Shown: positions 1 to 54,145 of the stretch, in pieces | Layout of the letters: every line of letters begins with the position of its first letter | Numbering within the stretch: the stretch's first letter is position 1 | The notes under the pieces: model-generated | The model's input: the letters and a program-made list of their open reading frames with translations, nothing else | What the model was told of the DNA's origin: nothing | The model's database searches: none | Made by a program: the position numbers and the translations under genes | Source of the DNA: a virus | Lineage: Duplodnaviria; Caudoviricetes | Direction: 5' to 3' (one strand) | IMG/VR virus record: IMGVR_UViG_3300043754_000035 | Coordinates: 1-54,145 of that record | Length of the DNA: 54,145 bases

Positions 1-127
1 CGGCGGCACCACCATCGGAGTCACCCGGCACGCCGCCGCCACCCTCACCCAGTACGGCGGCATGGTCACCGCACTCCTCGTCATCGCCGTCATCATCCTC
101 CGCAAGATCCTCGACAAGCGCGCCAAG
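1..127. repeat. Terminal overlap identical to 54019-54145 (circular assembly overlap)
   Basis: Exact 127-bp identity with the window end; falls inside one continuous ORF. Confidence 0.95.
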
Positions 128-256
128 AACCAGATGGCCTCCGGCGTCTGGTGCGGCTGCACCCTCGGCCTCTCCGCAGGAGCCGCCGGCCTCACCGCCG
201 CCGTCCTCATCCCCGCCGCCAACCAGCTCGGCGTGATCCTCGGCGGCCAAGCATGA
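1..256 (+). CDS. 3' part of multi-pass membrane protein starting at 53726 (Spd-like)
   Basis: Frame continues across the junction; hydrophobic segments; TGA overlaps ATG 253. Confidence 0.8.
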   Translation, partial: GGTTIGVTRHAAATLTQYGGMVTALLVIAVIILRKILDKRAKNQMASGVWCGCTLGLSAGAAGLTAAVLIPAANQLGVILGGQA

Positions 257-810
257 CCGCCCGCGCCGCCAACCAGCTCTACAACGGCTCCCAGATCGTC
301 GCCGCACGGGTCGGCCGCGCCTTCGTCCCCGAAGGCCGGCCCGTCGCCGCCGTAGTCCGCGTCGGCATCGCCGCGTGGCTCTCGCCGTACGTCCTCAACC
401 TCGCCCACCAGGCACCACTGTGGCTCGTCGGCGGCACCTGCGCCTGGTGCATCGCCGCCTGGCGGGCGGCCAGCCGACCGGTCACCGCGCCGACCGACGC
501 CAGCCCGCGAGCCGAACACCCTCAGGAGTTCGACCCGGACGACGTCCGGTCAGAGTTCATGAGGCTCCTCGGCTACAAGCTGGCCGACCGGAAGGGCGTC
601 CACCTCGCCGACATCGCCGAGGAACTCCACGCCCAAGGCATGACCGAGTGGGACGCCCCTGCCCTCCGCCGCCAGTACGAGGCGTACGGCATCCCCGTCC
701 GCCCCCAGCTCTACATCGACGGCCGCAACCGCGCCGGCATCCACCGCGACGACCTCCAGCCGCTGCCCCTCCCCCAGGAGAGGGCCGAGGCCCTCGCCGA
801 ACCGGCCTAG
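253..810 (+). CDS. Membrane protein with C-terminal wHTH-like domain resembling the TraB DNA-binding tail, no ATPase
   Basis: ATGA overlap; two N-terminal hydrophobic segments, Pro-rich linker, C-terminal ...ALRRQYEAYGIPVRPQLYIDGRNRAGIHRDDL. Confidence 0.65.
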   Translation: MTARAANQLYNGSQIVAARVGRAFVPEGRPVAAVVRVGIAAWLSPYVLNLAHQAPLWLVGGTCAWCIAAWRAASRPVTAPTDASPRAEHPQEFDPDDVRSEFMRLLGYKLADRKGVHLADIAEELHAQGMTEWDAPALRRQYEAYGIPVRPQLYIDGRNRAGIHRDDLQPLPLPQERAEALAEPA

Positions 811-877
811 CGCCCTATGAGCTGCGAAAACACTCGCCGCCTAGTAGCCCTAGCCGAGCCCTAGACACCCCGACTAC
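805..877. repeat. Cluster of GCC(C)TAG direct repeats (clt-like candidate)
   Basis: GCCTAG 805 and 839, GCCCTAT 812, AGCCCTAG 846 and 857; CTAG is otherwise scarce. Confidence 0.6.
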
Positions 878-890
878 CCGGGAGCCCGCC

Positions 891-1019
891 ATGGACAAAG
901 CCGTCGTCGCCCTCATCCTCATGGCGATCTGCGGGGGCTTCGTGGCGGGCTACTGGGGCCTGTGCTGGCTCTACGAAACCGCCATCCACGCCGTCAAGCG
1001 CCTCCGGAGACACCGATGA
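891..1019 (+). CDS. Small membrane protein (42 aa)
   Basis: GGAG RBS; one hydrophobic helix and basic tail. Confidence 0.65.
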   Translation: MDKAVVALILMAICGGFVAGYWGLCWLYETAIHAVKRLRRHR

Positions 1020-1120
1020 TCCACCGCCTGATAACCGCCCTTACCGCCGCCTGGGCCACCTGCCCGCACTGCGGCTGGTGGGTCCAGCCCGGCCACACCT
1101 GCCACCCCGCCAACCGCTAA
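1016..1120 (+). CDS. Small Cys/His peptide MIHRLITALTAAWATCPHCGWWVQPGHTCHPANR
   Basis: ATGA overlap with previous stop; CxxC...HxC. Confidence 0.5.
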   Translation: MIHRLITALTAAWATCPHCGWWVQPGHTCHPANR

Positions 1121-1132
1121 CCGACACGCTTA

Positions 1133-1175
1133 ATGCACCCCCCGCATTGACATCTCTATGTGGGGGGTGCATATT
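1133..1175 (+). promoter_or_regulatory. Housekeeping-sigma promoter overlapped by an inverted-repeat operator
   Basis: TTGACA 1147-1152, 17 bp, CATATT 1170-1175; IR atgcaccccccgca / tgtggggggtgcat (13/14). Confidence 0.65.
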
Positions 1176-1211
1176 TGGATTCGAAGCTGGCCCACTACCC
1201 CGGAGGCAACC

Positions 1212-1724
1212 ATGGCCGTCCCCGCCAACACCAAGGTCGGCGACCGCTACCGCGATCGAGGCGGCGGCACGCACATCGTCGTCGGAATGCAGGGACGGAT
1301 GCCCATGCTGATCGAGGACTTCGAGATCCTCGACGACCCGGCCGGATTCGAATGGGACGCCTCCACCTGGGAGTGGGCCGAGAGCCACTGGGGCCCGCTC
1401 GAGCCGATCGACTCCGACCGGCGCATGACCGAGGCCGTCCTCGCCCGCTCAACCCAGAAGGACGCCATCGACGAGATCATGGCCGCGGTCCCCCCGGCTC
1501 AGCACCGCGACATGGTCAACGGCCTTCACGCCGTGCACCAATACACCGCGCAGCTCACCGAAGCACAGGCCCAGTTGGAGCGAATCGCCGCCGACCGCGC
1601 CCGGGAACTCCGCAAGCTCGTCGCGATCTTCGGCACGCAGGCCAAGACCGCCACCGTCCTCGGAATCAACCAGTCCACCCTCAGCCGCGCCCTCCGCCCG
1701 CGAGAGGGAGACAAGAGCGAATGA
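1212..1724 (+). CDS. Protein with C-terminal HTH DNA-binding domain
   Basis: GGAGG RBS; GTQAKTATVLGINQSTLSRAL. Confidence 0.75.
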   Translation: MAVPANTKVGDRYRDRGGGTHIVVGMQGRMPMLIEDFEILDDPAGFEWDASTWEWAESHWGPLEPIDSDRRMTEAVLARSTQKDAIDEIMAAVPPAQHRDMVNGLHAVHQYTAQLTEAQAQLERIAADRARELRKLVAIFGTQAKTATVLGINQSTLSRALRPREGDKSE

Positions 1725-1963
1725 CCGACACGGCCGCCCCTGACACCTGTCGGGGCGGCCACCGCTGCGAGAGGATGAGCACCATGACGCACGAGGAACT
1801 GATCGACGGCATCGCACGCTTCCCAGAGGCGCGGGCATCGGTACTGCCGAGCTGGGACCAGGCGGCCGAGGCCCTGCGCGCCGTCGGCACCGCAGGCCCC
1901 AGCCTGTCCGCCTTCTTCGCGGCCCAGGCGGACAAGGCCGACGACGCGCCCGAGGAAGGCTGA
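1721..1963 (+). CDS. Hypothetical protein
   Basis: ATGA overlap; start could be 1774 or 1783. Confidence 0.55.
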   Translation: MTDTAAPDTCRGGHRCERMSTMTHEELIDGIARFPEARASVLPSWDQAAEALRAVGTAGPSLSAFFAAQADKADDAPEEG

Positions 1964-1968
1964 GCACC

Positions 1969-2514
1969 ATGAACTCCCGCTACATCGTGCTGCTGTCCCA
2001 CCACGACGGCTCCGGACCAATCCAGGCATTCGGGCCGTACGACACCGAGGCCCAGGGCAAGACCGCGATGGCCGAGCTCCAGAACCTTCCGGCCCTCCGC
2101 GACACCGGCCGCTGGGAAGTACTGCCGTGCACCGTGACCGCCGACGAAATCCGAGCTGAGGTAAACGAGGTAGTTCAGAACGGAACTGTCCAGGTGACGG
2201 TCGCCTTTGAGTCCGCCGCTGAGACTGATGGCGGCGCAGCGGTGACCAATCCCAACCGGCCCTTCGATCGATGGGTCATCGAACCTAACAACCTCTACCA
2301 GCACACCTACAAGATCAACCCCGACTACGGCCTGAACGTCTGGGACCTTGACGTCACAGTCCACGACAGCACCGGAGCCGAAGTCACGCCCGACCGGTTC
2401 GAGGTAGACCGTGAACTGACATACAAGCTGACGGTCCTCCCAGCCGAAGACGTCTCCTACCCCGTCACCGTGACGCTCTGGCGGGCATCCGAGAGAGGAT
2501 GCGGCAAGCCATGA
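1969..2514 (+). CDS. Hypothetical protein
   Basis: Tightly packed ORF with protein-like composition. Confidence 0.7.
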   Translation: MNSRYIVLLSHHDGSGPIQAFGPYDTEAQGKTAMAELQNLPALRDTGRWEVLPCTVTADEIRAEVNEVVQNGTVQVTVAFESAAETDGGAAVTNPNRPFDRWVIEPNNLYQHTYKINPDYGLNVWDLDVTVHDSTGAEVTPDRFEVDRELTYKLTVLPAEDVSYPVTVTLWRASERGCGKP

Positions 2515-2927
2515 CCGACGACCTGGTGGCGTTCCTCCGCGCACGCCTCGACGAAGACGAGCAGACGGCGCGGGCCGCTTCGGCGGGGCCCTGGCGCGTC
2601 AACAGCGAGACGTACGCCGAGAAGATCTCGGACGCAACGGGAACCGACATCGTCGCCGGCGGCCGATGGGGCGGCGAGGCCTCGGTGTTCGAGTCGACTG
2701 AGGACGCGCTGCACATCGCCCGCCACGATCCCGCGAGGGTGCTGGCCGACGTCTACGTCAAGCGGTGCATCATCGACCAGTTCACGATGATCGAGCTTCC
2801 GGCCGAGTCCAACGGCGACACCGCCGCTGTCGGCGCGTACGTCAAGATGACAGGCGTACTGAGGCTGCTCGCCCTGCCGTGGCGTGAGCATCCCGACTAC
2901 CGGTCCGAGTGGGCACCGGAGGTCTGA
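2511..2927 (+). CDS. DUF6221-like actinophage protein
   Basis: MTDDLVAFLRARLDEDE...HDPARVLADV...LALPWREHPDYRSEW. Confidence 0.8.
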   Translation: MTDDLVAFLRARLDEDEQTARAASAGPWRVNSETYAEKISDATGTDIVAGGRWGGEASVFESTEDALHIARHDPARVLADVYVKRCIIDQFTMIELPAESNGDTAAVGAYVKMTGVLRLLALPWREHPDYRSEWAPEV

Positions 2928-3018
2928 ACGCCAGCGCGCCACAGCATTTCCGAACCACCTGCCACAGCGTCACCACATGCGGAAGGATGGCGCCGCCCAT
3001 CCCCGCAGAGGAGACACC

Positions 3019-3111
3019 GTGGAACCCTGGCACTTCGTCGTCATCGGCCTCGCCATCCTGGCCGCCATCATCTGGGCCATAACCGCCGCCATCCGCTCCA
3101 ACCGGCGCTGA
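3019..3111 (+). CDS. Small membrane peptide (30 aa)
   Basis: GAGGAG RBS, GTG, single TM helix. Confidence 0.55.
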   Translation: MEPWHFVVIGLAILAAIIWAITAAIRSNRR

Positions 3112-3142
3112 CCTGTCCCGGCCGCCTGCCACCCTCCAACGT

Positions 3143-3266
3143 GAGGCACTGACGGGCCGCTGGCCTCCCCCCGAGGCGGCACCGCGGTGACGGTTGTGGA
3201 TGGGTGGTCCACGCGCAGCCCCCGGAACCATCGCTCCGGGGGCTGACCCATGCGGCCCGTAGCCTC
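3143..3266 (+). ncRNA. Candidate multi-branched structured RNA / cis element
   Basis: Outer stem 3152-3160/3252-3260 (plus 3143-47/3262-66) enclosing short hairpins and an 11-bp hairpin 3216-3245. Confidence 0.35.
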
Positions 3267-3286
3267 GGCGATCGAGGGGAGGCAGC

Positions 3287-3778
3287 ATGGACGAGCAACG
3301 CCAGGCCGACGCAACGCACGGCGGCGACGGCAAGTACACCCGCACCACCGACACGGCCGAGCGCGACGCCGAAGCCGCCCGCCTCCGATCCCGTGGCCTG
3401 TCGTACCGGCAGATCGCAGCCCAGCTGGGCATGGACGTCGGCAACGCCCACCGAGCGGTGCAGCGTGCTATGGCTGCGATCGTCGCCGAGCCGGCCGCCG
3501 ACGCCATCGCGTTCGAGCTGGACCGCCTGGACCAGCTGTACCGCGCGGCCTTGGCGGTGTTGGAGGCCCGGCACATCACCGTGTCGAACGGCAGGGTGGT
3601 GGAGCTTGACGGTGTGCCGCTGCCGGATGACGGCCCGGTGTTGCAGGCGATTGACCGGCTGGTGCGGATCAGCGAGTCGCGGCGGAAGCTGCTGGGCCTG
3701 GACCAGCCGGTGAAGGCTCAGGTGTCGGGTGGGCTGACGTACGAGGTGGTTGGCGTCGACATGGAGCAGCTGCGGTGA
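3287..3778 (+). CDS. HTH protein, probable terminase small subunit
   Basis: GGAGG RBS; HTH LRSRGLSYRQIAAQLG; helical ...RRKLLGLD C-terminus; upstream of TerL. Confidence 0.65.
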   Translation: MDEQRQADATHGGDGKYTRTTDTAERDAEAARLRSRGLSYRQIAAQLGMDVGNAHRAVQRAMAAIVAEPAADAIAFELDRLDQLYRAALAVLEARHITVSNGRVVELDGVPLPDDGPVLQAIDRLVRISESRRKLLGLDQPVKAQVSGGLTYEVVGVDMEQLR

Positions 3779-3861
3779 CGGCGTTGGCGTGGTGGCTGGC
3801 GGCGGTCGTCTTGGCGTTCGTGCTCGGGTTGGACATCGGCCGAGACAATCCGCGTCGGTGA
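3775..3861 (+). CDS. Small membrane peptide (28 aa)
   Basis: GTGA overlap; VTALAWWLAAVVLAFVLGLDIG. Confidence 0.4.
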   Translation: MTALAWWLAAVVLAFVLGLDIGRDNPRR

Positions 3862-3939
3862 GCGGCGACCGGCGGCGGTAGTTGTCCCGGGTGGTCATCA
3901 CACTTCCTGCAGGATCACTTGATGACTGCGGAGGTATCG

Positions 3940-4422
3940 GTGGCTGACTCGGAGGAGTGGCTGACCCCGGCGGAGACGGCGGCGCTCACGAAGCTGAGCG
4001 TTGGGACGCTGGCGAACCACCGGTACCTGGGGATCGGCATCCCGTTCACGAAGATCACGCCTGGTCGCGGCGGCCGCATCCGGTACCGGCGCAGCGATGT
4101 CGAGCGCTGGCTCACTGGCGGGGACGGGCGGGGACGGGCGGGAGGCGCGGTGAGCGCGCGGGACGAGCTGATCAAGCTGATCGCGGGCGGATCAAGCTGC
4201 GGCGGCCACTACAACTGCGGCCCGCTCGCGGAGGACTTGAGAGACGCGGCCGAGGAACTCGACGCGTTCGTGCACGAGCTCGCCGAGAAGCAGCGCGCCT
4301 GGCAGGCCGCGTACGAGACGGCTGAGCTGGCCAAGCACGGGTCCCTGGACCACGAGACCATCTTGCAGGGCAACGCGGTCCGGGCGGCCGCCGACCTGAT
4401 CGACCCGAAGGTGAAGCAGTGA
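3940..4422 (+). CDS. Excisionase/AlpA-like HTH fused in frame to a second hypothetical ORF (internal start 4150)
   Basis: WLTPAETAALTKLSVGTLANHRY...RIRYRRSDVERWL; GGAGG RBS before both 3940 and 4150. Confidence 0.7.
   Translation: MADSEEWLTPAETAALTKLSVGTLANHRYLGIGIPFTKITPGRGGRIRYRRSDVERWLTGGDGRGRAGGAVSARDELIKLIAGGSSCGGHYNCGPLAEDLRDAAEELDAFVHELAEKQRAWQAAYETAELAKHGSLDHETILQGNAVRAAADLIDPKVKQ
4121..4140. repeat. 10-bp tandem duplication GGGACGGGCG x2
   Basis: Exact tandem copies. Confidence 0.85.
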
Positions 4423-4622
4423 ACGACACCCATCCCCGCCGCATCCTCGTCGAACGCCCCAGCGAGATCGTCATCCTCGCCGCGCGGCACCTCGACAGCA
4501 CCGAAGGCATCGGACGTGCCGGACACCTGCTCACCGCGTCCGACGTCGGGGCCATCAACACCGTGCTGCGGTACGTGGCCCGCGCCCACAACAGCCCCGA
4601 CCACAACGGAGAGCAGCAGTGA
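4419..4622 (+). CDS. Hypothetical protein
   Basis: GTGA overlaps at both ends. Confidence 0.65.
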   Translation: MNDTHPRRILVERPSEIVILAARHLDSTEGIGRAGHLLTASDVGAINTVLRYVARAHNSPDHNGEQQ

Positions 4623-4915
4623 ACGACTACCCGCACCTGCTGCCGAGCAGCAACCGGGCCGCACGCGACCGCATCGAAGCCGCAATCCACGACATCCCCT
4701 GGCCCGAACAGCGCTGCATCGACGCCACTGGCGACCACCAGCGCCGCATCGCCGCCGGCATCCTGCGGAAGGCGTTCATGCCGGAGCTGGCCCGGATGCG
4801 GGCGGCCGAGGAGACGCTGCAGCGCGTCCGGAAGGTGGCCCGGCAGTACCGCGAGGACGAGGCCGTGCCCGTGCGGCGGCTGCTCGCAGCCCTGTACGGG
4901 GAGGAACGGCCGTGA
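4619..4915 (+). CDS. Hypothetical protein
   Basis: GTGA overlaps, RBS. Confidence 0.7.
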   Translation: MNDYPHLLPSSNRAARDRIEAAIHDIPWPEQRCIDATGDHQRRIAAGILRKAFMPELARMRAAEETLQRVRKVARQYREDEAVPVRRLLAALYGEERP

Positions 4916-5058
4916 GCGACGAGCCACTACCCGCCGACTTCCAGCACACGCCCTGCGGCGGCTGGTGCCTCGGAGACTGCCCAGGCTGCTGCGCCTGCGG
5001 ACGACGCGGCTGCTCTGGCTGCGTCAGGGGCGACGCCATCGACGAGGAGGGCCAGTGA
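4912..5058 (+). CDS. Small Cys-rich protein (8 Cys in 48 aa)
   Basis: GGAGG RBS, GTGA overlaps; CGGWCLGDCPGCCACGRRGCSGC. Confidence 0.6.
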   Translation: MSDEPLPADFQHTPCGGWCLGDCPGCCACGRRGCSGCVRGDAIDEEGQ

Positions 5059-5288
5059 GCGACGAGACATTGCGCATCGAGGCGGGCGAGCTTCGCCGGG
5101 TGGACGTGCGGCCCGGCGACCTGTTCGTGCTGACCGTGGCCCAGAACATGACCGTTGAGCAGGTGGCCGAACTGGGCGCCAGCTGGCGCGACCGGGTCGG
5201 CGAGGTGCCGCTCATCGTGCTGCCGCGCGGCACTGAGCTGTCTGTGTTCCGCCGGGTCGACCCTGACGAGACGGAGGACGCCTCGTGA
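5055..5288 (+). CDS. Hypothetical protein
   Basis: GGAGG RBS, GTGA overlap. Confidence 0.7.
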   Translation: MSDETLRIEAGELRRVDVRPGDLFVLTVAQNMTVEQVAELGASWRDRVGEVPLIVLPRGTELSVFRRVDPDETEDAS

Positions 5289-5443
5289 TCGTCGAGTTCG
5301 AGGTCAGCGGCCCGTTCCAGAAGCGACCGGGCTGGTACCGCAGCAACGTGACCGTCATCCGACTCTGGTGGGCATGGTTCGCAGTCGCTCTGATCAGGGG
5401 CGATTCCAGCACCCGCCGCCGCTACACCTGGGAGCAGCAGTGA
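5285..5443 (+). CDS. Hypothetical protein (52 aa)
   Basis: GGAGG RBS, GTGA overlaps at both ends. Confidence 0.55.
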   Translation: MIVEFEVSGPFQKRPGWYRSNVTVIRLWWAWFAVALIRGDSSTRRRYTWEQQ

Positions 5444-5787
5444 ACGAGCCCATCACCGAACTCGCAGCCCGCGTCCGCGCTGGCCTCCTGGCCGACGAGC
5501 AGACGGCGAAGGCCCTACTCGGCGCTGCCCGCATGATCGGCAAGACGCCGAACTTCTTCGGTGCTGGCGGACCCGCGGCGGAAGCGCTCTGGCAGCGCTT
5601 CACCGAAGGCCGCGTGCTGGCAGACGTGGCAGCGAAGCGGGCCCTGCTCGACGAGGCACTCGACTGGGAACACGGCCACGCCTTCAACGGCGAGGGCTGC
5701 CCCGTCGACCCCTGCCTCTGCGGCCGGGACGAGCGGGTTCGCGCCGTCCTCACCCTGCTCGCACAGCCCTACCGGGACGTGTCATGA
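5440..5787 (+). CDS. Second DUF6221-like protein
   Basis: LAARVRAGLLADE...RVLADVAAKRALL...LLAQPY. Confidence 0.7.
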   Translation: MNEPITELAARVRAGLLADEQTAKALLGAARMIGKTPNFFGAGGPAAEALWQRFTEGRVLADVAAKRALLDEALDWEHGHAFNGEGCPVDPCLCGRDERVRAVLTLLAQPYRDVS

Positions 5788-5912
5788 AGCGCCGACTGAT
5801 CTGGGGCCGCCCGGAGTTCGGCATCCCGCCCGGCGTCGCGAAGTTCGGCTTCTTCGCTGGCCTGGTGGCCGCCGTGGTCCTGCTGGCGCTGCCGCTGCTG
5901 GTCGGGAGGTAG
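5784..5912 (+). CDS. Small membrane protein (42 aa)
   Basis: ATGA overlap; C-terminal TM helix. Confidence 0.55.
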   Translation: MKRRLIWGRPEFGIPPGVAKFGFFAGLVAAVVLLALPLLVGR

Positions 5913-5914
5913 CG

Positions 5915-6211
5915 GTGACCGCGCACCCCATCGCCGAGAACCACGGCCACTGGTGGCTGACCTGCGGCAAGTGGCGACGCCTCCACGCCATCCCCGGCAC
6001 GGTGCTGATGGCCGACCAGATGCGCGACCACATCGACCACGGCACCCGGCCCGTCCTGCACGCCGCTTGCACCCTGCGCCGCCGCTGGTCGATGCCCGGC
6101 ATGTTCAGCCGCCTCAGCACGCCACGCTGCACCGCCTGCTGCACGGCGCTCGGCATCCCGCCCGGCAACGGAACACCCGCCAACGAGAACTACCGCCAGG
6201 AGCAGCAGTGA
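5915..6211 (+). CDS. Hypothetical Cys/His (Zn-binding) protein
   Basis: GGAGG RBS; LH...AAC...RCTACC. Confidence 0.65.
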   Translation: MTAHPIAENHGHWWLTCGKWRRLHAIPGTVLMADQMRDHIDHGTRPVLHAACTLRRRWSMPGMFSRLSTPRCTACCTALGIPPGNGTPANENYRQEQQ

Positions 6212-6399
6212 GCGAGTACCGCGACATCACCCCGACCTGCCGCGCGAACCGCGGTGACTACCCGGCCTTCGACCAGGCCGTTCACGACCTGTGGCACGCC
6301 TATGGAGTCCTGCTCCACCGCCACCCGGGCGCCACGTTCCGCCTTACGATCGCTCGCATCCCGGCGCAGACCGAGTCGGGTGGCGAGGCCGAGCAGTGA
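6208..6399 (+). CDS. Hypothetical protein
   Basis: GTGA overlap, AGGAG RBS. Confidence 0.6.
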   Translation: MSEYRDITPTCRANRGDYPAFDQAVHDLWHAYGVLLHRHPGATFRLTIARIPAQTESGGEAEQ

Positions 6400-6508
6400 C
6401 CACCGCCGCCTCGGTGCGCCAGCATCAGCCGCGCGGCGTAGCGCCCGTTACCGGGCCCGAGAACACCACCGCCCGACTCTGCAACGGATTCCCTGGAGAT
6501 GGCCCAGC

Positions 6509-7894
6509 GTGAGTAACACCGTCCGCAGCTACCAGCCGCGCGGCGCAGCACTCGAAGCGTTCCACACCCGCGCGGCCGAGGTGCTGCTGAGCGGCCCGGC
6601 CGGTACGGGCAAGTCGAGGGCGTGCCTGGAGAAGCTGCACATGATGGCGCTCGTCAACCCGGGCATGCGCGGGCTGATCGTGCGGAAGACGAGGGAGTCG
6701 TTGGGCTCGACGGCGCTGGTGACGTGGCGCGAGCACGTGATCAAGGAGGCGCTGGAGAAGGGCCTCGTGTACTTCTACGGCGGCAGCGCGGAGGAGCCGC
6801 CGCAGTACCGGTACGTGAACAACAAGTCGGCGATCATCATTGGCGGGATGGACAAACCCACCAAGATCATGTCTTCCGAGTACGACGTCGTCTACGCCCA
6901 GGAAGCCACCGAACTCACCGTCACCGACTGGGAGAACATCACGACCCGACTCCGCAACGGAAAAGTCTCGTTCCAGCAGCTGATCGCCGACTGCAACCCC
7001 GACACCCCCACCCACTGGCTCAAGCAGCGATGCGACCGCGGCGACACCCTCATGATCCACTGCCGCCACGAGGACAACCCCACCCTCTTCACCAACGACG
7101 GCATCCTCACCGCCCGCGGGCGCGCCTACATCGCCAAGCTTGAACGCCTCACCGGCGTCCGCTTCCAGCGACTCCGCAAAGGCCTGTGGGTCGCAGCCGA
7201 AGGCCTCATCTACGAGGACTTCGACCCCACGGTCCACCTCGTCAACCCGTTCCCCATCCCCGCGTCGTGGTCCAGGTGGTGGGTGGTTGATTTCGGGTTC
7301 ACCAACCCGTTCGTCCTGCAGTGCTGGGCCGAAGACCCCGACGGCCGCCTCTGGCTGTACCGCGAGATCTACCGCACCAAGCGCCTCGTCGAAGACCATG
7401 CCAAGCACATCCTCCGCTTGGTCCGCCGATGCGCAGCGTGCTGCGAGTCCAAGGCCAAGGACCACGACTGCCACGACTGCAAGGCCTGCCGCCTCGAATG
7501 GACCGAGCCCCGGCCGCGCGCGGTCATCTGCGACCACGACGCCGAGGACCGCGCCACCTTGGAGCGCCACCTCGGCATGGGCACCAGCCCGGCGAAGAAG
7601 ACCGTCAAGGACGGCATCCAAGCCGTCCAATCCCGGCTCCGCCCCGCAGGCGACGGCAAGCCGCGCCTGTTCATCCTCCGCGACGCGCTTGTCGAACGTG
7701 ACCCCGAGCTCGAGGACGCCAAGAAGCCCTGCTCCACCGCTGAGGAGATCGTCGGCTACATCTGGGACGCCCAGCCCGGCAAGCCCCCGAAGGAGGCGCC
7801 GGTGAAGGAGAACGACCACGGCATGGACGACATGCGCTACATCGTCGCCGAGCTCGACCTCGGCGGCCGACCACGGGTGCGCACGCTGGGCTGA
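6509..7894 (+). CDS. terL: Terminase large subunit
   Basis: Walker A GPAGTGKS, Walker B-like YDVVYAQE, NP motif, nuclease VDFGFTNP and DHGMDDMRY; precedes portal. Confidence 0.93.
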   Translation: MSNTVRSYQPRGAALEAFHTRAAEVLLSGPAGTGKSRACLEKLHMMALVNPGMRGLIVRKTRESLGSTALVTWREHVIKEALEKGLVYFYGGSAEEPPQYRYVNNKSAIIIGGMDKPTKIMSSEYDVVYAQEATELTVTDWENITTRLRNGKVSFQQLIADCNPDTPTHWLKQRCDRGDTLMIHCRHEDNPTLFTNDGILTARGRAYIAKLERLTGVRFQRLRKGLWVAAEGLIYEDFDPTVHLVNPFPIPASWSRWWVVDFGFTNPFVLQCWAEDPDGRLWLYREIYRTKRLVEDHAKHILRLVRRCAACCESKAKDHDCHDCKACRLEWTEPRPRAVICDHDAEDRATLERHLGMGTSPAKKTVKDGIQAVQSRLRPAGDGKPRLFILRDALVERDPELEDAKKPCSTAEEIVGYIWDAQPGKPPKEAPVKENDHGMDDMRYIVAELDLGGRPRVRTLG

Positions 7895-7925
7895 CCGGTC
7901 GGGGCCGATTCCTACCGTCAACGCC

Positions 7926-8165
7926 ATGACGGCAGTGATCGGCGAGGTCCCCGCAGCTCGACGCCCGCGCATCCCGGGCGCCGTCGTGCTGCTCGCCCGC
8001 CGCGCCGCCGACCACGCCAAGGCCACCGCCGCGCGCCTCTCCGGCAGCCTGCTCACCGCCGCCGGCCTCGGCTGCATCGACGTTGGCGCTTTCGAGGCCC
8101 ACCCAATCGCCGGATGGGTCGTCACGGGCATCTCGCTGATGGCCCTGGAATGGACGCTTGAGTGA
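7926..8165 (+). CDS. Small membrane protein before portal
   Basis: Two hydrophobic segments; GTGA overlap with portal. Confidence 0.7.
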   Translation: MTAVIGEVPAARRPRIPGAVVLLARRAADHAKATAARLSGSLLTAAGLGCIDVGAFEAHPIAGWVVTGISLMALEWTLE

Positions 8166-9532
8166 GCGGCCTCTTCGGGAAGCTCATAGCCAAGGCTGGC
8201 GGGGCCTCGGCCGAGCCGCCCGTGTCCTACGCCGCGCACGGCTTCGCCTCCATGGGTGCCGGCAACGCCGGATCGGACCCGGGCAGCTACATGCGCGCCT
8301 ACGGCTCGTCAGGCACCGTCTTCTCCATCGTCAGCATGCTGGCCCGGCAGACCGCCAAGCACGACTGGCACCTCTACCGGCAGCAGCCGCAAGACGGACG
8401 CCGCCGCTACACCACCGGCGACAAGGGCTCCGATCAGCGCATCGAGGTCATCAAGCACCTCGCGATCGCGCTGTGGAACAAACCGAACGACTTCATGAGC
8501 GGCTTTCAGCTCCGCGAGCTGTCCCAGACGTACCTCGACCTCACCGGCGAGAGCTACATCATCGTGCAGCGCGACGGCCGCGCGACGTTCCCGATCGGCC
8601 TTTGGCCGGCGCGGCCGGACCGGATGTTCCCAGTACCGGGCCGTGATCAGTTCTTGCAGGGCTACATCTACCAGGGGCCGTCGGGCGAGAAGGTGCCGCT
8701 GCAGCCCAACGAAGTGATCATGACGAAGTACCCGAACCCGTTCGACATTTACCACGGGCTCGGGCCGATCCAGTCGATCCTCGTCGACATCGACGCCGCG
8801 AAGTACAGCGCGCAGTGGAACAGGAACTTCTTCCTGAACAGCGCCACCCCCGGCGGCGTCATCCAGGTCGACAAGCGGCTCAGCGATGACGAGTGGAACG
8901 AGTTCACCAACCGCTGGCGCGAGTCCCACCGCGGTGTTGGCGCAGCGCACCGCGTCGCCGTGCTGGAGCAGGGCGCGGTGTGGGTGCCGAACGCGCACAC
9001 GATCAGGGACATGGATTTCGCCGGGCTCCGCAACATCTCCCGCGACGTCATCCGCGAAGCGTTCGCCATGCACAAGGCGATCCTCGGCACCTCCGACGAC
9101 GTCAACCGCGCCAACTCCCAGACCGCACAGGAGCACTTCGAGTCGTTCCTGATCGCCGACCGGCTCGACCGGTGGCGCGACACCCTCAACTGCAGCTACT
9201 TGCCCCTGTTCGGCTCCACCGGTGAGGGCGTCGAGATGGACCACGACGACCCGGTCACCGGCAACCGCGAAGCCGACGCGCTGGAGCTCAAGTCGAAGGC
9301 GCAGGCCGCGCTGTGGCTCGTCGGCGCGGGCTACGACCCGTCCGACGTGCTGGAGACAGTGGGCCTCCCGGACATGGGCGTGGTGGAGCAGGCGACGCAG
9401 GCCCCGGCGCTGCCGCCCGCGTGGGTGCCCGCAGCGCCCGCCGGACCCGAGCCGGAGCAGGACGACGACGGCGACGCCTTGGAGGCGCTGATGGCCAAGC
9501 AGCTGGCCTGGAACAAGGCAGGTGCCCGATGA
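8162..9532 (+). CDS. Portal protein (HK97 family)
   Basis: L.GESY, PDRM, NPFD.YHGLGPI, N.NFF.N.ATPGG motifs; synteny. Confidence 0.92.
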   Translation: MSGLFGKLIAKAGGASAEPPVSYAAHGFASMGAGNAGSDPGSYMRAYGSSGTVFSIVSMLARQTAKHDWHLYRQQPQDGRRRYTTGDKGSDQRIEVIKHLAIALWNKPNDFMSGFQLRELSQTYLDLTGESYIIVQRDGRATFPIGLWPARPDRMFPVPGRDQFLQGYIYQGPSGEKVPLQPNEVIMTKYPNPFDIYHGLGPIQSILVDIDAAKYSAQWNRNFFLNSATPGGVIQVDKRLSDDEWNEFTNRWRESHRGVGAAHRVAVLEQGAVWVPNAHTIRDMDFAGLRNISRDVIREAFAMHKAILGTSDDVNRANSQTAQEHFESFLIADRLDRWRDTLNCSYLPLFGSTGEGVEMDHDDPVTGNREADALELKSKAQAALWLVGAGYDPSDVLETVGLPDMGVVEQATQAPALPPAWVPAAPAGPEPEQDDDGDALEALMAKQLAWNKAGAR

Positions 9533-9810
9533 CGACCCCACCGCAGCCTCCGCCGTTCGACCCGGGCAACCAACTCCTCGGCGAGACCCCGGCGCAGATC
9601 ACCACCGCGCTGGTCGACACCCCGCGCGGGCAGCGCATGGCGCTGACCGTCCGCACCGGCTCGACGACGATGACCGTGTTCCTGTCCCGAGACGATGCGC
9701 ACGCGTGGGCTCAGCCCATCAACACCTCCGCCGGGCAGATGTCCGGGCTGCTCCTGGTCGGCGCCGGGGCGATGCCGCTCGGCGAGCCAGGAGAGGCGGT
9801 GGCGCGGTGA
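9529..9810 (+). CDS. Hypothetical protein
   Basis: ATGA/GTGA overlaps between portal and protease. Confidence 0.7.
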   Translation: MTTPPQPPPFDPGNQLLGETPAQITTALVDTPRGQRMALTVRTGSTTMTVFLSRDDAHAWAQPINTSAGQMSGLLLVGAGAMPLGEPGEAVAR

Positions 9811-11111
9811 ACCGCGACGCGATGCGGCGCTCGGCGCAGCGCATCACCAACCTCGTCCAGCAGCCCAAGAGCAGCTGGTACCGGGTGCTCCGCAACGACG
9901 CCGGCGGCCCGACCCGAGTCGACATCTATGACGAGATCGGCGGTGGCGGCTGGTTCTCCAGCGGCGTGACCGCTGTCGACTTCGTCAACGAGCTGGCGTC
10001 CATCAACGGCGACATCGAGGTCCACATCAACAGCCCTGGTGGGGACGTCTTCGACGGCTTGGCGATCTACAACTCGCTGGCGCAGCGCCCCGGCAAGGTC
10101 ACCACCGTCGTTGATGGCATCGCCGCGTCGGCGGCGTCGTTCATCGCGATGGCCGGGACGCAGAGGCTGATCTGCCCCGGCGCGATGATGATGATCCACG
10201 ACGCGTCCGGGCTGTGTATGGGCAACGCCGCGGACATGCGTGAGACCGCCGAACTCCTCGACAAGGTCAGCGACAACATCGCGGGCATCTACGCCGACCA
10301 GACCGGCCGCGCGGACGGCTGGCGCGACGCGATGCAGCAGGAGACCTGGTACAACGCCGACGAGGCCGTGGCCGCCGGGCTCGTGCACAAGCTCGCGGAG
10401 CGTCCGGCGCAGGACGCGCTCGCCGCAGCGGCCCACTTCGACCTAAGTCTGTACGCGCACGCCCCGCGCCTGCAGAACGCCGACCAGCACAGCCCGTTCA
10501 CCGGCACCCACACCCACGCGCACCCCGCCTTCGGCGACCAGGGCGGCGACGGCAGCCACGAACACGAGCACAGCCACGACGGCGACGCCGAACACCACCA
10601 CACCCACGCCACGGAGAACCGGGCACCAGGGCGGGTGTTGGGCGTCGAGTCGATGCCGCTGACCAACGAGGCACTCCCGGTCCACCACACCGCCACGGTG
10701 GACGAGCCGTGGGACGGCCCAGCCGCCGTCGCCGCGATGCCCAACGACGCCACCGTGCTGCGCTACTGCCACGCGTGGGAGGACTCGGCAGCCGACGACG
10801 GCACCGCCGATGACCCTGACGGCGACGCCGACGACAAGAAGGCGTCGTTCAAGTTCCCCCACCACGAGACCAAGGGTGGTCCAGCGAACCTTGCGGCCTG
10901 CCGCAACGGGTTGGCCCGGCTTGAGGGTTCGAGCATCCCCGAGGCCGACAAGGCGGGCGTGCGGAAGCACCTGCAGGCGCACCTCGACGACGCCCACGAG
11001 GGCGACGACGACGGCGGCACCGACAACCATGCCGGGATCCCCGGCTGGTTCCACGACCACAGCGCGCCGGCCCCGGCGTGGCTGCACAACCACGCCGAGG
11101 AGGCGCAGTGA
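9807..11111 (+). CDS. ClpP-like (S14) prohead maturation protease with His-rich linker and extra C-terminal domain
   Basis: INSPGGDVFDGLAIYN, DGIAASAASFIAMAG, MMIHDA, ETWYNADEAV. Confidence 0.9.
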   Translation: MNRDAMRRSAQRITNLVQQPKSSWYRVLRNDAGGPTRVDIYDEIGGGGWFSSGVTAVDFVNELASINGDIEVHINSPGGDVFDGLAIYNSLAQRPGKVTTVVDGIAASAASFIAMAGTQRLICPGAMMMIHDASGLCMGNAADMRETAELLDKVSDNIAGIYADQTGRADGWRDAMQQETWYNADEAVAAGLVHKLAERPAQDALAAAAHFDLSLYAHAPRLQNADQHSPFTGTHTHAHPAFGDQGGDGSHEHEHSHDGDAEHHHTHATENRAPGRVLGVESMPLTNEALPVHHTATVDEPWDGPAAVAAMPNDATVLRYCHAWEDSAADDGTADDPDGDADDKKASFKFPHHETKGGPANLAACRNGLARLEGSSIPEADKAGVRKHLQAHLDDAHEGDDDGGTDNHAGIPGWFHDHSAPAPAWLHNHAEEAQ

Positions 11112-12505
11112 CGATCACCATTCCGGACTCCCCGGCGGGTCTGGCCGAGGTCCTCAACGACGCAGGCAAGATGAGGGAACTGTGGGAGTCCAAGGAGTCC
11201 CTCGGCGAGTTCATCGAGGGCTACGCCAACGCGGTCGACAAGCGCGACAAGGGCAACGTCAAGGCCGAGATCCGCGAGCAGACGCAGCTCGTGCTGGCCG
11301 AACTGCTGAGGGACAACGGCTCCGACGCCAAGCCGCCCGTCGACCTGGCCGCCGGCCCGGCACACAAGCAGACCCCGATGATCTCGAACCTGCCGACGGG
11401 TATCCGCAAGTCGCTGTACAACAAGCGCGCCCCGGGCGTGCACGCCGACGGCATCTTCGACGACGCCGCCGAGTTCTTCCGCGCCACCTGGCACCACTCG
11501 CGGCGCCTGAAGGACTGGGGTGAGCTCGCGCCGAAGGTCTCCAAGCTTCAGGAGATCCAGAACTCCTACGGTTCTGAGGTCCCCGGCGACGGCGGCTTCC
11601 TCATCCCGGAGGAACTGAGGTCCGAGATCCTCCAGCTGGCGCTGGAGGAGGCGGTCGTGCGCCCGCGCGCCACGGTCATCCCGATGTCGAGCCTGCGGGT
11701 GCCGATCCCGACGATCGACGACACCTCGCACCAGAGCAGCATCCTCGGTGGCGTCGTCGCGTACTGGACGGAGGAGGCTGCGGGCCTGACCGAGTCCCAG
11801 GCCAGCTTTGGTCGCGTCGTCCTCGACGCCAAAAAGTTGACCGCGTACGCCGAGGTTCCCAACGAGCTGCTGATGGACGCCCCGGCGTTCGAGGGCTTCT
11901 TCTCCAGCACCTTCCCCAAGGCCATCAACTGGTACGAGGACGCTGCGTTCCTGTCCGGCACCGGCAACGGCGAGCCGCAGGGCTTCATCAACTCGCCGGT
12001 CGCGGTCGTGCAGGCCGCAGAGGCCGGCCAGCTCACTGGCACGATCGTGTGGGAAAACATCGTCAAGATGTACAGCAGAATGCTCCCCACCTCGCTCGGC
12101 CGCGCGGTGTGGATCGTCTCGCCGGACACCTTCCCGCAGCTGGCCACCATGGCACTGTCGGTCGGCACCGGCGGCGGGCCGGTCTGGATCGGCAACTTCT
12201 CCGGCGGAAACGGCGGCGACGCCGCACCGCCCGCCACGATCCTCGGGCGCCCCGTCCTGATCTCCGAGAAGGTCGGGCCGCTGAGCACCACCGGCGACAT
12301 CACCTTCGTCGACCTGTCGTACTACCTCATCGGCGACCGCATGGAGATGACGTCCTCGGCGTCCGAGCACTACAAGTTCGCGAACGACAAGACGGCCTAC
12401 AGGGTCGTCTCCCGGGTCGACGGCCGTCCGTGGCTCCAGACCGCGCTGACGCCGAAGAACGGTGGCCCGACCCTGTCGCCGATCGTCCAGCTCGCTTCCC
12501 GCTGA
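11108..12505 (+). CDS. Major capsid protein (HK97 fold)
   Basis: DGGFLIPEE, AYWTEE, KKLTAY...NELLMD, GTGNGEPQG, TILGRPV, GDI.FVDLSYY. Confidence 0.93.
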   Translation: MTITIPDSPAGLAEVLNDAGKMRELWESKESLGEFIEGYANAVDKRDKGNVKAEIREQTQLVLAELLRDNGSDAKPPVDLAAGPAHKQTPMISNLPTGIRKSLYNKRAPGVHADGIFDDAAEFFRATWHHSRRLKDWGELAPKVSKLQEIQNSYGSEVPGDGGFLIPEELRSEILQLALEEAVVRPRATVIPMSSLRVPIPTIDDTSHQSSILGGVVAYWTEEAAGLTESQASFGRVVLDAKKLTAYAEVPNELLMDAPAFEGFFSSTFPKAINWYEDAAFLSGTGNGEPQGFINSPVAVVQAAEAGQLTGTIVWENIVKMYSRMLPTSLGRAVWIVSPDTFPQLATMALSVGTGGGPVWIGNFSGGNGGDAAPPATILGRPVLISEKVGPLSTTGDITFVDLSYYLIGDRMEMTSSASEHYKFANDKTAYRVVSRVDGRPWLQTALTPKNGGPTLSPIVQLASR

Positions 12506-12561
12506 TCCGAGCGGCAGTGACGCCCCGCTAGCAACCCCAGTCACAAGGAGAGGAACAGCAG

Positions 12562-12987
12562 ATGGCAGGCATGGAAGGACTCGGGCGGCTGCTCGACGTC
12601 ATCCCGATCGCGGCCGGCAACGCGTTCAAGTTCCGCGGTGCCAGCGCCGTGACGTTCGTGTGCACCGGCAACGACACGTTCACGCTCACCGTCGCGTCGA
12701 CGTTCGGCGGCTCGTACGCCACTCCCGGCAACCTCATCAACCACTACTACCAGCGCGCTGACACCAACGCTACGCACGCCTGGACGAAGCAGACCCAGTC
12801 CCTGTCCAACGCGGTCGTCCAGGCCAGCTCGGGCTACACCACCGCGTTCGAGGTCCTGACCAGCTGGATCACCGACCCGAACGCCTACCTGAAGGTTTCC
12901 GTCGGCGCGTCCGGCCTGGTCACGGCGATCCTCCATGACCTCACCGTCCAGAGGAAGCCCGCGAACCTCGAGATCCTGGGGGCCTAA
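12562..12987 (+). CDS. Virion-associated protein (possible capsid decoration)
   Basis: AGGAGAGG RBS; beta-rich; directly after capsid. Confidence 0.7.
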   Translation: MAGMEGLGRLLDVIPIAAGNAFKFRGASAVTFVCTGNDTFTLTVASTFGGSYATPGNLINHYYQRADTNATHAWTKQTQSLSNAVVQASSGYTTAFEVLTSWITDPNAYLKVSVGASGLVTAILHDLTVQRKPANLEILGA

Positions 12988-12989
12988 CC

Positions 12990-13460
12990 ATGGCCACGCT
13001 CCTCCAGAACAAGGACGTCCGGCAGCTCGCCCTCGGCAACCAGCTCAGCCGTGCCACCAACACGCTGCCGGCTTCTACGGTCGGCAACATCTTCACGATC
13101 ACGGGCGGCCGGATCCTGCTGATCGCGCTGATCGGCGAGGTCACCACGGCGATCCAGAACCAGGCGTGCACGCTCAAGGTGTCCACGGCGCCGACGGTCG
13201 GCAGCGCGGTCGACCTGTGCGCCGCCGGTTCGATCATCAACGCGGCGGTCGGCACGCACTTCAGCCTCCCGTCCGCGGCGGCCTCGGCGCTGGTGACCGA
13301 CCTCGGCACCGGCGGCGGCGTCCAGGACGTCATGACGTCGGCCTGGCTCGTTCCGGTCGGCTCGCTCACGATCACCACCTCGGCGACGAACACCGGGTCG
13401 GTGAAGTGGGACCTCGCTTACATCCCGTGGGACAACGCAGCCCAGGTCGCGGCGGCCTGA
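12990..13460 (+). CDS. Beta-rich virion protein
   Basis: Thr/Gly/Ala-rich; synteny. Confidence 0.7.
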   Translation: MATLLQNKDVRQLALGNQLSRATNTLPASTVGNIFTITGGRILLIALIGEVTTAIQNQACTLKVSTAPTVGSAVDLCAAGSIINAAVGTHFSLPSAAASALVTDLGTGGGVQDVMTSAWLVPVGSLTITTSATNTGSVKWDLAYIPWDNAAQVAAA

Positions 13461-13461
13461 C

Positions 13462-13857
13462 GTGTCACTCGAGGTGTGCCCGGCCTGCAGCACCCGCTTC
13501 GCGGTGGGGCTGTTCCGCTGCCCGCAGTGCCGGGCCACCGCGCCGCTGTTCGCCGACCGAGTCGAGAAGGAGTCGAAGATGGCGAGGATCACGGTTGCTG
13601 GCGGGCCGTCCAACGCTGCGGCGCAGCCCGGCGAGCCGGGCTATGTGGAGCAGCCCGCCGAGGTGTCCCTCGTCGCCATCACCGGCGAACACGGGCCCGA
13701 TCTGGTCGGCTTCGCTGGCCGCGGGACGACCATCCCGATCGAGGCGTTGACCGACCAGCAGGACGGCGAGCCCGTAGCGGCACCGGAGCAGCCCGCTAAG
13801 GCTGCCCCGGCAAGCAAGCGCACCAGCGCCCGCAAGGGCGGCGGAGGTGCATCGTGA
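13462..13857 (+). CDS. Hypothetical protein with N-terminal Zn ribbon
   Basis: CPAC...CPQC; possible internal start MARITV with AGGAG RBS. Confidence 0.65.
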   Translation: MSLEVCPACSTRFAVGLFRCPQCRATAPLFADRVEKESKMARITVAGGPSNAAAQPGEPGYVEQPAEVSLVAITGEHGPDLVGFAGRGTTIPIEALTDQQDGEPVAAPEQPAKAAPASKRTSARKGGGGAS

Positions 13858-14273
13858 CCTACACCCGGTCCACCATCTCGACCGAGCTGTTCCGTGCCTC
13901 CGCTCTCACGCTGAACAGCAACTCCGACACCGTCACCGCCGGAACCCTCAACGCCCTCACCGGGTCCACGGCCGGAACGATCGACTTCTCCCGGATCACC
14001 AACGGCCTGCTCGTCGTCAACGCCGCCAACGCCCCGACCGGCAGCACGCCCGGCCTGGCCATCTTCATCGACGTGAAGGACTACTTCGGGAACTGGGTCC
14101 TGGTCAGCAACAGCACCTCCATCAGCGGCGCCGTCCTGAACACCAGCGGCACCGTGTACGGCAACCTCTCGGCGAGCTACCAGCTGACCGACGTGGGCCG
14201 TATCCGATGGGTCGTCACCGGCACCGGAAGCCCGTCCTTCACCGGCGTCTCGTTCTCGCTGTACGGGCGGTGA
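13854..14273 (+). CDS. Beta-rich virion protein
   Basis: GGAGG RBS, GTGA overlap. Confidence 0.7.
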   Translation: MTYTRSTISTELFRASALTLNSNSDTVTAGTLNALTGSTAGTIDFSRITNGLLVVNAANAPTGSTPGLAIFIDVKDYFGNWVLVSNSTSISGAVLNTSGTVYGNLSASYQLTDVGRIRWVVTGTGSPSFTGVSFSLYGR

Positions 14274-14277
14274 CCCC

Positions 14278-14535
14278 GTGTCCTGGTACCAGCTTCTCGA
14301 CATCCGGCGGCAGGCCCGCGCCGAGTTCGAGCGTGACCCCAACGTCGTCGGGCCGCCGCTCGCCTGCCCCAACGACGGCGAGCCGCTGCTGCCCGGGCCG
14401 CCGAGCGAGGCAGGGACGTGGTTCTGCCCGTTCGACGGCTGGTCCTACCCGCGGGACTGGGTCCGTCCGGAGCCGCCAGCGGGCTTGTTCGACGGGGTCG
14501 CCGAAGGCCCCGGCAGCTACAGCGGTCTCCCGTAA
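14278..14535 (+). CDS. Hypothetical Zn-ribbon-like protein
   Basis: CPNDG...CPFDG. Confidence 0.65.
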   Translation: MSWYQLLDIRRQARAEFERDPNVVGPPLACPNDGEPLLPGPPSEAGTWFCPFDGWSYPRDWVRPEPPAGLFDGVAEGPGSYSGLP

Positions 14536-14571
14536 CCCCGTTCGCCAACCGATTCGCGTAAGGAGCGAAAC

Positions 14572-15111
14572 ATGGCACAGTTCTGGCGCAGCCTTCTCCC
14601 GGGCAGCAACGTGGTCGGCGTCGGCGCGGGCTCCGCGTACGCGTCGTCGACCACCCTCACCGACGTTTCCCCCGCCCCGCAGATCACGATCGCGGCGAAC
14701 AGCCTGTTCGTCGGCCAGCGACTGCGAGTCAAGGGCTACGGAATTTTCTCCAACACCGCCACGCCGACGCTGCTGCTCGGCATCTACTACGGCGGCGTGG
14801 CCGGCACCGCCCTGGCCGCAACCGGTGCGACCACGACCACCACGGGCGCGACGTCGTGGCCGTTCGACATCGAGCTCGACATCCTCGTGAAGTCGGTCGG
14901 CGCGACCGGCTCGGTGTGGTGCAACGGCAAGGTCAACCTCGGCACGTCGCTGACCGCGATGACGCCGATCTGGCTGCCGTCGACCCAGTCGCAGCCGATC
15001 ACCATCAACACCACCACCGCGAACGCGCTGACCATCGGCGCGCAGTGGGGCACCAACTCGGCCTCGAACACCCTGACCGTCGAGGACTTCTACGCCGAGA
15101 CCCTGGGCTGA
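14572..15111 (+). CDS. Beta-rich virion protein
   Basis: AAGGAG RBS; Thr/Gly-rich. Confidence 0.7.
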   Translation: MAQFWRSLLPGSNVVGVGAGSAYASSTTLTDVSPAPQITIAANSLFVGQRLRVKGYGIFSNTATPTLLLGIYYGGVAGTALAATGATTTTTGATSWPFDIELDILVKSVGATGSVWCNGKVNLGTSLTAMTPIWLPSTQSQPITINTTTANALTIGAQWGTNSASNTLTVEDFYAETLG

Positions 15112-15114
15112 TCC

Positions 15115-15405
15115 ATGAGCGTCGAGGTGTCACAGCCGACCATCGGCCGGATCGTCCACTACCGGCTCAGCGAACAGGACATGCCGCGGATTACAGCGCT
15201 GGTCAACGAACCCAGGCCATCCGGCCGCAGCCACGTCCTCAACCCCACCCGGGTGGGCGACACCGTGCCGGCCATCGTCGTCGCCAGCTGGGCCGAGCAG
15301 ACCGCCAACCTCCATGTCCTCCTCGACGGCGAGGTCACTCTCTGGGTGACCAGTGCCAAGGAGGGCGACGTGCCCGGTACCTGGGCGTGGCCGCCCCGAG
15401 TCTGA
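15115..15405 (+). CDS. Conserved-looking phage hypothetical protein
   Basis: PTIGRIVHY...PAIV...NL.V.LDG...PGTWAWPPRV. Confidence 0.7.
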   Translation: MSVEVSQPTIGRIVHYRLSEQDMPRITALVNEPRPSGRSHVLNPTRVGDTVPAIVVASWAEQTANLHVLLDGEVTLWVTSAKEGDVPGTWAWPPRV

Positions 15406-15451
15406 CCAGCGCCAACCAGCACAACATCGGCACCGCGAGGGAGGTGGAGCA

Positions 15452-16012
15452 GTGAAGGGGCATCACGGTCACCGGCAGAAGCATGCCCGTGCCGCGAAGC
15501 ACGCGGGGAGCGCCAAGCACCGACCGATGTCGGCGGCGCAGGCCGCGGCGTGGAAGAAGTTCCAGCAGGGCGGCGCCCACGCCCAGCACGTCCACGCGGT
15601 GGCTCGCCAGCAGCAGCAGGCCAAGCCGACGAAGTGGTCGCCCAACGCCGATGTGGCGTGCTGCGCTGCCGAGGCCCTGGCGGCGTCCCTGCGGCTCACA
15701 GGGCGGCCTGTGAGTGGCGAGGACGTGCTCGAGCTCTACTGGCACACCGCGAGCCACGAGGACGCCGGCGCCGGGCTGTTGGCGACCATCGAGGCCGCGG
15801 CCGAGTATGGCCTCGCCGGGGTCCGGCCGCTCGACGCCCGCCCGGCCACCGTACTTGGGACCGGCGTCGTCCTCGGCGTGGACCTGGCCGAGCGGCACGC
15901 CCTCACCGTCGACGGGCACGGCGTGTGGACGTGGGGCGAGTGGCGTCCGGCCCCGTGCGGGCTGCTCGAGGCTGCTGACGAGGCGTGGGAGGTCACATGG
16001 CCACGGCCCTGA
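15452..16012 (+). CDS. Putative papain-like cysteine peptidase with basic His/Lys-rich N-terminus
   Basis: GGAGG RBS; CCAAEALAASL helix, HALTVDG..VWTWG. Confidence 0.5.
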   Translation: MKGHHGHRQKHARAAKHAGSAKHRPMSAAQAAAWKKFQQGGAHAQHVHAVARQQQQAKPTKWSPNADVACCAAEALAASLRLTGRPVSGEDVLELYWHTASHEDAGAGLLATIEAAAEYGLAGVRPLDARPATVLGTGVVLGVDLAERHALTVDGHGVWTWGEWRPAPCGLLEAADEAWEVTWPRP

Positions 16013-17064
16013 CGACCCCGTGCTACTGCAGCCGTGAGGACGTGAAGCGCGCCATCGACATGAAGGAGACGGCGCGCAACAACTGGCAGATCGACCGGGC
16101 GATCCAGTCCGCCGCCCGCAACATCGAGGGCCACCTGCACCGCGTCTTCTACCCGAACGACACCACCCGGTACTTCGACTGGCCCAATTTCCAGTACGCG
16201 TACCCATGGCGTCTGTGGTTCGACCAGTGGGAGCTGGCGGCGATCCCGACCTCGGTCACGTCCGGCGGCACGACGATCCCGCTGACGGCGTGCAACTTCG
16301 AGCCCGTCAACTCCGGGCCGCCGTACACCTATCTGGAGCTCCGCCGGGACCAGTCCTACAGCTTCGGCGTGGGTTCGACTCCGCAGCGGGACATCGCCAT
16401 CACCGGCACCTGGGGCTTCTGGGCGGCCACGGACCCGGCCGGGCAGCTCGCGGCCGCGGTCAGCTCGACCACCTCCGGCACCGTGACCGTCTCCGACGGA
16501 AGCCTCATCGGCGTCGGCGACCTCCTGATCGTCGACTCCGAGCGGATGCTCGTCTCCAACCGGTCGAGCGTCAGCACCGGGCAGACGAACCTGACCGGCG
16601 CGACCACGGCCTCCCTGAACGACGTCACGATCGGCGCGAGCGACGGTACCCAGGTCCACATCGACGAGGTCATCCAGATCGACTCCGAGCGGATGCTCAT
16701 CGTCGACATCACCGGCAACGCCCTCACCGTGAAGCGGGCGTGGGACGGCACCGTGCTGGCCACACACGCCACAGGCACGGCCATCTACGCCTTCCGGACG
16801 CTGACTGTGCAGCGCGGCCAGCTCGGCACCACCGCGGCCACGCACTCCAACGCGGCGCCGGCCAGCATCCACCGCGTGCCGTCGCTGATCCGGGACCTCG
16901 CCATCGCCGAGGCGACGAACCGGCTGCTGCAGGAGACCGGCGGCTACACCGACCCGCAGGGCGAAGGCGCATCAACGGTCGCCCACCTCGGCACGTCGCT
17001 GGCGGACTTGTGGGACGAGGCCGAGACCACGTACGGGCGGAAGAACCGGCGGCGGGTGATCTGA
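15997..17064 (+). CDS. Head-tail adaptor with inserted beta-domains
   Basis: N-terminal YCSREDVK...AI.SAAR.IE..LHR.F, I.ITG.WG; internal repeat IVDSERMLV/QIDSERMLI. Confidence 0.7.
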   Translation: MATALTTPCYCSREDVKRAIDMKETARNNWQIDRAIQSAARNIEGHLHRVFYPNDTTRYFDWPNFQYAYPWRLWFDQWELAAIPTSVTSGGTTIPLTACNFEPVNSGPPYTYLELRRDQSYSFGVGSTPQRDIAITGTWGFWAATDPAGQLAAAVSSTTSGTVTVSDGSLIGVGDLLIVDSERMLVSNRSSVSTGQTNLTGATTASLNDVTIGASDGTQVHIDEVIQIDSERMLIVDITGNALTVKRAWDGTVLATHATGTAIYAFRTLTVQRGQLGTTAATHSNAAPASIHRVPSLIRDLAIAEATNRLLQETGGYTDPQGEGASTVAHLGTSLADLWDEAETTYGRKNRRRVI

Positions 17065-17456
17065 TGGCCTCCCAACTGACCGTGATGGTCCACAAGCAGG
17101 GGCCCCTCGTCGAGGGCTACGCCGAGCCGATTGTGGAGAAGCTCATCGCCAGTGCTGTGGCCGAGGGCGCCTCGTACACCATGCACGAGGTCCTCATGCA
17201 GCTCGACCAGGTGCTCCAGCACCCGACGGGCTACTACGAGTCGCAGATCCGCGCCCAACGGGTCGACGCCGAGACGTGGAGCGTCAACGACACCAACGTG
17301 ATCTACGGGCCGTGGCTTGAGGGCACCGGCTCCCGCAACGCCCCCGTGACCAAGTTCAAGGGCTACCACACGTTCCGGATCGTCCGGAACCGCATGGCCC
17401 AGAAGATGAAGGCCATCGTCGCCGCCCACCTTGACCGCGCGATCAAGGAGCTGTGA
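17064..17456 (+). CDS. HK97 gp10-like neck protein
   Basis: TGATG overlap; PTGYYESQI, YGPWLEGTGS. Confidence 0.65.
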   Translation: MASQLTVMVHKQGPLVEGYAEPIVEKLIASAVAEGASYTMHEVLMQLDQVLQHPTGYYESQIRAQRVDAETWSVNDTNVIYGPWLEGTGSRNAPVTKFKGYHTFRIVRNRMAQKMKAIVAAHLDRAIKEL

Positions 17457-17911
17457 TGGCGATCAACATCACGGGCATCCTCGACGGAATCACCTCCCAC
17501 GCCGCCGCTACCGGCCTGTTCGACCGGGTCATGGGTCATGAACCGAAGAGCCCGCCCGGGAACGGCCTGAGCTACGTGGCCTGGTTCCAAGGCATCCGTC
17601 CCGTTCCATCGGCCTCCGGGCTCGCCATCAGCTCCGGGCTGCTGACGTTCAACGCGCGCCTCTACAGCAGCTTCGTCCAGCAGCCCGAAGACGCGATCGA
17701 CCCGAACCTCGTCGCCGCAGTCGATGTGCTGATGACCGCGTACAGCGGGGACTTCGAGCTCGGCGGCAACGTTCGCAACATCGACCTGCTCGGCCAGACC
17801 GGAACGCCGCTCAGTGCGCAGGCCGGCTACCTGACCCAGGCAGGCAAGACGTACCGCGTCGTCACCATCGTCCTGCCGGCCATCGTCAACGACCTCTGGG
17901 CCCAGGCCTGA
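17456..17911 (+). CDS. Probable tail terminator/completion protein
   Basis: Size and position before tail tube genes; DFELGGNV. Confidence 0.6.
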   Translation: MAINITGILDGITSHAAATGLFDRVMGHEPKSPPGNGLSYVAWFQGIRPVPSASGLAISSGLLTFNARLYSSFVQQPEDAIDPNLVAAVDVLMTAYSGDFELGGNVRNIDLLGQTGTPLSAQAGYLTQAGKTYRVVTIVLPAIVNDLWAQA

Positions 17912-17939
17912 TGACCACTAACGTGAGGAAGGGAGCAGC

Positions 17940-18809
17940 ATGAGCGCAGCAGGCGTCATGGACGGGATGCCACCAGGGTTCGTCTCCCCGGCGGCGTTCT
18001 GGTTCCTCCCGCAGCCCGGACGGCCCGACGGCCCGGACACGCCAGCCGTTCCGGCACCGCCGTCGCCGAAGGCCAAGACGAGCGGCCTCGGCGACAACTT
18101 CTACTTGGGCGGTTACGACCTCAGCGGGGATATCAACTCGCTGCAGAAGATCAGCGGCACGGTGGCGGTGCTCGACGTGACCGCGATCAACGAGAGCGCA
18201 CACGAGCGGCTCGGCGGTAAGCGGGACGGCGCGATGGACTTCACCTCGTACTTCAACCCGACGAACTCCCACCCCGTGCTGTCTTCGCTGCCTACGGCGG
18301 ACGTTCAGGCCAGCTATCGGCGCGGCACAGCGCTCGGCAATCCCGCGGCCGAAATGATCGCCAAGCAGCTCGACTACAACGGCACAAGGGGCGCGGACGG
18401 CTCGTTCACCTTCATCTGCGGCCTCGATGCTGACGGTTACGGCCTTGAGTGGGGCGTGCAGCTCACCCCGGGCCTGCGTAGCGACAGCGCGCCGACGAAC
18501 GGCCCGTTCGTCGATGGCGCGGCACCATCCTCGTTCGGAGCCCAGGCGTACCTGCAGGTGACGGCGTTCACCGGAACGGACGTCACCGTGAAGATCCAGG
18601 ACTCGGCGGACGAGGTCAACTTCGCGGACGTGCCTGGCCTGACGTTCGCCCAGACCACGGCCGCACTCACGACGCAGCGCATCGCCACGGCGAACACCGC
18701 CACGATCCGCCGGTTCCTCCGCGCGGTCACCATCACCACCGGCGGCTTCACCGCGGTGACGTTCGCGCTCACCATCGTCCGCAACCAGATCGCGGGGGTG
18801 ACGTTCTGA
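17940..18809 (+). CDS. Tail-tube-like protein with extra C-terminal beta domain
   Basis: KTSGLG...DVTAINESAHERL resembles 19246-19653. Confidence 0.6.
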   Translation: MSAAGVMDGMPPGFVSPAAFWFLPQPGRPDGPDTPAVPAPPSPKAKTSGLGDNFYLGGYDLSGDINSLQKISGTVAVLDVTAINESAHERLGGKRDGAMDFTSYFNPTNSHPVLSSLPTADVQASYRRGTALGNPAAEMIAKQLDYNGTRGADGSFTFICGLDADGYGLEWGVQLTPGLRSDSAPTNGPFVDGAAPSSFGAQAYLQVTAFTGTDVTVKIQDSADEVNFADVPGLTFAQTTAALTTQRIATANTATIRRFLRAVTITTGGFTAVTFALTIVRNQIAGVTF

Positions 18810-19240
18810 TGGACGCGTTCCGGATTCAGCCGGCGCTCGCGGTCGGCGCCTACCAGACGTACAGCATCACGTCCCCGCAGGACCGCACCGTGGTGGCCGC
18901 ATGCGAGCAGGTCGAGTGCAAGGCATGGGCGCACGGCTGGGAGTCGACGATCGACGAGTCAACCGAGCTCGGCCAGCAGCAGGCCCACTACATCCGACAC
19001 CAGTCCGGGCGGACCTTCAGGGAGCAGCGCACTGGAGAAGGCCTGACCGTCTTCCGCTTCGACAGCCGCCAGCGGTGCTTCGCCCAGCACAAAACCCGGC
19101 CAGAGCTGTACGTCGTCCGGGACGGGGACTGGCGTGGCAACCCGACTGGCCGGCGTCGGCTGCACGCCAACGCCGCCGACTGGGTCGAGGACTTCGGAGA
19201 GCACCAGCAGCGCATCGCTGACCAGGTAGAGAAGGGATAA
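18809..19240 (+). CDS. Hypothetical protein (C...C...C..H)
   Basis: TGATG overlap. Confidence 0.7.
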   Translation: MDAFRIQPALAVGAYQTYSITSPQDRTVVAACEQVECKAWAHGWESTIDESTELGQQQAHYIRHQSGRTFREQRTGEGLTVFRFDSRQRCFAQHKTRPELYVVRDGDWRGNPTGRRRLHANAADWVEDFGEHQQRIADQVEKG

Positions 19241-19245
19241 CCGCC

Positions 19246-19653
19246 ATGGCCAAGGTCACAGGGTTGGGCTGGTCGACACTGTCCGTCGACGATGCGACCA
19301 ACACCCAGCAGGACATCCGCAACGACATTACGAACCTGCAGTTCGCGACGCCGCGCGCCGTGCAGGACGTGACGGGCATCGACAAGTCCGCGATCGAGCG
19401 GCTCCTGCTGCTCGCGGACTTCTCGATCACCCTCAACGGGGTGGTCGACCCCGCTACCAACAAGCAGCACGACGTCTTCAAGACCGTCCCGTCGACCTCG
19501 GTCAACCGCCTGGTCACGATCGTCACCAACGGCAAGACCCTCGCACCGACCTGCCTCTTCACCGACTACTCGCTGACCCGCGCCGCGGCCGGCGAGCTGA
19601 CCTGGACGGCGCCTGGCGTGCTCGCCAACGGCGTCGTGCCGACTTGGAGCTGA
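19246..19653 (+). CDS. Probable major tail (tube) protein
   Basis: Directly before tail chaperone; DVTGIDKSAIERL. Confidence 0.7.
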   Translation: MAKVTGLGWSTLSVDDATNTQQDIRNDITNLQFATPRAVQDVTGIDKSAIERLLLLADFSITLNGVVDPATNKQHDVFKTVPSTSVNRLVTIVTNGKTLAPTCLFTDYSLTRAAAGELTWTAPGVLANGVVPTWS

Positions 19654-19659
19654 TGCGAC

Positions 19660-20079
19660 ATGGGCTTCAAGGTGCAGCGCAAGACATACCGGCTCCGGTT
19701 CGAGGGCACCGAGTTGGACGGCCTGGTCGTCACGGCTCGGGGCCTGTCGACAGGGCAGTTGCTGGAGCTGGAGACCGCTCGGCTTGCCCGCGCGGCCGGC
19801 GGGAAGGGCAGCGAGGACGGTACCCGTCGCATGCTCGCCCTCTTGGCGGGCGCGCTGGTCGAGTGGAACGCCGAGGACGAGGACGGCGCGCCGATTCCGG
19901 CGACGATCGACGGCATCCTGCAGCAGGACGTCGACTTCAACACCGCGATCATCAGCGCATGGCAGGACGCCATGTACGGGGTGTCCGCCCCTTTGTCGCA
20001 GACCTCCAGCGATGGGCAGCAGTTGGCGCTGGAGGAGTCGATTCCGATGGACGTCCCCTCGTCGAGCCTCGCGAGCTGA
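19660..20079 (+). CDS. Tail assembly chaperone (short form)
   Basis: LVEWN.EDEDG.PIP.T..G; position before tape measure. Confidence 0.8.
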   Translation: MGFKVQRKTYRLRFEGTELDGLVVTARGLSTGQLLELETARLARAAGGKGSEDGTRRMLALLAGALVEWNAEDEDGAPIPATIDGILQQDVDFNTAIISAWQDAMYGVSAPLSQTSSDGQQLALEESIPMDVPSSSLAS

Positions 20080-20219
20080 GGCACGCGCGGCTCGTCCTCG
20101 GGCTGTGCGACCGGTGGCACAAGCTGCCCAGCGAGGTGCTGGCCGAACCCGCCGAGATGCTGCGGCTGTTGAAGATTCTGGAGCTGGGAGGAGGGGACGA
20201 CCGTGACCAACCTCGTTGA
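19989..20219 (+). CDS. Tail assembly chaperone -1 frameshift extension
   Basis: Slippery C CCT TTG at 19989-19995; -1 frame open to 20219 (..LCDRWHKLPSEVLAE..). Confidence 0.75.
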   Translation, partial: PFVADLQRWAAVGAGGVDSDGRPLVEPRELRHARLVLGLCDRWHKLPSEVLAEPAEMLRLLKILELGGGDDRDQPR

Positions 20220-22848
20220 GATCCTGGTGACGGCCAAGAACCTCACGGCCCCAGTAATGGCGGAGGTGAAGGCCGGGACCACCGCGCTGGAAGAGTCGAC
20301 GTCGAAGGTCAACAAGGTTGCGGCGCTGGCGGCGACGGCCATGGTCGGGTTCCTCGGCGAGTCGATCCGCATGGCATCCTCCTTCGACTCGAAGATGGCA
20401 TTGCTCAGCACGCAGGCGGGTGTCAGCCAGGACAAGATCGCCGGTCTGTCGAAGGGCGTCCTCGACCTCGCCGGTCAGGTCGGGTTCAGCCCGGACTCGC
20501 TCGCCGAATCGCTATACCACGTCGAGTCGAACTTCGAGTCGATGGGCATCAGCTCGCAGAAGGCCCTCGACCTCACGAAGGTCGCCGCCGAGGGCGCGGC
20601 GGTCGGCCACGCGAAGCTGGTGGACGTCACCAACGCGCTGACCGCCGCCGTGGCCAGCGGTATTCCCGGCGTGCAGGACTTCCAGCAGGCGATGGGCGTC
20701 CTCAACGCGACGGTCGGCGTCGGCGACATGCAGATGCAGGACCTTGCCAGCGCGTTCGGCAGCGGCATGGTGGCCAATGTCAAGGGCTTCGGCCTATCGA
20801 TCACCGATGTCGGCGCAGCGCTGGCGACGTTCGGCGACAACAACATCCGCGGTGCGGCGGCCGGCACCCAGTTGCGCATGTCCGTCCAGGCCCTGGCCAA
20901 GCCCGTCGCGACCGCCAAGGACACCCTGAAGGAGCTCGGCCTCACCCAGACCACCCTCGCCGAAGACATGCAGAAGGGCGGCCTCAAGCTCGCCCTCGAA
21001 GACCTCGTCGCCCGCATGAACAAGGCCGGCATTGCGGCCGACCAGCAAGGCCAGATCATCACCGACGCGTTCGGCCGCAAGGCGGGCGCCGGCCTCAACG
21101 TGTTGGTCAGTCAGATGGACCGTCTGGAGTCGAAGTATCCCGCCCTCGCCGCCGGGGCGAACGGCTTCGGTGACGCGTGGGCGAAGACGCAGCAGACGTT
21201 CGCCTTCCAGACGAAGCAGTTGCAGTCGTCGCTGGACGCCCTGATGATCAGCCTGGGCGAGAAGCTGATCCCCTACGTGCAGCAGGTCGTCAAGGCACTC
21301 CTCGACCACAAGCAAGCCACCGTCGAGGTCCTACAGGTGACCGGACTGCTCATCACCGCGCTCGCCGGGTTCGCGGCGATCAGCAAGACGGTGGCGCTGA
21401 TCCAAGGGCTTGTGACGGGCTTCAAGGCCGCAAACGAGGCGATGATCGCCTACAAGCTGCGGATCTTCGAGGTGCAGGTGGCTAACGTCGCCGCAGGCGG
21501 CGGTCTCAGCACCCTTGGCGCGGCGTTCTCGGCGCTGGGCACGAAAGCGAAGATCGCGGTGGGCGCCACCGGCATCGGCCTGTTCCTCATGGTGATCAGC
21601 AAGCTGGCCGCATCGGGCCAGAACGACGGCCCGAACATCGACCAGTTGACAACGTCACTGACGCAACTGGGGAAGTCCGGCGAGGTCGCCGGCGAGGCAG
21701 GAAAGACCTTCGGGACGAACCTGGACCAACTCGGGTACGCCGTTGACCGGGTGGCCGGCAAGTCCGCCGGCATGGACCACTTCAACGACATCATGAACAA
21801 GATCTTCACGCTGGGCACTGAGAAGTCGAACAGCATGCAGACTGCGCAGAAGAACATCGATGCCCTTGACCAGAGCCTGGCGAGCATGGTCCAGACCGGG
21901 CACGCCGACCTGGCCGCAGCCGCGCTAGAGCATCTGCAGGAAGCCCTGGTGAAGCAGGGCAAGGACCCCGCCGAACTTGCGGGAGAGCTGACGAAGTACA
22001 ACGACGCCCTGCAGGGCACCGCGCTGGAGCAGAAGATCACTGCCGACACCATGGGCGCGCTCGGGCAGCAGGCCGTCGACACCACCGCGAAGCTCGGCGA
22101 CCAGGAGCACACCGCGCAGGGCCTGAAGGAAGCGATCATCGACCTGAACGACGCCAACCGGAAGGCCCTCGACGGCATGGCCGGCCTGTATGCGGCGATC
22201 GACGACGGCACGAAGGCGCTTGGCGAGAACGGCCGGTCCCTCCACATGGTGAACGGCGAGCTCGACCTGACGAATGAGAAGGCGCGGGGCAACGAGAAGG
22301 CGCTGTCGGACCTCGCGGCGAAGACGGACAACGCGGCGGAGGCGGCCCTCAACAACGGCGAGTCCTGGGACAAGGTCAACAAGATCTACGAGACCGGTCG
22401 GGACAACCTTGTCTCCCTGGCCGAGAAGATGGGCCTCAACGCCCAACAGGCGAAGGATCTCGCCGACGCGATCCTGACGATCCCGGACCGCACGGTCACC
22501 GTGACCACCAAGTTCGTCAACGTCCACACCGAGGTGGGTTCCAACGGCGACTCGTACCAGCACGGCTTCGCCACGGGCGGGATCATCGGCGCGGCTGGCG
22601 GCGGTCCGCGGTCGGGGATGGTGTGGGTCGGTGAGCAGGGCCCGGAGCTGGTGCGGCTGCCGTCGGGCAGCTCGGTGATCCCGTCCGGGCAGTCCCGGTC
22701 GATGGCGGCCGCAGCGGCCGGTGATGGCACGCAGAGGCTCCAGATCGAGTGGGTCGGCGGGAACGCCGGCGACGAGTTCATGTCGTGGCTGCGGAAGAAC
22801 ATTCGGGTGCTGGGCGGGAACGTGCAGACCGCCCTTGGACAGGGCTGA
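20203..22848 (+). CDS. Tape measure protein
   Basis: 881 aa, helical Ala/Gly-rich core, C-terminal FATGG...WVGEQGPELV. Confidence 0.92.
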   Translation: MTNLVEILVTAKNLTAPVMAEVKAGTTALEESTSKVNKVAALAATAMVGFLGESIRMASSFDSKMALLSTQAGVSQDKIAGLSKGVLDLAGQVGFSPDSLAESLYHVESNFESMGISSQKALDLTKVAAEGAAVGHAKLVDVTNALTAAVASGIPGVQDFQQAMGVLNATVGVGDMQMQDLASAFGSGMVANVKGFGLSITDVGAALATFGDNNIRGAAAGTQLRMSVQALAKPVATAKDTLKELGLTQTTLAEDMQKGGLKLALEDLVARMNKAGIAADQQGQIITDAFGRKAGAGLNVLVSQMDRLESKYPALAAGANGFGDAWAKTQQTFAFQTKQLQSSLDALMISLGEKLIPYVQQVVKALLDHKQATVEVLQVTGLLITALAGFAAISKTVALIQGLVTGFKAANEAMIAYKLRIFEVQVANVAAGGGLSTLGAAFSALGTKAKIAVGATGIGLFLMVISKLAASGQNDGPNIDQLTTSLTQLGKSGEVAGEAGKTFGTNLDQLGYAVDRVAGKSAGMDHFNDIMNKIFTLGTEKSNSMQTAQKNIDALDQSLASMVQTGHADLAAAALEHLQEALVKQGKDPAELAGELTKYNDALQGTALEQKITADTMGALGQQAVDTTAKLGDQEHTAQGLKEAIIDLNDANRKALDGMAGLYAAIDDGTKALGENGRSLHMVNGELDLTNEKARGNEKALSDLAAKTDNAAEAALNNGESWDKVNKIYETGRDNLVSLAEKMGLNAQQAKDLADAILTIPDRTVTVTTKFVNVHTEVGSNGDSYQHGFATGGIIGAAGGGPRSGMVWVGEQGPELVRLPSGSSVIPSGQSRSMAAAAAGDGTQRLQIEWVGGNAGDEFMSWLRKNIRVLGGNVQTALGQG

Positions 22849-22866
22849 GAGGGAAGGGCTGCCACT

Positions 22867-23379
22867 GTGAGCATCCATCGCTTCAAGGTGTACAACGGCC
22901 CGATGCCGACCACGGCAGCGCTGGCCAAGGTCAGCACCGGCACGGTCATCAAGACGATGCTGCAGCTTGCGACACCGGCGACCCGCATGATCCAGGTCGT
23001 CTCGTGGGGGTACACCCTGGACGCGGTGCCCGGGTCGACGGGCGGCCAGGTCGAGCTGATTCAGACCGATGTGGCGGCCACCGTGAGCGCACATGTGGCC
23101 TCCGGTGTGCAGCAGCTCGACCCGAACGCCCCGAACTCGCTTCTGACCCTCGGTAGCTCCGCCACGGGCTACACGGCTACGGCTGAGGGAACCCCGACGG
23201 CGGTCCGTGTCTTCGACGAGGTCCTGATCCCGCCGACGGCTGGCGCCGAGGCGATGACGTACGAGTACCAGTTCCTGCCGGATGAGCAACCGGTCATCGC
23301 CATCAGCAAGTTCCTGCGGGTGCGGGTCACGTTCGCGGCTGCGGTCAACATGCTGTGCTGGGTCACTTTCAACGAGTAG
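22867..23379 (+). CDS. Minor tail/virion protein
   Basis: Beta-rich; after tape measure. Confidence 0.7.
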   Translation: MSIHRFKVYNGPMPTTAALAKVSTGTVIKTMLQLATPATRMIQVVSWGYTLDAVPGSTGGQVELIQTDVAATVSAHVASGVQQLDPNAPNSLLTLGSSATGYTATAEGTPTAVRVFDEVLIPPTAGAEAMTYEYQFLPDEQPVIAISKFLRVRVTFAAAVNMLCWVTFNE

Positions 23380-23423
23380 CCATCGGACCACGTTGACTGC
23401 CAGGGAGTCGGGATAGGCGTCGT

Positions 23424-26144
23424 ATGGGCAACGTTGCGGCACAGTTGGCTGCGCGGCCGTTCCGAACCCGGAGCGTGCCCGTTCCGTTCGCTGCGCCGCC
23501 GTCGGGTGCCGGCGACATGCCGAGTGGCGGCCCGCTGCAGGTCGAGTTGTTCGTCGTCGGCGTGTGGGTGGACATCACGTCGTACGTGATGACCCGCGAC
23601 GGCGGCGGGAAGGTCGTCATCAACCGGGGTCAGCCGGATGAGAGTGCTCAGACCAACCCGGGGCGCTGCGCGTTCCAGCTGAACAATCGCAACGGCCAGT
23701 TCTCGCCGCGGAACCCGCTGGGTCCGTACTACGGTCAGCTGACCCGTAACCAGCCACTCCGGGTGTCCGTTCCGAGCGGGAACGCCAAGGCATACCGGTT
23801 CTGGGGTGAGGTCACGGCGTGGCCGCAGGATTGGGACGCCACCGGCACGGACGTGTGGGTCGACATTGAGGCTGCGGGAATCCTCCGTAGGCTCGGGCAG
23901 GGTACGCAGCCGTCCCTGTCGCCGCTCACGGCGGCGATTGCGGGTCAGACGCTGGGGCTAGCGACGGTCGTCGCGTACTGGCCGTGTGAGGACGCCTCGG
24001 GTGCTACGAGTCTTGCGTCCGGGTTTCCCGGTGCCGCTGCGATGAAGGTCTACGGCAAGCCGTCGCTGGCGAGCTACAGCGGGTTTGTCGCGTCTGCTCC
24101 GCTCCCGATGATGACGGCGGGGAGCGGCATGCGTGGGCCGGTGGCCCCGTATACGGCGCCGATCGGCGTTGGGGTCTTTTTCCTGTTCGTGGTCCCTGCT
24201 GGCGGACTCCCCAACAACACTGTGCTGTGTTCTGTGGCGACGACAGGCACGGTCAAGCGGTGGGATGTCCTCTATTCCACCTCTGGCGGCGGCAGCCTGG
24301 GCCTGAACGCGTATAACGCAAACAACGTGAACGTTTTCAGCTTGGCTGCTTTCGGCTCAGGCTTGAACGGGACCCCTGCGCAGGGGCAGCTTCAGCTGGT
24401 CATATCCGGTGCCGATACTTCGGTAGCCGTGTCGTCGGCTTCTGTGTACGGTTCGGCGGGTGGTACCCAGTTCGGAACGGCAACGGGTCAGACTTTTGGC
24501 CTTGTCTCCAGTGTCGCGCTCTCTCCGAACGGCGATACGACGGGCACGGTTCTCGGGCAGGCTCGCGTGGAATCTCTGACGATCGACGCCTTTGGCTCGG
24601 GTGACGAAACCGGCGTTCTGAACGGCGCCGTTTCGGAAAACGCCGACTATCGTTTCATCCGCGCCTGCAACACATACGGGATCAGCTACGAGCGGATCGG
24701 TACCCAGTTCGCCTCGGTGACCATGGGGGTGCAGCCCACAGGTAGCCTCTCCACCGTTCTCGCCGACTGCGTCACCGCAGACATGGGCATCGAGTACGAG
24801 CCCCTCAGCAAACTCGGCCTCGGCTACCGCACTCGCCAATCGCTCGAAAACCAGGCGCCGACACTCGCACTGTCGTATACGGCGAACCACCTCGCAGCCG
24901 TGCCGAAGCCGATCGACGATGACCGGTACACGCGGAACATCGTCACCGTGACCCGCACGGGCGGATCGTCTGCCATCGCCGAACAGCTCGCCGGGACACT
25001 GTCGGTTCTGCCGCCGCCTGCGGGTGTTGGCACGTATCCGGACGCGCGGACCGTGAACATCGACCTTGATTCCGGCCTGGCGGATCAGGCCGGGTGGCGG
25101 GTGCACATGGGGACGGTCGACGAGCCCCGCTATCCGACGATCACGGTGAACCTCGCCCGCGCCCCGTTCGTCACCAGCCCGGTGCTGCGTCAGCAGGCGT
25201 TGGCTGTACGAATGGGTGACCGGATCACGGTGTCCGGTACCCCGAACTGGCTGCCGCCGGACGGGATCAGCCAGATCGTGATCGGCACGTCCGAGACGAT
25301 CGACCACTTCCAGCACGTCATCACGTACAACGGCGCGCCCGAGTCGCCTTACCGGGTGGCGGTGACCGATGACCCGTTCTACGGCCACGCGGACACGGAC
25401 GGCAGCCAGCTCGCTTCCGGTGCCCTCGCGACTGACACCACGCTGAGCGTCCAGACGACGACCAGCGGCCCGACATGGACAACCGACCTGTCCCAGTTCC
25501 CGTTCGACCTGGCGGTCGGCGGGGAGCGGGTGACCGTCCTCGCGGTCGGCACCGTGCTCAGTTCCCCGAACGCGTTCCTCACCACCGGCGACCTGACGGG
25601 CTGGAACGCGCAGAACAGCACGATCAGCTACAACACAGTCATCGCGAACACGGCCTACGGGGCGGCGGCGTCGATCCTCATCGTCCCCGACGGGGTGTCG
25701 GCATCGGGTGGTGTCCGCGGGAACCTGACCGGGGTCGGCACGGTGGCCCCCGCGTCCACCTACATCGCGTGCATGTGGGCGTACAGCCCAAACGGCTGGT
25801 CCGACCTGCGGCCGGCGGTCGACTGGTACGACGCCAGCGGCACGTTCCTGAGCAGCGGTCTGGGCTCGGCCACGTCCGTGCCCGCGGGCGTGTGGACGTT
25901 CATCCAGCAGACCCTCACAGCGCCGGCGTCGGCGTCGCAGGCCGTCATGCGGGGCCGGCACGGCGGCACGCCAGCCGCCGCTAACAGCTGGTACGCGTGG
26001 GGCCTTCGTCTGGTGCCGTCCGCGTCGGTGTCGTCGGTATCGCCGCAGACGATGAGCGTCATCCGCTCGGTCAACGGTGTTGTGAAGCCCCAGACGGTCG
26101 GCACTGACGTGCGGCTGTTCCAGCCTGCCATCGCGGCGCTGTAG
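23424..26144 (+). CDS. Minor tail (tip) protein with LamG-like and C-terminal carbohydrate-binding-like domains
   Basis: LNNRNGQFSP.NP.GPYYG, AYWPCED, VDWYDA.G.FLS...W......APA.A. Confidence 0.82.
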   Translation: MGNVAAQLAARPFRTRSVPVPFAAPPSGAGDMPSGGPLQVELFVVGVWVDITSYVMTRDGGGKVVINRGQPDESAQTNPGRCAFQLNNRNGQFSPRNPLGPYYGQLTRNQPLRVSVPSGNAKAYRFWGEVTAWPQDWDATGTDVWVDIEAAGILRRLGQGTQPSLSPLTAAIAGQTLGLATVVAYWPCEDASGATSLASGFPGAAAMKVYGKPSLASYSGFVASAPLPMMTAGSGMRGPVAPYTAPIGVGVFFLFVVPAGGLPNNTVLCSVATTGTVKRWDVLYSTSGGGSLGLNAYNANNVNVFSLAAFGSGLNGTPAQGQLQLVISGADTSVAVSSASVYGSAGGTQFGTATGQTFGLVSSVALSPNGDTTGTVLGQARVESLTIDAFGSGDETGVLNGAVSENADYRFIRACNTYGISYERIGTQFASVTMGVQPTGSLSTVLADCVTADMGIEYEPLSKLGLGYRTRQSLENQAPTLALSYTANHLAAVPKPIDDDRYTRNIVTVTRTGGSSAIAEQLAGTLSVLPPPAGVGTYPDARTVNIDLDSGLADQAGWRVHMGTVDEPRYPTITVNLARAPFVTSPVLRQQALAVRMGDRITVSGTPNWLPPDGISQIVIGTSETIDHFQHVITYNGAPESPYRVAVTDDPFYGHADTDGSQLASGALATDTTLSVQTTTSGPTWTTDLSQFPFDLAVGGERVTVLAVGTVLSSPNAFLTTGDLTGWNAQNSTISYNTVIANTAYGAAASILIVPDGVSASGGVRGNLTGVGTVAPASTYIACMWAYSPNGWSDLRPAVDWYDASGTFLSSGLGSATSVPAGVWTFIQQTLTAPASASQAVMRGRHGGTPAAANSWYAWGLRLVPSASVSSVSPQTMSVIRSVNGVVKPQTVGTDVRLFQPAIAAL

Positions 26145-26156
26145 GAGGAGGATCTG

Positions 26157-26672
26157 ATGGCGACGTTTCCGTCGATAGCGGCCGGTCAGCGGATCACCGC
26201 GGCGCTGCTGAACTCGATGCTGCCGGTGACGGTCACGAAAACCGCGAACCAGTCCGTGACGTCGTCGACGACACTGGTCAACGACCTTGAGCTCACGCTG
26301 CCCGTGGTGGCCAACGGAACGTACCTGCTGGACGGGTTCGTCGACTACGACGGCCAGTTCGGTCCGGGCACGGGCGACATCAAGTTCGACTGGTCGCTGC
26401 CTTCCGGTGCCACGCTCCGCTGGGGGCCGCTCGGTAACGCGTCGAACGACACGTCCCAGAAGTATGCGTCGAACACCAACCTGACCGGCAACGTCCTGAC
26501 GGCGGGCACGTACGGCACTGGTGGCGCGCACAATGCGGCGACGCCGCGCGGCTACGTCACCGTCTCGTCGACGGCGGGGAACATTCAGCTGATGTGGGCT
26601 CAGAACGTGAGCAGTGCGACGGCGACGTCGGTGTATGCGGGGTCGTGGATCCGGCTGACGCGGACCTCGTAG
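26157..26672 (+). CDS. Minor tail protein
   Basis: AGQRITAALLN N-terminus; G.IQL.WAQN.S.AT...GSW. Confidence 0.75.
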   Translation: MATFPSIAAGQRITAALLNSMLPVTVTKTANQSVTSSTTLVNDLELTLPVVANGTYLLDGFVDYDGQFGPGTGDIKFDWSLPSGATLRWGPLGNASNDTSQKYASNTNLTGNVLTAGTYGTGGAHNAATPRGYVTVSSTAGNIQLMWAQNVSSATATSVYAGSWIRLTRTS

Positions 26673-26763
26673 CGCAAGGGCGCTGGCCCGGGGCTTGTCC
26701 GGTGCGCTGATCACGATGGTGGCCGTATCGCACTGTCGTCTCACAGGTCCCACGGAGTTCCGG

Positions 26764-27303
26764 ATGGCCATCGCCGACCTGACCGCCCTCGATGCGCACA
26801 AGCGCGGCGGCTTCCCGCCCGGCTACCCGGGCAACGTCCGCTCGTTCTTCTCCCCAGTGGACGACGTCCACGGCGCGCTGCTCGCTCTCGTCCGCTCGGC
26901 GTCCAGCAGCCTCAGCATCGCGATGTACGGCTTCGACGACGACGAACTCGCCGACGTCATCAAGCAGAAGCTCACCGACCCCGGCATCGAGGTGCAGCTC
27001 ACCCTCGACTCCAGCCAGGCCGGCGGTGTCCACGAGCGGGAGATCCTCGCCCGCGAGGCCTACCCGGCGTCCAGCGTCGCGATCGGCCGCAGCGAGCGCG
27101 GGGCGATCCAGCACATGAAGCTGCTCGTCATCGACGGCATCTACCGCGTCAGCGGTTCCACCAACCTCAGCCACGGCGGCGAGGAGCTGCAGGACAACGA
27201 GCTCACCATCATCCACGACGAGGTCATGGCCGCCGAGGCACGCGCCCGGGTCGACGCGATCCACGCGCACATGCTCGCCGCTGCGGCCAGGAAGGCGGCG
27301 TGA
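26764..27303 (+). CDS. Phospholipase D-superfamily protein (single HKD motif)
   Basis: GGAG RBS; FFSP, IAMYGF, HMKLLVIDG....SGSTN. Confidence 0.88.
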   Translation: MAIADLTALDAHKRGGFPPGYPGNVRSFFSPVDDVHGALLALVRSASSSLSIAMYGFDDDELADVIKQKLTDPGIEVQLTLDSSQAGGVHEREILAREAYPASSVAIGRSERGAIQHMKLLVIDGIYRVSGSTNLSHGGEELQDNELTIIHDEVMAAEARARVDAIHAHMLAAAARKAA

Positions 27304-27764
27304 TGGACGAGATGCACCGGCACCCGGCGAACATCGCCCGGCACGACGACCGGACGTTCGGCGACCGGGTCGCGGACGCGGTCGCGTCGTTCGTCGGCTC
27401 CTGGAAGTTCATCATCATCCAGACCGTGCTCATGGCGATCTGGATGTTCGTCAACACGCAGGCCATCATCGCCCTGCTCCAGGTCGTGGGCGCCGCGCAC
27501 AGCCCGCAGGACGCCGTTGTCCTGATGATCACTCAGGCGCAGTGGGATCCGTTCCCATTCGTATTTTTGAACCTGTTCATGTCAGCTGAGGCGGCGTACG
27601 CCACGCCGATCATCCTCATGAGCCAGAACCGGCAGGGCGAGCACGACCGGGTCCGAGCTGAGCACGACTTCGAGGTCAACGAGGAGTCGCTCGCCTGGAA
27701 CCGGGCCATCGGGATGCACCTGGGCGTGCAGCCGCCGGACCGGTCGGACGAGGCGGCGTCATGA
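27300..27764 (+). CDS. DUF1003 membrane protein
   Basis: GDRVAD.VA.FVGSW.FI, DPFPF.FLNL..S..AAY..PIILMSQNRQ. Confidence 0.88.
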   Translation: MMDEMHRHPANIARHDDRTFGDRVADAVASFVGSWKFIIIQTVLMAIWMFVNTQAIIALLQVVGAAHSPQDAVVLMITQAQWDPFPFVFLNLFMSAEAAYATPIILMSQNRQGEHDRVRAEHDFEVNEESLAWNRAIGMHLGVQPPDRSDEAAS

Positions 27765-27904
27765 GCGGGTGGCTGTGGGGTGCGTGGGGCCAGATCTGGC
27801 CGAACCTGGCCGCCAACGTCCTGTGGGTGCCGCTGGCCGCCGCCCATCACGTCCTGATCCGCCGCCACATCACCCAGCTACACCAACTGAAGGAGACGCC
27901 GTGA
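27761..27904 (+). CDS. Small membrane peptide (47 aa)
   Basis: ATGA and GTGA overlaps; MSGWLWGAWGQIWPNLAANVLWVPL. Confidence 0.6.
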   Translation: MSGWLWGAWGQIWPNLAANVLWVPLAAAHHVLIRRHITQLHQLKETP

Positions 27905-28536
27905 TCGTCGACTATGCGTGGTCGCACCCAGGCGGCGCGGCCCTTCAGGCTGCGGGCGTCCAGGGCGCGGCCCGGTACCTCGGGCACGACAGCAGCAAGG
28001 ACATCACGAGGGCCGAGGCGGACGACAATGCCGCGCACGGCGTCTGGTCGGCCTGTGTCTTCGAGGACAGCGCGCAGCGGCCCCTCGCCGGGCACGCGGC
28101 CGGTGTCGCGGACGCCCAACTGGCGTACGCGCAGGCCGTTGCCGCCGGCATGCCCGACTCGCGGCCGATCTACTTCGCCGTGGACACGGACACCGACTGG
28201 GCCAGCGTCGAGCCGTACGCCGCGGGCTGGGCGTCGGTCCTCGGTCCGGCGCGCAGCGGTGTGTACGGGGGCCTCCGGGTCATCCAGGGCGGGTCCGCTT
28301 CGGGGCTCGTGTCCTGGTACTGGCAGACGGATGCGTGGTCCGGCGGTGTCTGGGACGTCCACGCGCACCTGCGCCAGGAGGGCTCGATCACTATCAACGG
28401 CGTCGACTGCGACCGCAACACGGCCATGACCGCTGACTACGGGCAGTGGATGCCCGGGATCAGCCCGGCCGCGCCCATCCCCAACCCGTCCCCGCGCCAC
28501 CACCGGCCGCGGGCGTACCGAGCGATCGGAGTCTGA
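27901..28536 (+). CDS. Endolysin, DUF1906/GH25-like glycoside hydrolase
   Basis: AAGGAG RBS; VDYAW.HP, ARYL, PIYFAVD.D, GVYG, WQT.AWSGG, DCD.N. Confidence 0.88.
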   Translation: MIVDYAWSHPGGAALQAAGVQGAARYLGHDSSKDITRAEADDNAAHGVWSACVFEDSAQRPLAGHAAGVADAQLAYAQAVAAGMPDSRPIYFAVDTDTDWASVEPYAAGWASVLGPARSGVYGGLRVIQGGSASGLVSWYWQTDAWSGGVWDVHAHLRQEGSITINGVDCDRNTAMTADYGQWMPGISPAAPIPNPSPRHHRPRAYRAIGV

Positions 28537-28538
28537 CC

Positions 28539-28796
28539 ATGAGCACCACCGCTACCCCGGCTCCCGCGAGCGCGCCGAGCCACCCGAAGCCGGAGGGACT
28601 CATCCTCGTCAAGGGCGACCCTCAGCAGGGTGAAGGCACCGAGGTCTTCGGCATCTGGCCCACCGGGTTCGTCCGCCAGATCACCGCCGCCGAGTGGACC
28701 CTGTGGGGCTCGCCGGCCTGCGATTACGAGATCGCGTTCGGCTCCGACGAGGAGTTCAACCAGCTCCGCGCCTACGACCGCGCCCTGCGCGCCTGA
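28539..28796 (+). CDS. Hypothetical protein in lysis cassette
   Basis: GGAG RBS; follows endolysin. Confidence 0.65.
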   Translation: MSTTATPAPASAPSHPKPEGLILVKGDPQQGEGTEVFGIWPTGFVRQITAAEWTLWGSPACDYEIAFGSDEEFNQLRAYDRALRA

Positions 28797-28807
28797 TGGG
28801 AGATCAC

Positions 28808-29152
28808 ATGTTCATCGTCGACCAGCTCAAGAAGGACCTCGGGAGCGCGCACGTGCGCCAGCAGGCCGCCCGGGTGCTCCGCCTGTTCGTGTTCGCGTTC
28901 GTGTCGCAGCTCGCGGCGCTCGGCACCGATCACCTCGACCGGAAGGTGCTGCTGTCCGTTGCGGTGGGCGCGGCGGAGGCGGTGTACCGGCAGTTCGCGC
29001 CGGTGGTGCCCTGGGCGAGTCTCGCGGACCGGCTCCACCTCATGAACTTCGTGCAGTCGAACGTCCCGGCTCCGGGCGCCGCCCCGGCCACCGTGACCCG
29101 GATCGTGCCTCCGGCGGCCTCGAACGGCACCGTTCCGCCGGCCGCACCGTGA
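28808..29152 (+). CDS. Holin-like membrane protein
   Basis: Two hydrophobic segments; lysis cassette. Confidence 0.55.
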   Translation: MFIVDQLKKDLGSAHVRQQAARVLRLFVFAFVSQLAALGTDHLDRKVLLSVAVGAAEAVYRQFAPVVPWASLADRLHLMNFVQSNVPAPGAAPATVTRIVPPAASNGTVPPAAP

Positions 29153-29433
29153 GCACGCCCCTCGGGGGCGACGACGGTGGGGTGGTCATCACACAGGCCC
29201 AGATGTATCAGGAGTTCCGCCGAGTGGCTGACGGCCTCATCCGGTTCGAGGCGAAGATCGAGCAGAAGTTGGACGCTCTCGGGAACGCCAATCGCGAGGT
29301 CGACAGCAGACTTGACGACCACGAGAGTCGCCTACGGCACCTGGAGGCGGGGCGCTGGCCGTGGCCGACGATCGGTGTCCTCGCGGCTGCGGCCGCCGGG
29401 GTCGCTGGCGTCGTCGCCCTGTACCAGCACTGA
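29149..29433 (+). CDS. Coiled-coil protein with C-terminal TM anchor (lysis-associated)
   Basis: DHESRLR.LE..RWPWPTIGVLA. Confidence 0.7.
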   Translation: MSTPLGGDDGGVVITQAQMYQEFRRVADGLIRFEAKIEQKLDALGNANREVDSRLDDHESRLRHLEAGRWPWPTIGVLAAAAAGVAGVVALYQH

Positions 29434-29438
29434 GCGCT

Positions 29439-29472
29439 GACGCCCCGTTCTCCTATGGGAGGGCGGGGCGTC
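29439..29472. terminator. Hairpin terminator between convergent genes
   Basis: gacgccccgttctcc / ggagggcggggcgtc stem. Confidence 0.7.
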
Positions 29473-29480
29473 GTCGTGTC

Positions 29481-29861
29481 TCAGCCAGCCGGATGGCGCT
29501 GGACGTCCTCGATGGCGCAGGTGAGGACGTTCTCCACCGGGGCGCCGGGGGCTGGCGACGCCGCGGTCTGTCCGGCGGCGAGTTGGCTGACCTCGAGGAC
29601 TCCGCGGGTGACGACGCGGCCCCCGTCGGATCGGTAGGCGACGGTGATGGTGTAGTTGGCCGGCGTGGGGCCGTGGTTGGTGATGGTGACCTGGGCGGTG
29701 GCTCCTGGGCCGCAGGATAAGAGCTGGGCGTCGCCGTATTGAGAGGGGCTGACGATGGTGGTGGCGTTGGCGGTGCCGACCTCGGTGGGCGCTGGGAAGA
29801 CGCGGCAGCCGTCCAGCAGCGGCAGGGTGAGTGCGAGCAGGGTGGCTGTTCGGGCGCGCAT
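29481..29861 (-). CDS. Putative lipoprotein with Ig-like domain; contains a TTA codon
   Basis: GGAGG RBS; signal peptide with LDGC lipobox-like site; TTA at codon 48. Confidence 0.65.
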   Translation of the reverse strand: MRARTATLLALTLPLLDGCRVFPAPTEVGTANATTIVSPSQYGDAQLLSCGPGATAQVTITNHGPTPANYTITVAYRSDGGRVVTRGVLEVSQLAAGQTAASPAPGAPVENVLTCAIEDVQRHPAG

Positions 29862-29941
29862 GGCGTCGCCTCCCGGGTTGTGGCCAGGATGTGACGGTAC
29901 CGCGCGTACGCCGTGGGTGATACCCGGCTGCTGAGGCCGTG

Positions 29942-30265
29942 TCAGGCCGCCGCAGCCACCTGGGCGGCGGTCTTCAGGGCGTCCCAGGTCTGGGCGTGGC
30001 AGCCCTCGGTGCGGGCCTGCTCGAGCAGCGGGTGCGCGCGGACGGCGAGCGCCGCCGCGGTGTGGGCCTCGTAGAGGCGGTCGAGCTCGGCGGATTCCTC
30101 GTCCGTCCAGGTGCAGCGGGCCACGACGTCGTCCGGGTGCTCGTCGCGGCGCCGGGCCTGCACGGTGGCGACGTACTCGCCAACGGCAGCGTAGGCCGCA
30201 GCGGCGGCACGCTGGAGCTCGATCAGGTCGGACGGAAGTTCGAGAGGCTTGGGCACGGGCCCCAT
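29942..30265 (-). CDS. Hypothetical helical protein
   Basis: Downstream of HTH-TPR gene, same strand. Confidence 0.7.
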   Translation of the reverse strand: MGPVPKPLELPSDLIELQRAAAAAYAAVGEYVATVQARRRDEHPDDVVARCTWTDEESAELDRLYEAHTAAALAVRAHPLLEQARTEGCHAQTWDALKTAAQVAAAA

Positions 30266-30283
30266 GGTACGGGGCCCGTCACC

Positions 30284-31642
30284 TCATGCCGCGACGACCG
30301 ACCGGGCCCGCTCGTTGAAGTCGGCGACGAGCCGGTTGCCGCCGGCGCCGTAGGGCGTCATTCGCTTCTGCAGGTCGGCAACCGCCTCAACGGCCCTCGA
30401 GGACTGGACCTTGCCGGTTAGCGACAGGGTGCGGAGGCCGGCGGCGTGCGCGAGCTCGAGTTCTCCGCGCTGCAGGTATGCGCTGGCGAGGGCGGCCTGT
30501 GACAGCGCGCCGCGGCGGGCGCGCTTCTGCTGGCGGGCGTGGTCGATGCTGCGGCGGGCGTGCTCCTCGGACGCGGCTGGGTCGCCGATGTCCCGGAACG
30601 TCATGGCGTGCTCGCCGTGCAGGTAGGCGGGGTCGATGAAGAGGGCCCACTCCGGCTCGCGGTCGTGGTCGATTCGCTCGGCCGCGGCTTCGGACTGCAC
30701 AACAGCCCGAGCGGCCTCCGCCTTGTTGCCGAGGGCGGCCTGAGCCCTGGCCTCGAGCGCCCACAGGTCGGCCAGGCATGCGGCCGACTCGGAGTCGCGC
30801 AGGCCGAGGCGCCCGGACTGAGCGACGCGCAGCCCTTCGTCGGGGTGACCGAGCAGCGTCGCCTGGTCGGCCATGCCGGCGAGGACGTGGGCGCCGAGTG
30901 CCGCGTTGCGGGACTCCTGGGCGAGGCGGAGGGACTGGATGAGGTAGCGCTGGGCGGTGCCGTGCTCACCGTTGTCGTAGGCCATCCATCCGAGGAGGTA
31001 GGTCTGCTCTGCTGCGGCTTCGCATAGGGCCTGGCGCACGCTGTCGTCCTGCGGCCGCCGGAGCAGCGGGAAGACGTGGACGTTCATGTAGGCGGCGAGG
31101 ACGAGCCGGCCGGAGCCGCCGCCTTGGAAGATGTCGAGCTTCTGGAACTCGCCGAACATGTTCTTCACCGCGGTGACGTCCTCGAGGCGGACGCGTGGGC
31201 CGGGGTCGGGCTGCTGGTCGAGGGTGTCGAGGAGCCAGTCTCGGGACGGTCCGACGGCGGCGACGGCGGCGAACGGTGCAGCGGTGAGGAACTTTCGGCG
31301 GTCCACGTCTGCTCTCCCCAGGTCAGCGACTGTCTCCACGGTAGTCGCGTAGTCCCGGGAGTAAAGGAGCGAGCGGTCCTCGGCCGGACTGTCGCCGAGT
31401 CCGAGTTCGTACGATGTGACCCGATATCCGAGGGCATCTGAGAGGACGTCAGCGATGATCCCGGGGACCGGTCGGCGGGGGACCATGCCCTCTGCCGTCC
31501 AGCGTCGGACTGCGGTCGCCTCGGGGCTGATGTGGGGGTGGCCAGCGTCCTGAGCTGCTCGTTTGACTCGGCGTGCGAGTTCGCCGTTGCTCAGGCCGGA
31601 TCGCTTGAGCCAAGCGGTCAGCTTCTCGTTCGGTGCCTTCAT
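30284..31642 (-). CDS. Streptomyces-type N-terminal HTH + TPR regulator (NsdA-like architecture)
   Basis: PNEKL..W....GLSN.ELA.RV, VRRW...G..PR, DRRKFL, LGWMAYD.G.HG.AQRY..QSLRLA. Confidence 0.8.
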   Translation of the reverse strand: MKAPNEKLTAWLKRSGLSNGELARRVKRAAQDAGHPHISPEATAVRRWTAEGMVPRRPVPGIIADVLSDALGYRVTSYELGLGDSPAEDRSLLYSRDYATTVETVADLGRADVDRRKFLTAAPFAAVAAVGPSRDWLLDTLDQQPDPGPRVRLEDVTAVKNMFGEFQKLDIFQGGGSGRLVLAAYMNVHVFPLLRRPQDDSVRQALCEAAAEQTYLLGWMAYDNGEHGTAQRYLIQSLRLAQESRNAALGAHVLAGMADQATLLGHPDEGLRVAQSGRLGLRDSESAACLADLWALEARAQAALGNKAEAARAVVQSEAAAERIDHDREPEWALFIDPAYLHGEHAMTFRDIGDPAASEEHARRSIDHARQQKRARRGALSQAALASAYLQRGELELAHAAGLRTLSLTGKVQSSRAVEAVADLQKRMTPYGAGGNRLVADFNERARSVVAA

Positions 31643-31778
31643 GGCTTCTTGGTACCCCTCCCTGGCAATCGGCGCTGAAGTGCCACCCTGTGCCACCCCT
31701 GCCCGTGATGACCATGACCAGCTGCGGGGTGTTGCCTGAACGTGATGGTAGTCCGCCCACAAGCAACGAGGTGCGCCA

Positions 31779-32384
31779 ATGGCCGAGCCCGAATCCGCTG
31801 CCTTAGCAACACGCGATGCCGTGTCGGGCCTGTCGGCGTTCGCGTGGATCGAGGCGACGACAGACGGCCTGGTCGCCTTCCTGCTCGTGGCGCCGGCCGT
31901 CCCGGAGGTGAGCGGCGCCGACATGGCCGCTCTCGCGGAGGCGACCGGGCTTGCGGCGCCGGCCGCACTACTCCCGGACGTTGGTCCCCGGATCATGGTG
32001 GACGGCACGAGGGCAACCTTGTGCCTTCCCGAGTTGGGGCGCGCCCTGCGGATCGTGGTGAACGACGAGTGGACACGGTTCGTCAACCGCGGCGGTGCCG
32101 TGGTCCTCTTGGCCGGTGCCGATCAGCTCCTGCCGTCCTCGGAGCGCTCCGAGCTGGAGACCTACATGCGGGTCAGGCTGAGCCCGGACGGGCAGCTCTG
32201 GCTCGGCAAGACCCGTCGGTTCCACTCTGCGGCCCAACTGGCCGGTGAAGCCTGCATCTACTGCGGGGCCGCACAGCCGCCTCTTCATCCTGCAGGCACC
32301 CTCACCATCCCTGACCCCTCTCAGGACATCGTCCGCGTCTATGACATTGCGCTCTGCACCGAGCACCTGGTGGTGGAGCGGTGA
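31779..32384 (+). CDS. Hypothetical protein divergent from HTH-TPR regulator; TTA at codon 9; C-terminal Zn-binding motif
   Basis: GAGG RBS; CIYCG...C..H. Confidence 0.7.
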   Translation: MAEPESAALATRDAVSGLSAFAWIEATTDGLVAFLLVAPAVPEVSGADMAALAEATGLAAPAALLPDVGPRIMVDGTRATLCLPELGRALRIVVNDEWTRFVNRGGAVVLLAGADQLLPSSERSELETYMRVRLSPDGQLWLGKTRRFHSAAQLAGEACIYCGAAQPPLHPAGTLTIPDPSQDIVRVYDIALCTEHLVVER

Positions 32385-32593
32385 GCGCCGAGCCGCGGTT
32401 CGAGCCGGCTCAGGTCCCCGGCCTCGACGGATCACCTGGCGACTGGGGTGTGGTTGATCACCACGGGTTCAAGTGGGTCAAGGACCACCGCGGGCGGATC
32501 AGACAGTTCCCAACGCGCGAGGCCGCCAGTGTTTGGATCGGCGGCCAGCCGTCGGAGCTGGACGCCGGGGCCCGAATGGGGTTTGGCTGGTGA
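32381..32593 (+). CDS. Hypothetical protein
   Basis: GTGA overlap. Confidence 0.6.
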   Translation: MSAEPRFEPAQVPGLDGSPGDWGVVDHHGFKWVKDHRGRIRQFPTREAASVWIGGQPSELDAGARMGFGW

Positions 32594-32799
32594 GCCCGGC
32601 CTACGAGGCGCGGCCGCTGCCGGAGGACGTGATGTCCGGTCCCGAGCCTCTCTGGGGCGTCATGCGCGTCGGCCCCAAGGGCGACGGCGGCAAGCACGAG
32701 GAGGACTGGGTCCGCGACCCGGGTGACCGTACGCCCCTGTGGTTCGTGACCGGCACCCTCGCCGGCATGTACGCCGAGCAGCTCGCCAGCTGCCCATAG
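32590..32799 (+). CDS. Hypothetical protein
   Basis: GTGA overlap; ends just before hairpin. Confidence 0.55.
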   Translation: MSPAYEARPLPEDVMSGPEPLWGVMRVGPKGDGGKHEEDWVRDPGDRTPLWFVTGTLAGMYAEQLASCP

Positions 32800-32802
32800 A
32801 CC

Positions 32803-32840
32803 GCCGTCCGGGCCCGCGCCCCCACGGGGGCCCGGACGGC
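32803..32840. terminator. Hairpin terminator between convergent genes
   Basis: 13-bp IR gccgtccgggccc / gggcccggacggc. Confidence 0.75.
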
Positions 32841-32844
32841 TTCA

Positions 32845-33087
32845 TCACTCGTCCCGGAAGAGTCGCCACAGCGGGACGCCGAGGCTGTGGGCCACGAGGT
32901 AGTAGGCGGTGATCGGTAGCCCGCGGGCGCCGGTCTCCATGCGGCTGATCGTGTTGCGGTCGAGCCCGCTTCGCTCGGCAAGGTTCTCCTGGGTCCATCC
33001 GCGGTCGCGGCGTAGGCGACGGATGCGGGCACCGTCTCGCTGTCGGTCGGCGGCGAGCTCCGGCGGCAGGTGGATCTTGGCGGGCAT
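32845..33087 (-). CDS. XRE-family HTH regulator
   Basis: GARIRRLRRDRGWTQENLAERSGLDRNTISRMETG. Confidence 0.85.
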   Translation of the reverse strand: MPAKIHLPPELAADRQRDGARIRRLRRDRGWTQENLAERSGLDRNTISRMETGARGLPITAYYLVAHSLGVPLWRLFRDE

Positions 33088-33145
33088 CCAAACAACGCTG
33101 GTCTGACCTGCGGAAAAAGTCCGCACCCATATAGGTGCATCTCGA

Positions 33146-33170
33146 AGCAAGTGGGTACGCTCCACTTGCT
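33146..33170. promoter_or_regulatory. Inverted repeat, possible operator upstream of XRE gene
   Basis: AGCAAGTGG-n7-CCACTTGCT. Confidence 0.4.
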
Positions 33171-33375
33171 CGAACGGTCCGCCACCTGCATGTAAGCACT
33201 GTTGTGCCTAAACGCAGATGGCGGGATCATATGTTCGATTCCTGGGTAATGAAGCTCCCGTCGGCGGGCGGGCTCGGCGGGGCGACATGGGCCCCCGCGG
33301 CGAGACGGCCGGGGTCGAGTCGGTTCAGGCACCCCCAAGTGCGAGACGACTCGGCTCCGGCTCTTCGTGCCCAAA

Positions 33376-33631
33376 TGGGAGACGATGGGAGATGATCTTC
33401 GGGGGAAGCTGCTAGCTTGTGCCAGCTCCTGCTAGATTCGCCCAAGTCCCTCGGAGACATACATGCAGGCCAGTGCACTTCACCTGCCAGAACATCGCAG
33501 CTTCAATTGTTGCTGGGTAATGTGGTCGATTCCTAAAGGGGAGTCGCCGGCAGGCCTCTGACCTGCGGGTGACTCCCCTTTGGAAGATCAAGTGGGAGAG
33601 AAGTGGGAGATCAACTTCTGGCCTTCTCCCA
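33376..33631. other. attP region with integrase arm-type repeats
   Basis: TGGGAGA pairs at 33376/33386 and 33593/33604, inverted copy 33625; non-coding, adjacent to int 3' end. Confidence 0.7.
33535..33581. terminator. Hairpin downstream of integrase
   Basis: aaaggggagtcgcc / ggtgactccccttt stem. Confidence 0.6.
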
Positions 33632-34861
33632 TCGCTCCTGGAGCGACTCGGCGATCCGTAGCTCCATCGTCGGCGTGACACCAGCGTACACACCCTCAAC
33701 GCCCTGCAGCCGGTGTCCCATTCGGGTCTCCACGGCAACACGCGAATGCCCGTCCTCGTCGAGCCACCGCTTCATGGCATGGCGGAGCCAGTGCGGCACA
33801 GCGTCCTCCAGCCCCTCCACCGGCTCGATCTTGGGGCGCCGAACCCGTCGAGTGCGCTCGTCGGCACCACGCACGATCGGCATCCAGACGTGGGTGGAGA
33901 AGTCGGTGGTCAGCAGCGGGCCGCCACCCATCGCGGGGAAGACCCACTCGCTGTCGTGCGAGTCCAGGAGCTGAACCAGGAGGTCTGCCAGGAACGGCGG
34001 AAGCACCAGGTCGCGCATTGATCCGTACTTGGGCAGCACGAGCGTGGGCACGCGCTTGCCGCCCTCGCGCGGCTTCACGTACTGGTGCTGCCACTGCACG
34101 CGGAGCGCCGGCATCTTGGCGTACCGCTCGGCTGCGGCCTTCACGCGCTTGCGCTCGGCCGTCCGTCCGCCAGGGTTCTCAGCCCAACCCGGGTCCGACT
34201 TGGGCCAGTTCGGGTAGCACCACTCCCTGCGCAGGCCGTACATCTCACCCTGCCTCAGCCCACAGTAGGCCTTGGTGAGCACGAAGACGTAGCCGGTCAG
34301 GCCCCAGACGGCGCGGGCGTTCTCCGCCAGCTCCTCAACCTGCTCGGCGGTGACGCTGACGATCTCACTCGGTGGCGGCGCTGTGTAGCGGCCCCGCCGC
34401 CGATTGAGAGCGGGAACGGGCGATGCCTTGAGCAGGGGAGGCTGGTGGGCCACCGCATCCGCGATGATCATTCGGAAGAGTTGCAGCAACTGGGTCGAGT
34501 AGTTGAACGACAACTCCGAGCGAACGGTCTTCTCCCAGGCGAGGTACGCCGTCGTGGTGATGCGGGAGAGGGGGACATTACCCCACTGCTTGTTCAGTCG
34601 CCGGATGCGCTTGGCGTAGTTGTACTCGCTGTCCGGCGCGAGGTCGACCGTCTGGAGCCACTGCTCGGCCCACTCCTGGAAGGTCATCAGCTCGCCGGCG
34701 CTCGGGTCGAAAAAGTCTCCTCGCCGGACGTCGGTCTCCTGCGCCTGCCAGTGGGCGTCAGCCTGTGCCTTCGTGAGGAAGCCCGGCTCGGAGCCGTAGG
34801 TCCCGTCGGGCAGCTTGAATCGTGCGCGCCAGGTGCCGCCGCGCTTCTCTGACCATCCCAT
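33611..34861 (-). CDS. int: Tyrosine integrase
   Basis: Arm-binding N-terminus WRARF; CGLRQGE, HWLRH, RMGH, catalytic Y in GVY. Confidence 0.93.
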   Translation of the reverse strand: MGWSEKRGGTWRARFKLPDGTYGSEPGFLTKAQADAHWQAQETDVRRGDFFDPSAGELMTFQEWAEQWLQTVDLAPDSEYNYAKRIRRLNKQWGNVPLSRITTTAYLAWEKTVRSELSFNYSTQLLQLFRMIIADAVAHQPPLLKASPVPALNRRRGRYTAPPPSEIVSVTAEQVEELAENARAVWGLTGYVFVLTKAYCGLRQGEMYGLRREWCYPNWPKSDPGWAENPGGRTAERKRVKAAAERYAKMPALRVQWQHQYVKPREGGKRVPTLVLPKYGSMRDLVLPPFLADLLVQLLDSHDSEWVFPAMGGGPLLTTDFSTHVWMPIVRGADERTRRVRRPKIEPVEGLEDAVPHWLRHAMKRWLDEDGHSRVAVETRMGHRLQGVEGVYAGVTPTMELRIAESLQERWEKARS

Positions 34862-35079
34862 CAGCCCTCCCGTGGGGGAAGGGCGTTGGGGCAGGCAGAG
34901 GAGCAGGGCTCCGGGTCGGCTCCGGCGCGGTGGAGGAGTTCGCGGGCTTGGTTCCGAACGGCTTCGTCATCGTGCACGCGCGGCGTGACGATGCAGGTGA
35001 CCGACCCTTCAACGTCGGCGGCCCAGCCGATGAAGGCTGGCCCGAGGTCAACAAAATGGCAGACGTGCAAGACGTGCAT
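34861..35079 (-). CDS. Hypothetical protein between repressor and integrase
   Basis: GAGG RBS; TGATG overlap with int; C-terminal C...C. Confidence 0.6.
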   Translation of the reverse strand: MHVLHVCHFVDLGPAFIGWAADVEGSVTCIVTPRVHDDEAVRNQARELLHRAGADPEPCSSACPNALPPREG

Positions 35080-35228
35080 TGGCCCACCTCGCGGAGAGGA
35101 TGGCACCCCCAAGGCTGTTAAGCCTTCCACAAAATGACCACGTGTGACCCACAAAGCGCGCGGGACCAATCGAACCCCAGGTAACGATTAGGCCACGGCG
35201 GAAGCTGGTTGTGAACCGCGTGCGCCGT

Positions 35229-35651
35229 CTACGCGCCGGGCAGCTTGCCGCGCTTACGTAGCTCCTCGATCGCACGCTCCTGCAACGCCATGATCTGGGC
35301 GCCCGTCAGGTCGGGCACGGTCGCGATCGTGGCGTTCTGGATCGCCTGGCGCAGTGCGGCCTCGTCGACCGGCGGGTTTGAGTACCTCGCGCCGGCCGCC
35401 TTCTCGGAGGGGAAGGGGTGGAAGTCGGGGTCGTCGAGGATCTGCTCGCACGTCTTGGTCGGCCAGCCGAGGACGTCGTCCACGCGCGAGTAGGTCGTAT
35501 CGCGGACGCCGAGACCGTCTTCAACGCGCGTCCACGTGGTGTTCGACATGCTCGCGCGTCGGGCGCACTCGTCCTTGGACAGCTTCAACTGGGTGCGGCG
35601 CGTGGTGACGGCTCCGCCGAGTCGTCGCAGGTCCTCAGCATTCCTTGGCAT
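35229..35651 (-). CDS. Probable immunity repressor (XRE HTH)
   Basis: RLG.AV..RR.QL.LS..E.A.RA.MS..TW.RVE.G; divergent from Cro-like gene; start uncertain. Confidence 0.78.
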   Translation of the reverse strand: MPRNAEDLRRLGGAVTTRRTQLKLSKDECARRASMSNTTWTRVEDGLGVRDTTYSRVDDVLGWPTKTCEQILDDPDFHPFPSEKAAGARYSNPPVDEAALRQAIQNATIATVPDLTGAQIMALQERAIEELRKRGKLPGA

Positions 35652-35680
35652 TCCCACATCATCGCAGGACCACCCAGTCA

Positions 35681-35813
35681 CTGCTAGGAGACTCCCAACC
35701 TGTCCGGTTTCTCGCTACAACCTGGCATATGCCGATGCTAGATCCTGCTAGCTCGCGCCAGAAACTACGAGAAGCTGCTAGGCAAAGCTACGAGAACCTG
35801 CTACGTTCTACGC
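35681..35813. promoter_or_regulatory. Lysis/lysogeny switch region with repeated operators; probable leaderless rightward promoter
   Basis: TGCTAG x4, CTACGAGAA(g/c)CTGCTA x2; TACGTT 35802-35807 shortly before ATG 35814. Confidence 0.65.
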
Positions 35814-36062
35814 ATGCCCCAACGATCCACAGTCGAGGTAGACGGGGCGGCGATCCGCAGGATCCGCAAGCTCTCCGGTACTGACATGCGCGATTTGGCC
35901 ATCCAGGTCGGCATCAGCGCGAACTACCTCAGCCGGATCGAGACCGGATCACGTCGCCGCGTCCGGGCGAGCGTCTACGGCGCTCTCCGCGAAGCCCTCG
36001 GCGCGACCGATCAGCAGCTCCTCGCTCCTGGCGAGGACCAACCACAGCAGAGGACTACCTGA
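35814..36062 (+). CDS. Cro-like XRE HTH protein
   Basis: DGAAIRRIR...DLA.QVGISANYLSRIETG. Confidence 0.82.
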   Translation: MPQRSTVEVDGAAIRRIRKLSGTDMRDLAIQVGISANYLSRIETGSRRRVRASVYGALREALGATDQQLLAPGEDQPQQRTT

Positions 36063-36063
36063 C

Positions 36064-36312
36064 ATGGCAGCCCTGTCCGTCACACCCAGCAAGCCCCCGA
36101 GGAGCGGGACTTCGGTCCGCTACCACAAGCCGGGGGAGGCCGCCGCCCTGCTCAAGGTCGGTGAGAGGTGGCTCCGCGACGGCGCGAACCACCACGGCTT
36201 CCCGCACAGCCGGCCCGGCAAGTGGCTGGTGTTCTCCGACGACGACCTCGCCGTGATCTACGAGATGTTCCGCGTCCCGGCGCGCGTCGTCCGACGCGGC
36301 CGCGCCGCCTGA
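36064..36312 (+). CDS. Excisionase-like HTH (MerR/HTH_17 type)
   Basis: Y.P.EAAALL.V.ERWLR...FPH.R.GK.L.FS..DL. Confidence 0.75.
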   Translation: MAALSVTPSKPPRSGTSVRYHKPGEAAALLKVGERWLRDGANHHGFPHSRPGKWLVFSDDDLAVIYEMFRVPARVVRRGRAA

Positions 36313-36393
36313 CCCACATCACATGGGCGGGCCGCCCCCGGATTGCGACCCCAGGGGACGACCCCAGCCCCACCCACAGCGAAAGGAGGGGCC

Positions 36394-36732
36394 GTGAGCA
36401 TTCAGCCTAGCCCCACCAGCACCAACCAGGACCACCAGATCCGCTCGTCCGCAGGCCCGTTGACGGCCGCGCTGACGCTGGCCCGGGAGTTCCCGCACCT
36501 GCCGGCCACGTCGCTGTCGGCGACGAGTCGCGAGGTGACGGTCCACCTGTCCGACGCCGATGCCGACGCGTTCCCCCTGTGGGTGGCCGCGCTGGAGCTG
36601 GAGGAGTGGCAGCCCGTGTCGTACGAGCACGGGGGCAACTCGCGGCGGTTCCGGATGGCGTCGGGTGACTACGCCGAGGTTCGGGTCTACGTGCAGGCGT
36701 ACGCGCCGGCCGCTGAGGCGGTGGCGGCGTGA
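36394..36732 (+). CDS. Hypothetical protein
   Basis: AAGGAGG RBS, GTG. Confidence 0.7.
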   Translation: MSIQPSPTSTNQDHQIRSSAGPLTAALTLAREFPHLPATSLSATSREVTVHLSDADADAFPLWVAALELEEWQPVSYEHGGNSRRFRMASGDYAEVRVYVQAYAPAAEAVAA

Positions 36733-36899
36733 GCGTCGAAACGCAGCCGCTCCCGGTGCGGGAGAAGTACAGCGAGGCCGAGCTCGCGGTGTTCGAGCAG
36801 TGGCTCGACGAGCACGGTGAACCGCAGGACTGGTCGGAGGACGTCCGGCACAACTACGCGGCGACGATCGCCCACATGCGCTGGCAGGGGACGATCTGA
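36729..36899 (+). CDS. Hypothetical protein (56 aa)
   Basis: GTGA and TGATG overlaps. Confidence 0.6.
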   Translation: MSVETQPLPVREKYSEAELAVFEQWLDEHGEPQDWSEDVRHNYAATIAHMRWQGTI

Positions 36900-37330
36900 T
36901 GACCATCGAGAACCCGGTCGCCCGCCGCGCGGCCATCCTGATCAGCAACACCACGGGTACGCCGGAGGAGATCGCCGCCGCGCTGGACGCGGCTGGGATG
37001 CTCGCCCGTCCGGCGGTTGAGGTGGCGGGCCCGTACCCGCTGTGGGTGCACCCGACCGGTCTGGGTGTCGCGATCGATGCGCATCCGCTGTTCGCCGCGC
37101 TGATCCGGGCGCTCGCCCGTGAGTCGGCCGAGGCCTCGGAGGAGATCGCCGAGGAGCTGCAGGCCATCGACGAGGCCTCGGGTCCGGCGCAGGACGCCCT
37201 GATCGAGGTCATGTCGGATCGCCTCGGCGGCACGCAGGCCCGCTACGGCATGACCGCGGCCCGGCACTTGGCGGAGACCGTGCTCCGCATGGTCGGGATC
37301 GCCTTCCCCCACCAGCGAAAGGCGGCCTGA
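36899..37330 (+). CDS. Hypothetical protein
   Basis: Tightly packed ORF. Confidence 0.7.
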   Translation: MTIENPVARRAAILISNTTGTPEEIAAALDAAGMLARPAVEVAGPYPLWVHPTGLGVAIDAHPLFAALIRALARESAEASEEIAEELQAIDEASGPAQDALIEVMSDRLGGTQARYGMTAARHLAETVLRMVGIAFPHQRKAA

Positions 37331-37331
37331 C

Positions 37332-37688
37332 ATGCCGTGGATCACGAAGAAGGCGCTCGCGGAGCTGTCCGCATCGATGAAACGGCTACGTCATGACGTG
37401 AAGGCGGCCAACACCGACAACGCGGACCTCGCCGCCCGGGCCACGGCCGAGCAGCGTCGCGCTGACACAGCCGAGGCCGCGCTCGTCACCACTCGCGAGG
37501 CCGTGACCGCCGGGCATCGGGAGCTCCTGAGGCGACTCGACGACCTCACCCGCGAGAACGGCCGCCTCACCCGCGACCGCGATGGCCTGCGGCAGCAGCT
37601 CGACCACGCGCTCGGCTACGGCGCGACGGAGCTCGCGGCGATCGAGGCCGGCAAGACGAAGCCGCGCGAGACCGCGGCAGCGCAGTGA
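37332..37688 (+). CDS. Coiled-coil hypothetical protein
   Basis: Heptad-like composition. Confidence 0.7.
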   Translation: MPWITKKALAELSASMKRLRHDVKAANTDNADLAARATAEQRRADTAEAALVTTREAVTAGHRELLRRLDDLTRENGRLTRDRDGLRQQLDHALGYGATELAAIEAGKTKPRETAAAQ

Positions 37689-37746
37689 CCACCCACCACC
37701 TGGCCGGGGCCGACCGTGCCCCGGCCGCCACACCGGAGACCACCCG

Positions 37747-39015
37747 ATGAGCACCTTCACCTTCGCCCCGGCGACCCGCGAACAGGCCAAGGCCCGCATC
37801 GCGCTGGCCGGTCCGTCCGGGGCTGGCAAGACCTACACCGCGCTGGCCATGGCGACGGCCATGGTCGACCGCGTCGCCCTCATTGACACCGAGCGCGGAT
37901 CGGCGTCGAAGTACGCGGCAGGAAAGTCCGGCCACGGCTTCGCGTTCGACACGCTCCAGATGCACAAGTTCGACCCTCGGGACCTGGTCAGCGCACTCGC
38001 CGCGGCGGGTGCGGCCGGGTACGGCGCCGTCATCGTCGACTCCTTGTCGCACTTCTGGATGGGGACCGGCGGCATGCTCGAACTGGTCGACGCCATCGGC
38101 AAGCGGTCCGGTGGCGGAGGCAACTGGGGCGGCTGGAAGGACGCGAGGCCGTTCGAGCGGGCGATGATCGAGGCTCTGCTCGCCTACCCCGGGCACGTCA
38201 TCGTCACGATGCGCACGAAGTCCGAGTGGGTCATCGAGGAGGATGCGCGCGGAAAGAAGCAGCCGAAGAAGATCGGCACCAAGGCCGAGCAGCGCGAGGG
38301 CATCGAGTACGAGTTCGACATCGTGGGTGACCTCGACCTCGAGAACACCCTGGTCGTGTCGAAGTCCCGGTGCCCGGAGCTGTCCGGCGCGGTGGTCAAT
38401 CGCCCTGGCGTAGACATGGCGGCCACGGTCCTCGCGTGGCTGCAGGACGGCACTGAGGTTCCGGAGCTCGCCGACCTGGTGGACGAGGCCATCGCGGATG
38501 AGCTGACTTACCAGGGCGCCCTGGCGCTGCACGCGAAGGCGGAGCGGCACCGCATGCTCGGCGGCGCGATCCTGCACCCCGTCACCGCAGCGCCGACAAC
38601 GCTCGGGGAGTTCATCATCGAGCGCGGCCGTTCCCTGCGCGCCGCCCAGGCCCGACCGTCCGCTCCGACCCCGCGCCAGCAGCCGACCGACCACGAGGTG
38701 GCTCTGGCTGCTGCCTCCGGTTACCACGCGGTCGAGAAGGACGCGGCTCGGGTAACGGATGAGCGGATCGCTGCCGAACGGCAGGCCCTGGTGCATCCGC
38801 TCCGCTCGGTGCCCTCGGGTCACGCGTCGACCGCTGACACCGCGCCCGACGAGAGCCTGCGCACTGCGCTGGACGAACTCCGCGCCGTCGCCGTCGCGAA
38901 GGGCTTCGCCGCCACCCTCGACGTCGACTTCCAGTCCTCGTACGGCGTCAAGCCCACCGAGGCCAGCCTCGACCAGCTCCGCGAAGCCACCGAGATGATC
39001 CGCGCCGCCGCCTGA
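37747..39015 (+). CDS. Sak4-like AAA ATPase (recombination)
   Basis: GPSGAGKT, IDTERGSA, IVDSLSH.W, TMR.K.E, QREG.EYEFD, KSR. Confidence 0.85.
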   Translation: MSTFTFAPATREQAKARIALAGPSGAGKTYTALAMATAMVDRVALIDTERGSASKYAAGKSGHGFAFDTLQMHKFDPRDLVSALAAAGAAGYGAVIVDSLSHFWMGTGGMLELVDAIGKRSGGGGNWGGWKDARPFERAMIEALLAYPGHVIVTMRTKSEWVIEEDARGKKQPKKIGTKAEQREGIEYEFDIVGDLDLENTLVVSKSRCPELSGAVVNRPGVDMAATVLAWLQDGTEVPELADLVDEAIADELTYQGALALHAKAERHRMLGGAILHPVTAAPTTLGEFIIERGRSLRAAQARPSAPTPRQQPTDHEVALAAASGYHAVEKDAARVTDERIAAERQALVHPLRSVPSGHASTADTAPDESLRTALDELRAVAVAKGFAATLDVDFQSSYGVKPTEASLDQLREATEMIRAAA

Positions 39016-39086
39016 CCGACCCGCGCACCACGGGCCGTCCCTGCCCAAATCAGGGGCGGCCCGCACACCACAGGAGACCACGACCC

Positions 39087-39617
39087 ATGAGCATGCAGGA
39101 AGCGGCCACGAGAGAAGCGGTTCTCAAGGCTCTGCACGACGAGATCGGCGACCGGCTCAAGGCCGTGCGCGCGGAGATGCAGGGCCACCTGGACGACACG
39201 ACTGGTGTCCGGCAGGTCGCTGCCGCACTTCCGGACGGAACGCTGATCGCGAAGATCTCGCTGACCGACCCATCGCCGACCGCGACCGTCGTCGACGTCG
39301 ACGCGTACACCGCGTGGGTCCGCGACCACCACCCTGCTGGCAAGGACAACATCGTCCGGCGGGTCGTCACCGAGGTCCGCCACGCGTTCACCACCGTCCT
39401 CCTCGGCGAATTGACCGCCGCCGGGGTCCCACAGTGGTGCAACCCCGAGACCGGCGAGCTGCATGACGTGCCCGGCGTCGAGATCCGCGCCACCCGGGCC
39501 CGCTCGCACTCGGTGCGGTTCGAGAAGACCGGCAAGCAGCTCGTCGCCGAAGCGTGGCAGGCCGGCCAGCTCAATCACATCGCCCTGCCCGAGCTCGCTG
39601 CCGGAGGAGATCAGTGA
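39087..39617 (+). CDS. Hypothetical protein
   Basis: AGGAG RBS; ETGE..DVPGV motif. Confidence 0.75.
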   Translation: MSMQEAATREAVLKALHDEIGDRLKAVRAEMQGHLDDTTGVRQVAAALPDGTLIAKISLTDPSPTATVVDVDAYTAWVRDHHPAGKDNIVRRVVTEVRHAFTTVLLGELTAAGVPQWCNPETGELHDVPGVEIRATRARSHSVRFEKTGKQLVAEAWQAGQLNHIALPELAAGGDQ

Positions 39618-40396
39618 ACATCGTCCCCTACACCTTCCCGAAAACCGGTTCTCCGGTGCGGGTCGTGAGCGTTGACGGCGAACCGTGGTTCGTTGCGACC
39701 GACGTGTGTGCGGTGCTGGAGATCGGCAACCCGCGCCAGGCGGTCAGCTATCTGGACGACGACGAGGTGCAACAGGAACCCGTCACCACTAATGACGGGT
39801 CCGGGCGGGTCCTCCTGACGAACATCGTCTCTGAGCCGGGCCTGTACTCGCTGATCCTGAGGTCCCGGAAGCCGCAGGCTCGGGCGTTCAAGCGGTGGAT
39901 CACCCACGACGTGATCCCGGCGATCCGTCGAACTGGCCAGTACGAGGCCGCCCCGCAGGTGCCACAGTCCCTGCCCGAGGCTCTCCGGGCATACGCCGAC
40001 GAGGTCGAGGCCCACCAGGAGACTCGGGCCCGCGTCGCTGAGCTGGAGCCCGCAGCTCACTCCTGGAATGTCCTGGCGGACGCCGCCGGCGACTACTCGT
40101 TGCGGGATGCAGCGCACATCCTCAACCGGGACCCGAACATCACCACCGGTCAGAACCGGCTGATGACGACGCTCCGCGAGCTGGAAATGATCGACCGCAA
40201 GGGCGTGCCGTACGCGCGGCACAGCACGCACCTGACGGAGCGTCTTCGCTCATACGAACACCCGCACACTGGTGAGGCCGTCCTGGGGCGCCCGCAGATC
40301 CGGGTGACGGTCGCGGGCCTGCAGTACCTGCACAAGCGGCTCGGCGGCGTCGCCCCGCTCCGCTTCCTCCAGCTTCCCCTGGACGGTGCGGCGTGA
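39614..40396 (+). CDS. BRO-N / ANT(KilAC) antirepressor
   Basis: DGEPWFVA.DVC..L.I.N, SEPGLYSLILRSRKP.A..FKRWIT..V.P.IR.TG.Y, P.SLPEALR. Confidence 0.9.
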   Translation: MNIVPYTFPKTGSPVRVVSVDGEPWFVATDVCAVLEIGNPRQAVSYLDDDEVQQEPVTTNDGSGRVLLTNIVSEPGLYSLILRSRKPQARAFKRWITHDVIPAIRRTGQYEAAPQVPQSLPEALRAYADEVEAHQETRARVAELEPAAHSWNVLADAAGDYSLRDAAHILNRDPNITTGQNRLMTTLRELEMIDRKGVPYARHSTHLTERLRSYEHPHTGEAVLGRPQIRVTVAGLQYLHKRLGGVAPLRFLQLPLDGAA

Positions 40397-41145
40397 GCTG
40401 GCACCTCGGCACGTTTGCCGCCTTCGACGTCGAGAGCAGTGGTTTGTCCGTTGAGGCGGACCGGATCGTGACCGCGTCGGTCCAGATCATTGGCGCCCAG
40501 ACCGCAGTTGACCCCGAGGACGAGCCGCGCCGCTGGCTGAGCGTCACCCCGTACGAGTGGCTCTCCGACGCTGACGGCGTGGAAATCCCGGAGGCGGCCA
40601 GCAAGGTGCACGGGATCACGACGGCGGTGGCCCGCGCGAAGGGCCGCCCCGCGGCCCGGGTCGTCAAGGAGATCGGCATCGTCCTCGCGGAGCAGGTCGC
40701 CGCCGGGGTCCCGCTGGTCATCATGAACGCCCCGTTCGACCTGACGATGCTCGACCGCGAGCTCCAGCAGCACGGCTGCGAGCCGCTCGCCGTGCAGGCC
40801 GGCCGGGAGCCGCTCGTCGTCGACCCGCTGGTTCTCGACAAGGCCGCGGACAAGTACCGGCCAGGGAGGCGCAACCTCGGCGTCCTGTGCGAGCACTACG
40901 GCGTCGAGCTGACCGCCGCGCACACCGCTGGCGCGGATGCCCGCGCTGCCGCGCAGGTCGCGGTCGCCATCGCCGAGCGCTACCCGGCCCTGCAGGTCGA
41001 CGCCAGCCAGCTGCACACGTGGCAGCAGGGCTGGGCCAGGCAGCAGGCCGCCAGTCTCCGCGAGTACCTCGCGGCAAGGGGACGCGACGCGTCCACCGTC
41101 CACGGCCACTGGCCGCTCATCCCACGCCAGGGAGGCACCTCGTGA
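40393..41145 (+). CDS. DnaQ-like 3'-5' exonuclease
   Basis: FDVESSG, VHGIT, NAPFD, AHTAGADA. Confidence 0.9.
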   Translation: MSWHLGTFAAFDVESSGLSVEADRIVTASVQIIGAQTAVDPEDEPRRWLSVTPYEWLSDADGVEIPEAASKVHGITTAVARAKGRPAARVVKEIGIVLAEQVAAGVPLVIMNAPFDLTMLDRELQQHGCEPLAVQAGREPLVVDPLVLDKAADKYRPGRRNLGVLCEHYGVELTAAHTAGADARAAAQVAVAIAERYPALQVDASQLHTWQQGWARQQAASLREYLAARGRDASTVHGHWPLIPRQGGTS

Positions 41146-41966
41146 CCCGAACCACCATCCAGCCCGTACCGCACGGTGACCACCGCTGCTACTGGCGCGG
41201 CTGCCGCCGCCCCGAGTGCACCCGGGCCGCCACCGCCCGCAACAGGCTGAACGAGCACCTCCGGCAGACAGGTCGTGGTCAGACCTGCCCGCCCGACCGC
41301 GCCGCAAAGCACATCACCGCATTGCGGGAGGCTGGCATGGCCGACGCCGAGATCGAGAACGCGGCCCGAATCCACAACCGGCAGCTGTACGAGATCGTCG
41401 CACGTCGGCACAGCATTCGGCGCGCTACGGAGCGCAGGATCCTTGCCGTCGCGGTGAGGCGGCTGGAGGTGCCAGCCAACGACTCCCGGGTGAGCGGCGT
41501 CGGTACTTCCCGGCGGATGCAGGCGATGGTGGCCGCTGGCTGGCCACCGGTGGCACTGGCCGCACGATTGAAGATCCCACAGAACCACGTATGCCGACTC
41601 TTTCGGCCGGATCGGCGTGTGGCCCTGGGGACAGCGTTGAAGGTCCGGACGTTGTTCGCGGAAGCATGGGCGCAGAAGCCCGAGGACCACGGCGTTCTGC
41701 CGCACATGGCCCGCCGGGCGCGGAACTTGGCAGCCCGGAACGGGTGGCACCCGGCTGCTGTTTGGGACAACTTCGACGACCCGGCGGAGGAAGCGAAGTA
41801 CGGCGAGCACGTCTCGCGGGTGCAGGCGATCGTCGAGGACACCGCCGAGCTGATCCGCGAGGGCCTGTCGCCGGAGGGCGTCGAGATGCGCCTCGCGATC
41901 AAGTGGGAGTCGATCCGCCGCGCGCACCTGCGGGCTGGCGTCCTGGTGCCGGAGGTGGCCGCGTGA
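41142..41966 (+). CDS. Zn-finger/HTH DNA-binding protein
   Basis: HG...Y..GCR..EC; GT.RR.QA.VA.GW...LA.RL. Confidence 0.75.
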   Translation: MTRTTIQPVPHGDHRCYWRGCRRPECTRAATARNRLNEHLRQTGRGQTCPPDRAAKHITALREAGMADAEIENAARIHNRQLYEIVARRHSIRRATERRILAVAVRRLEVPANDSRVSGVGTSRRMQAMVAAGWPPVALAARLKIPQNHVCRLFRPDRRVALGTALKVRTLFAEAWAQKPEDHGVLPHMARRARNLAARNGWHPAAVWDNFDDPAEEAKYGEHVSRVQAIVEDTAELIREGLSPEGVEMRLAIKWESIRRAHLRAGVLVPEVAA

Positions 41967-42418
41967 ACGCCACCGAGCGAGGGGATCTCGCCGAGCGTCT
42001 CCTGCCGATCGCCGCCGGGCTGGCGTGCGTTGTGCACGGCGACGGCGACCGGCGCGATGTCGCCCGGACCCTCGCCGAGCTCGACCAGGCCGAACGAGAC
42101 GCACTGATCGTCGTCCTAGCTGGCCTCGTCAACCCAGACACCACGGTGGCCAACGCACTCGGATACGTCACCTGGGACGAGCACGGCCGGAGCGCCACGC
42201 CGACGGGGCGCCAGGAAACGCTGCGAGACATCGCAAGCGACGAAAGCACCGCTCACGGACGGCTCTCCCGCGTCGCCGCGATCGTCGAGGACACGGCCGA
42301 ACTCGCCGCCCAAGGGGTACCCCGCGCGGTGATCGCTGCTCGACTCGGCATCGCCTGGAACTCCGTGCAGATCGCGCACTCTCGTGCCGGCGTGGCCGTC
42401 CCGGGGTGTGCGGCATGA
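41963..42418 (+). CDS. Hypothetical protein with C-terminal HTH
   Basis: C-terminus paralogous to that of 41142-41966. Confidence 0.7.
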   Translation: MNATERGDLAERLLPIAAGLACVVHGDGDRRDVARTLAELDQAERDALIVVLAGLVNPDTTVANALGYVTWDEHGRSATPTGRQETLRDIASDESTAHGRLSRVAAIVEDTAELAAQGVPRAVIAARLGIAWNSVQIAHSRAGVAVPGCAA

Positions 42419-42711
42419 GCGGGCGCCGGAGCGAGCAATGGGAGAACCGAGCGATCTGCCGGACGGCAGAGCCGAGGCCCAATCCGCGCCTGTTCTTCCC
42501 CGACGGCGCCGTTGGCCAAGCTGCTGCAGCCTCCTACCGGGTGGCGAAGGAGTGGTGCGAGATCTGCCCGGTACGGGCGGCCTGCCTGGCGGCGGCAATG
42601 ACTCGCGAGGGCTCCGCGACGGCGAAGGAACGCTGGGGCGTGTGGGGCGGCCTCGACCCGTCCGAGCGCTTCGCGCTGTACAAGCGCCAGGCCGCGGAGT
42701 GTGCGGCATGA
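42415..42711 (+). CDS. whiB: WhiB-family Fe-S transcription factor
   Basis: W...A.C, LFFP, AK..C..CPV...CL, WGVWGG. Confidence 0.92.
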   Translation: MSGRRSEQWENRAICRTAEPRPNPRLFFPDGAVGQAAAASYRVAKEWCEICPVRAACLAAAMTREGSATAKERWGVWGGLDPSERFALYKRQAAECAA

Positions 42712-42893
42712 CCGAGGCGACCGACCACGTCAGCACGTGGGAAACCCGCATCCCGCCGACCACACCCGAGCAGCGCGACGCGGCCCGGCGGTACGTCGCC
42801 AGCAGGGCCCGCGACGCGGACGACGCGGCGCTCCTGCTGGACGCGCTGGGCCTCGCGCCAGCCGCCAACGAGCCGCGCCACAGCAACGCCTGA
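42708..42893 (+). CDS. Hypothetical protein
   Basis: ATGA overlap; A.D..DA..LLD.LGL. Confidence 0.65.
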   Translation: MTEATDHVSTWETRIPPTTPEQRDAARRYVASRARDADDAALLLDALGLAPAANEPRHSNA

Positions 42894-42988
42894 CGGCGCG
42901 CCCCTGACGGCCCGTGGCGGGACTGGCCGCGAGCCTCCCGCCATGGGCGACCAACCACCGACCGCACCAGCCGAGAGAAGAGCCGCAC

Positions 42989-43909
42989 ATGGCCGAGAAG
43001 GACCGGCGCACTTACGTCCGTGTCCACGACGGGCTGACAGACCACCCGAAGATCATCGAGGTGGGCGGGGAGGCCGCGTGGCTATACATCAGCGCGCTCT
43101 GCTACTCGTCTCGTCAGCTGACCGACGGCCTTGTTCCGAAGCGACTGATCCGCCGGCTAACCGACCTAAGCAACCCTGAAGCACTTGCTTCGGCACTGCT
43201 TCGCGTTGGCTTGCTTCACGACGGCGAACACGACTGCCCGCGATGCCCAGCCGGAGGGTCCGATGTCTACGTCGTGCACGACTATCTCGAGCACCAGCGG
43301 TCCGCTTCCGAGGTTGCCGCACTGCGCGAGAAGCGCTCCGCCGCAGGCCAGAGGGGTGGCAAGCGCTCTGGCGAGTCCCGTCGGGCCGCCTCGAAGAACG
43401 AAGCAAACGACGAAGCACTTGCTTCGGATTTGCTGAAGCAAACGCGAACCAAAACCGAAGCAGAGACAGAGACAGAGACAGAGAGAGAAGAAGTACTACG
43501 TACTTCTTCAACCGCGCGCCGCAAGGCCAGCCACGACGCTCCTCCTCGGGCCGACGTCGAACGCATCTGCCGCGCCCTCGCCGACGCCGTGGAAGCCAAC
43601 GGCTCCAAACGCCCTGCCATCACCGACCGCTGGCGCACATCCGCCCGGCTCCTCCTCGACAAGGACGGTCGCACCGTCGAGCAGGTACTCGGAGCCATCG
43701 AGTGGTCTCAGTCCTCCGACTTCTGGCGCGGAGTTGTCCTGTCGATGCCGAAACTCCGCGACAAGTACGACCAGATGCGCCTCCAAGCACAACGCGGCCA
43801 CGCCCTCGCCGCCACCGGCACCAGCGGCCCCCACTCGTCCACCACCGACCAGCGCGTCCAGGCCGCTCTCGACCTCGCCGCCCGATACGCCCGAGAGGAG
43901 AACGCCTGA
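42989..43909 (+). CDS. Replication initiator
   Basis: DHPK, QLTDG.VP, HDYLEHQ.S; C-terminal FW...VLSM.KLR.KYDQ; internal iterons; followed by loader. Confidence 0.8.
   Translation: MAEKDRRTYVRVHDGLTDHPKIIEVGGEAAWLYISALCYSSRQLTDGLVPKRLIRRLTDLSNPEALASALLRVGLLHDGEHDCPRCPAGGSDVYVVHDYLEHQRSASEVAALREKRSAAGQRGGKRSGESRRAASKNEANDEALASDLLKQTRTKTEAETETETEREEVLRTSSTARRKASHDAPPRADVERICRALADAVEANGSKRPAITDRWRTSARLLLDKDGRTVEQVLGAIEWSQSSDFWRGVVLSMPKLRDKYDQMRLQAQRGHALAATGTSGPHSSTTDQRVQAALDLAARYAREENA
43178..43495. repeat. Iteron-like repeats / probable replication origin inside initiator gene
   Basis: GAAGCACTTGCTTCGG at 43178 and 43412, GAAGCAAACG at 43400 and 43435, purine-rich CAGAGA run from 43461. Confidence 0.65.
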
Positions 43910-44448
43910 TGAACCGCTCCGAGACCGCCCTCCTGCTCGCCCTGTGCGCCTCGTTCGACCGCCGCACTGTCGGCGACGCGGACGTACGGGCCTGGCAGAC
44001 CGTCCTCGCCAGCATCGACTACGAGCAGGCCAACGAGGCCGTCCTTGCCCACTACGCCGAAAGCCGCGACTGGATCATGCCCGCCGACATCCGGCAGCGC
44101 GTCCGCAAGGCCCGCGCCGTAGCTCTCGAGGACTTCCAGTACGAGCCTGTCGACCCGGACGAGACGCCGCAGCAGTACCTTGCGAACCGCCGCCGCCAGA
44201 TGCGGGCCGTTGCCAGCGGCGAGCGCCCGCCGGTCGCTCCGGCGCTTCCTGCCTCACGCCGGCCGCTCGAACTGGCTGCCGTCGGCCAACTACCCGCCGA
44301 GCAGCCGACCGCGCGCGACATCGGCCCGCGCGGCATCCGCTGCCCGATCTGCGGCGCCCAGCCCGGCAAGTCCTGCAAGACCGCGGTCTTCGGTCGCCGG
44401 AAGGCCGACGTTCACCCTTCCCGCCTCGATGCATACAGGAGTGCCTGA
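43909..44448 (+). CDS. Probable helicase loader with C-terminal Zn finger
   Basis: LL.....FD.R......AW...L......A..AV..HY....WIMPADI; CP.C.A.PG..C...HPSR. Confidence 0.7.
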   Translation: MNRSETALLLALCASFDRRTVGDADVRAWQTVLASIDYEQANEAVLAHYAESRDWIMPADIRQRVRKARAVALEDFQYEPVDPDETPQQYLANRRRQMRAVASGERPPVAPALPASRRPLELAAVGQLPAEQPTARDIGPRGIRCPICGAQPGKSCKTAVFGRRKADVHPSRLDAYRSA

Positions 44449-44636
44449 TGGGCCAGCCCATGCCAGCCGATCTCCGTGGCGGCCGCGAGAAGCCGCCCGA
44501 GTGGGCCATCCCATGCCCGGTTGCCGCCTGCCTCGCCCGTCCGGGTGCCCGCTGCACGACGCCGAAGGGCCGCCCGCTCACCACGGGTAGCCACCCCAGC
44601 CGCCTCGACGCGTGGCTCCTCCGCAAGGCCGCCTGA
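44448..44636 (+). CDS. Small Zn-finger protein
   Basis: CP...C.A.PG..C...HPSRLDA. Confidence 0.7.
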   Translation: MGQPMPADLRGGREKPPEWAIPCPVAACLARPGARCTTPKGRPLTTGSHPSRLDAWLLRKAA

Positions 44637-44703
44637 GCGCCCGCAGACGCCACGCACGCCGCATCACCCACACCACCCGCCACACGCCCCGTAGGAGCTC
44701 GCC

Positions 44704-45225
44704 ATGACCCATCCCACCGCCTTCAACCCCGCGCACGTCGCGGACGGGCACGCCATGCCCGACAACGAACCGGCCGTGATCGACCTGCAGCAGTACGCCG
44801 TCGTCTTCGACTGCCCCGACACGGACCGTCGCCACGTCTGGGGCCCGTTCGTCGACCTGGGCACGGCCACCAAGTTCGCCGAGTTCGCGACCGCCGAGGT
44901 CGACCCCGCCCACGTGACCACCTTGGCCGAGGCCATGGCACGGCCCGACGTGCGCCTCCTCGACCCGGTCGCCGAACTGCTGGCGTGGCGGATGTCCGTG
45001 GCGCTTCAGGCGCGTCTCGACGGCCTCCAGCGCGCCATGGCCGCACCGCTGCCCGGCGAGGGCCTGGTCGCCGCTGGGAAGGCGGCTGACCGGGCCATGG
45101 CGGAGCGCATTCACCGCGGCCGCCCTGGTGTGCCTCTGCATCACGTCTTCGCGGTGCTGGAGAGCCTCCGCGTGATCAACCGGCTCGACGCCGCCGCCCG
45201 CGCGACCACCGCCCAGGAGGGCTGA
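44704..45225 (+). CDS. Hypothetical protein
   Basis: AGGAG RBS. Confidence 0.7.
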   Translation: MTHPTAFNPAHVADGHAMPDNEPAVIDLQQYAVVFDCPDTDRRHVWGPFVDLGTATKFAEFATAEVDPAHVTTLAEAMARPDVRLLDPVAELLAWRMSVALQARLDGLQRAMAAPLPGEGLVAAGKAADRAMAERIHRGRPGVPLHHVFAVLESLRVINRLDAAARATTAQEG

Positions 45226-45228
45226 CGC

Positions 45229-45645
45229 ATGACCGACATCGCCACGTCGCCCCACCTGTGGGAGACCGACCACCCGTACTACTGCAGCGAAGGCAACTAC
45301 TACGTCTCCGGGCACCGTTGGGACGAGGTCCACACCAGCTACGACTCCTGGGCCGACTTCATCGCTGACTGGGGCGACACCGACCCCGACATGAACCTCG
45401 TCTTCCGATGGGACTGGGAGGTCCCGAACCCGGATGACTACGAGGACGGCGAGGAGATGCCGCCGGAGATTCTGCAGGTGTTCTGGGTGCTGCAGCGGAA
45501 GGCGATCCTGCGGTCCACCGAGTGCGTGGTGCGGCGCGAGGACGAGCCGGCGGTGCGGGAGTGGCTGGCCAAGCGCGCCCAGACGATCGCCGCGATCTGG
45601 GAGCCGATTCTTCCCGCCGCCTCTGCCCCGGGAGACGCCCGATGA
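45229..45645 (+). CDS. Hypothetical acidic Trp-rich protein
   Basis: GGAGG RBS; HPYYCSEG, DMNLVFRWDW. Confidence 0.75.
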   Translation: MTDIATSPHLWETDHPYYCSEGNYYVSGHRWDEVHTSYDSWADFIADWGDTDPDMNLVFRWDWEVPNPDDYEDGEEMPPEILQVFWVLQRKAILRSTECVVRREDEPAVREWLAKRAQTIAAIWEPILPAASAPGDAR

Positions 45646-46043
45646 CTGCCCCGCTCACCGACCGGCAACTCGCCAAGGTCGTCCCCGACCTCCGCGAGAC
45701 CCGCGTGGCCCTCCAGATGTTCCGCCAGGCACTCGGCTCCGACATGGGCCGCATCACCGAGGTGGTCCACCAAATCGGCCGCGGCACCGCGCCCCTCGCG
45801 AACGCCCAGCGAGAGGCCGCCATGTACCGGGCCCGGTGGGAGTCGACCGTGCTGGAGGCCAAGCGGCAGCACGCCGAAGCGGACCGGCTGCGTGCCGAAT
45901 TGGCCGACGCCCATGCCGCCCTCGACCCCGCCAGGCACCTCTGCACCACCTGCGGGCACGGGCGCATCGTCCATGCCGTTCCCGAGCCGCGCCCGTGCAT
46001 CACGTGCACGTGCCCGGCATACGCGGCGGAGGTGTCCCGGTGA
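45642..46043 (+). CDS. Hypothetical protein with C-terminal Zn finger
   Basis: C..CGH...H...C..C.C. Confidence 0.7.
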   Translation: MTAPLTDRQLAKVVPDLRETRVALQMFRQALGSDMGRITEVVHQIGRGTAPLANAQREAAMYRARWESTVLEAKRQHAEADRLRAELADAHAALDPARHLCTTCGHGRIVHAVPEPRPCITCTCPAYAAEVSR

Positions 46044-46858
46044 CCGATCAGCTCCGCGACCGCATCGCCGCCGCCGTCAACCATGGCCTCTGGTTCGCCG
46101 ACGCCGACCCGGACTCGGTGCTGCCCGAGACCGTGAACGCCGTCCTCGCCGTAGTGCAGCCCGAGCTGGACCAGCTCCGGGCGGAGCGCGACGAACTCCT
46201 CACCGAACTTGACGGCCGCGACGAGGAAGCCCGCGAACGGTGGGTCGCCAACCAGGAGAAGCAACTCGGCATCCGCTACGCCGACTTTCGTGACGGCAAG
46301 TGGGAGATGGACTTGGCCATGGGGCGCGAGATGGCCGCCGCCTACGTGGCCATGGCGAAGACGATGCTCGGCGACGCGCCGAACTACAGCGAGACCAGGC
46401 TGGAGTTCGACGTGAAGATCGCCGAGTCACCGGAGATCTACACGCTCGTCGTCCAGCGGCACGCACTCGGCGCTCTCACCCCACACGAGGCCCGGCAGCG
46501 CGCCGAGGCGGAGCGGGACGAGGCGCTGGCCGACGCCGAGCAGCTCCGCGCTCAGCTTGCCGGCTTGTGGCCCTGCACGTGCGGCCACCTACCGGGCCAG
46601 CACCGCTACGACGCCGCGATCGGCCGGAACTACTGCCGCAGCTGCCCGGCGGATGCGGACCTTCACGAGTACGCCGCCACTGACACCGCCACCGAGCACG
46701 ACGCCGACGAGTTGGTGCGCTGCTCCGGCCTGCACTGCCCGAACGGCGAACGGTTCACGAAGGCCGCCGAGCGCGGCTGGCTCCACGGGCATCTGGACAC
46801 CTGGCAGTGCCCCAAGTGCCGCGCCGCCGCCGATTCCGCCCCGACCACCACACCCTGA
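46040..46858 (+). CDS. Hypothetical coiled-coil protein with two C-terminal Zn-binding motifs
   Basis: GGAGG RBS; CTCGH...C..C and C...C...CPKC. Confidence 0.7.
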   Translation: MTDQLRDRIAAAVNHGLWFADADPDSVLPETVNAVLAVVQPELDQLRAERDELLTELDGRDEEARERWVANQEKQLGIRYADFRDGKWEMDLAMGREMAAAYVAMAKTMLGDAPNYSETRLEFDVKIAESPEIYTLVVQRHALGALTPHEARQRAEAERDEALADAEQLRAQLAGLWPCTCGHLPGQHRYDAAIGRNYCRSCPADADLHEYAATDTATEHDADELVRCSGLHCPNGERFTKAAERGWLHGHLDTWQCPKCRAAADSAPTTTP

Positions 46859-46868
46859 GGAGCCAGCC

Positions 46869-47243
46869 GTGGGCCGCTACGCCAACCCGCTGACCCCGCA
46901 GCAACGCGCCTTCCTCCGCAACCTCGACAACGCCTGCGGCACCCCCGAGGGCTGGCGCCAGCACCGTCGTCTCCGGCAAGTCCCATGCTCCGAGTGCAAC
47001 CAGGCCCGCGAGGCGTACGAGCGCTCGAAGTGCGGCACCTACGCCGGCTACCAGCTCCACCGCCGCAGCAAGACCCGGCCGTGCCCGGCCTGCTCCGAGG
47101 CCAACGCCCAGCGCCTCCGGGACTGGCAGGCCGCGAACCCGGAGAAGGTCCGCGGCTACCAGAGCGATTACTACGAGCGGCACCGCGAGCAGCGGATCGC
47201 CTACTCAGCTGCCTACCGCGCCAACCACCGACCCGCCGCCTGA
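46869..47243 (+). CDS. Protein with two CGT...H.R...C..C Zn motifs
   Basis: GAGGAG RBS; tandem motif. Confidence 0.7.
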   Translation: MGRYANPLTPQQRAFLRNLDNACGTPEGWRQHRRLRQVPCSECNQAREAYERSKCGTYAGYQLHRRSKTRPCPACSEANAQRLRDWQAANPEKVRGYQSDYYERHREQRIAYSAAYRANHRPAA

Positions 47244-47255
47244 GAGGAGACCGCC

Positions 47256-48056
47256 ATGGCCGACCGCCCGCACGGCTACGCCCGTTACAAGCTCGACGGC
47301 TGCCGCTGCTACACCTGCGGCTGGGCCGTCGCCCAATACCGCGACCGCGTCGAGCAGATGCAGCGCCGCGGCCTCTGGCAGCCCTACGTCGACGCCGAAC
47401 CCGCACGCCAGCACGTTCTTCAGCTCAAGGCGTGCGGCTTCGGGGACCGTTCCATCGCTGACCTCGCCAGCCTCGACCGGAAGCGGGTCCGCGACCTGAT
47501 CCACGGGCGCCCGGAGCGCGGCACGCCGCCGCCAGCGCAGATCCGGCCAGCCACCGCCGCTGCGATCCTCGCCGTCGAGCCGACCTTCGACAACCTCCCC
47601 GGCGCCACACCAGTCGCGTCAACGGGCACGCTCCGACGGCTGCAGGCGCTCGTTGCGGCGGGCTGGCCGCAGGCGCAGCTGGCGGCTCGGCTCGGCCTGA
47701 CCGACAGCAACTTCGCCGCGACGCTGCGCCGTGAGCAGGTGCTCGTCCGCACGGTGCGCGCTGTCCGCGACCTGTACATCGCTCTGTGGCTCGTCGATCC
47801 GGCCGAGTACGGCGTCCCGGCCCAGTCCATCAGCCGGGCCCGCAACCACGCCAAGGCCAACGGCTGGGCTCCGCCCGGCGCGTGGGACGAGGACACCATC
47901 GACGACCCGCAGGCCGCGCCGGACTGGACTGGCGAGTGCGGCACCGCACAGGGCTACAGCATCCACTACCGCATCGGCGTCCCGCCGTGTCAGCGCTGCA
48001 AGGACGCGCGGGCCGTGCGTCGGAAGGAACTTGCCGACGCTCAGGCAGCCGCCTGA
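47256..48056 (+). CDS. Zn-finger/HTH DNA-binding protein, paralog of 41142-41966
   Basis: HG..RY...GCRC..C; GTLRRLQALVAAGW; C-terminal CGT..GY..H. Confidence 0.75.
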   Translation: MADRPHGYARYKLDGCRCYTCGWAVAQYRDRVEQMQRRGLWQPYVDAEPARQHVLQLKACGFGDRSIADLASLDRKRVRDLIHGRPERGTPPPAQIRPATAAAILAVEPTFDNLPGATPVASTGTLRRLQALVAAGWPQAQLAARLGLTDSNFAATLRREQVLVRTVRAVRDLYIALWLVDPAEYGVPAQSISRARNHAKANGWAPPGAWDEDTIDDPQAAPDWTGECGTAQGYSIHYRIGVPPCQRCKDARAVRRKELADAQAAA

Positions 48057-48112
48057 CCGACCACCTACCCGGCCGCCTCGCGCGGCCGGTCACCCCGAAG
48101 GAGCAGCCTGCA

Positions 48113-48469
48113 ATGAGCCGCGCCAGCTATCTGAGCCCGCCTGACTTCCACCGCCTGGACTGGGCCTGCCGGCCCATCGCCGCGGCGTTCGGCGCCCCGG
48201 TGTACCTCGTCGGTTCCGTCCTTCGCACCGACGCCTACCGGGACATCGATCTTCGGCTGATCCTCCCCGATGACGATGAGCGGTTCACGGGACCGCTCCG
48301 GCTGGTGATGAACATCGCGGTGTCTGACCTCATCGCGAAGACCGCCGGCCTCTCCCGCCCGATCGACTTCCAGATCCAGTCCATGACCGAAGCCGACGCC
48401 GAGGACGGCGCCCGTAACCCGCTCGGCATCCCCAGCGACGCGGCGCGTCGCGCAGGCCGACTGCCGTAA
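48113..48469 (+). CDS. Minimal Pol-beta-superfamily nucleotidyltransferase
   Basis: AAGGAG RBS; YLVGS....RDIDLR ... PIDFQ. Confidence 0.75.
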   Translation: MSRASYLSPPDFHRLDWACRPIAAAFGAPVYLVGSVLRTDAYRDIDLRLILPDDDERFTGPLRLVMNIAVSDLIAKTAGLSRPIDFQIQSMTEADAEDGARNPLGIPSDAARRAGRLP

Positions 48470-48502
48470 CCACCCGCTACCTCTCACCGCCAGGAGCAGC
48501 AC

Positions 48503-48859
48503 ATGACCGACACCACGCCCGGACAGCTCGCCTACCAGGCTTACGCGAAGGCCACCGGCGGCCTCACCTACGACGGACGCCCCATGCCCGCCTGGGACGA
48601 CCTCGGCGACCGTATCCGCCACGCGTGGGCGGCTGCAGCCCTCGCCCTCGGCATGGAGCGCACCGTCCCGAAGCCCGCGTACGGCGACGCCTGGGCCGAG
48701 CTCACCGGATACGTGAACCAGGCCTGCGAGGACGGCGGAACGATCGACCCGCAGTACCTGCGCGGCTACCTGGTCGAGTTGAAGCGCCGTGCGCTTGCTC
48801 CCGTCAGCGAGTGGATCAATCGGACCGCCGCCGGACCGGGCAACGGGGTGACCGAGTGA
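48503..48859 (+). CDS. Hypothetical protein
   Basis: GQLAYQAY...P.W..L. Confidence 0.7.
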   Translation: MTDTTPGQLAYQAYAKATGGLTYDGRPMPAWDDLGDRIRHAWAAAALALGMERTVPKPAYGDAWAELTGYVNQACEDGGTIDPQYLRGYLVELKRRALAPVSEWINRTAAGPGNGVTE

Positions 48860-49116
48860 CCAGCGCTCCTGCCCCTCGGATCGACTGCTCGACGTGCAAG
48901 GGGCACAAGCGCTACGTCGGCGGGGTCATGGACGGACACGTCGCCCATCTCGTCTACGCGCACCCGTCGGACTACCCGCAGACGCTTGGCACGCTCCTGC
49001 GTGACGGTACGAGGTCCTGGTACGAGATCGACTACGAGGCCAGCGAAGGAACCGAGGTCGTCTATCGGTTCATTGGCATGGGCCGGGACTTCCCGCAGCG
49101 GGAGGTGTCCGAGTGA
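48856..49116 (+). CDS. Hypothetical protein
   Basis: GTGA overlaps. Confidence 0.6.
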   Translation: MTSAPAPRIDCSTCKGHKRYVGGVMDGHVAHLVYAHPSDYPQTLGTLLRDGTRSWYEIDYEASEGTEVVYRFIGMGRDFPQREVSE

Positions 49117-49451
49117 CCAGTCAGCCGCCACCCATGGCCGCCATGCTCGAACTCGCCGAGCGAGCCCGAGCCGCGTTCCTCGCCGAACAGCTGCGTCTGG
49201 AGCACGCGATCGTCATCGCCATCGAGGGTGCGGGCCTGACCGTCGTCCGTACTGAGCCCGTTCAGCAGGTCGCCGCGAACTCTGCGGCGGTGCACCGCAT
49301 GCGGACCGAGATCTTCCAGCAGAGTGTGTTCCCCCGGTCCCTGGGCCAGATCGGCTCGCTGACCGATCTGCCGGTCGTCGTCGACGAGGCGCTGCCGCCC
49401 GGTGAGGTCCACCTGCGGCCGCACCCGCGGCCCGCCGGGGAGGCGTCGTGA
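49113..49451 (+). CDS. Hypothetical protein
   Basis: GGAGG RBS, GTGA overlaps. Confidence 0.65.
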   Translation: MTSQPPPMAAMLELAERARAAFLAEQLRLEHAIVIAIEGAGLTVVRTEPVQQVAANSAAVHRMRTEIFQQSVFPRSLGQIGSLTDLPVVVDEALPPGEVHLRPHPRPAGEAS

Positions 49452-49657
49452 CGCCGATGTCGTGGTGGCAGCTGGCCGTGCTGATCGCCGTCTGCGCGCT
49501 GATCCTCGGCGGCCTGGCCGTCCTGGACCGGCGGCTCGATCGGCGCCAGGACGAGCGGGACGTGTCGGCCGAAGCCGAGAGGTACACGCGAGACGCCGCC
49601 GAGCAGGCCCTGTGGCAGCAGATGTGGGACCGCCTGAACGATGAGTTCGGCCAGTGA
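49448..49657 (+). CDS. Small membrane protein
   Basis: N-terminal TM helix. Confidence 0.65.
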   Translation: MTPMSWWQLAVLIAVCALILGGLAVLDRRLDRRQDERDVSAEAERYTRDAAEQALWQQMWDRLNDEFGQ

Positions 49658-50040
49658 CCGGCGAGCACGCACCGCGGCAGCTCCTGACCCCGTCCGAGCG
49701 GACCCTGCTCGTCCTCCTCGGCAACGGCCGCACCATCACCGAGCTCTCCCGCGAACTCGGCAAAGCACGGCACACCCTCAAGACCCACCGCAGCAACGCC
49801 TACCGCAAGCTCGGCGCCCACGCCCTCGGCGAAGCCGTCGAACGCGCCCTCGACCTCGGCGAGATCCAGCCCGAGGACATCGTCATGGCCAGCCCCCGCC
49901 TCGTCGTCGCGATGTTCCGCGCCGCCGAAGCCCAACTCGCCGCCGTCCGCGCCTACGCCGACCGCCTCGCCAACAGCGAGCCGGCCATCGCCGCCGAACT
50001 CCGAGCTATCCTCAACGCCCGTACAGGAGCACGCCGATGA
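49654..50040 (+). CDS. LuxR/GerE-type HTH protein
   Basis: LTPSER.LL.LL.NG.T..ELS.ELG....TLKTH.SN.YRKLG. Confidence 0.85.
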   Translation: MTGEHAPRQLLTPSERTLLVLLGNGRTITELSRELGKARHTLKTHRSNAYRKLGAHALGEAVERALDLGEIQPEDIVMASPRLVVAMFRAAEAQLAAVRAYADRLANSEPAIAAELRAILNARTGARR

Positions 50041-50663
50041 GCGACCACTACCACGACCAGGTCCGCAAGCAACTCGAAGAGACACGGCAGGCGTTGAAGT
50101 CTGCCGAGGACGAGCTCGCTGTACACCGGCAGCGGGCGCGCCAAGAGGACCGACTCCGTGCCGCCTGGCGCTCAGCCCGGCGTCGAGCCGCCGACCGCCA
50201 GCCGACCCACCCCAGCGCGGGCGCGCTCATGGCCCAGGTCCAGCAGCTCGGCGGCCAGCTCAAGACCGCCGAGCGCCAACTCGACGCCGCGCGCGCTCTC
50301 CACCGGCGAGTCACCACCCCGCACGTGGACCTGTGCGCCCACTGCTCCGAACGGGACTACCCGAACTACGAAGTCCCGTGGCCCTGCCTGACCATCCGGG
50401 CCCTCGACGGCATCGCCGACGACTGCGGCTGCCGACCGCTGGACGGGCACGACTGCGGCCGCGAGCAGATCATCGAGACCGTTCGCGGCGGTCGGGCGGT
50501 CGTCGACACCTGCCACACCGTCACCGTCGACGGCGACACCATCCGCGTCCGCGGCGCCAGCACGCTCGGGCCCGCCGGCGAGGCCGCGCTCGCCGAGGTC
50601 ATCCGCGCCGCCAAGCGGAGGTACGCCGCCGAGCAGGGCCAGACCGAAGCGGCAGGGGGATGA
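50037..50663 (+). CDS. Hypothetical protein
   Basis: AGGAG RBS; ALH...C.HC...WPC.TI.AL motif. Confidence 0.7.
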   Translation: MSDHYHDQVRKQLEETRQALKSAEDELAVHRQRARQEDRLRAAWRSARRRAADRQPTHPSAGALMAQVQQLGGQLKTAERQLDAARALHRRVTTPHVDLCAHCSERDYPNYEVPWPCLTIRALDGIADDCGCRPLDGHDCGREQIIETVRGGRAVVDTCHTVTVDGDTIRVRGASTLGPAGEAALAEVIRAAKRRYAAEQGQTEAAGG

Positions 50664-50820
50664 CGAGGCGCCCGGCCGCAACGACCGGGCGCCAACAGGT
50701 TGCCCACCTGTGCCCGACACCGTACGGCCAACCGCCAGCGAAAGCACCACCCCTGCGCCGACTTTCGAGCAGCACGAAAGGCCGCACGGCACACGCCGGG
50801 CGGCTACGGGACGGGGTCGG

Positions 50821-51048
50821 TCAGGCGCTCTTCGGCCCCTTGCCGTCACGGATGCGGGCGACGTACTCGCGGGTCCAGCCAGAGGCGGCGACCACCTCGT
50901 TGAGGCGACCGCGCACGACAGGCTCACCGCGCTTCTCGGGGAAGACCTGCGGGATCAGTTCGAGGATGCGGGCCTTGTCGTCTGCGATGCGCTGGGAGCG
51001 CATGCGGATCTCCTCGATCTTCTCCTGGTCAGTGGCGGGCTCAGTCAT
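50821..51048 (-). CDS. Small HTH protein
   Basis: LNEVVAASGWTREYVARIRDG; divergent from promoter at 51096. Confidence 0.7.
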   Translation of the reverse strand: MTEPATDQEKIEEIRMRSQRIADDKARILELIPQVFPEKRGEPVVRGRLNEVVAASGWTREYVARIRDGKGPKSA

Positions 51049-51075
51049 GCGGTCAGTATGCCATGCCAGTTCGCC

Positions 51076-51124
51076 AACTCAATAGGCAAACTCTGTTGAC
51101 ATGAGAACTGAGTAGGCATACCTT
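51076..51124 (+). promoter_or_regulatory. Housekeeping-sigma promoter with direct-repeat operator
   Basis: TTGACA 51096-51101, 17 bp, TACCTT 51119-51124; repeats AACTCAATAGGCA 51076 and AACTGAGTAGGCA 51106. Confidence 0.72.
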
Positions 51125-51169
51125 GTAGTCATCAAGCCGCACCGAGCCGCAGATGACCCGGAGGACAAC

Positions 51170-51514
51170 ATGAGCGCCGCAGCCACCCACACGAACTGCC
51201 TCCGCTGCGGCCGCAAGTTGACCTCCGCCACCAGCGCCACCCGCGGCTACGGCCGCACCTGCGCCAGCAAGGTCCGCCAGGCCGAGGACGTCATCGACCT
51301 CACCGCCTACAAGCCCGCCCAGATCGACGCTGCCCGCGAGCTCATCGAAGACGCCGCGATCATCCAGATCCGCCCCCGCATCTACCGCTCGGTCAGCAGC
51401 GACGGCTCGGAGCTGTACCTCACCGCCGTCACCGGCCAGTGCAACTGCCCCGCCGGACTGCGCGGCACCCGCTGCTACCACGCCGCAGCCGCCCGCATCC
51501 TTGCCGCCGCCTGA
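51170..51514 (+). CDS. DUF6011-like Zn domain plus SWIM-like Zn finger
   Basis: GGAGG RBS; C.RCGR.LT...S..RG.G..C; CNCPAG....CYH. Confidence 0.75.
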   Translation: MSAAATHTNCLRCGRKLTSATSATRGYGRTCASKVRQAEDVIDLTAYKPAQIDAARELIEDAAIIQIRPRIYRSVSSDGSELYLTAVTGQCNCPAGLRGTRCYHAAAARILAAA

Positions 51515-51539
51515 CGGCCCCACCCGACCGGAGGACCCG

Positions 51540-51782
51540 GTGAACTCCATCGCCAGCACCAACCAGGCCAGAGACGCCGTCCACGCCGAGCACCCCGAAG
51601 CCATCAACTTCGAACCCGTCATCGCAGGCGACCAGCGCATCGGATGGACCTACGCCACCGGCCACCACACCTACGGCTGGATCCTCGACACCGGCCGGAT
51701 CAGCACCGTCGAGGCCAGCTCCCGCGCCCGCGCCGAGCACAACGCCCGCGCAACCCACAGACCCCGGAGGGGCACCCCATGA
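51540..51782 (+). CDS. Hypothetical protein
   Basis: GGAGG RBS. Confidence 0.6.
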   Translation: MNSIASTNQARDAVHAEHPEAINFEPVIAGDQRIGWTYATGHHTYGWILDTGRISTVEASSRARAEHNARATHRPRRGTP

Positions 51783-52213
51783 CCAAGAAGATCAGCATCG
51801 AAGTCTGCAGGGACGGCTGGACCAAGGGCCTGCAGCTGAACATCGACAACGGGAGCGACGGCTACCGGCTCGCCGGCCCGAAGTTCAACGGCTCGTCCAT
51901 GACGCTCCTCAAGACCGAGCTGGACGAGCGCGACGCCCGCGAGATCCGCGAGTACCTCGACCAGGGCTTCCCGCTGACCGAGAACGAGACCCGCGCCGCC
52001 GCTCTTCAGGAAGCCGTGAGCGCCGTGGTGCACCTGATGGTGCCGCTGCCGGGCAGCCACCCGGACAAAAGTGGCCTGCAGGCAGCTCTCAAGCTGCTGC
52101 ACGAGCTTCGCGGTGAGGCCCGCAAGGGGGCAGCCGAGGAGCAGCAGGCGCCCCACTGCCTGTGCGCCGAAAGCACCGCCCACCAGTACGGCTGCCCGCA
52201 GTTCAACGGCTGA
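51779..52213 (+). CDS. Hypothetical protein
   Basis: GGAGG RBS; GYRLAGPKFNG. Confidence 0.7.
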   Translation: MTKKISIEVCRDGWTKGLQLNIDNGSDGYRLAGPKFNGSSMTLLKTELDERDAREIREYLDQGFPLTENETRAAALQEAVSAVVHLMVPLPGSHPDKSGLQAALKLLHELRGEARKGAAEEQQAPHCLCAESTAHQYGCPQFNG

Positions 52214-52291
52214 CCCGCTTCCCCGACGCCAACGGGCCGGGCACGCGACTCCACCGCGGCCCGGCCCCCAACCACCGGAGACACGACTCCC

Positions 52292-53278
52292 ATGGCTGCC
52301 ACGCGCCATACCCTCAAGCACCACGCCCCACGCATCATCGCCGCAGTCTTCACCGCCGCCAGCGCCGCATGGACCCTCTACAGCGTCTGGGACCTACTCG
52401 GCGTCGGCCCCGTCGCCATCACCGCCGGAACCGGCGCGGAAGGCCTGTGGGTCGGCGGAATGCTTGCCTACCGGGCCCAGCGCACGAAACTCACCTGCAC
52501 CGCGATGCTCGCCGGCCTCGCCGGAACCCTCGCCATCCTCGCCGTCCACGGATTCGGCGCCTACGGGTGGGGCGGCATCGTCGCCGTCGTCCCCCCGCTT
52601 GCCGCCGAGCTCTTCTGGCACGTCGACGCCCAACTCACCGCCGACCCCACCGCGCTCACCACCGAGCAGCAGGACGAGGTCAACGACGTCCTCCGCCAGG
52701 CCCGGCACATCACCGCCCGTGCCGCAGCAGATCAGGCACGCGAGGACGCCGAGCACGCCGCGAAGCTCGCCCGCATCCGCCGCGACGGCGAACTCCGCCA
52801 GGCCGAAGACCTCGCCGACTTCGACGTGGCCGTTAGCCGGATCGACATGCAACGGCAGATCACCCGCCGCGCGCCGCTCATGCTCCCCGCCCCGCCGGCG
52901 CCCGAGGACACCGACGGAGACGGCCCGGACAAGCCAGGCGGACAGCGTCCACCTGTGTCCGCGGACGTCCTGTCCGCTGTCCGCGCCGCCCTTGAGTTCA
53001 TGTCCGACGCCACCCCCGAGGCCATCGCCGAGCAGCTCGATCAGGCAGGCGTGCCAGCACCCACCGGCGGCCTGTCCGGACAGCCGGACACCAGCTCAGC
53101 CCAGGTACTCCACCTTGCGGGCGACCCGGGCAGCGGGAGCATCGCGGACACCGTCCGCCGGGCATACCACGCCCTCGGACGCGACCACGAAGCCGTCCTC
53201 GCCTACGTCCGCCGACACCACGGCCCCAACGTCAAGCCGGACACCGTCGCCAAGACACTCCGACGCGTCGCCGGTTGA
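52292..53278 (+). CDS. SpdB-like membrane protein (about 4 TM helices, coiled coil, C-terminal HTH-like domain)
   Basis: GGAG RBS; hydrophobic N-terminal third, charged helical middle, ..AVLAYVRRHHGPNVKPDTVAKTLRR. Confidence 0.7.
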   Translation: MAATRHTLKHHAPRIIAAVFTAASAAWTLYSVWDLLGVGPVAITAGTGAEGLWVGGMLAYRAQRTKLTCTAMLAGLAGTLAILAVHGFGAYGWGGIVAVVPPLAAELFWHVDAQLTADPTALTTEQQDEVNDVLRQARHITARAAADQAREDAEHAAKLARIRRDGELRQAEDLADFDVAVSRIDMQRQITRRAPLMLPAPPAPEDTDGDGPDKPGGQRPPVSADVLSAVRAALEFMSDATPEAIAEQLDQAGVPAPTGGLSGQPDTSSAQVLHLAGDPGSGSIADTVRRAYHALGRDHEAVLAYVRRHHGPNVKPDTVAKTLRRVAG

Positions 53279-53296
53279 AGGAGACGGACATGTCCG
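52926..53296. repeat. Array of 13 CGGACA/TGTCCG motifs including palindromes TGTCCGGACA and CGGACATGTCCG
   Basis: Copies at 52926, 52939, 52956, 52971, 52978, 53001, 53073, 53077, 53085, 53145, 53238, 53285, 53291. Confidence 0.85.
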
Positions 53297-53436
53297 CGCT
53301 GCTCTGGGCGCTCCCCGCCCTCCTCGCACTCGCCGGCCTCTACCGCGCCAAGCCCAACAGCCGGCACACCGTCCGCCTCGCCGCAGCCATCACCCTCTGG
53401 GCCACCTGCATCTGCCTGATCATCACCTGGAGCTGA
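53290..53436 (+). CDS. Small two-TM membrane protein (48 aa)
   Basis: AAGGAG RBS; two hydrophobic segments. Confidence 0.65.
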   Translation: MSALLWALPALLALAGLYRAKPNSRHTVRLAAAITLWATCICLIITWS

Positions 53437-53438
53437 CC

Positions 53439-53729
53439 ATGCCCCAGATCCACCCCGAACGCCTCCGGCCCGGCTACAACGCCACAGCCGCCGTCGGCAG
53501 CCTCATCGCCGCACCCGCCTGGGCCCACGCGCTCACCGCGTCCACCAGCGCCGGACCGCTCGCCCCACTCGGCCTCACCGCCGCCGCGTTCCTCACGGTC
53601 GGCGTCGCCAACTGGGCCGTGCCGTGCTGGCCCACCCGCGCCGCCCTCTACGTCCCCGCCACCGCCCTGGCCATCAGCCCGGCCGCCGCCCACGCCGTCC
53701 TCACCTTCACCACCGGAGCCCACCCGTGA
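53439..53729 (+). CDS. Membrane protein (96 aa)
   Basis: GGAG RBS; hydrophobic; GTGA overlap with next gene. Confidence 0.7.
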   Translation: MPQIHPERLRPGYNATAAVGSLIAAPAWAHALTASTSAGPLAPLGLTAAAFLTVGVANWAVPCWPTRAALYVPATALAISPAAAHAVLTFTTGAHP

Positions 53730-54145
53730 CCGTCACCATCAGCCTCGGCGGCCTGTTCATCGGCCTCGTCTTGCTCCTCCGCCAGTTCCTCCCCGCCGCA
53801 TGGGCCGCCGCCATGAAGAAGGTCGGCCGACCCGGCGGCGACCACGAGCACCACCACGGCACGGGCAAGTTCAACATCCGCGAGCACCTGCCGTTCGTCC
53901 TCGGCGCCATCCTCGGCATGCTCGCCATCGCCTGCCCCGGCGGCGTCCTCGGCAGCATCGCCGCGAAGATCGTCGGATTCAGCAACGCCGCAGGAGACAA
54001 GGTCCTCGCCGCAGGCTCCGGCGGCACCACCATCGGAGTCACCCGGCACGCCGCCGCCACCCTCACCCAGTACGGCGGCATGGTCACCGCACTCCTCGTC
54101 ATCGCCGTCATCATCCTCCGCAAGATCCTCGACAAGCGCGCCAAG
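53726..54145 (+). CDS. 5' part of multi-pass membrane protein continuing to 256
   Basis: GGAG RBS, GTG; several TM segments, short His-rich loop. Confidence 0.75.
   Translation, partial: MTVTISLGGLFIGLVLLLRQFLPAAWAAAMKKVGRPGGDHEHHHGTGKFNIREHLPFVLGAILGMLAIACPGGVLGSIAAKIVGFSNAAGDKVLAAGSGGTTIGVTRHAAATLTQYGGMVTALLVIAVIILRKILDKRAK
54019..54145. repeat. Terminal overlap identical to 1-127
   Basis: Exact identity. Confidence 0.95.

What the first reader, a model, noticed from the sequence alone, without database searches (positions are those of the whole stretch)
253..810. TraB-like membrane anchor plus DNA-binding tail, with no translocase ATPase
Seen: two N-terminal hydrophobic segments, a Pro-rich linker and a C-terminal domain (HLADIAEELH...WDAPALRRQY..YGIPVR.QL.I.GRNRAGI.RDDL); no Walker A. 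Known: Streptomyces plasmid TraB is an FtsK-like protein with TM N-terminus, ATPase and a C-terminal wHTH that binds clt repeats. Inference from recalled similarity: this is a mini-TraB that could tether phage DNA to the membrane or septa, or interfere with plasmid TraB.
Basis: partly seen in the sequence, partly recalled or inferred. Interest (0 to 1): 0.75.

Follow-up and report, generated by a model that had tools for sequence, protein, structure and literature searches.

The report
Phage copy of plasmid-spread membrane protein
This gene of a temperate Streptomyces-type phage encodes a small membrane-anchored protein of an unnamed family that sits in a block of membrane-protein genes shared with Streptomyces conjugative plasmids, so it looks like part of a plasmid-style DNA "spread" apparatus rather than a cut-down TraB motor.

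Summary
The ORF at 253-810 (+) is a real gene (185 aa). It has two moderately hydrophobic N-terminal segments, a Pro/acid-rich linker and a conserved C-terminal domain of about 80 aa. It has no Walker A motif. It belongs to a large unnamed family: 533 clusters at 50% identity, every named hit seen is "hypothetical", from Streptomyces or Kitasatospora.

The "mini-TraB" reading is not supported. HMM and profile comparisons find no similarity to two TraB proteins. No family member examined carries an ATPase. The phage encodes no FtsK/TraB, and there is no clt-like repeat array.

The gene is one unit of a conserved, translationally coupled operon of membrane proteins. The operon comprises an SpdB/DUF2637-like protein, small TM proteins, a 4-TM protein and this family. 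It recurs upstream of the terminase in many actinophages and prophages (VWB gp24-26, Kromp gp82-85). Its parts recur in GntR-controlled tra/spd operons of Streptomyces plasmids.

Best reading: it is a membrane-anchored adaptor in a phage-borne Spd-like (plasmid spread) module. The function is inferred, not shown.

A winged-helix-like fold for the C-domain rests only on the ESM Atlas's own model (TM 0.57-0.71).

The parts
253..810 (+). The finding: 185-aa protein P0001, member of an unnamed Streptomycetaceae mobile-element family
   Evidence: GC3 0.92; 533 cluster representatives; every hit that carries a name is 'hypothetical protein'
253..339 (+). Residues 1-29: conserved basic N-terminal motif (RL..GS..VARR.GRAF.P), net charge +3, inferred cytoplasmic
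   Evidence: Alignment A1: G12, R22, F24, P26 invariant; R8, L9, R19, A23 nearly invariant. Charge. Topology is inference (positive-inside rule).
340..468 (+). Residues 30-72: two moderately hydrophobic segments joined by a 4-residue loop (TM hairpin). R36 lies in the first segment and the W-C-x-A-A-W-R motif ends the second.
   Evidence: Hydropathy. W65, C66, A68, A69, W70, R71 invariant in A1. R36 and W65 are >=90% conserved in the 125-sequence A2.
469..552 (+). Residues 73-100: variable Pro/acid-rich linker
   Evidence: 5 Pro in 28 residues, net charge -3. Length is variable across the family.
553..771 (+). Residues 101-173: conserved C-terminal alpha/beta domain (GDRxGVHL...LRxxLxxxGIPVR..KV.G...GVHRDDL), possibly winged-helix-like
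   Evidence: Alignment A6. The ESM Atlas model of residues 90-176 has TM by query 0.68-0.71 to DUF3631-region models and 0.57 to an FtsK/SpoIIIE cluster. Only sub-threshold hits otherwise: histone H1 globular domain E 0.1; SAP, HeH, TFA2 winged helix E>=0.011.
52292..53278 (+). First gene of the module: 328 aa with hydrophobic N-terminal segments (four by my reading of the sequence; no hydropathy count was run on this protein), then a charged, probably helical stretch and a C-terminal region. SpdB/DUF2637-like.
   Evidence: BLASTP to pIJ101 SpdB gives E 9e-5, 25% identity over 204 aa. Its family HMM recruits pIJ101 SpdB at E 1.2e-5 and DUF2637-positive proteins (Kromp gp82, L054, L058) in a small local database (Pfam). 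A weak tblastn hit lies in the pSAM1 GntR-flanked operon.
53275..53436 (+). 53-aa protein with two hydrophobic segments by my reading of the sequence; start overlaps the previous stop
   Evidence: Genes of about 50 aa, counted as 2 TM by the script, hold the same position in many related loci.
53439..53729 (+). 96-aa hydrophobic protein
   Evidence: GC3 frame plot and ORF. No family hit.
53726..54145 (+). N-terminal 140 codons of the 182-aa membrane protein, four hydrophobic segments by my reading of the sequence (phrog_16379). The gene runs across the 127-bp terminal repeat and ends at 256.
   Evidence: DTR, start GTG 53726 with GGAG upstream; phrog_16379 E 2.4e-16; the family HMM hits the 172-aa protein just upstream of the FtsK/SpoIIIE gene of a Kitasatospora plasmid at E 7.6e-36, the VWB gp25 C-terminal half at 5e-47 and Kromp gp84 at 3e-32.
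2..256 (+). C-terminal 84 codons of the same 182-aa protein. Its TGA (254-256) overlaps the ATG of the finding.
   Evidence: phrog_16379 E 2.8e-11
891..1019 (+). 42-aa protein with one hydrophobic segment by my reading, downstream of the finding
   Evidence: A small gene counted as 1 TM by the script (about 82 aa) follows the family gene in many related loci.
1016..1120 (+). 34-aa Cys/His-rich (CxxC...C.H) peptide, the last gene of the unit; start overlaps the previous stop
   Evidence: No family hit.
1133..1175 (+). 18-nt inverted repeat embedding a sigma-70-like promoter. It marks the end of the module's transcription unit and the start of the next.

Best explanation
P0001 is a small inner-membrane protein. 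A two-segment hydrophobic hairpin holds both ends in the cytoplasm (inferred). A flexible acidic/Pro-rich linker carries a conserved domain of about 80 aa that may have a winged-helix-like fold.

It is not a truncated TraB. It is one subunit of a phage-borne Spd-like ('spread') module: a translationally coupled operon of membrane proteins. In the window the order is the SpdB/DUF2637-like 328-aa protein, a 53-aa protein, a 96-aa protein, the 182-aa 4-TM protein, P0001, a 42-aa protein and a 34-aa peptide. The component families also occur in GntR-regulated tra/spd operons of Streptomyces conjugative plasmids.

By analogy with the plasmid Spd complex, I infer that the module assembles in the hyphal membrane or at septal cross-walls. 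P0001 would act as an adaptor whose cytoplasmic domain contacts DNA or a DNA translocase. The phage encodes no translocase, so any motor would be the host's or a resident plasmid's. The effect would be to help phage DNA move between hyphal compartments.

Shown: gene reality, family, architecture, synteny, and plasmid homologues of three module proteins. Inferred: topology, complex formation, DNA or translocase contact, and the spreading function.
For: Family and architecture:
- 533 cluster representatives at E<=1e-3. The listed best 150 are mostly about 180-290 aa.
- The same 2-segment + linker + C-domain layout is seen in phage VWB gp26 and in the 288-aa protein of a linear plasmid.

Operon structure in the window:
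- Stop/start overlaps at 53275/53278, 53726/53729, 253/256 and 1016/1019.
- Thoma et al. [quoted passage not shown]

Synteny:
- 44 family genes were called in 50 related loci (35 IMG/VR, 15 genomic).
- 40 of the 44 have a same-strand gene ending <60 nt upstream. 22 of these 40 belong to the 182-aa protein's family.
- A protein of 240 aa or more (38 called), most with 2-4 hydrophobic segments, lies within 2.7 kb upstream.
- DUF2637 is above Pfam's cut-off in 5 of 22 viral and 3 of 15 genomic head proteins scanned, and in VWB gp24 (1.2e-35), Kromp gp82 and plasmid L003.

Plasmid links:
- Family members lie in GntR<->WhiB...DUF2637 operons of two linear plasmids.
- They also lie in a 14-kb circular plasmid (full HMM E 6e-15) and in pSNA1. 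There were 13 + 13 plasmid records by tblastn.
- The 4-TM neighbour's family HMM hits the gene directly upstream of FtsK/SpoIIIE (TraB) in a Kitasatospora plasmid at E 7.6e-36.
- The 328-aa head protein matches pIJ101 SpdB.

Literature:
- Thoma et al. [quoted passage not shown]

Other functions placed elsewhere:
- The lysis cassette is elsewhere: endolysin at 27901-28536.
- No PADLOC defence model hits any of the 13 module or relative proteins scanned.
Against: - No experiment or expression datum bears on function.
- None of the plasmid Spd proteins with genetic evidence was shown to be a member of P0001's own family. pIJ101 was scanned and has none. pSVH1, pJV1 and pSN22 sequences could not be obtained.
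- In my small sample the three families do not all co-occur on one plasmid. The Kitasatospora locus has the 4-TM family and TraB but no P0001 relative.
- The phage has no TraB/FtsK, so the plasmid mechanism cannot be copied unchanged.
- The C-domain is on average slightly acidic (mean net charge -1.2, range -10 to +6, n=125). This sits poorly with strong non-specific DNA binding and fits a protein-protein contact as well.
- The fold lead rests on a model with mean pLDDT 0.60.
- 18 of the 40 immediately upstream genes are not detectably related to the 182-aa protein.
Confidence: 0.5

Rival explanations
1. Exclusion or interference module. The membrane proteins, P0001 among them, block entry or spread of incoming DNA (other phages or conjugative plasmids), for example by occupying or poisoning the TraB/FtsK-type translocation site. 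This includes the first reader's 'interfere with plasmid TraB'.
For: Small phage membrane proteins often act in superinfection exclusion, and conjugative tra operons commonly carry entry-exclusion genes (both general knowledge, not tested here). The phage carries Spd-like parts but no translocase. [quoted passage not shown]
Against: The module lies on the strand of, and directly after, the replication/early genes and before the packaging genes. It is about 19 kb from the integrase-repressor region at 30-36 kb, which is not the usual place for lysogeny-expressed exclusion genes. No PADLOC hit for 13 proteins scanned. No promoter-like site of its own was found in 50000-54145.
Confidence: 0.17
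2. Membrane tether for phage DNA replication or packaging. P0001 would anchor phage DNA or the replisome to the membrane through its C-domain, as phi29 p16.7 does (recalled, not tested), without any role in intercompartment transfer.
For: The architecture fits: membrane anchor + linker + small putative nucleic-acid-binding domain. The gene lies between the replication genes (replication initiator 42914-43909) and the terminase (6254-7894).
Against: This does not explain why the same family sits in GntR-controlled tra/spd operons of plasmids, including rolling-circle-type small plasmids. It does not explain why the gene is always embedded among several other membrane proteins. C-domain charge is not basic.
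Confidence: 0.12
3. Mini-TraB: a TraB/FtsK derivative that lost its ATPase but kept the TraB membrane anchor and the clt-binding wHTH.
For: The ESM Atlas model of residues 90-176 aligns with an actinobacterial FtsK/SpoIIIE cluster model at TM 0.57 by query. The whole protein aligns at 0.44 with an 'FtsK family' cluster. The PHROG hit is to positions 72-199 of a 565-position profile.
Against: No sequence similarity to two TraBs by BLASTP, HMM or hhalign. In 5 whole genomes the C-domain profile finds only the known family genes; the weak hits I inspected (E 0.2-0.6; not all weak rows were opened) are helicase motifs or non-coding frames. Longer relatives (8 examined: P0081, P0103, P0152, P0159 and four genomic forms of 216-438 aa) show no ATPase: no Walker A in the four genomic ones by pattern search, none seen on reading the other four, two of which carry a second C-domain. 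The search for longer homologues found none (weak evidence). There is no clt-like 8-mer array: only 3 8-mers reach 4 copies per 300 bp, all far from the gene, and GACCCGGA occurs 7 times, scattered.
Confidence: 0.04
4. Lysis-related or host-killing membrane proteins (holin/pinholin-like or 'kil' function), with P0001 as a regulator.
For: Several small TM proteins occur in a row. Unregulated plasmid tra/spd genes are toxic (Kil-Kor; PMC4447253 introduction).
Against: The endolysin and three small downstream genes form a separate cassette at 27901-29433. The module's families are shared with non-lytic plasmids.
Confidence: 0.05

Closest known systems
Spd (spread) proteins of Streptomyces conjugative plasmids (pIJ101 SpdA/SpdB/KilB; pSVH1 SpdB3-Spd79-SpdB2, Spd198)
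   Same: Small, diverse, mostly membrane proteins encoded in operons with overlapping stops and starts. The window's head protein matches pIJ101 SpdB. P0001's family and the 4-TM family occur in GntR-controlled plasmid tra/spd operons.
   Different: P0001's own family has not been shown to include any genetically defined Spd protein. pIJ101 has no member, and pSVH1, pJV1 and pSN22 could not be compared. Here the operon is in a tailed temperate phage with no TraB.
TraB, the FtsK-like dsDNA translocase of Streptomyces plasmids
   Same: Membrane association at the N-terminus and a small C-terminal domain. There is a predicted-fold resemblance to an FtsK/SpoIIIE cluster model (TM 0.57). TraB belongs to the same functional neighbourhood in plasmids.
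   Different: No ATPase or Walker A. No detectable sequence similarity in either end to two TraBs. pIJ101 Tra's C-terminus is MarR-like by Pfam and this domain is not. No clt repeats.
Streptomyces phage VWB gp24-gp25-gp26 and phage Kromp gp82-gp85
   Same: The same module in isolated phages. VWB gp26 and Kromp gp85 are family members (C-domain HMM E 1.5e-23 and 1e-22). gp24 and gp82 are DUF2637. The gp25 C-terminal half and gp84 belong to the 4-TM family.
   Different: All are annotated 'hypothetical protein'. VWB gp26 is 36.5% identical to P0001 over residues 57-168. VWB lacks the separate small genes in the same form.
C-terminal region of DUF3631 (PF12307) primase/helicase-type proteins of actinobacterial phages and elements
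   Same: Best named structural neighbours of the Atlas model of residues 90-176: TM by query 0.68-0.71 in 4 cluster types.
   Different: No sequence-level match. PF12307 is not among the families listed for the 125 full-length members (first 25 of 60 families shown) or among the 17 families found for the 40 domain-only members. Those proteins are soluble enzymes and this one is a membrane protein. That this region is a winged helix is my recollection, not a result.
phi29 p16.7 (membrane-anchored DNA-binding organiser of phage replication)
   Same: Works-like analogy only: N-terminal membrane anchor, spacer, small C-terminal DNA-binding domain, no enzymatic domain (recalled).
   Different: No comparison was run (no sequence in hand). 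It has a different host group, one TM rather than a hairpin, and is not part of a multi-membrane-protein operon shared with plasmids.

Membership tests
TraB / FtsK-SpoIIIE DNA translocases | FtsK/SpoIIIE P-loop ATPase domain (Walker A/B) | tested here: not met
   No Pfam hit at E<=10. No Walker A pattern. PF01580 and a plasmid TraB find nothing in the whole phage at E<=1. The PF01580 control rang in 14 of 14 control genomes.
TraB / FtsK-SpoIIIE DNA translocases | C-terminal wHTH homologous to that of TraB/FtsK-gamma | tested here: not met
   Sequence level: the C-domain HMM and hhalign against Kitasatospora TraB and pIJ101 Tra give no match to the TraB C-termini. No FtsK_gamma or MarR-type Pfam hit appears in what was listed for the 125 full-length members (first 25 of 60 families shown) or among the 17 families for the 40 domain sequences.
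TraB / FtsK-SpoIIIE DNA translocases | Winged-helix fold of the C-terminal domain | tested here: inconclusive
   Only the ESM Atlas's own model is available (pLDDT 0.60).
TraB / FtsK-SpoIIIE DNA translocases | Cognate clt: array of direct 8-bp repeats bound by the wHTH | tested here: not met
   No 8-mer reaches 4 copies per 300 bp near the gene. Only 3 such cases exist in the window, at about 10.5, 13.1 and 20.4 kb. The 811-890 spacer has just two AGCCCTAG copies.
Spd (spread) proteins of Streptomyces plasmids | Encoded in an operon of several small, diverse, mostly membrane proteins with overlapping stop/start codons | tested here: met
   Seven co-directional genes from 52292 to 1120 (across the junction), with four 4-nt overlaps. 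The definition is taken from the PMC4447253 introduction.
Spd (spread) proteins of Streptomyces plasmids | Homologues located in plasmid tra/spd operons next to a GntR-type TraR/KorA regulator | tested here: met
   L003 and L004 (linear plasmids), L044 (14 kb) and pSNA1.
Spd (spread) proteins of Streptomyces plasmids | Sequence relationship to a genetically defined Spd protein | tested here: inconclusive
   Met for the neighbour (328-aa protein ~ pIJ101 SpdB). Not met for P0001 itself: there is no member in pIJ101, and pSVH1, pJV1 and pSN22 were not available for comparison.
Spd (spread) proteins of Streptomyces plasmids | Required for pock formation / intramycelial spreading | not testable with these tools
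   Needs genetics.
PHROG 5650 (phage proteins of unknown function) | Significant match to the family profile | tested here: met
   E 2.8e-15, residues 51-177 against profile positions 72-199 of 565.
Known anti-phage defence systems (PADLOC) | Match to any PADLOC model | tested here: not met
   0 hits for 13 proteins at E<=0.01.

The most novel reading that the evidence does not exclude
Temperate phages of mycelial actinomycetes carry a TraB-less Spd-like apparatus. It would let naked phage DNA pass septal cross-walls from one hyphal compartment to the next, by recruiting a host FtsK-type or resident-plasmid TraB motor. P0001's winged-helix-like domain would be the adaptor that couples phage DNA or the borrowed motor to the membrane channel. 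That would be a virion-independent, conjugation-like route of phage spread within a multicellular bacterium.
Probability: 0.22. Interest if true: 0.8.

Novelty: new member of a known kind. Interest (0 to 1): 0.5.

Why it matters
Plasmid spreading through Streptomyces mycelium depends on Spd proteins whose mechanisms are almost all unknown. [quoted passage not shown]

This analysis defines a conserved, multi-gene Spd-like module in many actinophages and prophages. The C-domain profile matched 18 of 63 genomes of one GTDB genus. It adds an unnamed, widespread family (2-TM hairpin + conserved cytoplasmic domain) as a regular component, shared with plasmid tra/spd operons.

This gives a concrete, genetically tractable handle (VWB gp24-26, Kromp gp82-85) on two questions. 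Do phages of multicellular bacteria move DNA between compartments? What do the non-motor parts of the Streptomyces dsDNA transfer machinery do? It also corrects an attractive but unsupported 'mini-TraB' label.

Tried and rejected
No model of my own exists, so fold search could not be used.
- Complex prediction (SpdB-like + 4-TM + family member of locus L014, alignments A3-A5) was unavailable.

Searches that found nothing useful:
- No RNA holder was listed for window 1-3000.
- PDB sequence/profile searches gave only sub-threshold hits: histone H1x E 0.1, FlhA 0.43, HisE 0.48, XC_3703 0.25.
- NCBIfam gave 0 hits for 18 members.
- Pfam on 125 members and on 40 C-domains gave only scattered hits at E>=0.0018 (SAP 7 of 125, HeH, TFA2 winged helix).
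- The ESM Atlas feature search restricted to named clusters gave no usable hit.
- PF12307 was not found on 5 plasmids, but the control rang nowhere, so this is uninformative.
- The search for longer homologues found none (weak evidence).
- tblastn of the neighbours against plasmids gave only one weak hit each. BLAST of module neighbours against the first plasmid and phage loci found only P0001's relatives.
- hhalign of the DUF2637-type alignment A5 against pIJ101 SpdB was negative (probability 0.2%), although the window's own 328-aa protein does match SpdB.
- Weak genome hits of the C-domain profile proved to be helicase motifs or non-coding frames.

Literature:
- The phiC31 genome paper is not held. 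The VWB genome paper was not looked up (I assumed a subscription journal); it is known only from the reference list. I therefore could not see which VWB or phiC31 genes were called SpdB2 homologues.
- Searches for DUF2637 (2 papers, neither on function), SpdB2+phage (5), phage+intramycelial+Streptomyces (11) and pSNA1 (1) found no description of this family. These were read as listings only.
- No supplements were consulted. Table S6 of PMC4447253 (interaction data) might bear on Spd198-type proteins.

Rejected readings: holin/lysis accessory, defence system and mini-TraB (see rival explanations).
Full report
**1. What the window is**

The window is a complete virus record of 54,145 bp with a 127-bp direct terminal repeat, so it is a circularly permuted genome. 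G+C is about 69%.

It is a temperate tailed phage of a Streptomyces-like host. The annotated landmarks are:
- terminase 6254-7894, portal 8162-9532, Clp-type protease and capsid 9807-12505;
- tape measure 20203-22848 and endolysin 27901-28536;
- integrase 33611-34861 on the minus strand, with regulators;
- a replication initiator at 42914-43909.

The finding lies at the very end of the long rightward early/replication gene block. Across the permutation point, that is just before the block that leads to the terminase.

**2. The observation**

ORF 253-810 (+) gives 185 aa. Codon-position G+C (0.76/0.51/0.92) marks it as coding from ATG 253. The upstream in-frame extension is not coding. Homologues start at the same residue.

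- a conserved basic N-terminus, residues 1-29, net charge +3;
- two moderately hydrophobic segments at about 30-50 and 55-72, separated by four residues;
- a Pro/acid-rich linker, residues 73-100;
- a conserved C-terminal domain, about residues 101-173;
- no Walker A motif.

I infer an N-in/C-in hairpin from the charge distribution; this was not computed by a topology predictor.

**3. The family**

Pfam, NCBIfam and PADLOC give nothing. PHROG 5650 (unknown function) matches at E 2.8e-15.

A word-indexed search found 18 relatives. A full HMMER profile search found 533 cluster representatives at E<=1e-3 and 231 at E<=1e-10, the listed best 150 mostly about 180-290 aa. Every named hit in a second profile search is 'hypothetical protein' from Streptomyces or Kitasatospora.

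The conserved features are:
- G12 and an RR.GRAF.P motif;
- R36 inside the first hydrophobic segment;
- a W-C-x-A-A-W-R motif at the end of the second segment;
- the C-domain motifs GDRxGVHL, LRxxLxxxGIPVR and G(V/I)HRDDL.

Longer members show no ATPase. Two (P0081, P0103) contain two copies of the C-domain. Others have longer N-termini or linkers. I saw no P-loop motif on reading the four long sequences fetched, and a Walker A pattern search on the four further genomic forms of 216-438 aa found none. A search restricted to longer proteins found none (weak evidence).

The C-domain profile matches 18 of 63 genomes of one GTDB genus centred on a Streptomyces genome, with up to three copies per genome.

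**4. Is it TraB-like?**

I took two TraB-type proteins. One is the FtsK/SpoIIIE protein of a Kitasatospora plasmid (P0169). The other is Tra of pIJ101, which Pfam reads as FtsK_SpoIIIE plus a MarR-type C-terminal wHTH.

- BLASTP, the family HMMs and hhalign with the whole-protein profile (A1) or the C-domain profile (A6) give no meaningful match to either. hhalign probabilities are 0.06-1.3%.
- In five whole genomes the C-domain profile finds only the known family genes. The weak hits I opened are a helicase motif or non-coding frames.
- The phage has no FtsK/SpoIIIE domain and nothing like the plasmid TraB.
- There is no clt-like array of 8-bp repeats near the gene or anywhere convincing. The spacer 811-890 holds only two AGCCCTAG copies.

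So the 'mini-TraB' membership fails on the ATPase, on sequence relationship at both ends and on the clt.

What survives is a fold-level lead. The ESM Atlas holds this exact sequence (its model: pTM 0.38, mean pLDDT 0.60). Residues 90-176 of that model align with DUF3631-region models of actinobacterial or phage primase-helicase proteins at TM 0.68-0.71 (normalised by the query). They align with an actinobacterial FtsK/SpoIIIE cluster at 0.57, and with a D5_N/Prim-Pol cluster at 0.57.

Sub-threshold sequence hits also fall on DNA-binding helical modules: histone H1 globular domain E 0.1, SAP, HeH/LEM and TFA2 winged helix. The conserved pattern (helix, short strand + helix, helix, two-stranded hairpin) is compatible with a winged helix, but that is my reading.

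The domain's mean net charge is -1.2, so a protein-binding role is as likely as DNA binding.

**5. The surroundings: a conserved membrane-protein operon**

Upstream and downstream genes are co-directional and tightly packed:

| Coordinates | Product |
|---|---|
| 52292-53278 | 328 aa: hydrophobic N-terminal segments (four by my reading), a charged stretch, a C-terminal region |
| 53275-53436 | 53 aa, two hydrophobic segments by my reading |
| 53439-53729 | 96 aa, hydrophobic |
| 53726 across the repeat to 256 | 182 aa, four hydrophobic segments by my reading, phrog_16379 |
| 253-810 | P0001 |
| 891-1019 | 42 aa, one hydrophobic segment by my reading |
| 1016-1120 | 34 aa, Cys/His-rich |

Four junctions are 4-nt stop/start overlaps. 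After 1120 comes an 18-nt inverted repeat that embeds a good sigma-70-like promoter (1147-1175), presumably the start of the next unit.

The same arrangement recurs in related sequences. It reads: large protein with hydrophobic segments, about 50-aa 2-TM, sometimes about 100 aa, 130-190-aa 4-TM, family member, often an 82-aa 1-TM.

- It occurs in 35 IMG/VR loci and 15 genomic loci.
- 44 family genes were called in these 50 loci. 40 have a same-strand gene ending within 60 nt upstream. 22 of these 40 belong to the 182-aa protein's family; 18 do not detectably.
- In 10 of the 15 genomic loci a terminase and/or portal lies 2-7 kb downstream. These are of several different Pfam types, so the module travels between phage lineages but keeps its place.
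- Among isolated phages I found it only in VWB (gp24-gp26) and Kromp (gp82-gp85), all annotated 'hypothetical'.

**6. The link to conjugative plasmids**

(a) P0001's family. tblastn finds it on 13 Streptomyces plasmids, and a divergent member finds 13. On two linear plasmids it is the last gene of a block GntR<->WhiB - x - DUF2637 (515 aa) - small - 346 aa - 146 aa - family (288 aa). On a 14-kb circular plasmid it lies in GntR<->WhiB - 189 - 163 - family (299 aa) ... DUF2637. On pSNA1 it follows the GntR-flanked genes but is split over two frames. pIJ101 has none.

(b) The 4-TM neighbour. An HMM built only from phage and prophage sequences hits the 172-aa gene immediately upstream of the FtsK/SpoIIIE (TraB) gene of a Kitasatospora plasmid at E 7.6e-36. 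It hits a paralogue two genes before at 5e-23.

(c) The 328-aa head protein. It aligns with pIJ101 SpdB, a named plasmid transfer/spread protein (BLASTP E 9e-5). Its family HMM recruits SpdB (1.2e-5, small local database) together with DUF2637-positive proteins. Positional equivalents are DUF2637 by Pfam in VWB gp24 (1.2e-35), Kromp gp82, plasmid L003, 5 of 22 viral head proteins and 3 genomic ones above the cut-off. VWB gp24 finds 342 plasmid records, nearly all Streptomyces.

Thoma et al. 2015 (PMC4447253; abstract, introduction and passages read) describe spd genes as 3-7 diverse genes in operons, often with overlapping stops and starts. The encoded membrane proteins form a multiprotein complex with TraB. 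[quoted passage not shown]

The module here fits that description, except that it has no TraB.

**7. Mechanism**

Most likely (about 0.5): P0001 is a membrane-anchored adaptor subunit of a phage-borne Spd-like complex. The hairpin, with its conserved Arg and Trp/Cys motif, would dock it to the other membrane subunits. The linker would let the cytoplasmic domain reach DNA or a translocase. The module as a whole would promote passage of phage DNA between hyphal compartments, using a host or plasmid motor. Everything after 'membrane-anchored subunit of a conserved Spd-like operon' is inference.

Rivals:
- exclusion of, or interference with, incoming DNA or TraB (0.17);
- a p16.7-like membrane tether for replication or packaging (0.12);
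- a lysis or kil accessory (0.05);
- a true TraB derivative (0.04).

The position of the module bears on these. It lies in the lytic-direction block, far from the immunity region. No promoter-like site of its own was found. The lysis cassette is separate. There are no PADLOC hits. These points argue mildly against exclusion and lysis. The plasmid distribution argues against a replication-only tether.

**8. Novelty and verdict**

The kind (Spd-type spread proteins, and their occasional presence on actinophages) is in print. This particular family and the conserved multi-gene phage module are not described in the library searched (listings only). All database names seen are 'hypothetical'.

I file it as a new member of a known kind. 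Interest is moderate (0.5): the 'mini-TraB' is not real, but the module is a clean, testable entry point to an open question.

Limits:
- no structure or complex prediction was possible;
- there are no expression data;
- pSVH1, pJV1 and pSN22 Spd sequences were not obtained;
- the phiC31 genome paper is not held and the VWB genome paper was not consulted;
- E-values from local scripts refer to small databases.

Noticed in passing
window 1133-1175: An 18-nt inverted repeat (89% complementary, 4 nt apart) embeds a sigma-70-like promoter (TTGACA, 17 nt, CATATT; 10 of 12). It lies right after the last module gene and before gene 1212-1724. The half-site is unique in the window. It looks like an operator-controlled promoter for the next transcription unit.
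   Followed up: partly
window 1-127 = 54019-54145: A 127-bp direct terminal repeat means the record is circularly permuted. The 182-aa 4-TM gene upstream of the finding is cut by the window ends.
   Followed up: yes
L077 (pSNA1, NC_002149.1) about 4378-5138: The family member on pSNA1 is split between two reading frames and is not annotated; a minus-strand ORF is annotated there instead. This is either a frameshift in an old sequence or a pseudogene.
   Followed up: partly
L001 (phage VWB) 4544-6384: VWB gp26 as annotated (253 aa) overlaps gp25 by about 170 nt. The family alignment begins near its residue 60, so the annotated start is probably too far upstream. The C-terminal half of gp25 is a homologue of the window's 182-aa 4-TM protein.
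   Followed up: partly
L043 (Kromp gp79), L036:2294-3814, L058:5800-6909: A family-2 glycosyltransferase with TM segments sits directly upstream of the module in three unrelated loci. The window has none there.
   Followed up: no
window 2511-2927 and 5440-5787: Two DUF6221 paralogues (E 4.7e-35 and 2.3e-8) lie in the block between the module and the terminase.
   Followed up: no
window 47256-48056: A 266-aa protein combines phrog_1590 (E 1.7e-51) with a WhiB-like C-terminus. WhiB genes also head the plasmid operons that carry the family (L003, L004, L044).
   Followed up: no
L054:14882-16843: The minor capsid protein (Phage_min_cap2) of this prophage carries an intein-splicing domain match (E 1.3e-5).
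   Followed up: no
window 51170-51514: A 114-aa protein has an N-terminal DUF6011 zinc-ribbon-like motif and a C-terminal CxC...CxH pattern, just upstream of the module.
   Followed up: no
CP108727.1 and CP109521.1 (S. anulatus plasmids, about 27-28 kb): On both plasmids, tblastn places a family member and, about 2 kb downstream, a stretch like the C-terminus of pIJ101 SpdB. These may be good plasmids on which to study the two together.
   Followed up: no

Follow-up and report, generated by a model that had tools for sequence, protein, structure and literature searches.

A temperate siphovirus of Streptomyces-like bacteria carries an operon of small membrane-protein genes (g1 to g5) whose first gene, as profile comparisons indicate, encodes a remote homologue of the spread protein SpdB of the plasmid pIJ101 and bears in its 3′ part a dense array of the hexamer CGGACA. 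Judged by permutation of synonymous codons, the array in g1 is under selection at the DNA level, beyond what the protein sequence dictates, and in comparisons among relatives the array word tracks the C-terminal helical domain of g1, not its membrane domain and not g5. The reading that we prefer, with a probability of roughly one in two, is that a membrane tether of the SpdB type recognizes an array within its own gene and handles phage DNA in the mycelium, with no motor of its own. Within this reading, binding of g1 to the array, assembly of the five proteins into a complex and the biological role are all inferred.

Organization of the phage gene cluster

The window, that is, the whole stretch of 54,145 nt that was analysed (IMG/VR record IMGVR_UViG_3300043754_000035), is a complete temperate siphovirus genome. 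Bases 1–127 are an exact repeat of bases 54019–54145, a 127-nt overlap of the window ends, and the record is classed as a DTR virus with completeness judged to be 100%. Given this terminal identity and the complete DTR record, g4 is continuous across the window end. The features of the cluster are as follows.

52292..53278, + strand: g1, SpdB-family membrane protein, 328 aa
52926..53296, both strands: CGGACA array, 13 copies, in g1 codons 212–318 and the g2 start
53290..53436, + strand: g2, 48 aa from ATG, a small protein containing two hydrophobic segments
53439..53729, + strand: g3, small Ala-rich hydrophobic protein, 96 aa
53726..54145, + strand: g4, 5′ part, GTG start at 53726; the gene resumes at window base 128
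1..256, + strand: g4, 3′ part; bases 1–127 duplicate 54019–54145
253..810, + strand: g5, predicted membrane-anchored winged-helix protein, 185 aa
806..864: array of 4 CCTAG copies, of which the first overlaps the stop codon of g5
891..1019, + strand: small hydrophobic ORF, coupled to the next ORF, 42 aa
1016..1120, + strand: 34-aa ORF rich in Cys and His, pattern CPxCGWW...GHxCHP
1133..1175: inverted repeat (18-nt arms) containing a sigma-70-like promoter and marking the right boundary

Between g1 and g2 lie 11 nt and between g2 and g3 2 nt; g3 overlaps g4 by GTGA, and g4 overlaps g5 by ATGA. A hydropathy scan finds hydrophobic segments in 5/5 of the proteins, which are accordingly predicted membrane proteins. 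An earlier note on this DNA, made from the sequence alone, had described five tightly coupled membrane genes; the ORF positions and the coupling hold, but the number does not, since two more coupled small ORFs follow g5 (891–1019 and 1016–1120, with an ATGA overlap between them) and the translationally coupled run is therefore one of seven genes. An alternative g2 start, TTG at 53275, would give 53 aa. Relatives of g2 are found at the same position in loci L006, L007, L010, L012 and L046, and relatives of g3 in L006–L009, L012–L014, L016, L045 and L046. The whole g4 product has 182 aa and about four hydrophobic segments; it matches phrog_16379 (2e-16 for the 5′ part, 3e-11 for the 3′ part) and is related to the C-terminus of gp25 of phage VWB and to gp84 of phage Kromp, with a single, weak match in plasmids. 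The CPxCGWW...GHxCHP pattern also occurs downstream of g5 in L006 and L009–L013 (identified by eye in the DNA). Inside the 1133–1175 inverted repeat, the promoter-like site reads TTGACA, 17 nt, CATATT.

The genes g1 to g5 lie between replication-type and structural genes, on the same strand, and not beside the repressor and integrase. Scans of Pfam, NCBIfam and PHROGs returned no named function for any of the five. The silence of these libraries means little, because SpdB, SpdA and KilB of pIJ101 are likewise unmatched in them. The genome encodes an integrase (Pfam scan). As the earlier note had stated, no FtsK/TraB ATPase or relaxase was recognized: in six frames of the record, PF01580 and NF041214 had 0 translocase matches, and the Pfam scan of 93 ORFs contained neither a translocase nor a relaxase. 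The same scan gave no GntR match and no partition NTPase of the ParA, ParM or TubZ type. An AAA_24 match is present at 37582–39015; this is not a partition family. A separate palindromic array occupies a lower-GC stretch at 43178–43462. Megablast found no nucleotide match to the region among cultured phages.

Relationship of g1 to SpdB

Aligned by hhalign, the g1 family alignment (A2) matches the pIJ101 SpdB alignment (A6) at 95.5% (E 1.5e-8, 138 columns), and alignment A5 matches A6 at 93.4%. The controls scored 0.2% against another membrane protein and 4.3% against a DUF2637 protein (VWB gp24); a second subfamily alignment (A4) gave no match to SpdB (2.9%). By BLASTP, g1 and SpdB share 24.5% identity over 204 aa (E 0.003, small database). 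The alignment is confined to the membrane domain, and on this basis g1 is taken to be a remote homologue of SpdB, at the level of sequence profiles. In precomputed annotation, PF27080 and PF27079 are found on the 120 SpdB relatives listed and on none of 30 g1 relatives (the window protein not counted); the Pfam copy used here lacks both models, and pIJ101 SpdB itself scores nothing in it. Close relatives of g1 number 31, the window protein included, and three of them are named Kitasatospora. A DUF2637/SpdB2-type identity was considered for g1 and rejected: neither g1 nor the six frames of the record match PF10935 at E ≤ 0.1, and hhalign gives the above 4.3% against VWB gp24 and 1.2% against a mixed DUF2637 alignment.

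The AlphaFold2 (AF2) model of g1 begins with four helices at 12–116, followed by a long helix, then a disordered linker and finally a helical, HTH-like C-terminal region, in which residues 284–327 form a three-helix bundle (pLDDT 84–91). HTH_32 gave a sub-threshold match (E 0.002); no DNA-binding family matches the C-terminal part significantly. A fold search with the whole model returned only generic helix bundles and coiled coils, and the g1 and g5 profiles hit nothing below E 0.1 among solved structures. The suggestion in the earlier note that the first and last products end in DNA-binding-like domains is thus supported for g5, by a modelled winged helix, and for g1 goes as far as a modelled helical bundle with a sub-threshold HTH_32 match.

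The pIJ101 protein from Streptomyces lividans, named “plasmid transfer protein SpdB” in RefSeq, has in common with g1 a homologous region (the membrane domain of four N-terminal helices and the beginning of the long helix), a similar length, a short helical tail at the end (...ASWRRVT) and an operon of small coupled genes; like members of the SpdB family, g1 is a predicted integral membrane protein in such an operon. The two differ in that their C-terminal parts are unalignable and that spdB has no strong array, its best word reaching 4–5 copies. The settings also differ: SpdB-family genes belong to a conjugative element with a tra neighbor and a GntR-type Kor/TraR repressor, whereas g1 is found in a phage genome with no Tra/TraB and no GntR match. 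In plasmids, a protein of the SpdB family is needed for the formation of pocks and for intramycelial spread.

The CGGACA array

The array comprises 13 copies of CGGACA in 371 nt (52926–53296), where 0.34 are expected (Poisson p 3e-16), so that the claim of a CGGACA array at the 3′ end of the first gene is borne out. The whole window holds 50 copies against 51.6 ± 7.6 by chance, and any other 371-nt stretch of it contains at most 2. Seven copies are on the plus strand and six on the minus strand, the palindromes TGTCCGGACA and CGGACATGTCCG included; the sites fall in three codon phases, and two are outside g1. Within g1 there are 11 copies against 2.2 ± 1.2 after synonymous-codon permutation, and 0/1000 permutations reached 11. 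The flank of the array is not AT-rich. In being a cluster of short element-specific repeats, the array resembles a clt-type locus.

Different words occupy the same place in different lineages. In 17/17 genes tested the array count exceeds that of synonymous-codon permutation, with no more than 1/1000 permutations reaching the observed count. A g1 homologue with 65% identity (L060) has 0 CGGACA and 10 CGAACA, against 0 CGAACA in the window g1; its array exceeds permutation weakly (6/1000 reached the observed count). Nearest neighbors by the C-terminal 140 aa have the same word in 15/17 cases. Nearest neighbors by g5 have the same word in only 1/19, on which g5 was rejected as the reader of the CGGACA array. 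The loci L039 and L023 are 89–96% identical in the N-terminal part of g1, yet differ in both the word and the C-terminal part. The last predicted helix also differs by word class: CGAACA loci of two lineages have SVAA in common in this helix, and two CGCATC loci, including that of plasmid pSAM1, have AYxRTVLSR in common, while L039 has the CGGACA word but a divergent last helix. This covariation is confounded, because the DNA that codes for the C-terminal part of g1 contains the array, and both are inherited together regardless of what the reader is. Word switching between close relatives is more readily understood if the reader is encoded in cis.

Recurrence of the module

The module is found in the isolated phages VWB and Kromp, which have the same gene order, in 35 viral contigs and in 15 actinomycete genomes. 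The homologous genes are gp24–26 in VWB and gp82–85 in Kromp. A g4-like gene adjoins a g5-like gene in 17/35 viral loci and 10/15 genome loci. A hexamer array (p < 1e-6) is present in the 3′ part of the SpdB-like gene in 19/35 loci, against a null in which random 12.5-kb sequences reached p < 1e-6 in 3/100 trials; these arrays end 1.4–2.5 kb upstream of the point where the g5 ORF stops. The word CGGACA itself recurs with 22 copies in Kromp, 8–14 in L006, L008, L010, L021 and L039, and 7–10 in L052, L053 and L056. VWB gp24 also has an array. In a survey of related prophages, which the earlier note had proposed as a check, and of related phages, the order of the genes and the two repeat arrays prove to be conserved. 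In 8 loci with enough upstream DNA, g4 and g5 are present and the SpdB-like gene and array are absent, which indicates that the module can exist without its SpdB-array part.

Relatives of g1 and g5 are also found in GntR-headed transfer/spread operons of Streptomyces plasmids, one of which has a TraB-like gene as well. Among seven plasmid loci, arrays inside a DUF2637 or SpdB-like gene are present in 4/7 (L003, L004, L041 and L044; p 1e-7 to 2e-8) and weak or absent in 3/7 (L042, L043 and pIJ101). No Tra/TraB relative lies within 6–8 kb in 50/50 related loci, and phmmer found no relative of pIJ101 SpdA in the 50 loci.

The g5 product and the CCTAG array

In the AF2 model of g5, the N-terminal part is helical and residues 95–168 are arranged helix-strand-helix-helix-strand-strand (pLDDT 82–90). 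The best structural matches are winged-helix domains, with VIA Z of only 5.3–7.1 and Foldseek E ≥ 0.1. Accordingly modelled, g5 is a membrane-anchored winged-helix protein whose fold is that of a generic winged helix only. Its relatives comprise 186 representatives, and include VWB gp26, Kromp gp85 and a 288-aa plasmid protein. A structural lead from g5 to an FtsK-family cluster was dropped (TM 0.44, under threshold), and ten g5 relatives that were checked, mostly longer ones, have no ATPase domain.

The earlier note saw in the operon a Spd-like system and a motor-less version of the TraB, clt and Spd apparatus of conjugative elements. The homology of g1 to SpdB and the plasmid relatives of g1 and g5 sustain the first description, and the profile comparison with Spd and TraB proteins called for there is positive for g1 and SpdB (95.5%). 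It is negative for g5 and the plasmid translocase pIJ101 Tra (hhalign 0.07% for the g5 alignment); without a relation of g5 to Tra, the notion of a “motor-less TraB” is unsupported and was abandoned.

Behind g5, the pentamer CCTAG is concentrated: the window contains 8 copies against 38 ± 7 expected, and 4/8 are within 59 nt (806–864). The array reported at the 3′ end of the last gene is therefore present in the form of CCTAG; GCCCTAG, the 7-nt word originally given, has 2 exact copies only and was too long. Relatives have 4–7 copies of CTACC-type words at the position of the CCTAG array.

Comparison with known systems

The earlier note offered the operon as an undescribed system. Putative SpdB2 homologues in actinophages (phiC31 and VWB) were already in print, as passages of Thoma et al. 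2015 (PMC4447253) state, and in this respect the claim must be qualified; the pairing of array and reader was not found in the literature searched, although the phiC31 and VWB genome descriptions might cover these genes. What is new here is the recurrence of the module and the lineage-specific array tied to the C-terminal domain of the SpdB-like gene. The same passages call Spd proteins diverse and, in 2015, mostly of unknown function, and propose that a spread-type membrane protein on a phage might help phage DNA to spread (PMC4447253), an idea close to the present reading of g1. SpdB2 of pSVH1 is reported there to bind DNA non-specifically, whereas a specific array is implied for g1, and the passages on SpdB2 mention neither a multi-gene module nor arrays (PMC4447253). 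VWB gp24 occupies the position of g1, upstream of the g4-like gp25 and the g5-like gp26, but it is a DUF2637 protein (1e-35); that pSVH1 SpdB2 is also a DUF2637 protein is only assumed.

A precedent for a protein reading repeats in its own gene exists in plasmid transfer. The clt loci, in passages of PMC3583192, consist of 4–9 copies of plasmid-specific 7–9-bp words located at the 3′ end of the tra gene or within it, and TraB and TraA each bind such repeats at the 3′ end of the gene that encodes them. A clt-type site is one that DNA transfer requires in cis and that the translocase binds. The phage arrays are alike in being element-specific clusters of short words at or in the 3′ end of a gene whose product would read them through a C-terminal helix-turn-helix (PMC3583192). 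They differ in having more copies (8–22) in both orientations, and the phage has no FtsK-type ATPase and a g5 unrelated to pIJ101 Tra. SpdA2 of pIJ101, as passages of PMC4170104 describe, is a DNA-binding Spd protein that binds repeats, the palindromic sps sites, in its own coding region. However, sps is a 12-bp palindrome in 1–3 copies that is conserved across plasmids (PMC4170104), whereas the phage arrays have a 6-bp core, 8–22 copies and lineage-specific words.

The phage module also invites comparison with other systems. Plasmid centromeres with small adaptors (ParR-parC, TubR-tubC) and the lambda origin inside gene O are short-repeat arrays that adjoin, or lie within, the gene for the protein that reads them, and on which a higher-order nucleoprotein complex is built. 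In contrast, no partner NTPase or replication function is seen for the module, and the putative reader, g1, is a predicted integral membrane protein.

Proposed function and alternatives

Under the preferred reading, the operon would be a phage-borne version of the Streptomyces plasmid Spd membrane apparatus, without a motor of its own. The C-terminal helical domain of g1 would read the CGGACA array within the DNA that encodes this same domain, and g1 oligomers on the array would act with g2–g4 and g5 in fastening phage dsDNA to the membrane; g5 may read the second array directly behind its own gene. A likely use would be the handling of unpackaged phage DNA in a compartmented mycelium, held at the membrane or cross-walls, and passed or partitioned between compartments. 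For plasmids, spreading reportedly depends on TraB as well as on Spd proteins (PMC4447253, in part), and the absence of TraB from the phage counts against a spread apparatus.

That requirement favors instead a clt-like hand-hold for a translocase acting in trans, either a host enzyme of the FtsK/SffA type or a TraB supplied by a resident plasmid or an integrated element, on which the phage genome would hitch-hike, with g1–g5 as a scaffold only and g1 not the reader. The resemblance of the arrays to the described clt loci (PMC3583192, in part), the lack of a translocase in the phage itself and the occurrence of g1 relatives in plasmid operons that include a TraB-like gene are consistent with this. 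The word, however, follows the C-terminal part and last helix of g1 and switches between close relatives, and no Tra/TraB relative was seen within 6–8 kb of the 50 related loci; we regard a translocase in trans as unlikely. Plasmid centromeres, and origins located in initiator genes, typically have dense short repeats beside or within the gene for the protein that reads them, and the long helix of g1, as modelled, would allow oligomers, so g1 and its array could also be a centromere-like partition or anchoring device, or an origin with a membrane-bound initiator, serving an extrachromosomal (replicating or pseudolysogenic) phase that segregates into compartments or spores. This is quite improbable: the Pfam scan contains an integrase and no partition NTPase, and the palindromic array at 43178–43462 is a better candidate for an origin or operator than the g1 array, which has no AT-rich flank.

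Membrane character in all of the products (hydropathy) would equally suit a barrier to incoming DNA, by superinfection exclusion or against plasmids, with the arrays as regulatory sites for the same or the next operon. The second array does lie between g5 and the downstream genes, near the promoter-like site, and the modelled layout of g5 resembles that of a membrane-tethered transcription factor. The genes, however, are placed between replication-type and structural genes, away from the repressor and integrase, 13 sites over 371 nt of coding DNA are unlike an operator, and relatedness to a spread protein suggests a role in handling DNA; a barrier seems to us very improbable. Least credible, and by now largely refuted, is the view that the arrays simply reflect repeated peptides or codon bias and have no function as DNA. 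Some sites do encode recurring peptides (PDT, LSG/SGQ), and 13/22 sites in Kromp are in one strand and phase, but synonymous-codon permutation rejects this view in 17/17 genes (≤1/1000), and sites are found on either strand, in three codon phases and also beyond the gene, with words that differ by lineage.

Implications for phage and plasmid spread

To our knowledge, the passage of DNA across Streptomyces cross-walls after conjugation is still an unsolved problem. The conserved phage module offers a testable handle on it, with a candidate cis site in the rapidly switching private word array and a candidate reader in the C-terminal domain of the SpdB homologue. Natural specificity variants are available (CGGACA, CGAACA, CGGATC and CGCATC), and the cultured phages VWB and Kromp are suited to genetics. 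A broader proposal, which we make tentatively and consider doubtful, is that SpdB-type proteins are sequence-specific membrane receptors for the DNA of their own element, each reading a private array in its own gene, and that temperate actinophages by this means move or partition their naked genomes between hyphal compartments without a motor of their own. If true, the same pairing would explain how plasmid spreading picks its DNA, and it would constitute a virion-free route of phage spread inside a multicellular bacterium. This would bear on the behavior of temperate phages in mycelial hosts, in which an infection does not necessarily spread from one compartment to its neighbor.

Composition of the operon and of the phage genome

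The five tightly coupled membrane genes proposed in the earlier note occupy the positions and show the coupling described there, and all five products carry hydrophobic segments. The coupled run is extended by two small ORFs. The features of the locus in the window are as follows:

52292-53278, g1
52926-53296, CGGACA copies (g1 array)
53290-53436, g2
53439-53729, g3
53726 across the window end to 256, g4
253-810, g5
806-864, CCTAG copies (second array)
891-1019 and 1016-1120, small ORFs extending the run
1133-1175, inverted repeat with 18-nt arms around a sigma-70-like promoter (TTGACA, 17 nt, CATATT), at the operon's end

Regulated transcription of the unit that follows may begin here. As the earlier note had it, FtsK and TraB are absent from the phage, none being found in a six-frame domain search of the window.

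The first 127 nt of the 54,145-nt window (1-127) are identical to the last 127 nt (54019-54145). The record carries a direct-terminal-repeat classification and is judged 100% complete; the exact overlap may derive from assembly rather than from a physical repeat. Beyond the operon, a Pfam scan of 82 ORFs characterizes a temperate siphovirus with terminase, portal, Clp protease, capsid, tape measure and a glycoside-hydrolase-like lysin, an integrase and Cro/CI-type regulators, and further matches to AAA_24, Bro/ANT, exonuclease, WhiB and a LuxR-type regulator. Kitasatospora is the named source of three close g1 relatives. DUF6221 is matched by ORFs 2499-2927 and 5155-5787 (5e-35 and 1e-7), a possible pair of paralogues to either side of the sigma-70 region-4 and HTH_17 genes that precede the terminase.

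Relationship to plasmid spread proteins

No curated library scanned gives a name to any of the operon proteins, which means little, since these libraries also miss the classical spread proteins of pIJ101. Profile comparison links the g1 family to that of pIJ101 SpdB along the full membrane domain at 95.5% (E 1.5e-8), or 93.4% with a wider alignment, against controls of 0.2% and 4.3%; a smaller subfamily alignment alone reaches only 2.9% against SpdB, though 98.9% against the g1 family. In the g1 model, four helices (12-116) are followed by one of 70 residues and a disordered linker, and the chain ends in a confidently predicted three-helix bundle. The predicted g5 structure combines a helical N-terminal part with a winged-helix domain that finds generic winged-helix matches only. 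No relation of g5 to the plasmid translocase is detectable. The Spd reading of the earlier note is partly right.

The g5 family contains 186 representatives at 50% identity; of the 150 listed, most have lengths of 185-290 aa. One listed protein, P0167 (373 aa), joins an N-terminal g5-type winged helix to MUG113/T5orf172 and FtsK gamma (3.6e-19) domains, so that the g5 domain co-occurs with a domain known to read DNA words.

Fourteen Streptomyces plasmid records are matched by the g5 winged helix; in the one examined, the g5-like gene is the last of a GntR-headed DUF2637 operon. A 302-aa pSAM1 protein that is similar to g1 is encoded in an operon that is likewise GntR-headed and ends with a TraB-like gene. 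The transfer regions of both pFP12 and pSAM1 have a hypothetical gene of ~650 aa in which AAGGAC copies cluster; this clustering may mark another cis site:

pFP12 (L041), 7596-7971, 15 of 19 AAGGAC copies
pSAM1 (L004), 9894-10248, 6 of 11 AAGGAC copies

Clustering is weak in pIJ101 (L005), where the 3' 450 nt of spdB (2735-3185) contain four of the eight CCGGGTC and five of the fifteen ACCCGG copies present on the plasmid.

The module is conserved. Among cultured phages, it is seen in VWB and Kromp only. VWB encodes gp24 (DUF2637, 1e-35), gp25 (g4-like) and gp26 (g5-like); Kromp encodes gp82 (DUF2637, with a g1-like C-terminus), gp83, gp84 (g4-like) and gp85 (g5-like). A scan of viral contigs yielded 35 loci with g5 relatives. 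By single-sequence phmmer, a g4-like gene adjoins the g5 relative in 17 of these and an SpdB/DUF2637-like gene lies upstream in 11, several loci ending early on that side. In bacterial genomes, 15 loci are found in Kitasatospora, Streptomyces and Embleya (g4-like gene in 10, Kromp-gp82-like gene in 6). Relatives of pIJ101 Tra or the pSAM1 TraB-like protein are absent from all 50 loci within the 6-8 kb fetched.

Repeat arrays

The membrane operon with its arrays is real. The CGGACA array claimed for the 3' end of g1 is borne out, with 13 of the window's 50 copies falling within 371 nt that span the g1 3' end and the g2 start; genome-wide, the word shows no overall excess (51.6 expected). For the GCCCTAG array claimed at the 3' end of g5, the clustering stands as a CCTAG core, the full word having just two exact copies. 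CCTAG is strongly avoided in the window (8 copies, 38 expected); four of these fall within a 59-nt stretch that takes in the g5 stop codon and the sequence after it.

Clustered hexamers were sought blindly in 35 loci (the window, VWB, Kromp, one plasmid and 31 viral loci). An array at p < 1e-6 is found in 19, ending 1.4-2.5 kb upstream of the g5 ORF end, and fourteen reach p < 1e-8; among 100 random sequences matched in size and composition, three reached 1e-6 and none reached 1e-8. Five of the 16 array-less loci are too short upstream for the test, and eight of the remainder also lack an SpdB-like match. The same test detects one other array in the rest of the window. Of the 24 GAAGCA copies in the window, 9 fall at 43178-43462, partly as GAAGCA(C/A)TTGCTTC palindromes; this cluster is unrelated to the g1 array, and the G+C content there is reduced (0.66).

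CGGACA is the word, in 8-22 copies, in the window, Kromp, L006, L008, L010, L021 and L039, and occurs also in L052, L053 and L056. Other lineages carry other words: ACCCGA-type (VWB, L015), CAGCCG, GGCTCA, GCGCCA, CGAACA, CGTACC, CGGATC and CGCATC. The sites are found on either strand, occupy several codon phases and form palindromes, and two of the window's sites are outside g1. Permuting synonymous codons within the gene leaves far fewer copies than observed in 17 of 17 genes tested (window g1: 11 observed, 2.2 +/- 1.2 permuted), the observed count being matched by at most 1 in 1000 permutations, with the word picked from the same data outside the CGGACA group. The g1 array is under DNA-level selection.

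Across 26 loci, the nearest neighbour by the C-terminal 140 aa of the array gene shares its word in 15 of 17 cases, although array and domain travel together whatever the reader, since the array lies inside the DNA encoding that domain. The word tracks the N-terminal part less closely (11 of 17) and g5 not at all (1 of 19). The N-terminal parts of L039 (CGGACA) and L023 (CGAACA type) share 89-96% identity, yet the words differ; by that part, L033 (CGGATC) groups beside CGGACA loci, and L057 (CGCATC) is 74% identical to L053 (CGGACA). L039 and L026 have g5 proteins with 79% identity but carry different words. The metagenomic g1 homologue L060 (65% identity) has no CGGACA and ten CGAACA, nine within 191 nt, while window g1 has no CGAACA, so every copy has changed in concert. 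The last helix reads TVx[KR] in most CGGACA loci, SVAA in all three CGAACA loci (two lineages) and AYxRTVLSR in a prophage and plasmid pSAM1, both with CGCATC; L039, with a divergent helix, is an exception. In L039 (3518-4861), the SpdB-like protein has a ~150-aa insertion before its terminal helices, and 14 CGGACA sites are kept.

Around the g5 stop, most loci (for example Kromp, L007, L010-L013, L015, L016, L018, L021, L024 and L029) have 4-7 copies of a CTACC-type word just before and after it; the word is TCTCC in VWB and CCTAG in the window. Two g5 clades (L026, L034 and L039; L035 and L036) lack this second array. The distribution fits a g5 that reads the second array, and fits equally well a regulatory region shared by downstream genes.

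Possible function of the module

The module would be an Spd-type membrane apparatus, with g1 as the tether that fixes the phage genome to the membrane by way of g1's private array; we give this reading a probability of about 0.5. Thoma et al. 2015 (PMC4447253) report a membrane complex that pSVH1 Spd proteins form with TraB. The nearest precedents for the cis-site logic of the g1 array are SpdA2, which binds a palindrome within its own gene (PMC4170104), and the clt repeats, bound by TraB/TraA (PMC3583192).

A translocase acting in trans could instead read the g1 array, a rather improbable arrangement. A partition or origin device is less probable again; against an origin role, the palindromic array at 43178-43462, with its lower GC, is the better origin or operator candidate. 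Exclusion or regulation is slightly less probable still. That the array is a by-product of coding is very improbable, given its excess over synonymous-codon permutations in every gene tested.

In the literature searched, neither the phage module nor arrays in SpdB-like genes nor a pairing of word and domain was found described. The arrays are the new part of a find that is not in itself a wholly new system. Actinophages carry SpdB2 homologues, which might help phage DNA to spread, according to the same article (Thoma et al. 2015, PMC4447253). Within the preferred reading, the biological role is less secure: tentatively, membrane tethering by g1 could serve the spread or partition of unpackaged phage DNA in the mycelium.

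Follow-up and report, generated by a model that had tools for sequence, protein, structure and literature searches.

We describe here a dense array of CGGACA/TGTCCG hexamers that lies in the last third of, and just beyond, a phage gene for a predicted membrane protein (gene X), and we show that arrays at this place are selected at the DNA level, are conserved in position and change their word together with the type of C-terminal domain encoded by the gene across a family of phage, prophage and plasmid loci. Our favoured explanation, to which we give slightly better than even credence, is that the array forms a set of cis-acting sites through which phage DNA is docked at the membrane, most likely read by the C-terminal three-helix tail of the product of gene X itself. 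All coordinates refer to the window, by which we mean the whole stretch of viral DNA that was analysed (54,145 nucleotides).

Gene X, its product and its neighbours

The features on which the analysis draws are as follows.

52292..53278, + strand: gene X, 328 aa, predicted membrane-anchored SpdB-like protein with the array in its last third (open reading frame; GC3 0.86)
52325..52636, + strand: residues 12-115, four hydrophobic helices, predicted membrane domain (AF2, Kyte-Doolittle, conservation)
52661..52870, + strand: residues 124-193, one long helix, candidate coiled coil (AF2 pLDDT 66-85; many invariant columns)
52926..53296, no strand assigned: CGGACA/TGTCCG array of 13 hexamers; 11 fall in gene X and 2 overlie the start and ribosome-binding site of the gene that follows
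52961..53044, + strand: residues 224-251, two short helices, apparent remnant of a first helical module (AF2; alignment of relatives)
53073..53082, no strand assigned: 10-bp palindrome TGTCCGGACA, two overlapping hexamers (read from the sequence)
53141..53272, + strand: residues 284-327, predicted C-terminal three-helix bundle, proposed reader of the array (AF2 pLDDT ~95)
53285..53296, no strand assigned: 12-bp palindrome CGGACATGTCCG spanning ATG 53290, the start codon of the downstream gene (read from the sequence)
53290..53436, + strand: small hydrophobic protein, 48 aa (open reading frame; GGAG 6 nt before the ATG)
53439..53729, + strand: second small hydrophobic protein, 96 aa (reading frame; tail of the 52071-53729 frame)
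53729..54145, + strand: conserved multi-pass membrane protein, 181 aa, crossing the record junction and ending at window position 256 (phrog_16379, E 2.8e-16)

The membrane domain is the best conserved region of the family. AF2 places helices at residues 12-35, 41-62, 66-91 and 93-115, with low pLDDT, and Kyte-Doolittle windows of at least 1.2 are confined to residues 14-113. The long helix that follows is a candidate coiled coil that may serve oligomerization. Where gene X keeps two short helices at residues 224-251, relatives have a complete module, 'TVRxAVRAA..PDATPE.I...L...GI.VD.DTVR'; in gene X itself this region gives a weak match to HTH_32 that falls below the cut-off (E 0.002). The C-terminal bundle was modelled on an alignment of 46 sequences. 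Its structural matches are generic and weak (Z 4-5, best 5.2), being spread over Fur/Nur, BEN, Myb, homeodomain, TetR and small-terminase helix-turn-helix domains, and a Foldseek search of the PDB with the bundle gave nothing at E<=0.001. The whole protein was assigned to no family in Pfam at E<=0.001, PHROGs or NCBIfam, the matches being limited to weak HTH_32, phrog_35187 (of unknown function) and noise; the Pfam scan found no ATPase domain.

The genes downstream of gene X recur with it. Homologues of the 48-aa protein start 4-12 nt past the stop codon of gene X in six loci, and homologues of the 181-aa protein lie 157-288 nt downstream in the nearest 12 of the 40 loci that have one. Elsewhere in the record, an O-like/DnaD-like initiator gene at 42914-43909 has its own GAAGCA/TGCTTC repeat array at 43135-43601, the large terminase gene lies approximately 7 kb from the array, and the switch region (35682-36063) carries other repeats, CTGCTAG/GCTACG, and only one TGTCCG, so that the repressor of this phage is not an obvious reader of the array. 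A search for FtsK/SpoIIIE (FtsK_SpoIIIE) gave no match in any of four sequences, namely the complete window record, the complete genome of phage Kromp and two partial relatives. A protein with DUF6011 and SWIM annotation encoded upstream of gene X was considered as a possible SpdA and dropped, its plasmid relatives being annotated as DUF6011 only. The record is that of a phage of a soil actinomycete, and the sequencing runs listed for it are of soil-metagenome DNA, with none of RNA; a DNA-level search of a phage collection returned only an unrelated 238-bp match, to Thermobifida phage P1312.

A local array beyond the demands of the protein sequence

The initial annotation had described 13 copies of the hexamer in several frames and on both strands, and this description is fully borne out: there are seven copies on the + strand and six on the - strand between 52926 and 53296, where 0.34 would be expected. 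Both palindromes lie where it had placed them, the second spanning the start codon of the 48-aa protein behind the gene X stop codon (53276-53278) and the GGAG at 53280-53283. A k-mer enrichment check, which the annotation had proposed, identifies the array as the strongest local hexamer cluster in the record, 13 being the top local count of any canonical hexamer per 371-bp window in a record-wide scan. The region is also the sole cluster of at least three CGGACA sites across the whole record. This enrichment is purely local: counted over the two strands, exact CGGACA sites in the 54-kb record number 50 and shuffled sequences average 51.6, so there is no genome-wide excess.

All 11 in-gene copies fall within codons 205-328, while codons 1-204 have none. 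They use two codon phases and both orientations, and the peptides encoded at the copies are varied (PDK, GGQ, VSA, LSA, AVR, MSD, LSG, SGQ, PDT, ADT and PDT). Resampling of synonymous codons for the same protein gave a mean of 2.85 copies (sd 1.30, max 9, n=5000), and shuffling of the gene's own synonymous codons gave a mean of 2.12 (max 7, n=5000), against the 11 observed. The protein sequence alone thus accounts for approximately three of the 11 copies, and the rare codons GGA (5% of Gly codons) and GCT (6% of Ala codons) are used to build copies. Amino-acid repeats, the explanation that the initial annotation had set against its own, therefore fail to account for the enrichment. Some copies overlap conserved residues (ADT in helix 1 and PDT before helix 3), and copies are also found within folded helices of the product. 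No promoter-like or terminator-like sites were found in 52000-54145, and GC content across the array is 0.69-0.77 with no dip.

Known motifs that resemble the words were considered and rejected. CGAACA, the word of the closest relatives, corresponds to one half of the SOS box of Gram-positive bacteria, but its copies lack the CGAAC-N4-GTTCG arrangement of a LexA box. TGTCC resembles the DnaA box TTGTCCACA, but the CGAACA and TCCGGA classes break its core. TCCGGA and GGATCC are restriction sites, but CGGACA, AGGACA and CGAACA are non-palindromic.

The word changes with the C-terminal domain across the family

The initial annotation had suggested that homologues might carry different self-embedded motifs, and this holds on a large scale. 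Searches gave 31 homologues of gene X (query included) and, separately, 60 representatives; the loci collected from prophages, phages and small plasmids of Streptomyces and Kitasatospora number 115, with 107 distinct genes. In 78 of 106 genes the hexamer array at the 3' end outscores every one of 100 synonymous resamples, and in the other 28 it does not surpass this null. The best hexamer reaches P<1e-6 in 65/105 target regions, compared with 2/106, 4/99 and 2/99 control regions. In 7-kb loci, a gene's own top hexamer occurs at 25.8 and 23.5 copies/kb in the last 400 bp versus 0.4-2.7/kb elsewhere, and at least three orientation or frame classes are used in 69 of the 79 genes with an array.

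The words found are CGGACA, CGAACA, AGGACA, TCCGGA, CGGATC, CGGAAC, TGACCA, CGCATC and CGTTGA, and they change with the type of C-terminal domain. Genes with CGGACA encode the tail 'HG..V...TV.R' and those with AGGACA/CTGTCC encode 'VPRSTIVR..NRE', while TCCGGA(G) goes with 'SV.RTLR' and TCCGGA(C) with 'TV.RYLR'; CGGATC, CGGAAC, TGACCA, CGCATC/GCATCA and CGTTGA are each paired with another, unrelated tail. The word follows the C-terminal type of the protein even where N-terminal families have been exchanged. With this pairing of word and domain, the latter a confident AF2 three-helix bundle, the array behaves like a selected cis element, which partly supports the initial proposal of a site for the gene's own C-terminal domain. 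As the array and the C-terminal domain are physically linked, their co-variation could partly reflect hitch-hiking and is no proof of reading.

Sites are also conserved in place. Within word classes 858 of 1328 sites are conserved, compared with the 342 that other hexamer windows of these alignments would predict (134 pairs, which are non-independent), such that sites are kept 2.5x as often as other hexamers. In the window and five related viral records, the gene X array is the sole cluster with more than four sites, and the TGTCCGGACA 10-mer occurs once or twice each in four of five related viral records, with its reversed control in none. The 4-nt spacing of TGTCCGGACA recurs 11 times among the 14 CGGACA-class loci. 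Only three of these 14 loci have a site in the stretch that begins 12 nt ahead of the stop codon, and the start-codon palindrome CGGACATGTCCG is not family-wide. At one further locus (L100), a tandem peptide repeat carries 29 CTGTCC copies. Relatives of gene X are present on plasmids of 7-10 kb; the tail of the window protein gave no tblastn match on plasmids, and a profile search of genome contigs, started from the alignment of the window family, returned no relatives.

L002 and L004, the nearest relatives for which DNA is available, share 81-82% identity with the window protein over the N-terminal 200 residues and have nine CGAACA copies at the same place as the window array. This G-to-A switch has affected many sites at once, altering PDT to PNT and SGQ to SEH (Asp to Asn and Gly to Glu); the same Thr-Val-Arg is encoded as ACC GTC CGC in the window and as ACT GTT CGC in L002. 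A conserved Arg/Lys of the last helix, which in the window protein is K321 within '...DTVAKTLRRV', is Ala only in the tails of L002 and L004. We raise, as a tentative part of the broader proposal set out below, the possibility that this single Arg-to-Ala change in the last helix caused the switch from CGGACA to CGAACA.

Relationship to Spd proteins and DUF2637

Knowledge of the Spd proteins encoded by mobile elements of Streptomyces goes back decades. Sequence and profile comparisons weakly suggest that gene X resembles SpdB and not SpdA. In a protein-language-model search of the ESM Atlas, the three nearest clusters were all named 'protein SpdB' (score 0.90, 186-191/256 features), and SpdB_N (PF27080) and HTH_SpdB_C (PF27079) are present in 54-88% and 70-94% of their members, respectively. 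Profile alignments with hhalign were weak, giving E 0.0018 against SpdB of pIJ101 and E 0.002 over 163 columns with 32% identity against five classical SpdB proteins (probability 14-15% in both cases). The profile of the tail gave no alignment with pIJ101 SpdB, and the tail alone had no usable hit in the Atlas. Likenesses to SpdB and to SpdB2 of pSVH1 comprise four predicted membrane helices, a helical middle, a DNA-binding C-terminal part (predicted in gene X) and small membrane proteins encoded downstream, the last being common to gene X loci and classical plasmids. There are also differences. For SpdB2 of pSVH1, non-specific binding to double-stranded DNA has been reported (PMC4447253), and in the five classical pIJ101-type spdB genes we found weak repeats only (best log10 P -6.7) and no strong array. 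Furthermore, classical spdB comes after tra, whereas the phage has no tra gene and no FtsK_SpoIIIE domain was detected in the window record or Kromp.

A precedent for sites within the gene of their own reader comes from SpdA2 of pIJ101, a 14.7-kDa protein with a conserved zinc-finger-like region of 38 residues at its N-terminus, whose gene contains two to three copies of the 12-bp sps palindrome and whose loss affects segregational stability; sps is reported to be conserved across plasmids (PMC4170104). The initial annotation had attributed such an internal palindrome to spdA of pSVH1, which is incorrect: according to that account, the pSVH1 sps palindromes lie upstream of spdA and over its start codon, not inside, and it is SpdA2 of pIJ101 for which the statement holds (PMC4170104). 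The likeness to gene X is that of a mobile-element protein recognizing short repeated sites in its own gene, as we propose for gene X. Judged against these descriptions of SpdA2 and sps, gene X differs in its size (328 aa), in its membrane domain and proposed C-terminal reader, and in an array of 13 hexamers, with one 10-bp and one 12-bp palindrome, whose word varies by lineage.

None of 30 scanned members of the window family matched DUF2637 (PF10935) at E<=1. One protein of a sister family scored 21.5 bits, just under the cut-off of 22.8 bits, and gp82 of Kromp scored 28.7 bits, above it. As homology between the window family and this sister family extends from end to end (probability 97.8%), gene X is distantly related to DUF2637 and not a member of it.

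Proposed function and alternative explanations

Other words occupy the corresponding place in more than a hundred related genes, which makes it probable that the cluster serves for the docking of a DNA-binding protein. We propose that the array consists of putative protein-binding sites placed in the part of gene X that encodes flexible linkers and the C-terminal three-helix domain, and that the most likely reader would be this domain, the tail of the protein, which would bind DNA. The protein would be anchored in the membrane through its four N-terminal helices and would probably oligomerize through the long helix, so that several tails could grip the ~370-bp array together and dock phage DNA at the membrane. 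Docking would most plausibly serve to position or move phage DNA in the mycelium, by segregation or spreading, and not to start replication or packaging, because conserved small membrane proteins come after gene X and because its product resembles SpdB.

Alternatively, the hexamers may be read by another regulator of the phage, for example its immunity repressor or a Cro-like or other helix-turn-helix protein, the array acting as a transcription roadblock or repressor sink at the end of the early operon. We regard this as unlikely, while recognizing that several observations speak for it. Phage Kromp has a second cluster of nine CGGACA sites in approximately 510 bp, in the divergent region between gene 37 (a helix-turn-helix protein) and gene 38 (the immunity repressor) and at the 3' end of gene 38, where they form operator-like inverted repeats arranged TGTCCGTGTCCG...CGGACA; this presence of the word in an immunity switch region keeps a different reader, or a regulatory role for gene X itself, in consideration. 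In the window, the last two sites lie over the start and ribosome-binding site of the following gene, and co-variation with the array would be expected of any reader that the phage itself encodes. Against this, the switch region of the window has other repeats, neither the window nor the five other viral records have a second cluster of more than four sites, gp38 of Kromp has no similarity to the gene X tail, and the word tracks the C-terminal type of gene X through exchanges of N-terminal families. The stoperators of cluster A mycobacteriophages, a parallel for a roadblock or sink, are one-directional, whereas the present sites occur in both orientations and have no promoter-like or terminator-like site nearby. 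A reader of another kind would be an FtsK/TraB-type translocase of the host or of a co-resident element acting on a clt-like locus, with gene X as merely a neighbouring spread protein. The clt loci of Streptomyces plasmids such as pSVH1 and pJV1 are arrays of direct 8-bp repeats bound by TraB (PMC4447253), that of pWTY27 comprises 16 bp of traA and the adjacent 159 bp with four 7-bp repeats (PMC3583192), and small-plasmid relatives of gene X sit near an FtsK-like AAA ATPase. We nevertheless consider this explanation improbable, given the lack of an FtsK_SpoIIIE match in the window record, Kromp and the two partial relatives, and since a host translocase would leave at least nine lineage-specific words in the same host genera unexplained.

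Two further explanations are each very improbable in our assessment. Sites for replication or packaging can be embedded in a gene, as in lambda O/ori and P1 pac, and lambdoid origins are short linker-coding repeats that co-vary between lineages, so the array might be a phage origin or a pac/cos site. Against this, the phage has a separate O-like/DnaD-like gene with repeats of its own, and GC content shows no dip across the array; moreover, the gene X product has no match to initiator or terminase families, the gene for the large terminase lies approximately 7 kb off and relatives occur on small plasmids. The array could also be a functionless by-product of a low-complexity Pro/Asp/Gly-rich linker or of repeat-expanding slippage. 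The linkers are indeed repetitive at the peptide level (PD, SGQ, PNT, SEH), CCG GAC are the preferred Pro-Asp codons and L100 has the tandem peptide repeat noted above. This explanation conflicts with the excess over synonymous nulls in the window and in the 78 genes, with the use of several frames, both strands and rare codons, with copies in folded helices, with the conservation of sites in place and with a G-to-A switch that replaces Gly by Glu, and Asp by Asn, across many sites together.

Docking through the gene's own tail, our preferred reading, may be part of a wider pattern that we put forward only tentatively and well short of even confidence. SpdB-like proteins of actinomycete phages and small plasmids may be sequence-specific, each reading the array in its own gene, such that gene and site would form a single self-contained cassette. 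Independently of a TraB motor, this cassette would dock the DNA of its element at membrane or cross-walls and so allow the genome of a temperate phage to spread or segregate in the mycelium. The nine or more specificity classes would be comparable to incompatibility groups, preventing competition between co-resident elements.

Comparison with known systems

The array belongs with the clt/sps kind of locus, as a variant. It shares with clt a cis array of short repeats that lies at, or extends across, the 3' end of its reader's gene (proposed for gene X), element-specific words and carriage by a mobile element of mycelial actinomycetes. It differs in that gene X encodes no translocase motor or ATPase and the phage has no detected FtsK/SpoIIIE domain, in that 8-20 copies of a hexameric word occur in both orientations, mostly inside the coding sequence, and in that the element is a tailed phage. 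Lambda offers a second parallel, since the ori iterons lie in the part of gene O that encodes a linker and specificity co-varies among related phages, as do the candidate sites in the linker-coding part of gene X; here the differences are a predicted membrane-bound product, no initiator family, no GC dip and an O-like gene elsewhere with its own repeats. The p16.7 protein of phi29 is an integral membrane protein that brings phage DNA to the membrane via terminal protein and single-stranded DNA (PMC4974454). It has no sequence relation to gene X, and the available part of that account describes no specific site array for it (PMC4974454). Our literature search (DUF2637, SpdB2 and phage, Streptomyces intramycelial membrane DNA-binding, CGGACA/TGTCCG) found no account of such arrays; subscription papers, for example Tiffert 2007 and Vogelmann 2011, were outside its scope.

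If our reading is correct, SpdB-like proteins, at least in the phage and prophage branch, would recognize their own element specifically, in contrast to SpdB2, which has been called a non-specific binder, and the array would provide a first cis handle on any positioning or movement of phage DNA inside the mycelium. The natural pairs of tail and word offer a small recognition code for a compact three-helix domain. Reading of the array by the tail is open to direct test, since Kromp, a cultured phage whose host is S. lividans, has the CGGACA word 19 times in gene 82.

Hexamer array in the window

The window is a full IMG/VR virus record (54,145 bp) and represents a temperate tailed phage that encodes a large terminase and a portal, together with a tyrosine integrase, an XRE-like repressor candidate, an Ant-like anti-repressor, an exonuclease and an O/DnaD-like replication initiator. 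Its first 127 bases are identical to its last 127 (1–127 and 54019–54145), which looks like an assembly overlap and was read as an assembly circle. Sequencing runs containing this DNA were exclusively soil metagenomes. The features examined were:

52292–53278, + strand: gene for X, a 328-aa SpdB-like protein
52926–53296, both strands: array of CGGACA/TGTCCG hexamers
53073–53082 and 53285–53296: palindromes within the array
53280–53283: GGAG preceding the ATG (53290) of the gene after X
53729 to 256, crossing the record junction: conserved gene for a 181-aa membrane protein (phrog_16379)

CGGACA occurs 50 times in the window on both strands (shuffle mean 51.6), and 13 of these copies fall in 52926–53296 as compared with 0.34 expected. 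This is the top count in any 371-bp window when all canonical hexamers are compared. Both palindromes named in the initial annotation were read at their positions, the second spanning the next gene's ATG. Eleven copies lie within the X gene, every one in codons 205–328, in both orientations and two codon phases, coding for PDK, GGQ, VSA, LSA, AVR, MSD, LSG, SGQ, PDT, ADT and PDT. They map to both linkers, helix 224–236 and bundle helices 1 and 3 of the protein, and some of them rely on rare codons, namely GGA (5%) and GCT (6%). Synonymous resampling of the protein gave 2.85 ± 1.30 copies (maximum 9 in 5000) and shuffling of the gene's own synonymous codons gave 2.12 (maximum 7 in 5000). Protein sequence alone would yield about three of the 11. 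Amino-acid repeats, the competing cause named at the outset, therefore fail to account for the array. A lone inverted pair, TGTCCG / CGGACA, 18 nt apart within a small coding region (1905–1934), may be due to chance.

Structure and relatives of X

The hydrophobic segments of X are confined to residues 14–113. An AF2 model has four helices in this part, followed by a single long helix (124–193), a disordered linker, two short helices (224–251), another disordered linker and, at 284–327, a three-helix bundle, with a pLDDT of ~95 when a 46-sequence alignment of tails (the C-terminal ends of X and its relatives) was supplied. Structure searches identified no clear relative: Foldseek returned no match at E<=0.001, and VIA-align gave Z scores of 4–5 to many HTH DNA-binding domains (Nur/Fur, BEN, Myb, homeodomain, TetR and small-terminase HTH). 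The modelled bundle is compatible with a DNA-binding fold, short of proof.

Scans of PHROGs, NCBIfam and a Pfam set without SpdB_N and HTH_SpdB_C assigned X to no family. In the ESM Atlas it adjoins clusters named 'protein SpdB' (score 0.90, 186–191 of 256 features), whose proteins bear SpdB_N and HTH_SpdB_C of Pfam 38.1. Compared profile against profile with classical SpdB (pIJ101 spdB and four relatives), the window family aligned at E 0.002 over 163 columns with 32% identity and a probability of only 14%; a tail-only profile gave no alignment to pIJ101 SpdB. The two share the same architecture and the same run of small membrane genes afterwards, and homologs of the 181-aa downstream membrane protein are present in 40 loci. 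We file X as SpdB-like, a candidate member of that family.

A word-index search found 31 proteins, query included, and an exhaustive search gave 60 representatives (E<=0.001). An alignment of 30 close relatives shows strong conservation over the first 200 residues, followed by a C-terminal third that comes in four unrelated types. A different-looking sister family, with an 'AWSTASIG...EWLARY' membrane domain, is homologous to the window family over its full length (probability 97.8%), and tail types are common to both. The DNA sample, window included, comprised 115 loci with 107 distinct genes: three loci of the window family (one viral contig obtained twice, L002/L003, and metagenome contigs L004 and L005), 49 chromosomal loci from Streptomyces, Kitasatospora, Streptacidiphilus and related genera, and 62 viral contigs. 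Those homologs of X that carry an organism name come from Kitasatospora. The cultured phages Kromp, SF3 and TurkishDelight carry relatives annotated as 'hypothetical' or 'membrane protein', and small Streptomyces and Protofrankia plasmids carry N-terminal relatives.

Arrays with changing words

The word of each locus was defined as the hexamer with the strongest enrichment in the 3' portion of its gene. Densities of a gene's own word were 25.8 and 23.5 copies/kb in the last 400 bp and 0.4–2.7/kb elsewhere in the ~7-kb loci. When a single fixed background was used, P<1e-6 was reached by the best hexamer in 65/105 target regions, as against 2/106 at the 5' end of the gene, 4/99 upstream and 2/99 downstream. 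Of 106 genes, 78 had an unbiased best-hexamer score above every one of 100 synonymous resamples, and 28 did not exceed this null. At least three orientation/frame classes are used by 69 of 79 array-bearing genes. Within classes, 858 of 1328 sites were conserved in position versus 342 expected from other hexamer windows in the same 134 pairwise alignments, whose pairs overlap and are non-independent. When the window and five related viral records were scanned whole, the array in X, with 8–14 sites, was the only cluster of more than four.

Table. Top words in 115 loci, duplicates included; in some loci the top word is weak or ambiguous.
Word: loci
TCCGGA: 33
CGGACA (window among them): 16
CCGGAC: 16
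CGGATC: 8
CGGACG: 5
CCGGAG, CTGTCC, AGGACA: 4 each
CGCATC: 3
CGAACA, TGACCA, ATGACC, GCATCA: 2 each
CGGAAC, CGTTGA: 1 each

Tails ordered by word showed matching sequence types. The suggestion that homologs might carry different self-embedded motifs was borne out in many of these loci, with the word differing by tail type. In L100 (IMGVR_UViG_3300044698_000167, 1543–1884), an extreme case, CTGTCC occurs 29 times over the final 400 bp, and the linker consists of a peptide repeated in tandem (AGQDSRTGQPDRT...) and made from the DNA word.

The most informative comparison is a change of word among close relatives. The L002 and L004 proteins are 81–82% identical to X over the N-terminal 200 residues and their genes have nine CGAACA at the position of the window's CGGACA array. 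The G-to-A change is seen at many sites in different frames, turning PDT into PNT (Asp to Asn) and SGQ into SEH (Gly to Glu), and an unchanged Thr-Val-Arg is recoded from ACC GTC CGC in the window to ACT GTT CGC in L002. Only these tails have Ala in place of the otherwise conserved Arg/Lys in the last helix ('TV.R/K'). As a single evolutionary event, the switch yields a read-out hypothesis, short of proof. Immediately 5' of the X homologs in L002 (2650–2760) and L005 (~1214), in an interval separating divergent genes, runs of ATGCATATGCA (TATGCA, 9 and 7 copies) form a separate operator-like array.

Alternative roles of the array

Other functions for the array were considered against these features of the window:

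42914–43909: gene matching replication-initiator, O-like and DnaD-like PHROGs
43135–43601: GAAGCA/TGCTTC repeats within that gene
35229–35681, − strand: XRE-like gene
35682–35830: presumed lysis-lysogeny switch, between the XRE-like gene and rightward genes, with CTGCTAG/GCTACG repeated

The unrelated GAAGCA/TGCTTC set (9 copies in 371 bp versus 0.16 expected, including 15–27-nt direct and inverted repeats) is probably the phage origin and a better candidate for this role than the CGGACA array, where GC content shows no dip. Nor is the array likely to be the phage's own TraB locus, since no FtsK/SpoIIIE domain was found in the window, in Kromp or in two partial relatives. Operators of the window's repressor were rejected because the switch region (35682–36063) is rich in CTGCTAG/GCTACG, likely the operators of that repressor, and holds a single TGTCCG. 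No promoter-like or terminator-like sites were found around the array.

Kromp (MH744420.1) complicates this picture. The gene for gp82, its relative of X, has 19 CGGACA in the last 480 bp (log10 P -21), and a second cluster of nine CGGACA/TGTCCG at 30228–30738 (L125 1729–2239) covers the divergent gene 37 (HTH protein)/gene 38 (annotated immunity repressor) region and the 3' end of gene 38. Copies there are arranged as TGTCCGTGTCCG...CGGACA, with TGTCCGTGTCCGCGAACGCGGACA and TGTCCGTGTCCGCGGACA among them. Over the whole Kromp genome there are 93 occurrences of the word, compared with 37 of the reversed control. Either gp82 has a further role at the switch, or the word is recognised by a switch regulator as well. 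The gp38 protein shows no relation to the tail of X, and a switch-region cluster was present in one of seven whole records examined.

Possible mechanism

The array is very probably a selected protein-binding element, and we lean towards the tail of X as its predicted reader. The array would be the cis site set, with gene and site moving together as one cassette; this would explain why the word follows tail type even where membrane domains have been exchanged. As array and tail are physically linked, the argument is one of parsimony, short of proof. X is a predicted membrane protein and is probably oligomeric, the latter as suggested by its long helix and by SpdB2, which in PMC4447253 is reported to oligomerise, to have four predicted membrane helices and to bind double-stranded DNA non-specifically. 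With many tails on many sites, DNA would then be docked to the membrane. Conserved membrane proteins encoded downstream and the resemblance to SpdB suggest that docking might serve to position or spread the element's DNA in the mycelium; spread or segregation as the purpose is a tentative proposal, made with low confidence. As with partition sites, the diversity of words would be expected of determinants that have to avoid cross-reaction between co-resident elements. The centromere-like site for the gene's own C-terminal domain put forward in the initial annotation is partly supported by these comparisons, and the observation behind it is real and much broader than could be seen from one sequence.

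The closest known systems are clt/TraB, in which 7–8-bp repeats form arrays at the end of the gene encoding the reader (PMC4447253, PMC3583192), and sps/SpdA2, with a palindrome within the reader's gene that affects stability (PMC4170104). In contrast to both, the proposed reader here is a membrane protein that resembles SpdB and lacks a motor, the sites are 8–20 hexamers in both orientations and mostly within coding sequence, the host elements are tailed phages and prophages, and there are many specificity classes. Searches of literature outside subscription papers yielded no account of such arrays.

A plasmid record labelled Pseudomonas sp. SK2 (NZ_CP061945.1, 5284 bp) has an spdB product with 99.7% identity to pIJ101 SpdB and seems to be a vector fragment from Streptomyces, or contamination, rather than a Pseudomonas plasmid. 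In the 3' part of pIJ101 spdB (NC_001387; L120 2735–3150, − strand) CCGGGTC is weakly repeated (4 copies), and related plasmids have up to 5 copies of GCGTCAC; the phage-type arrays are much stronger than these repeats.
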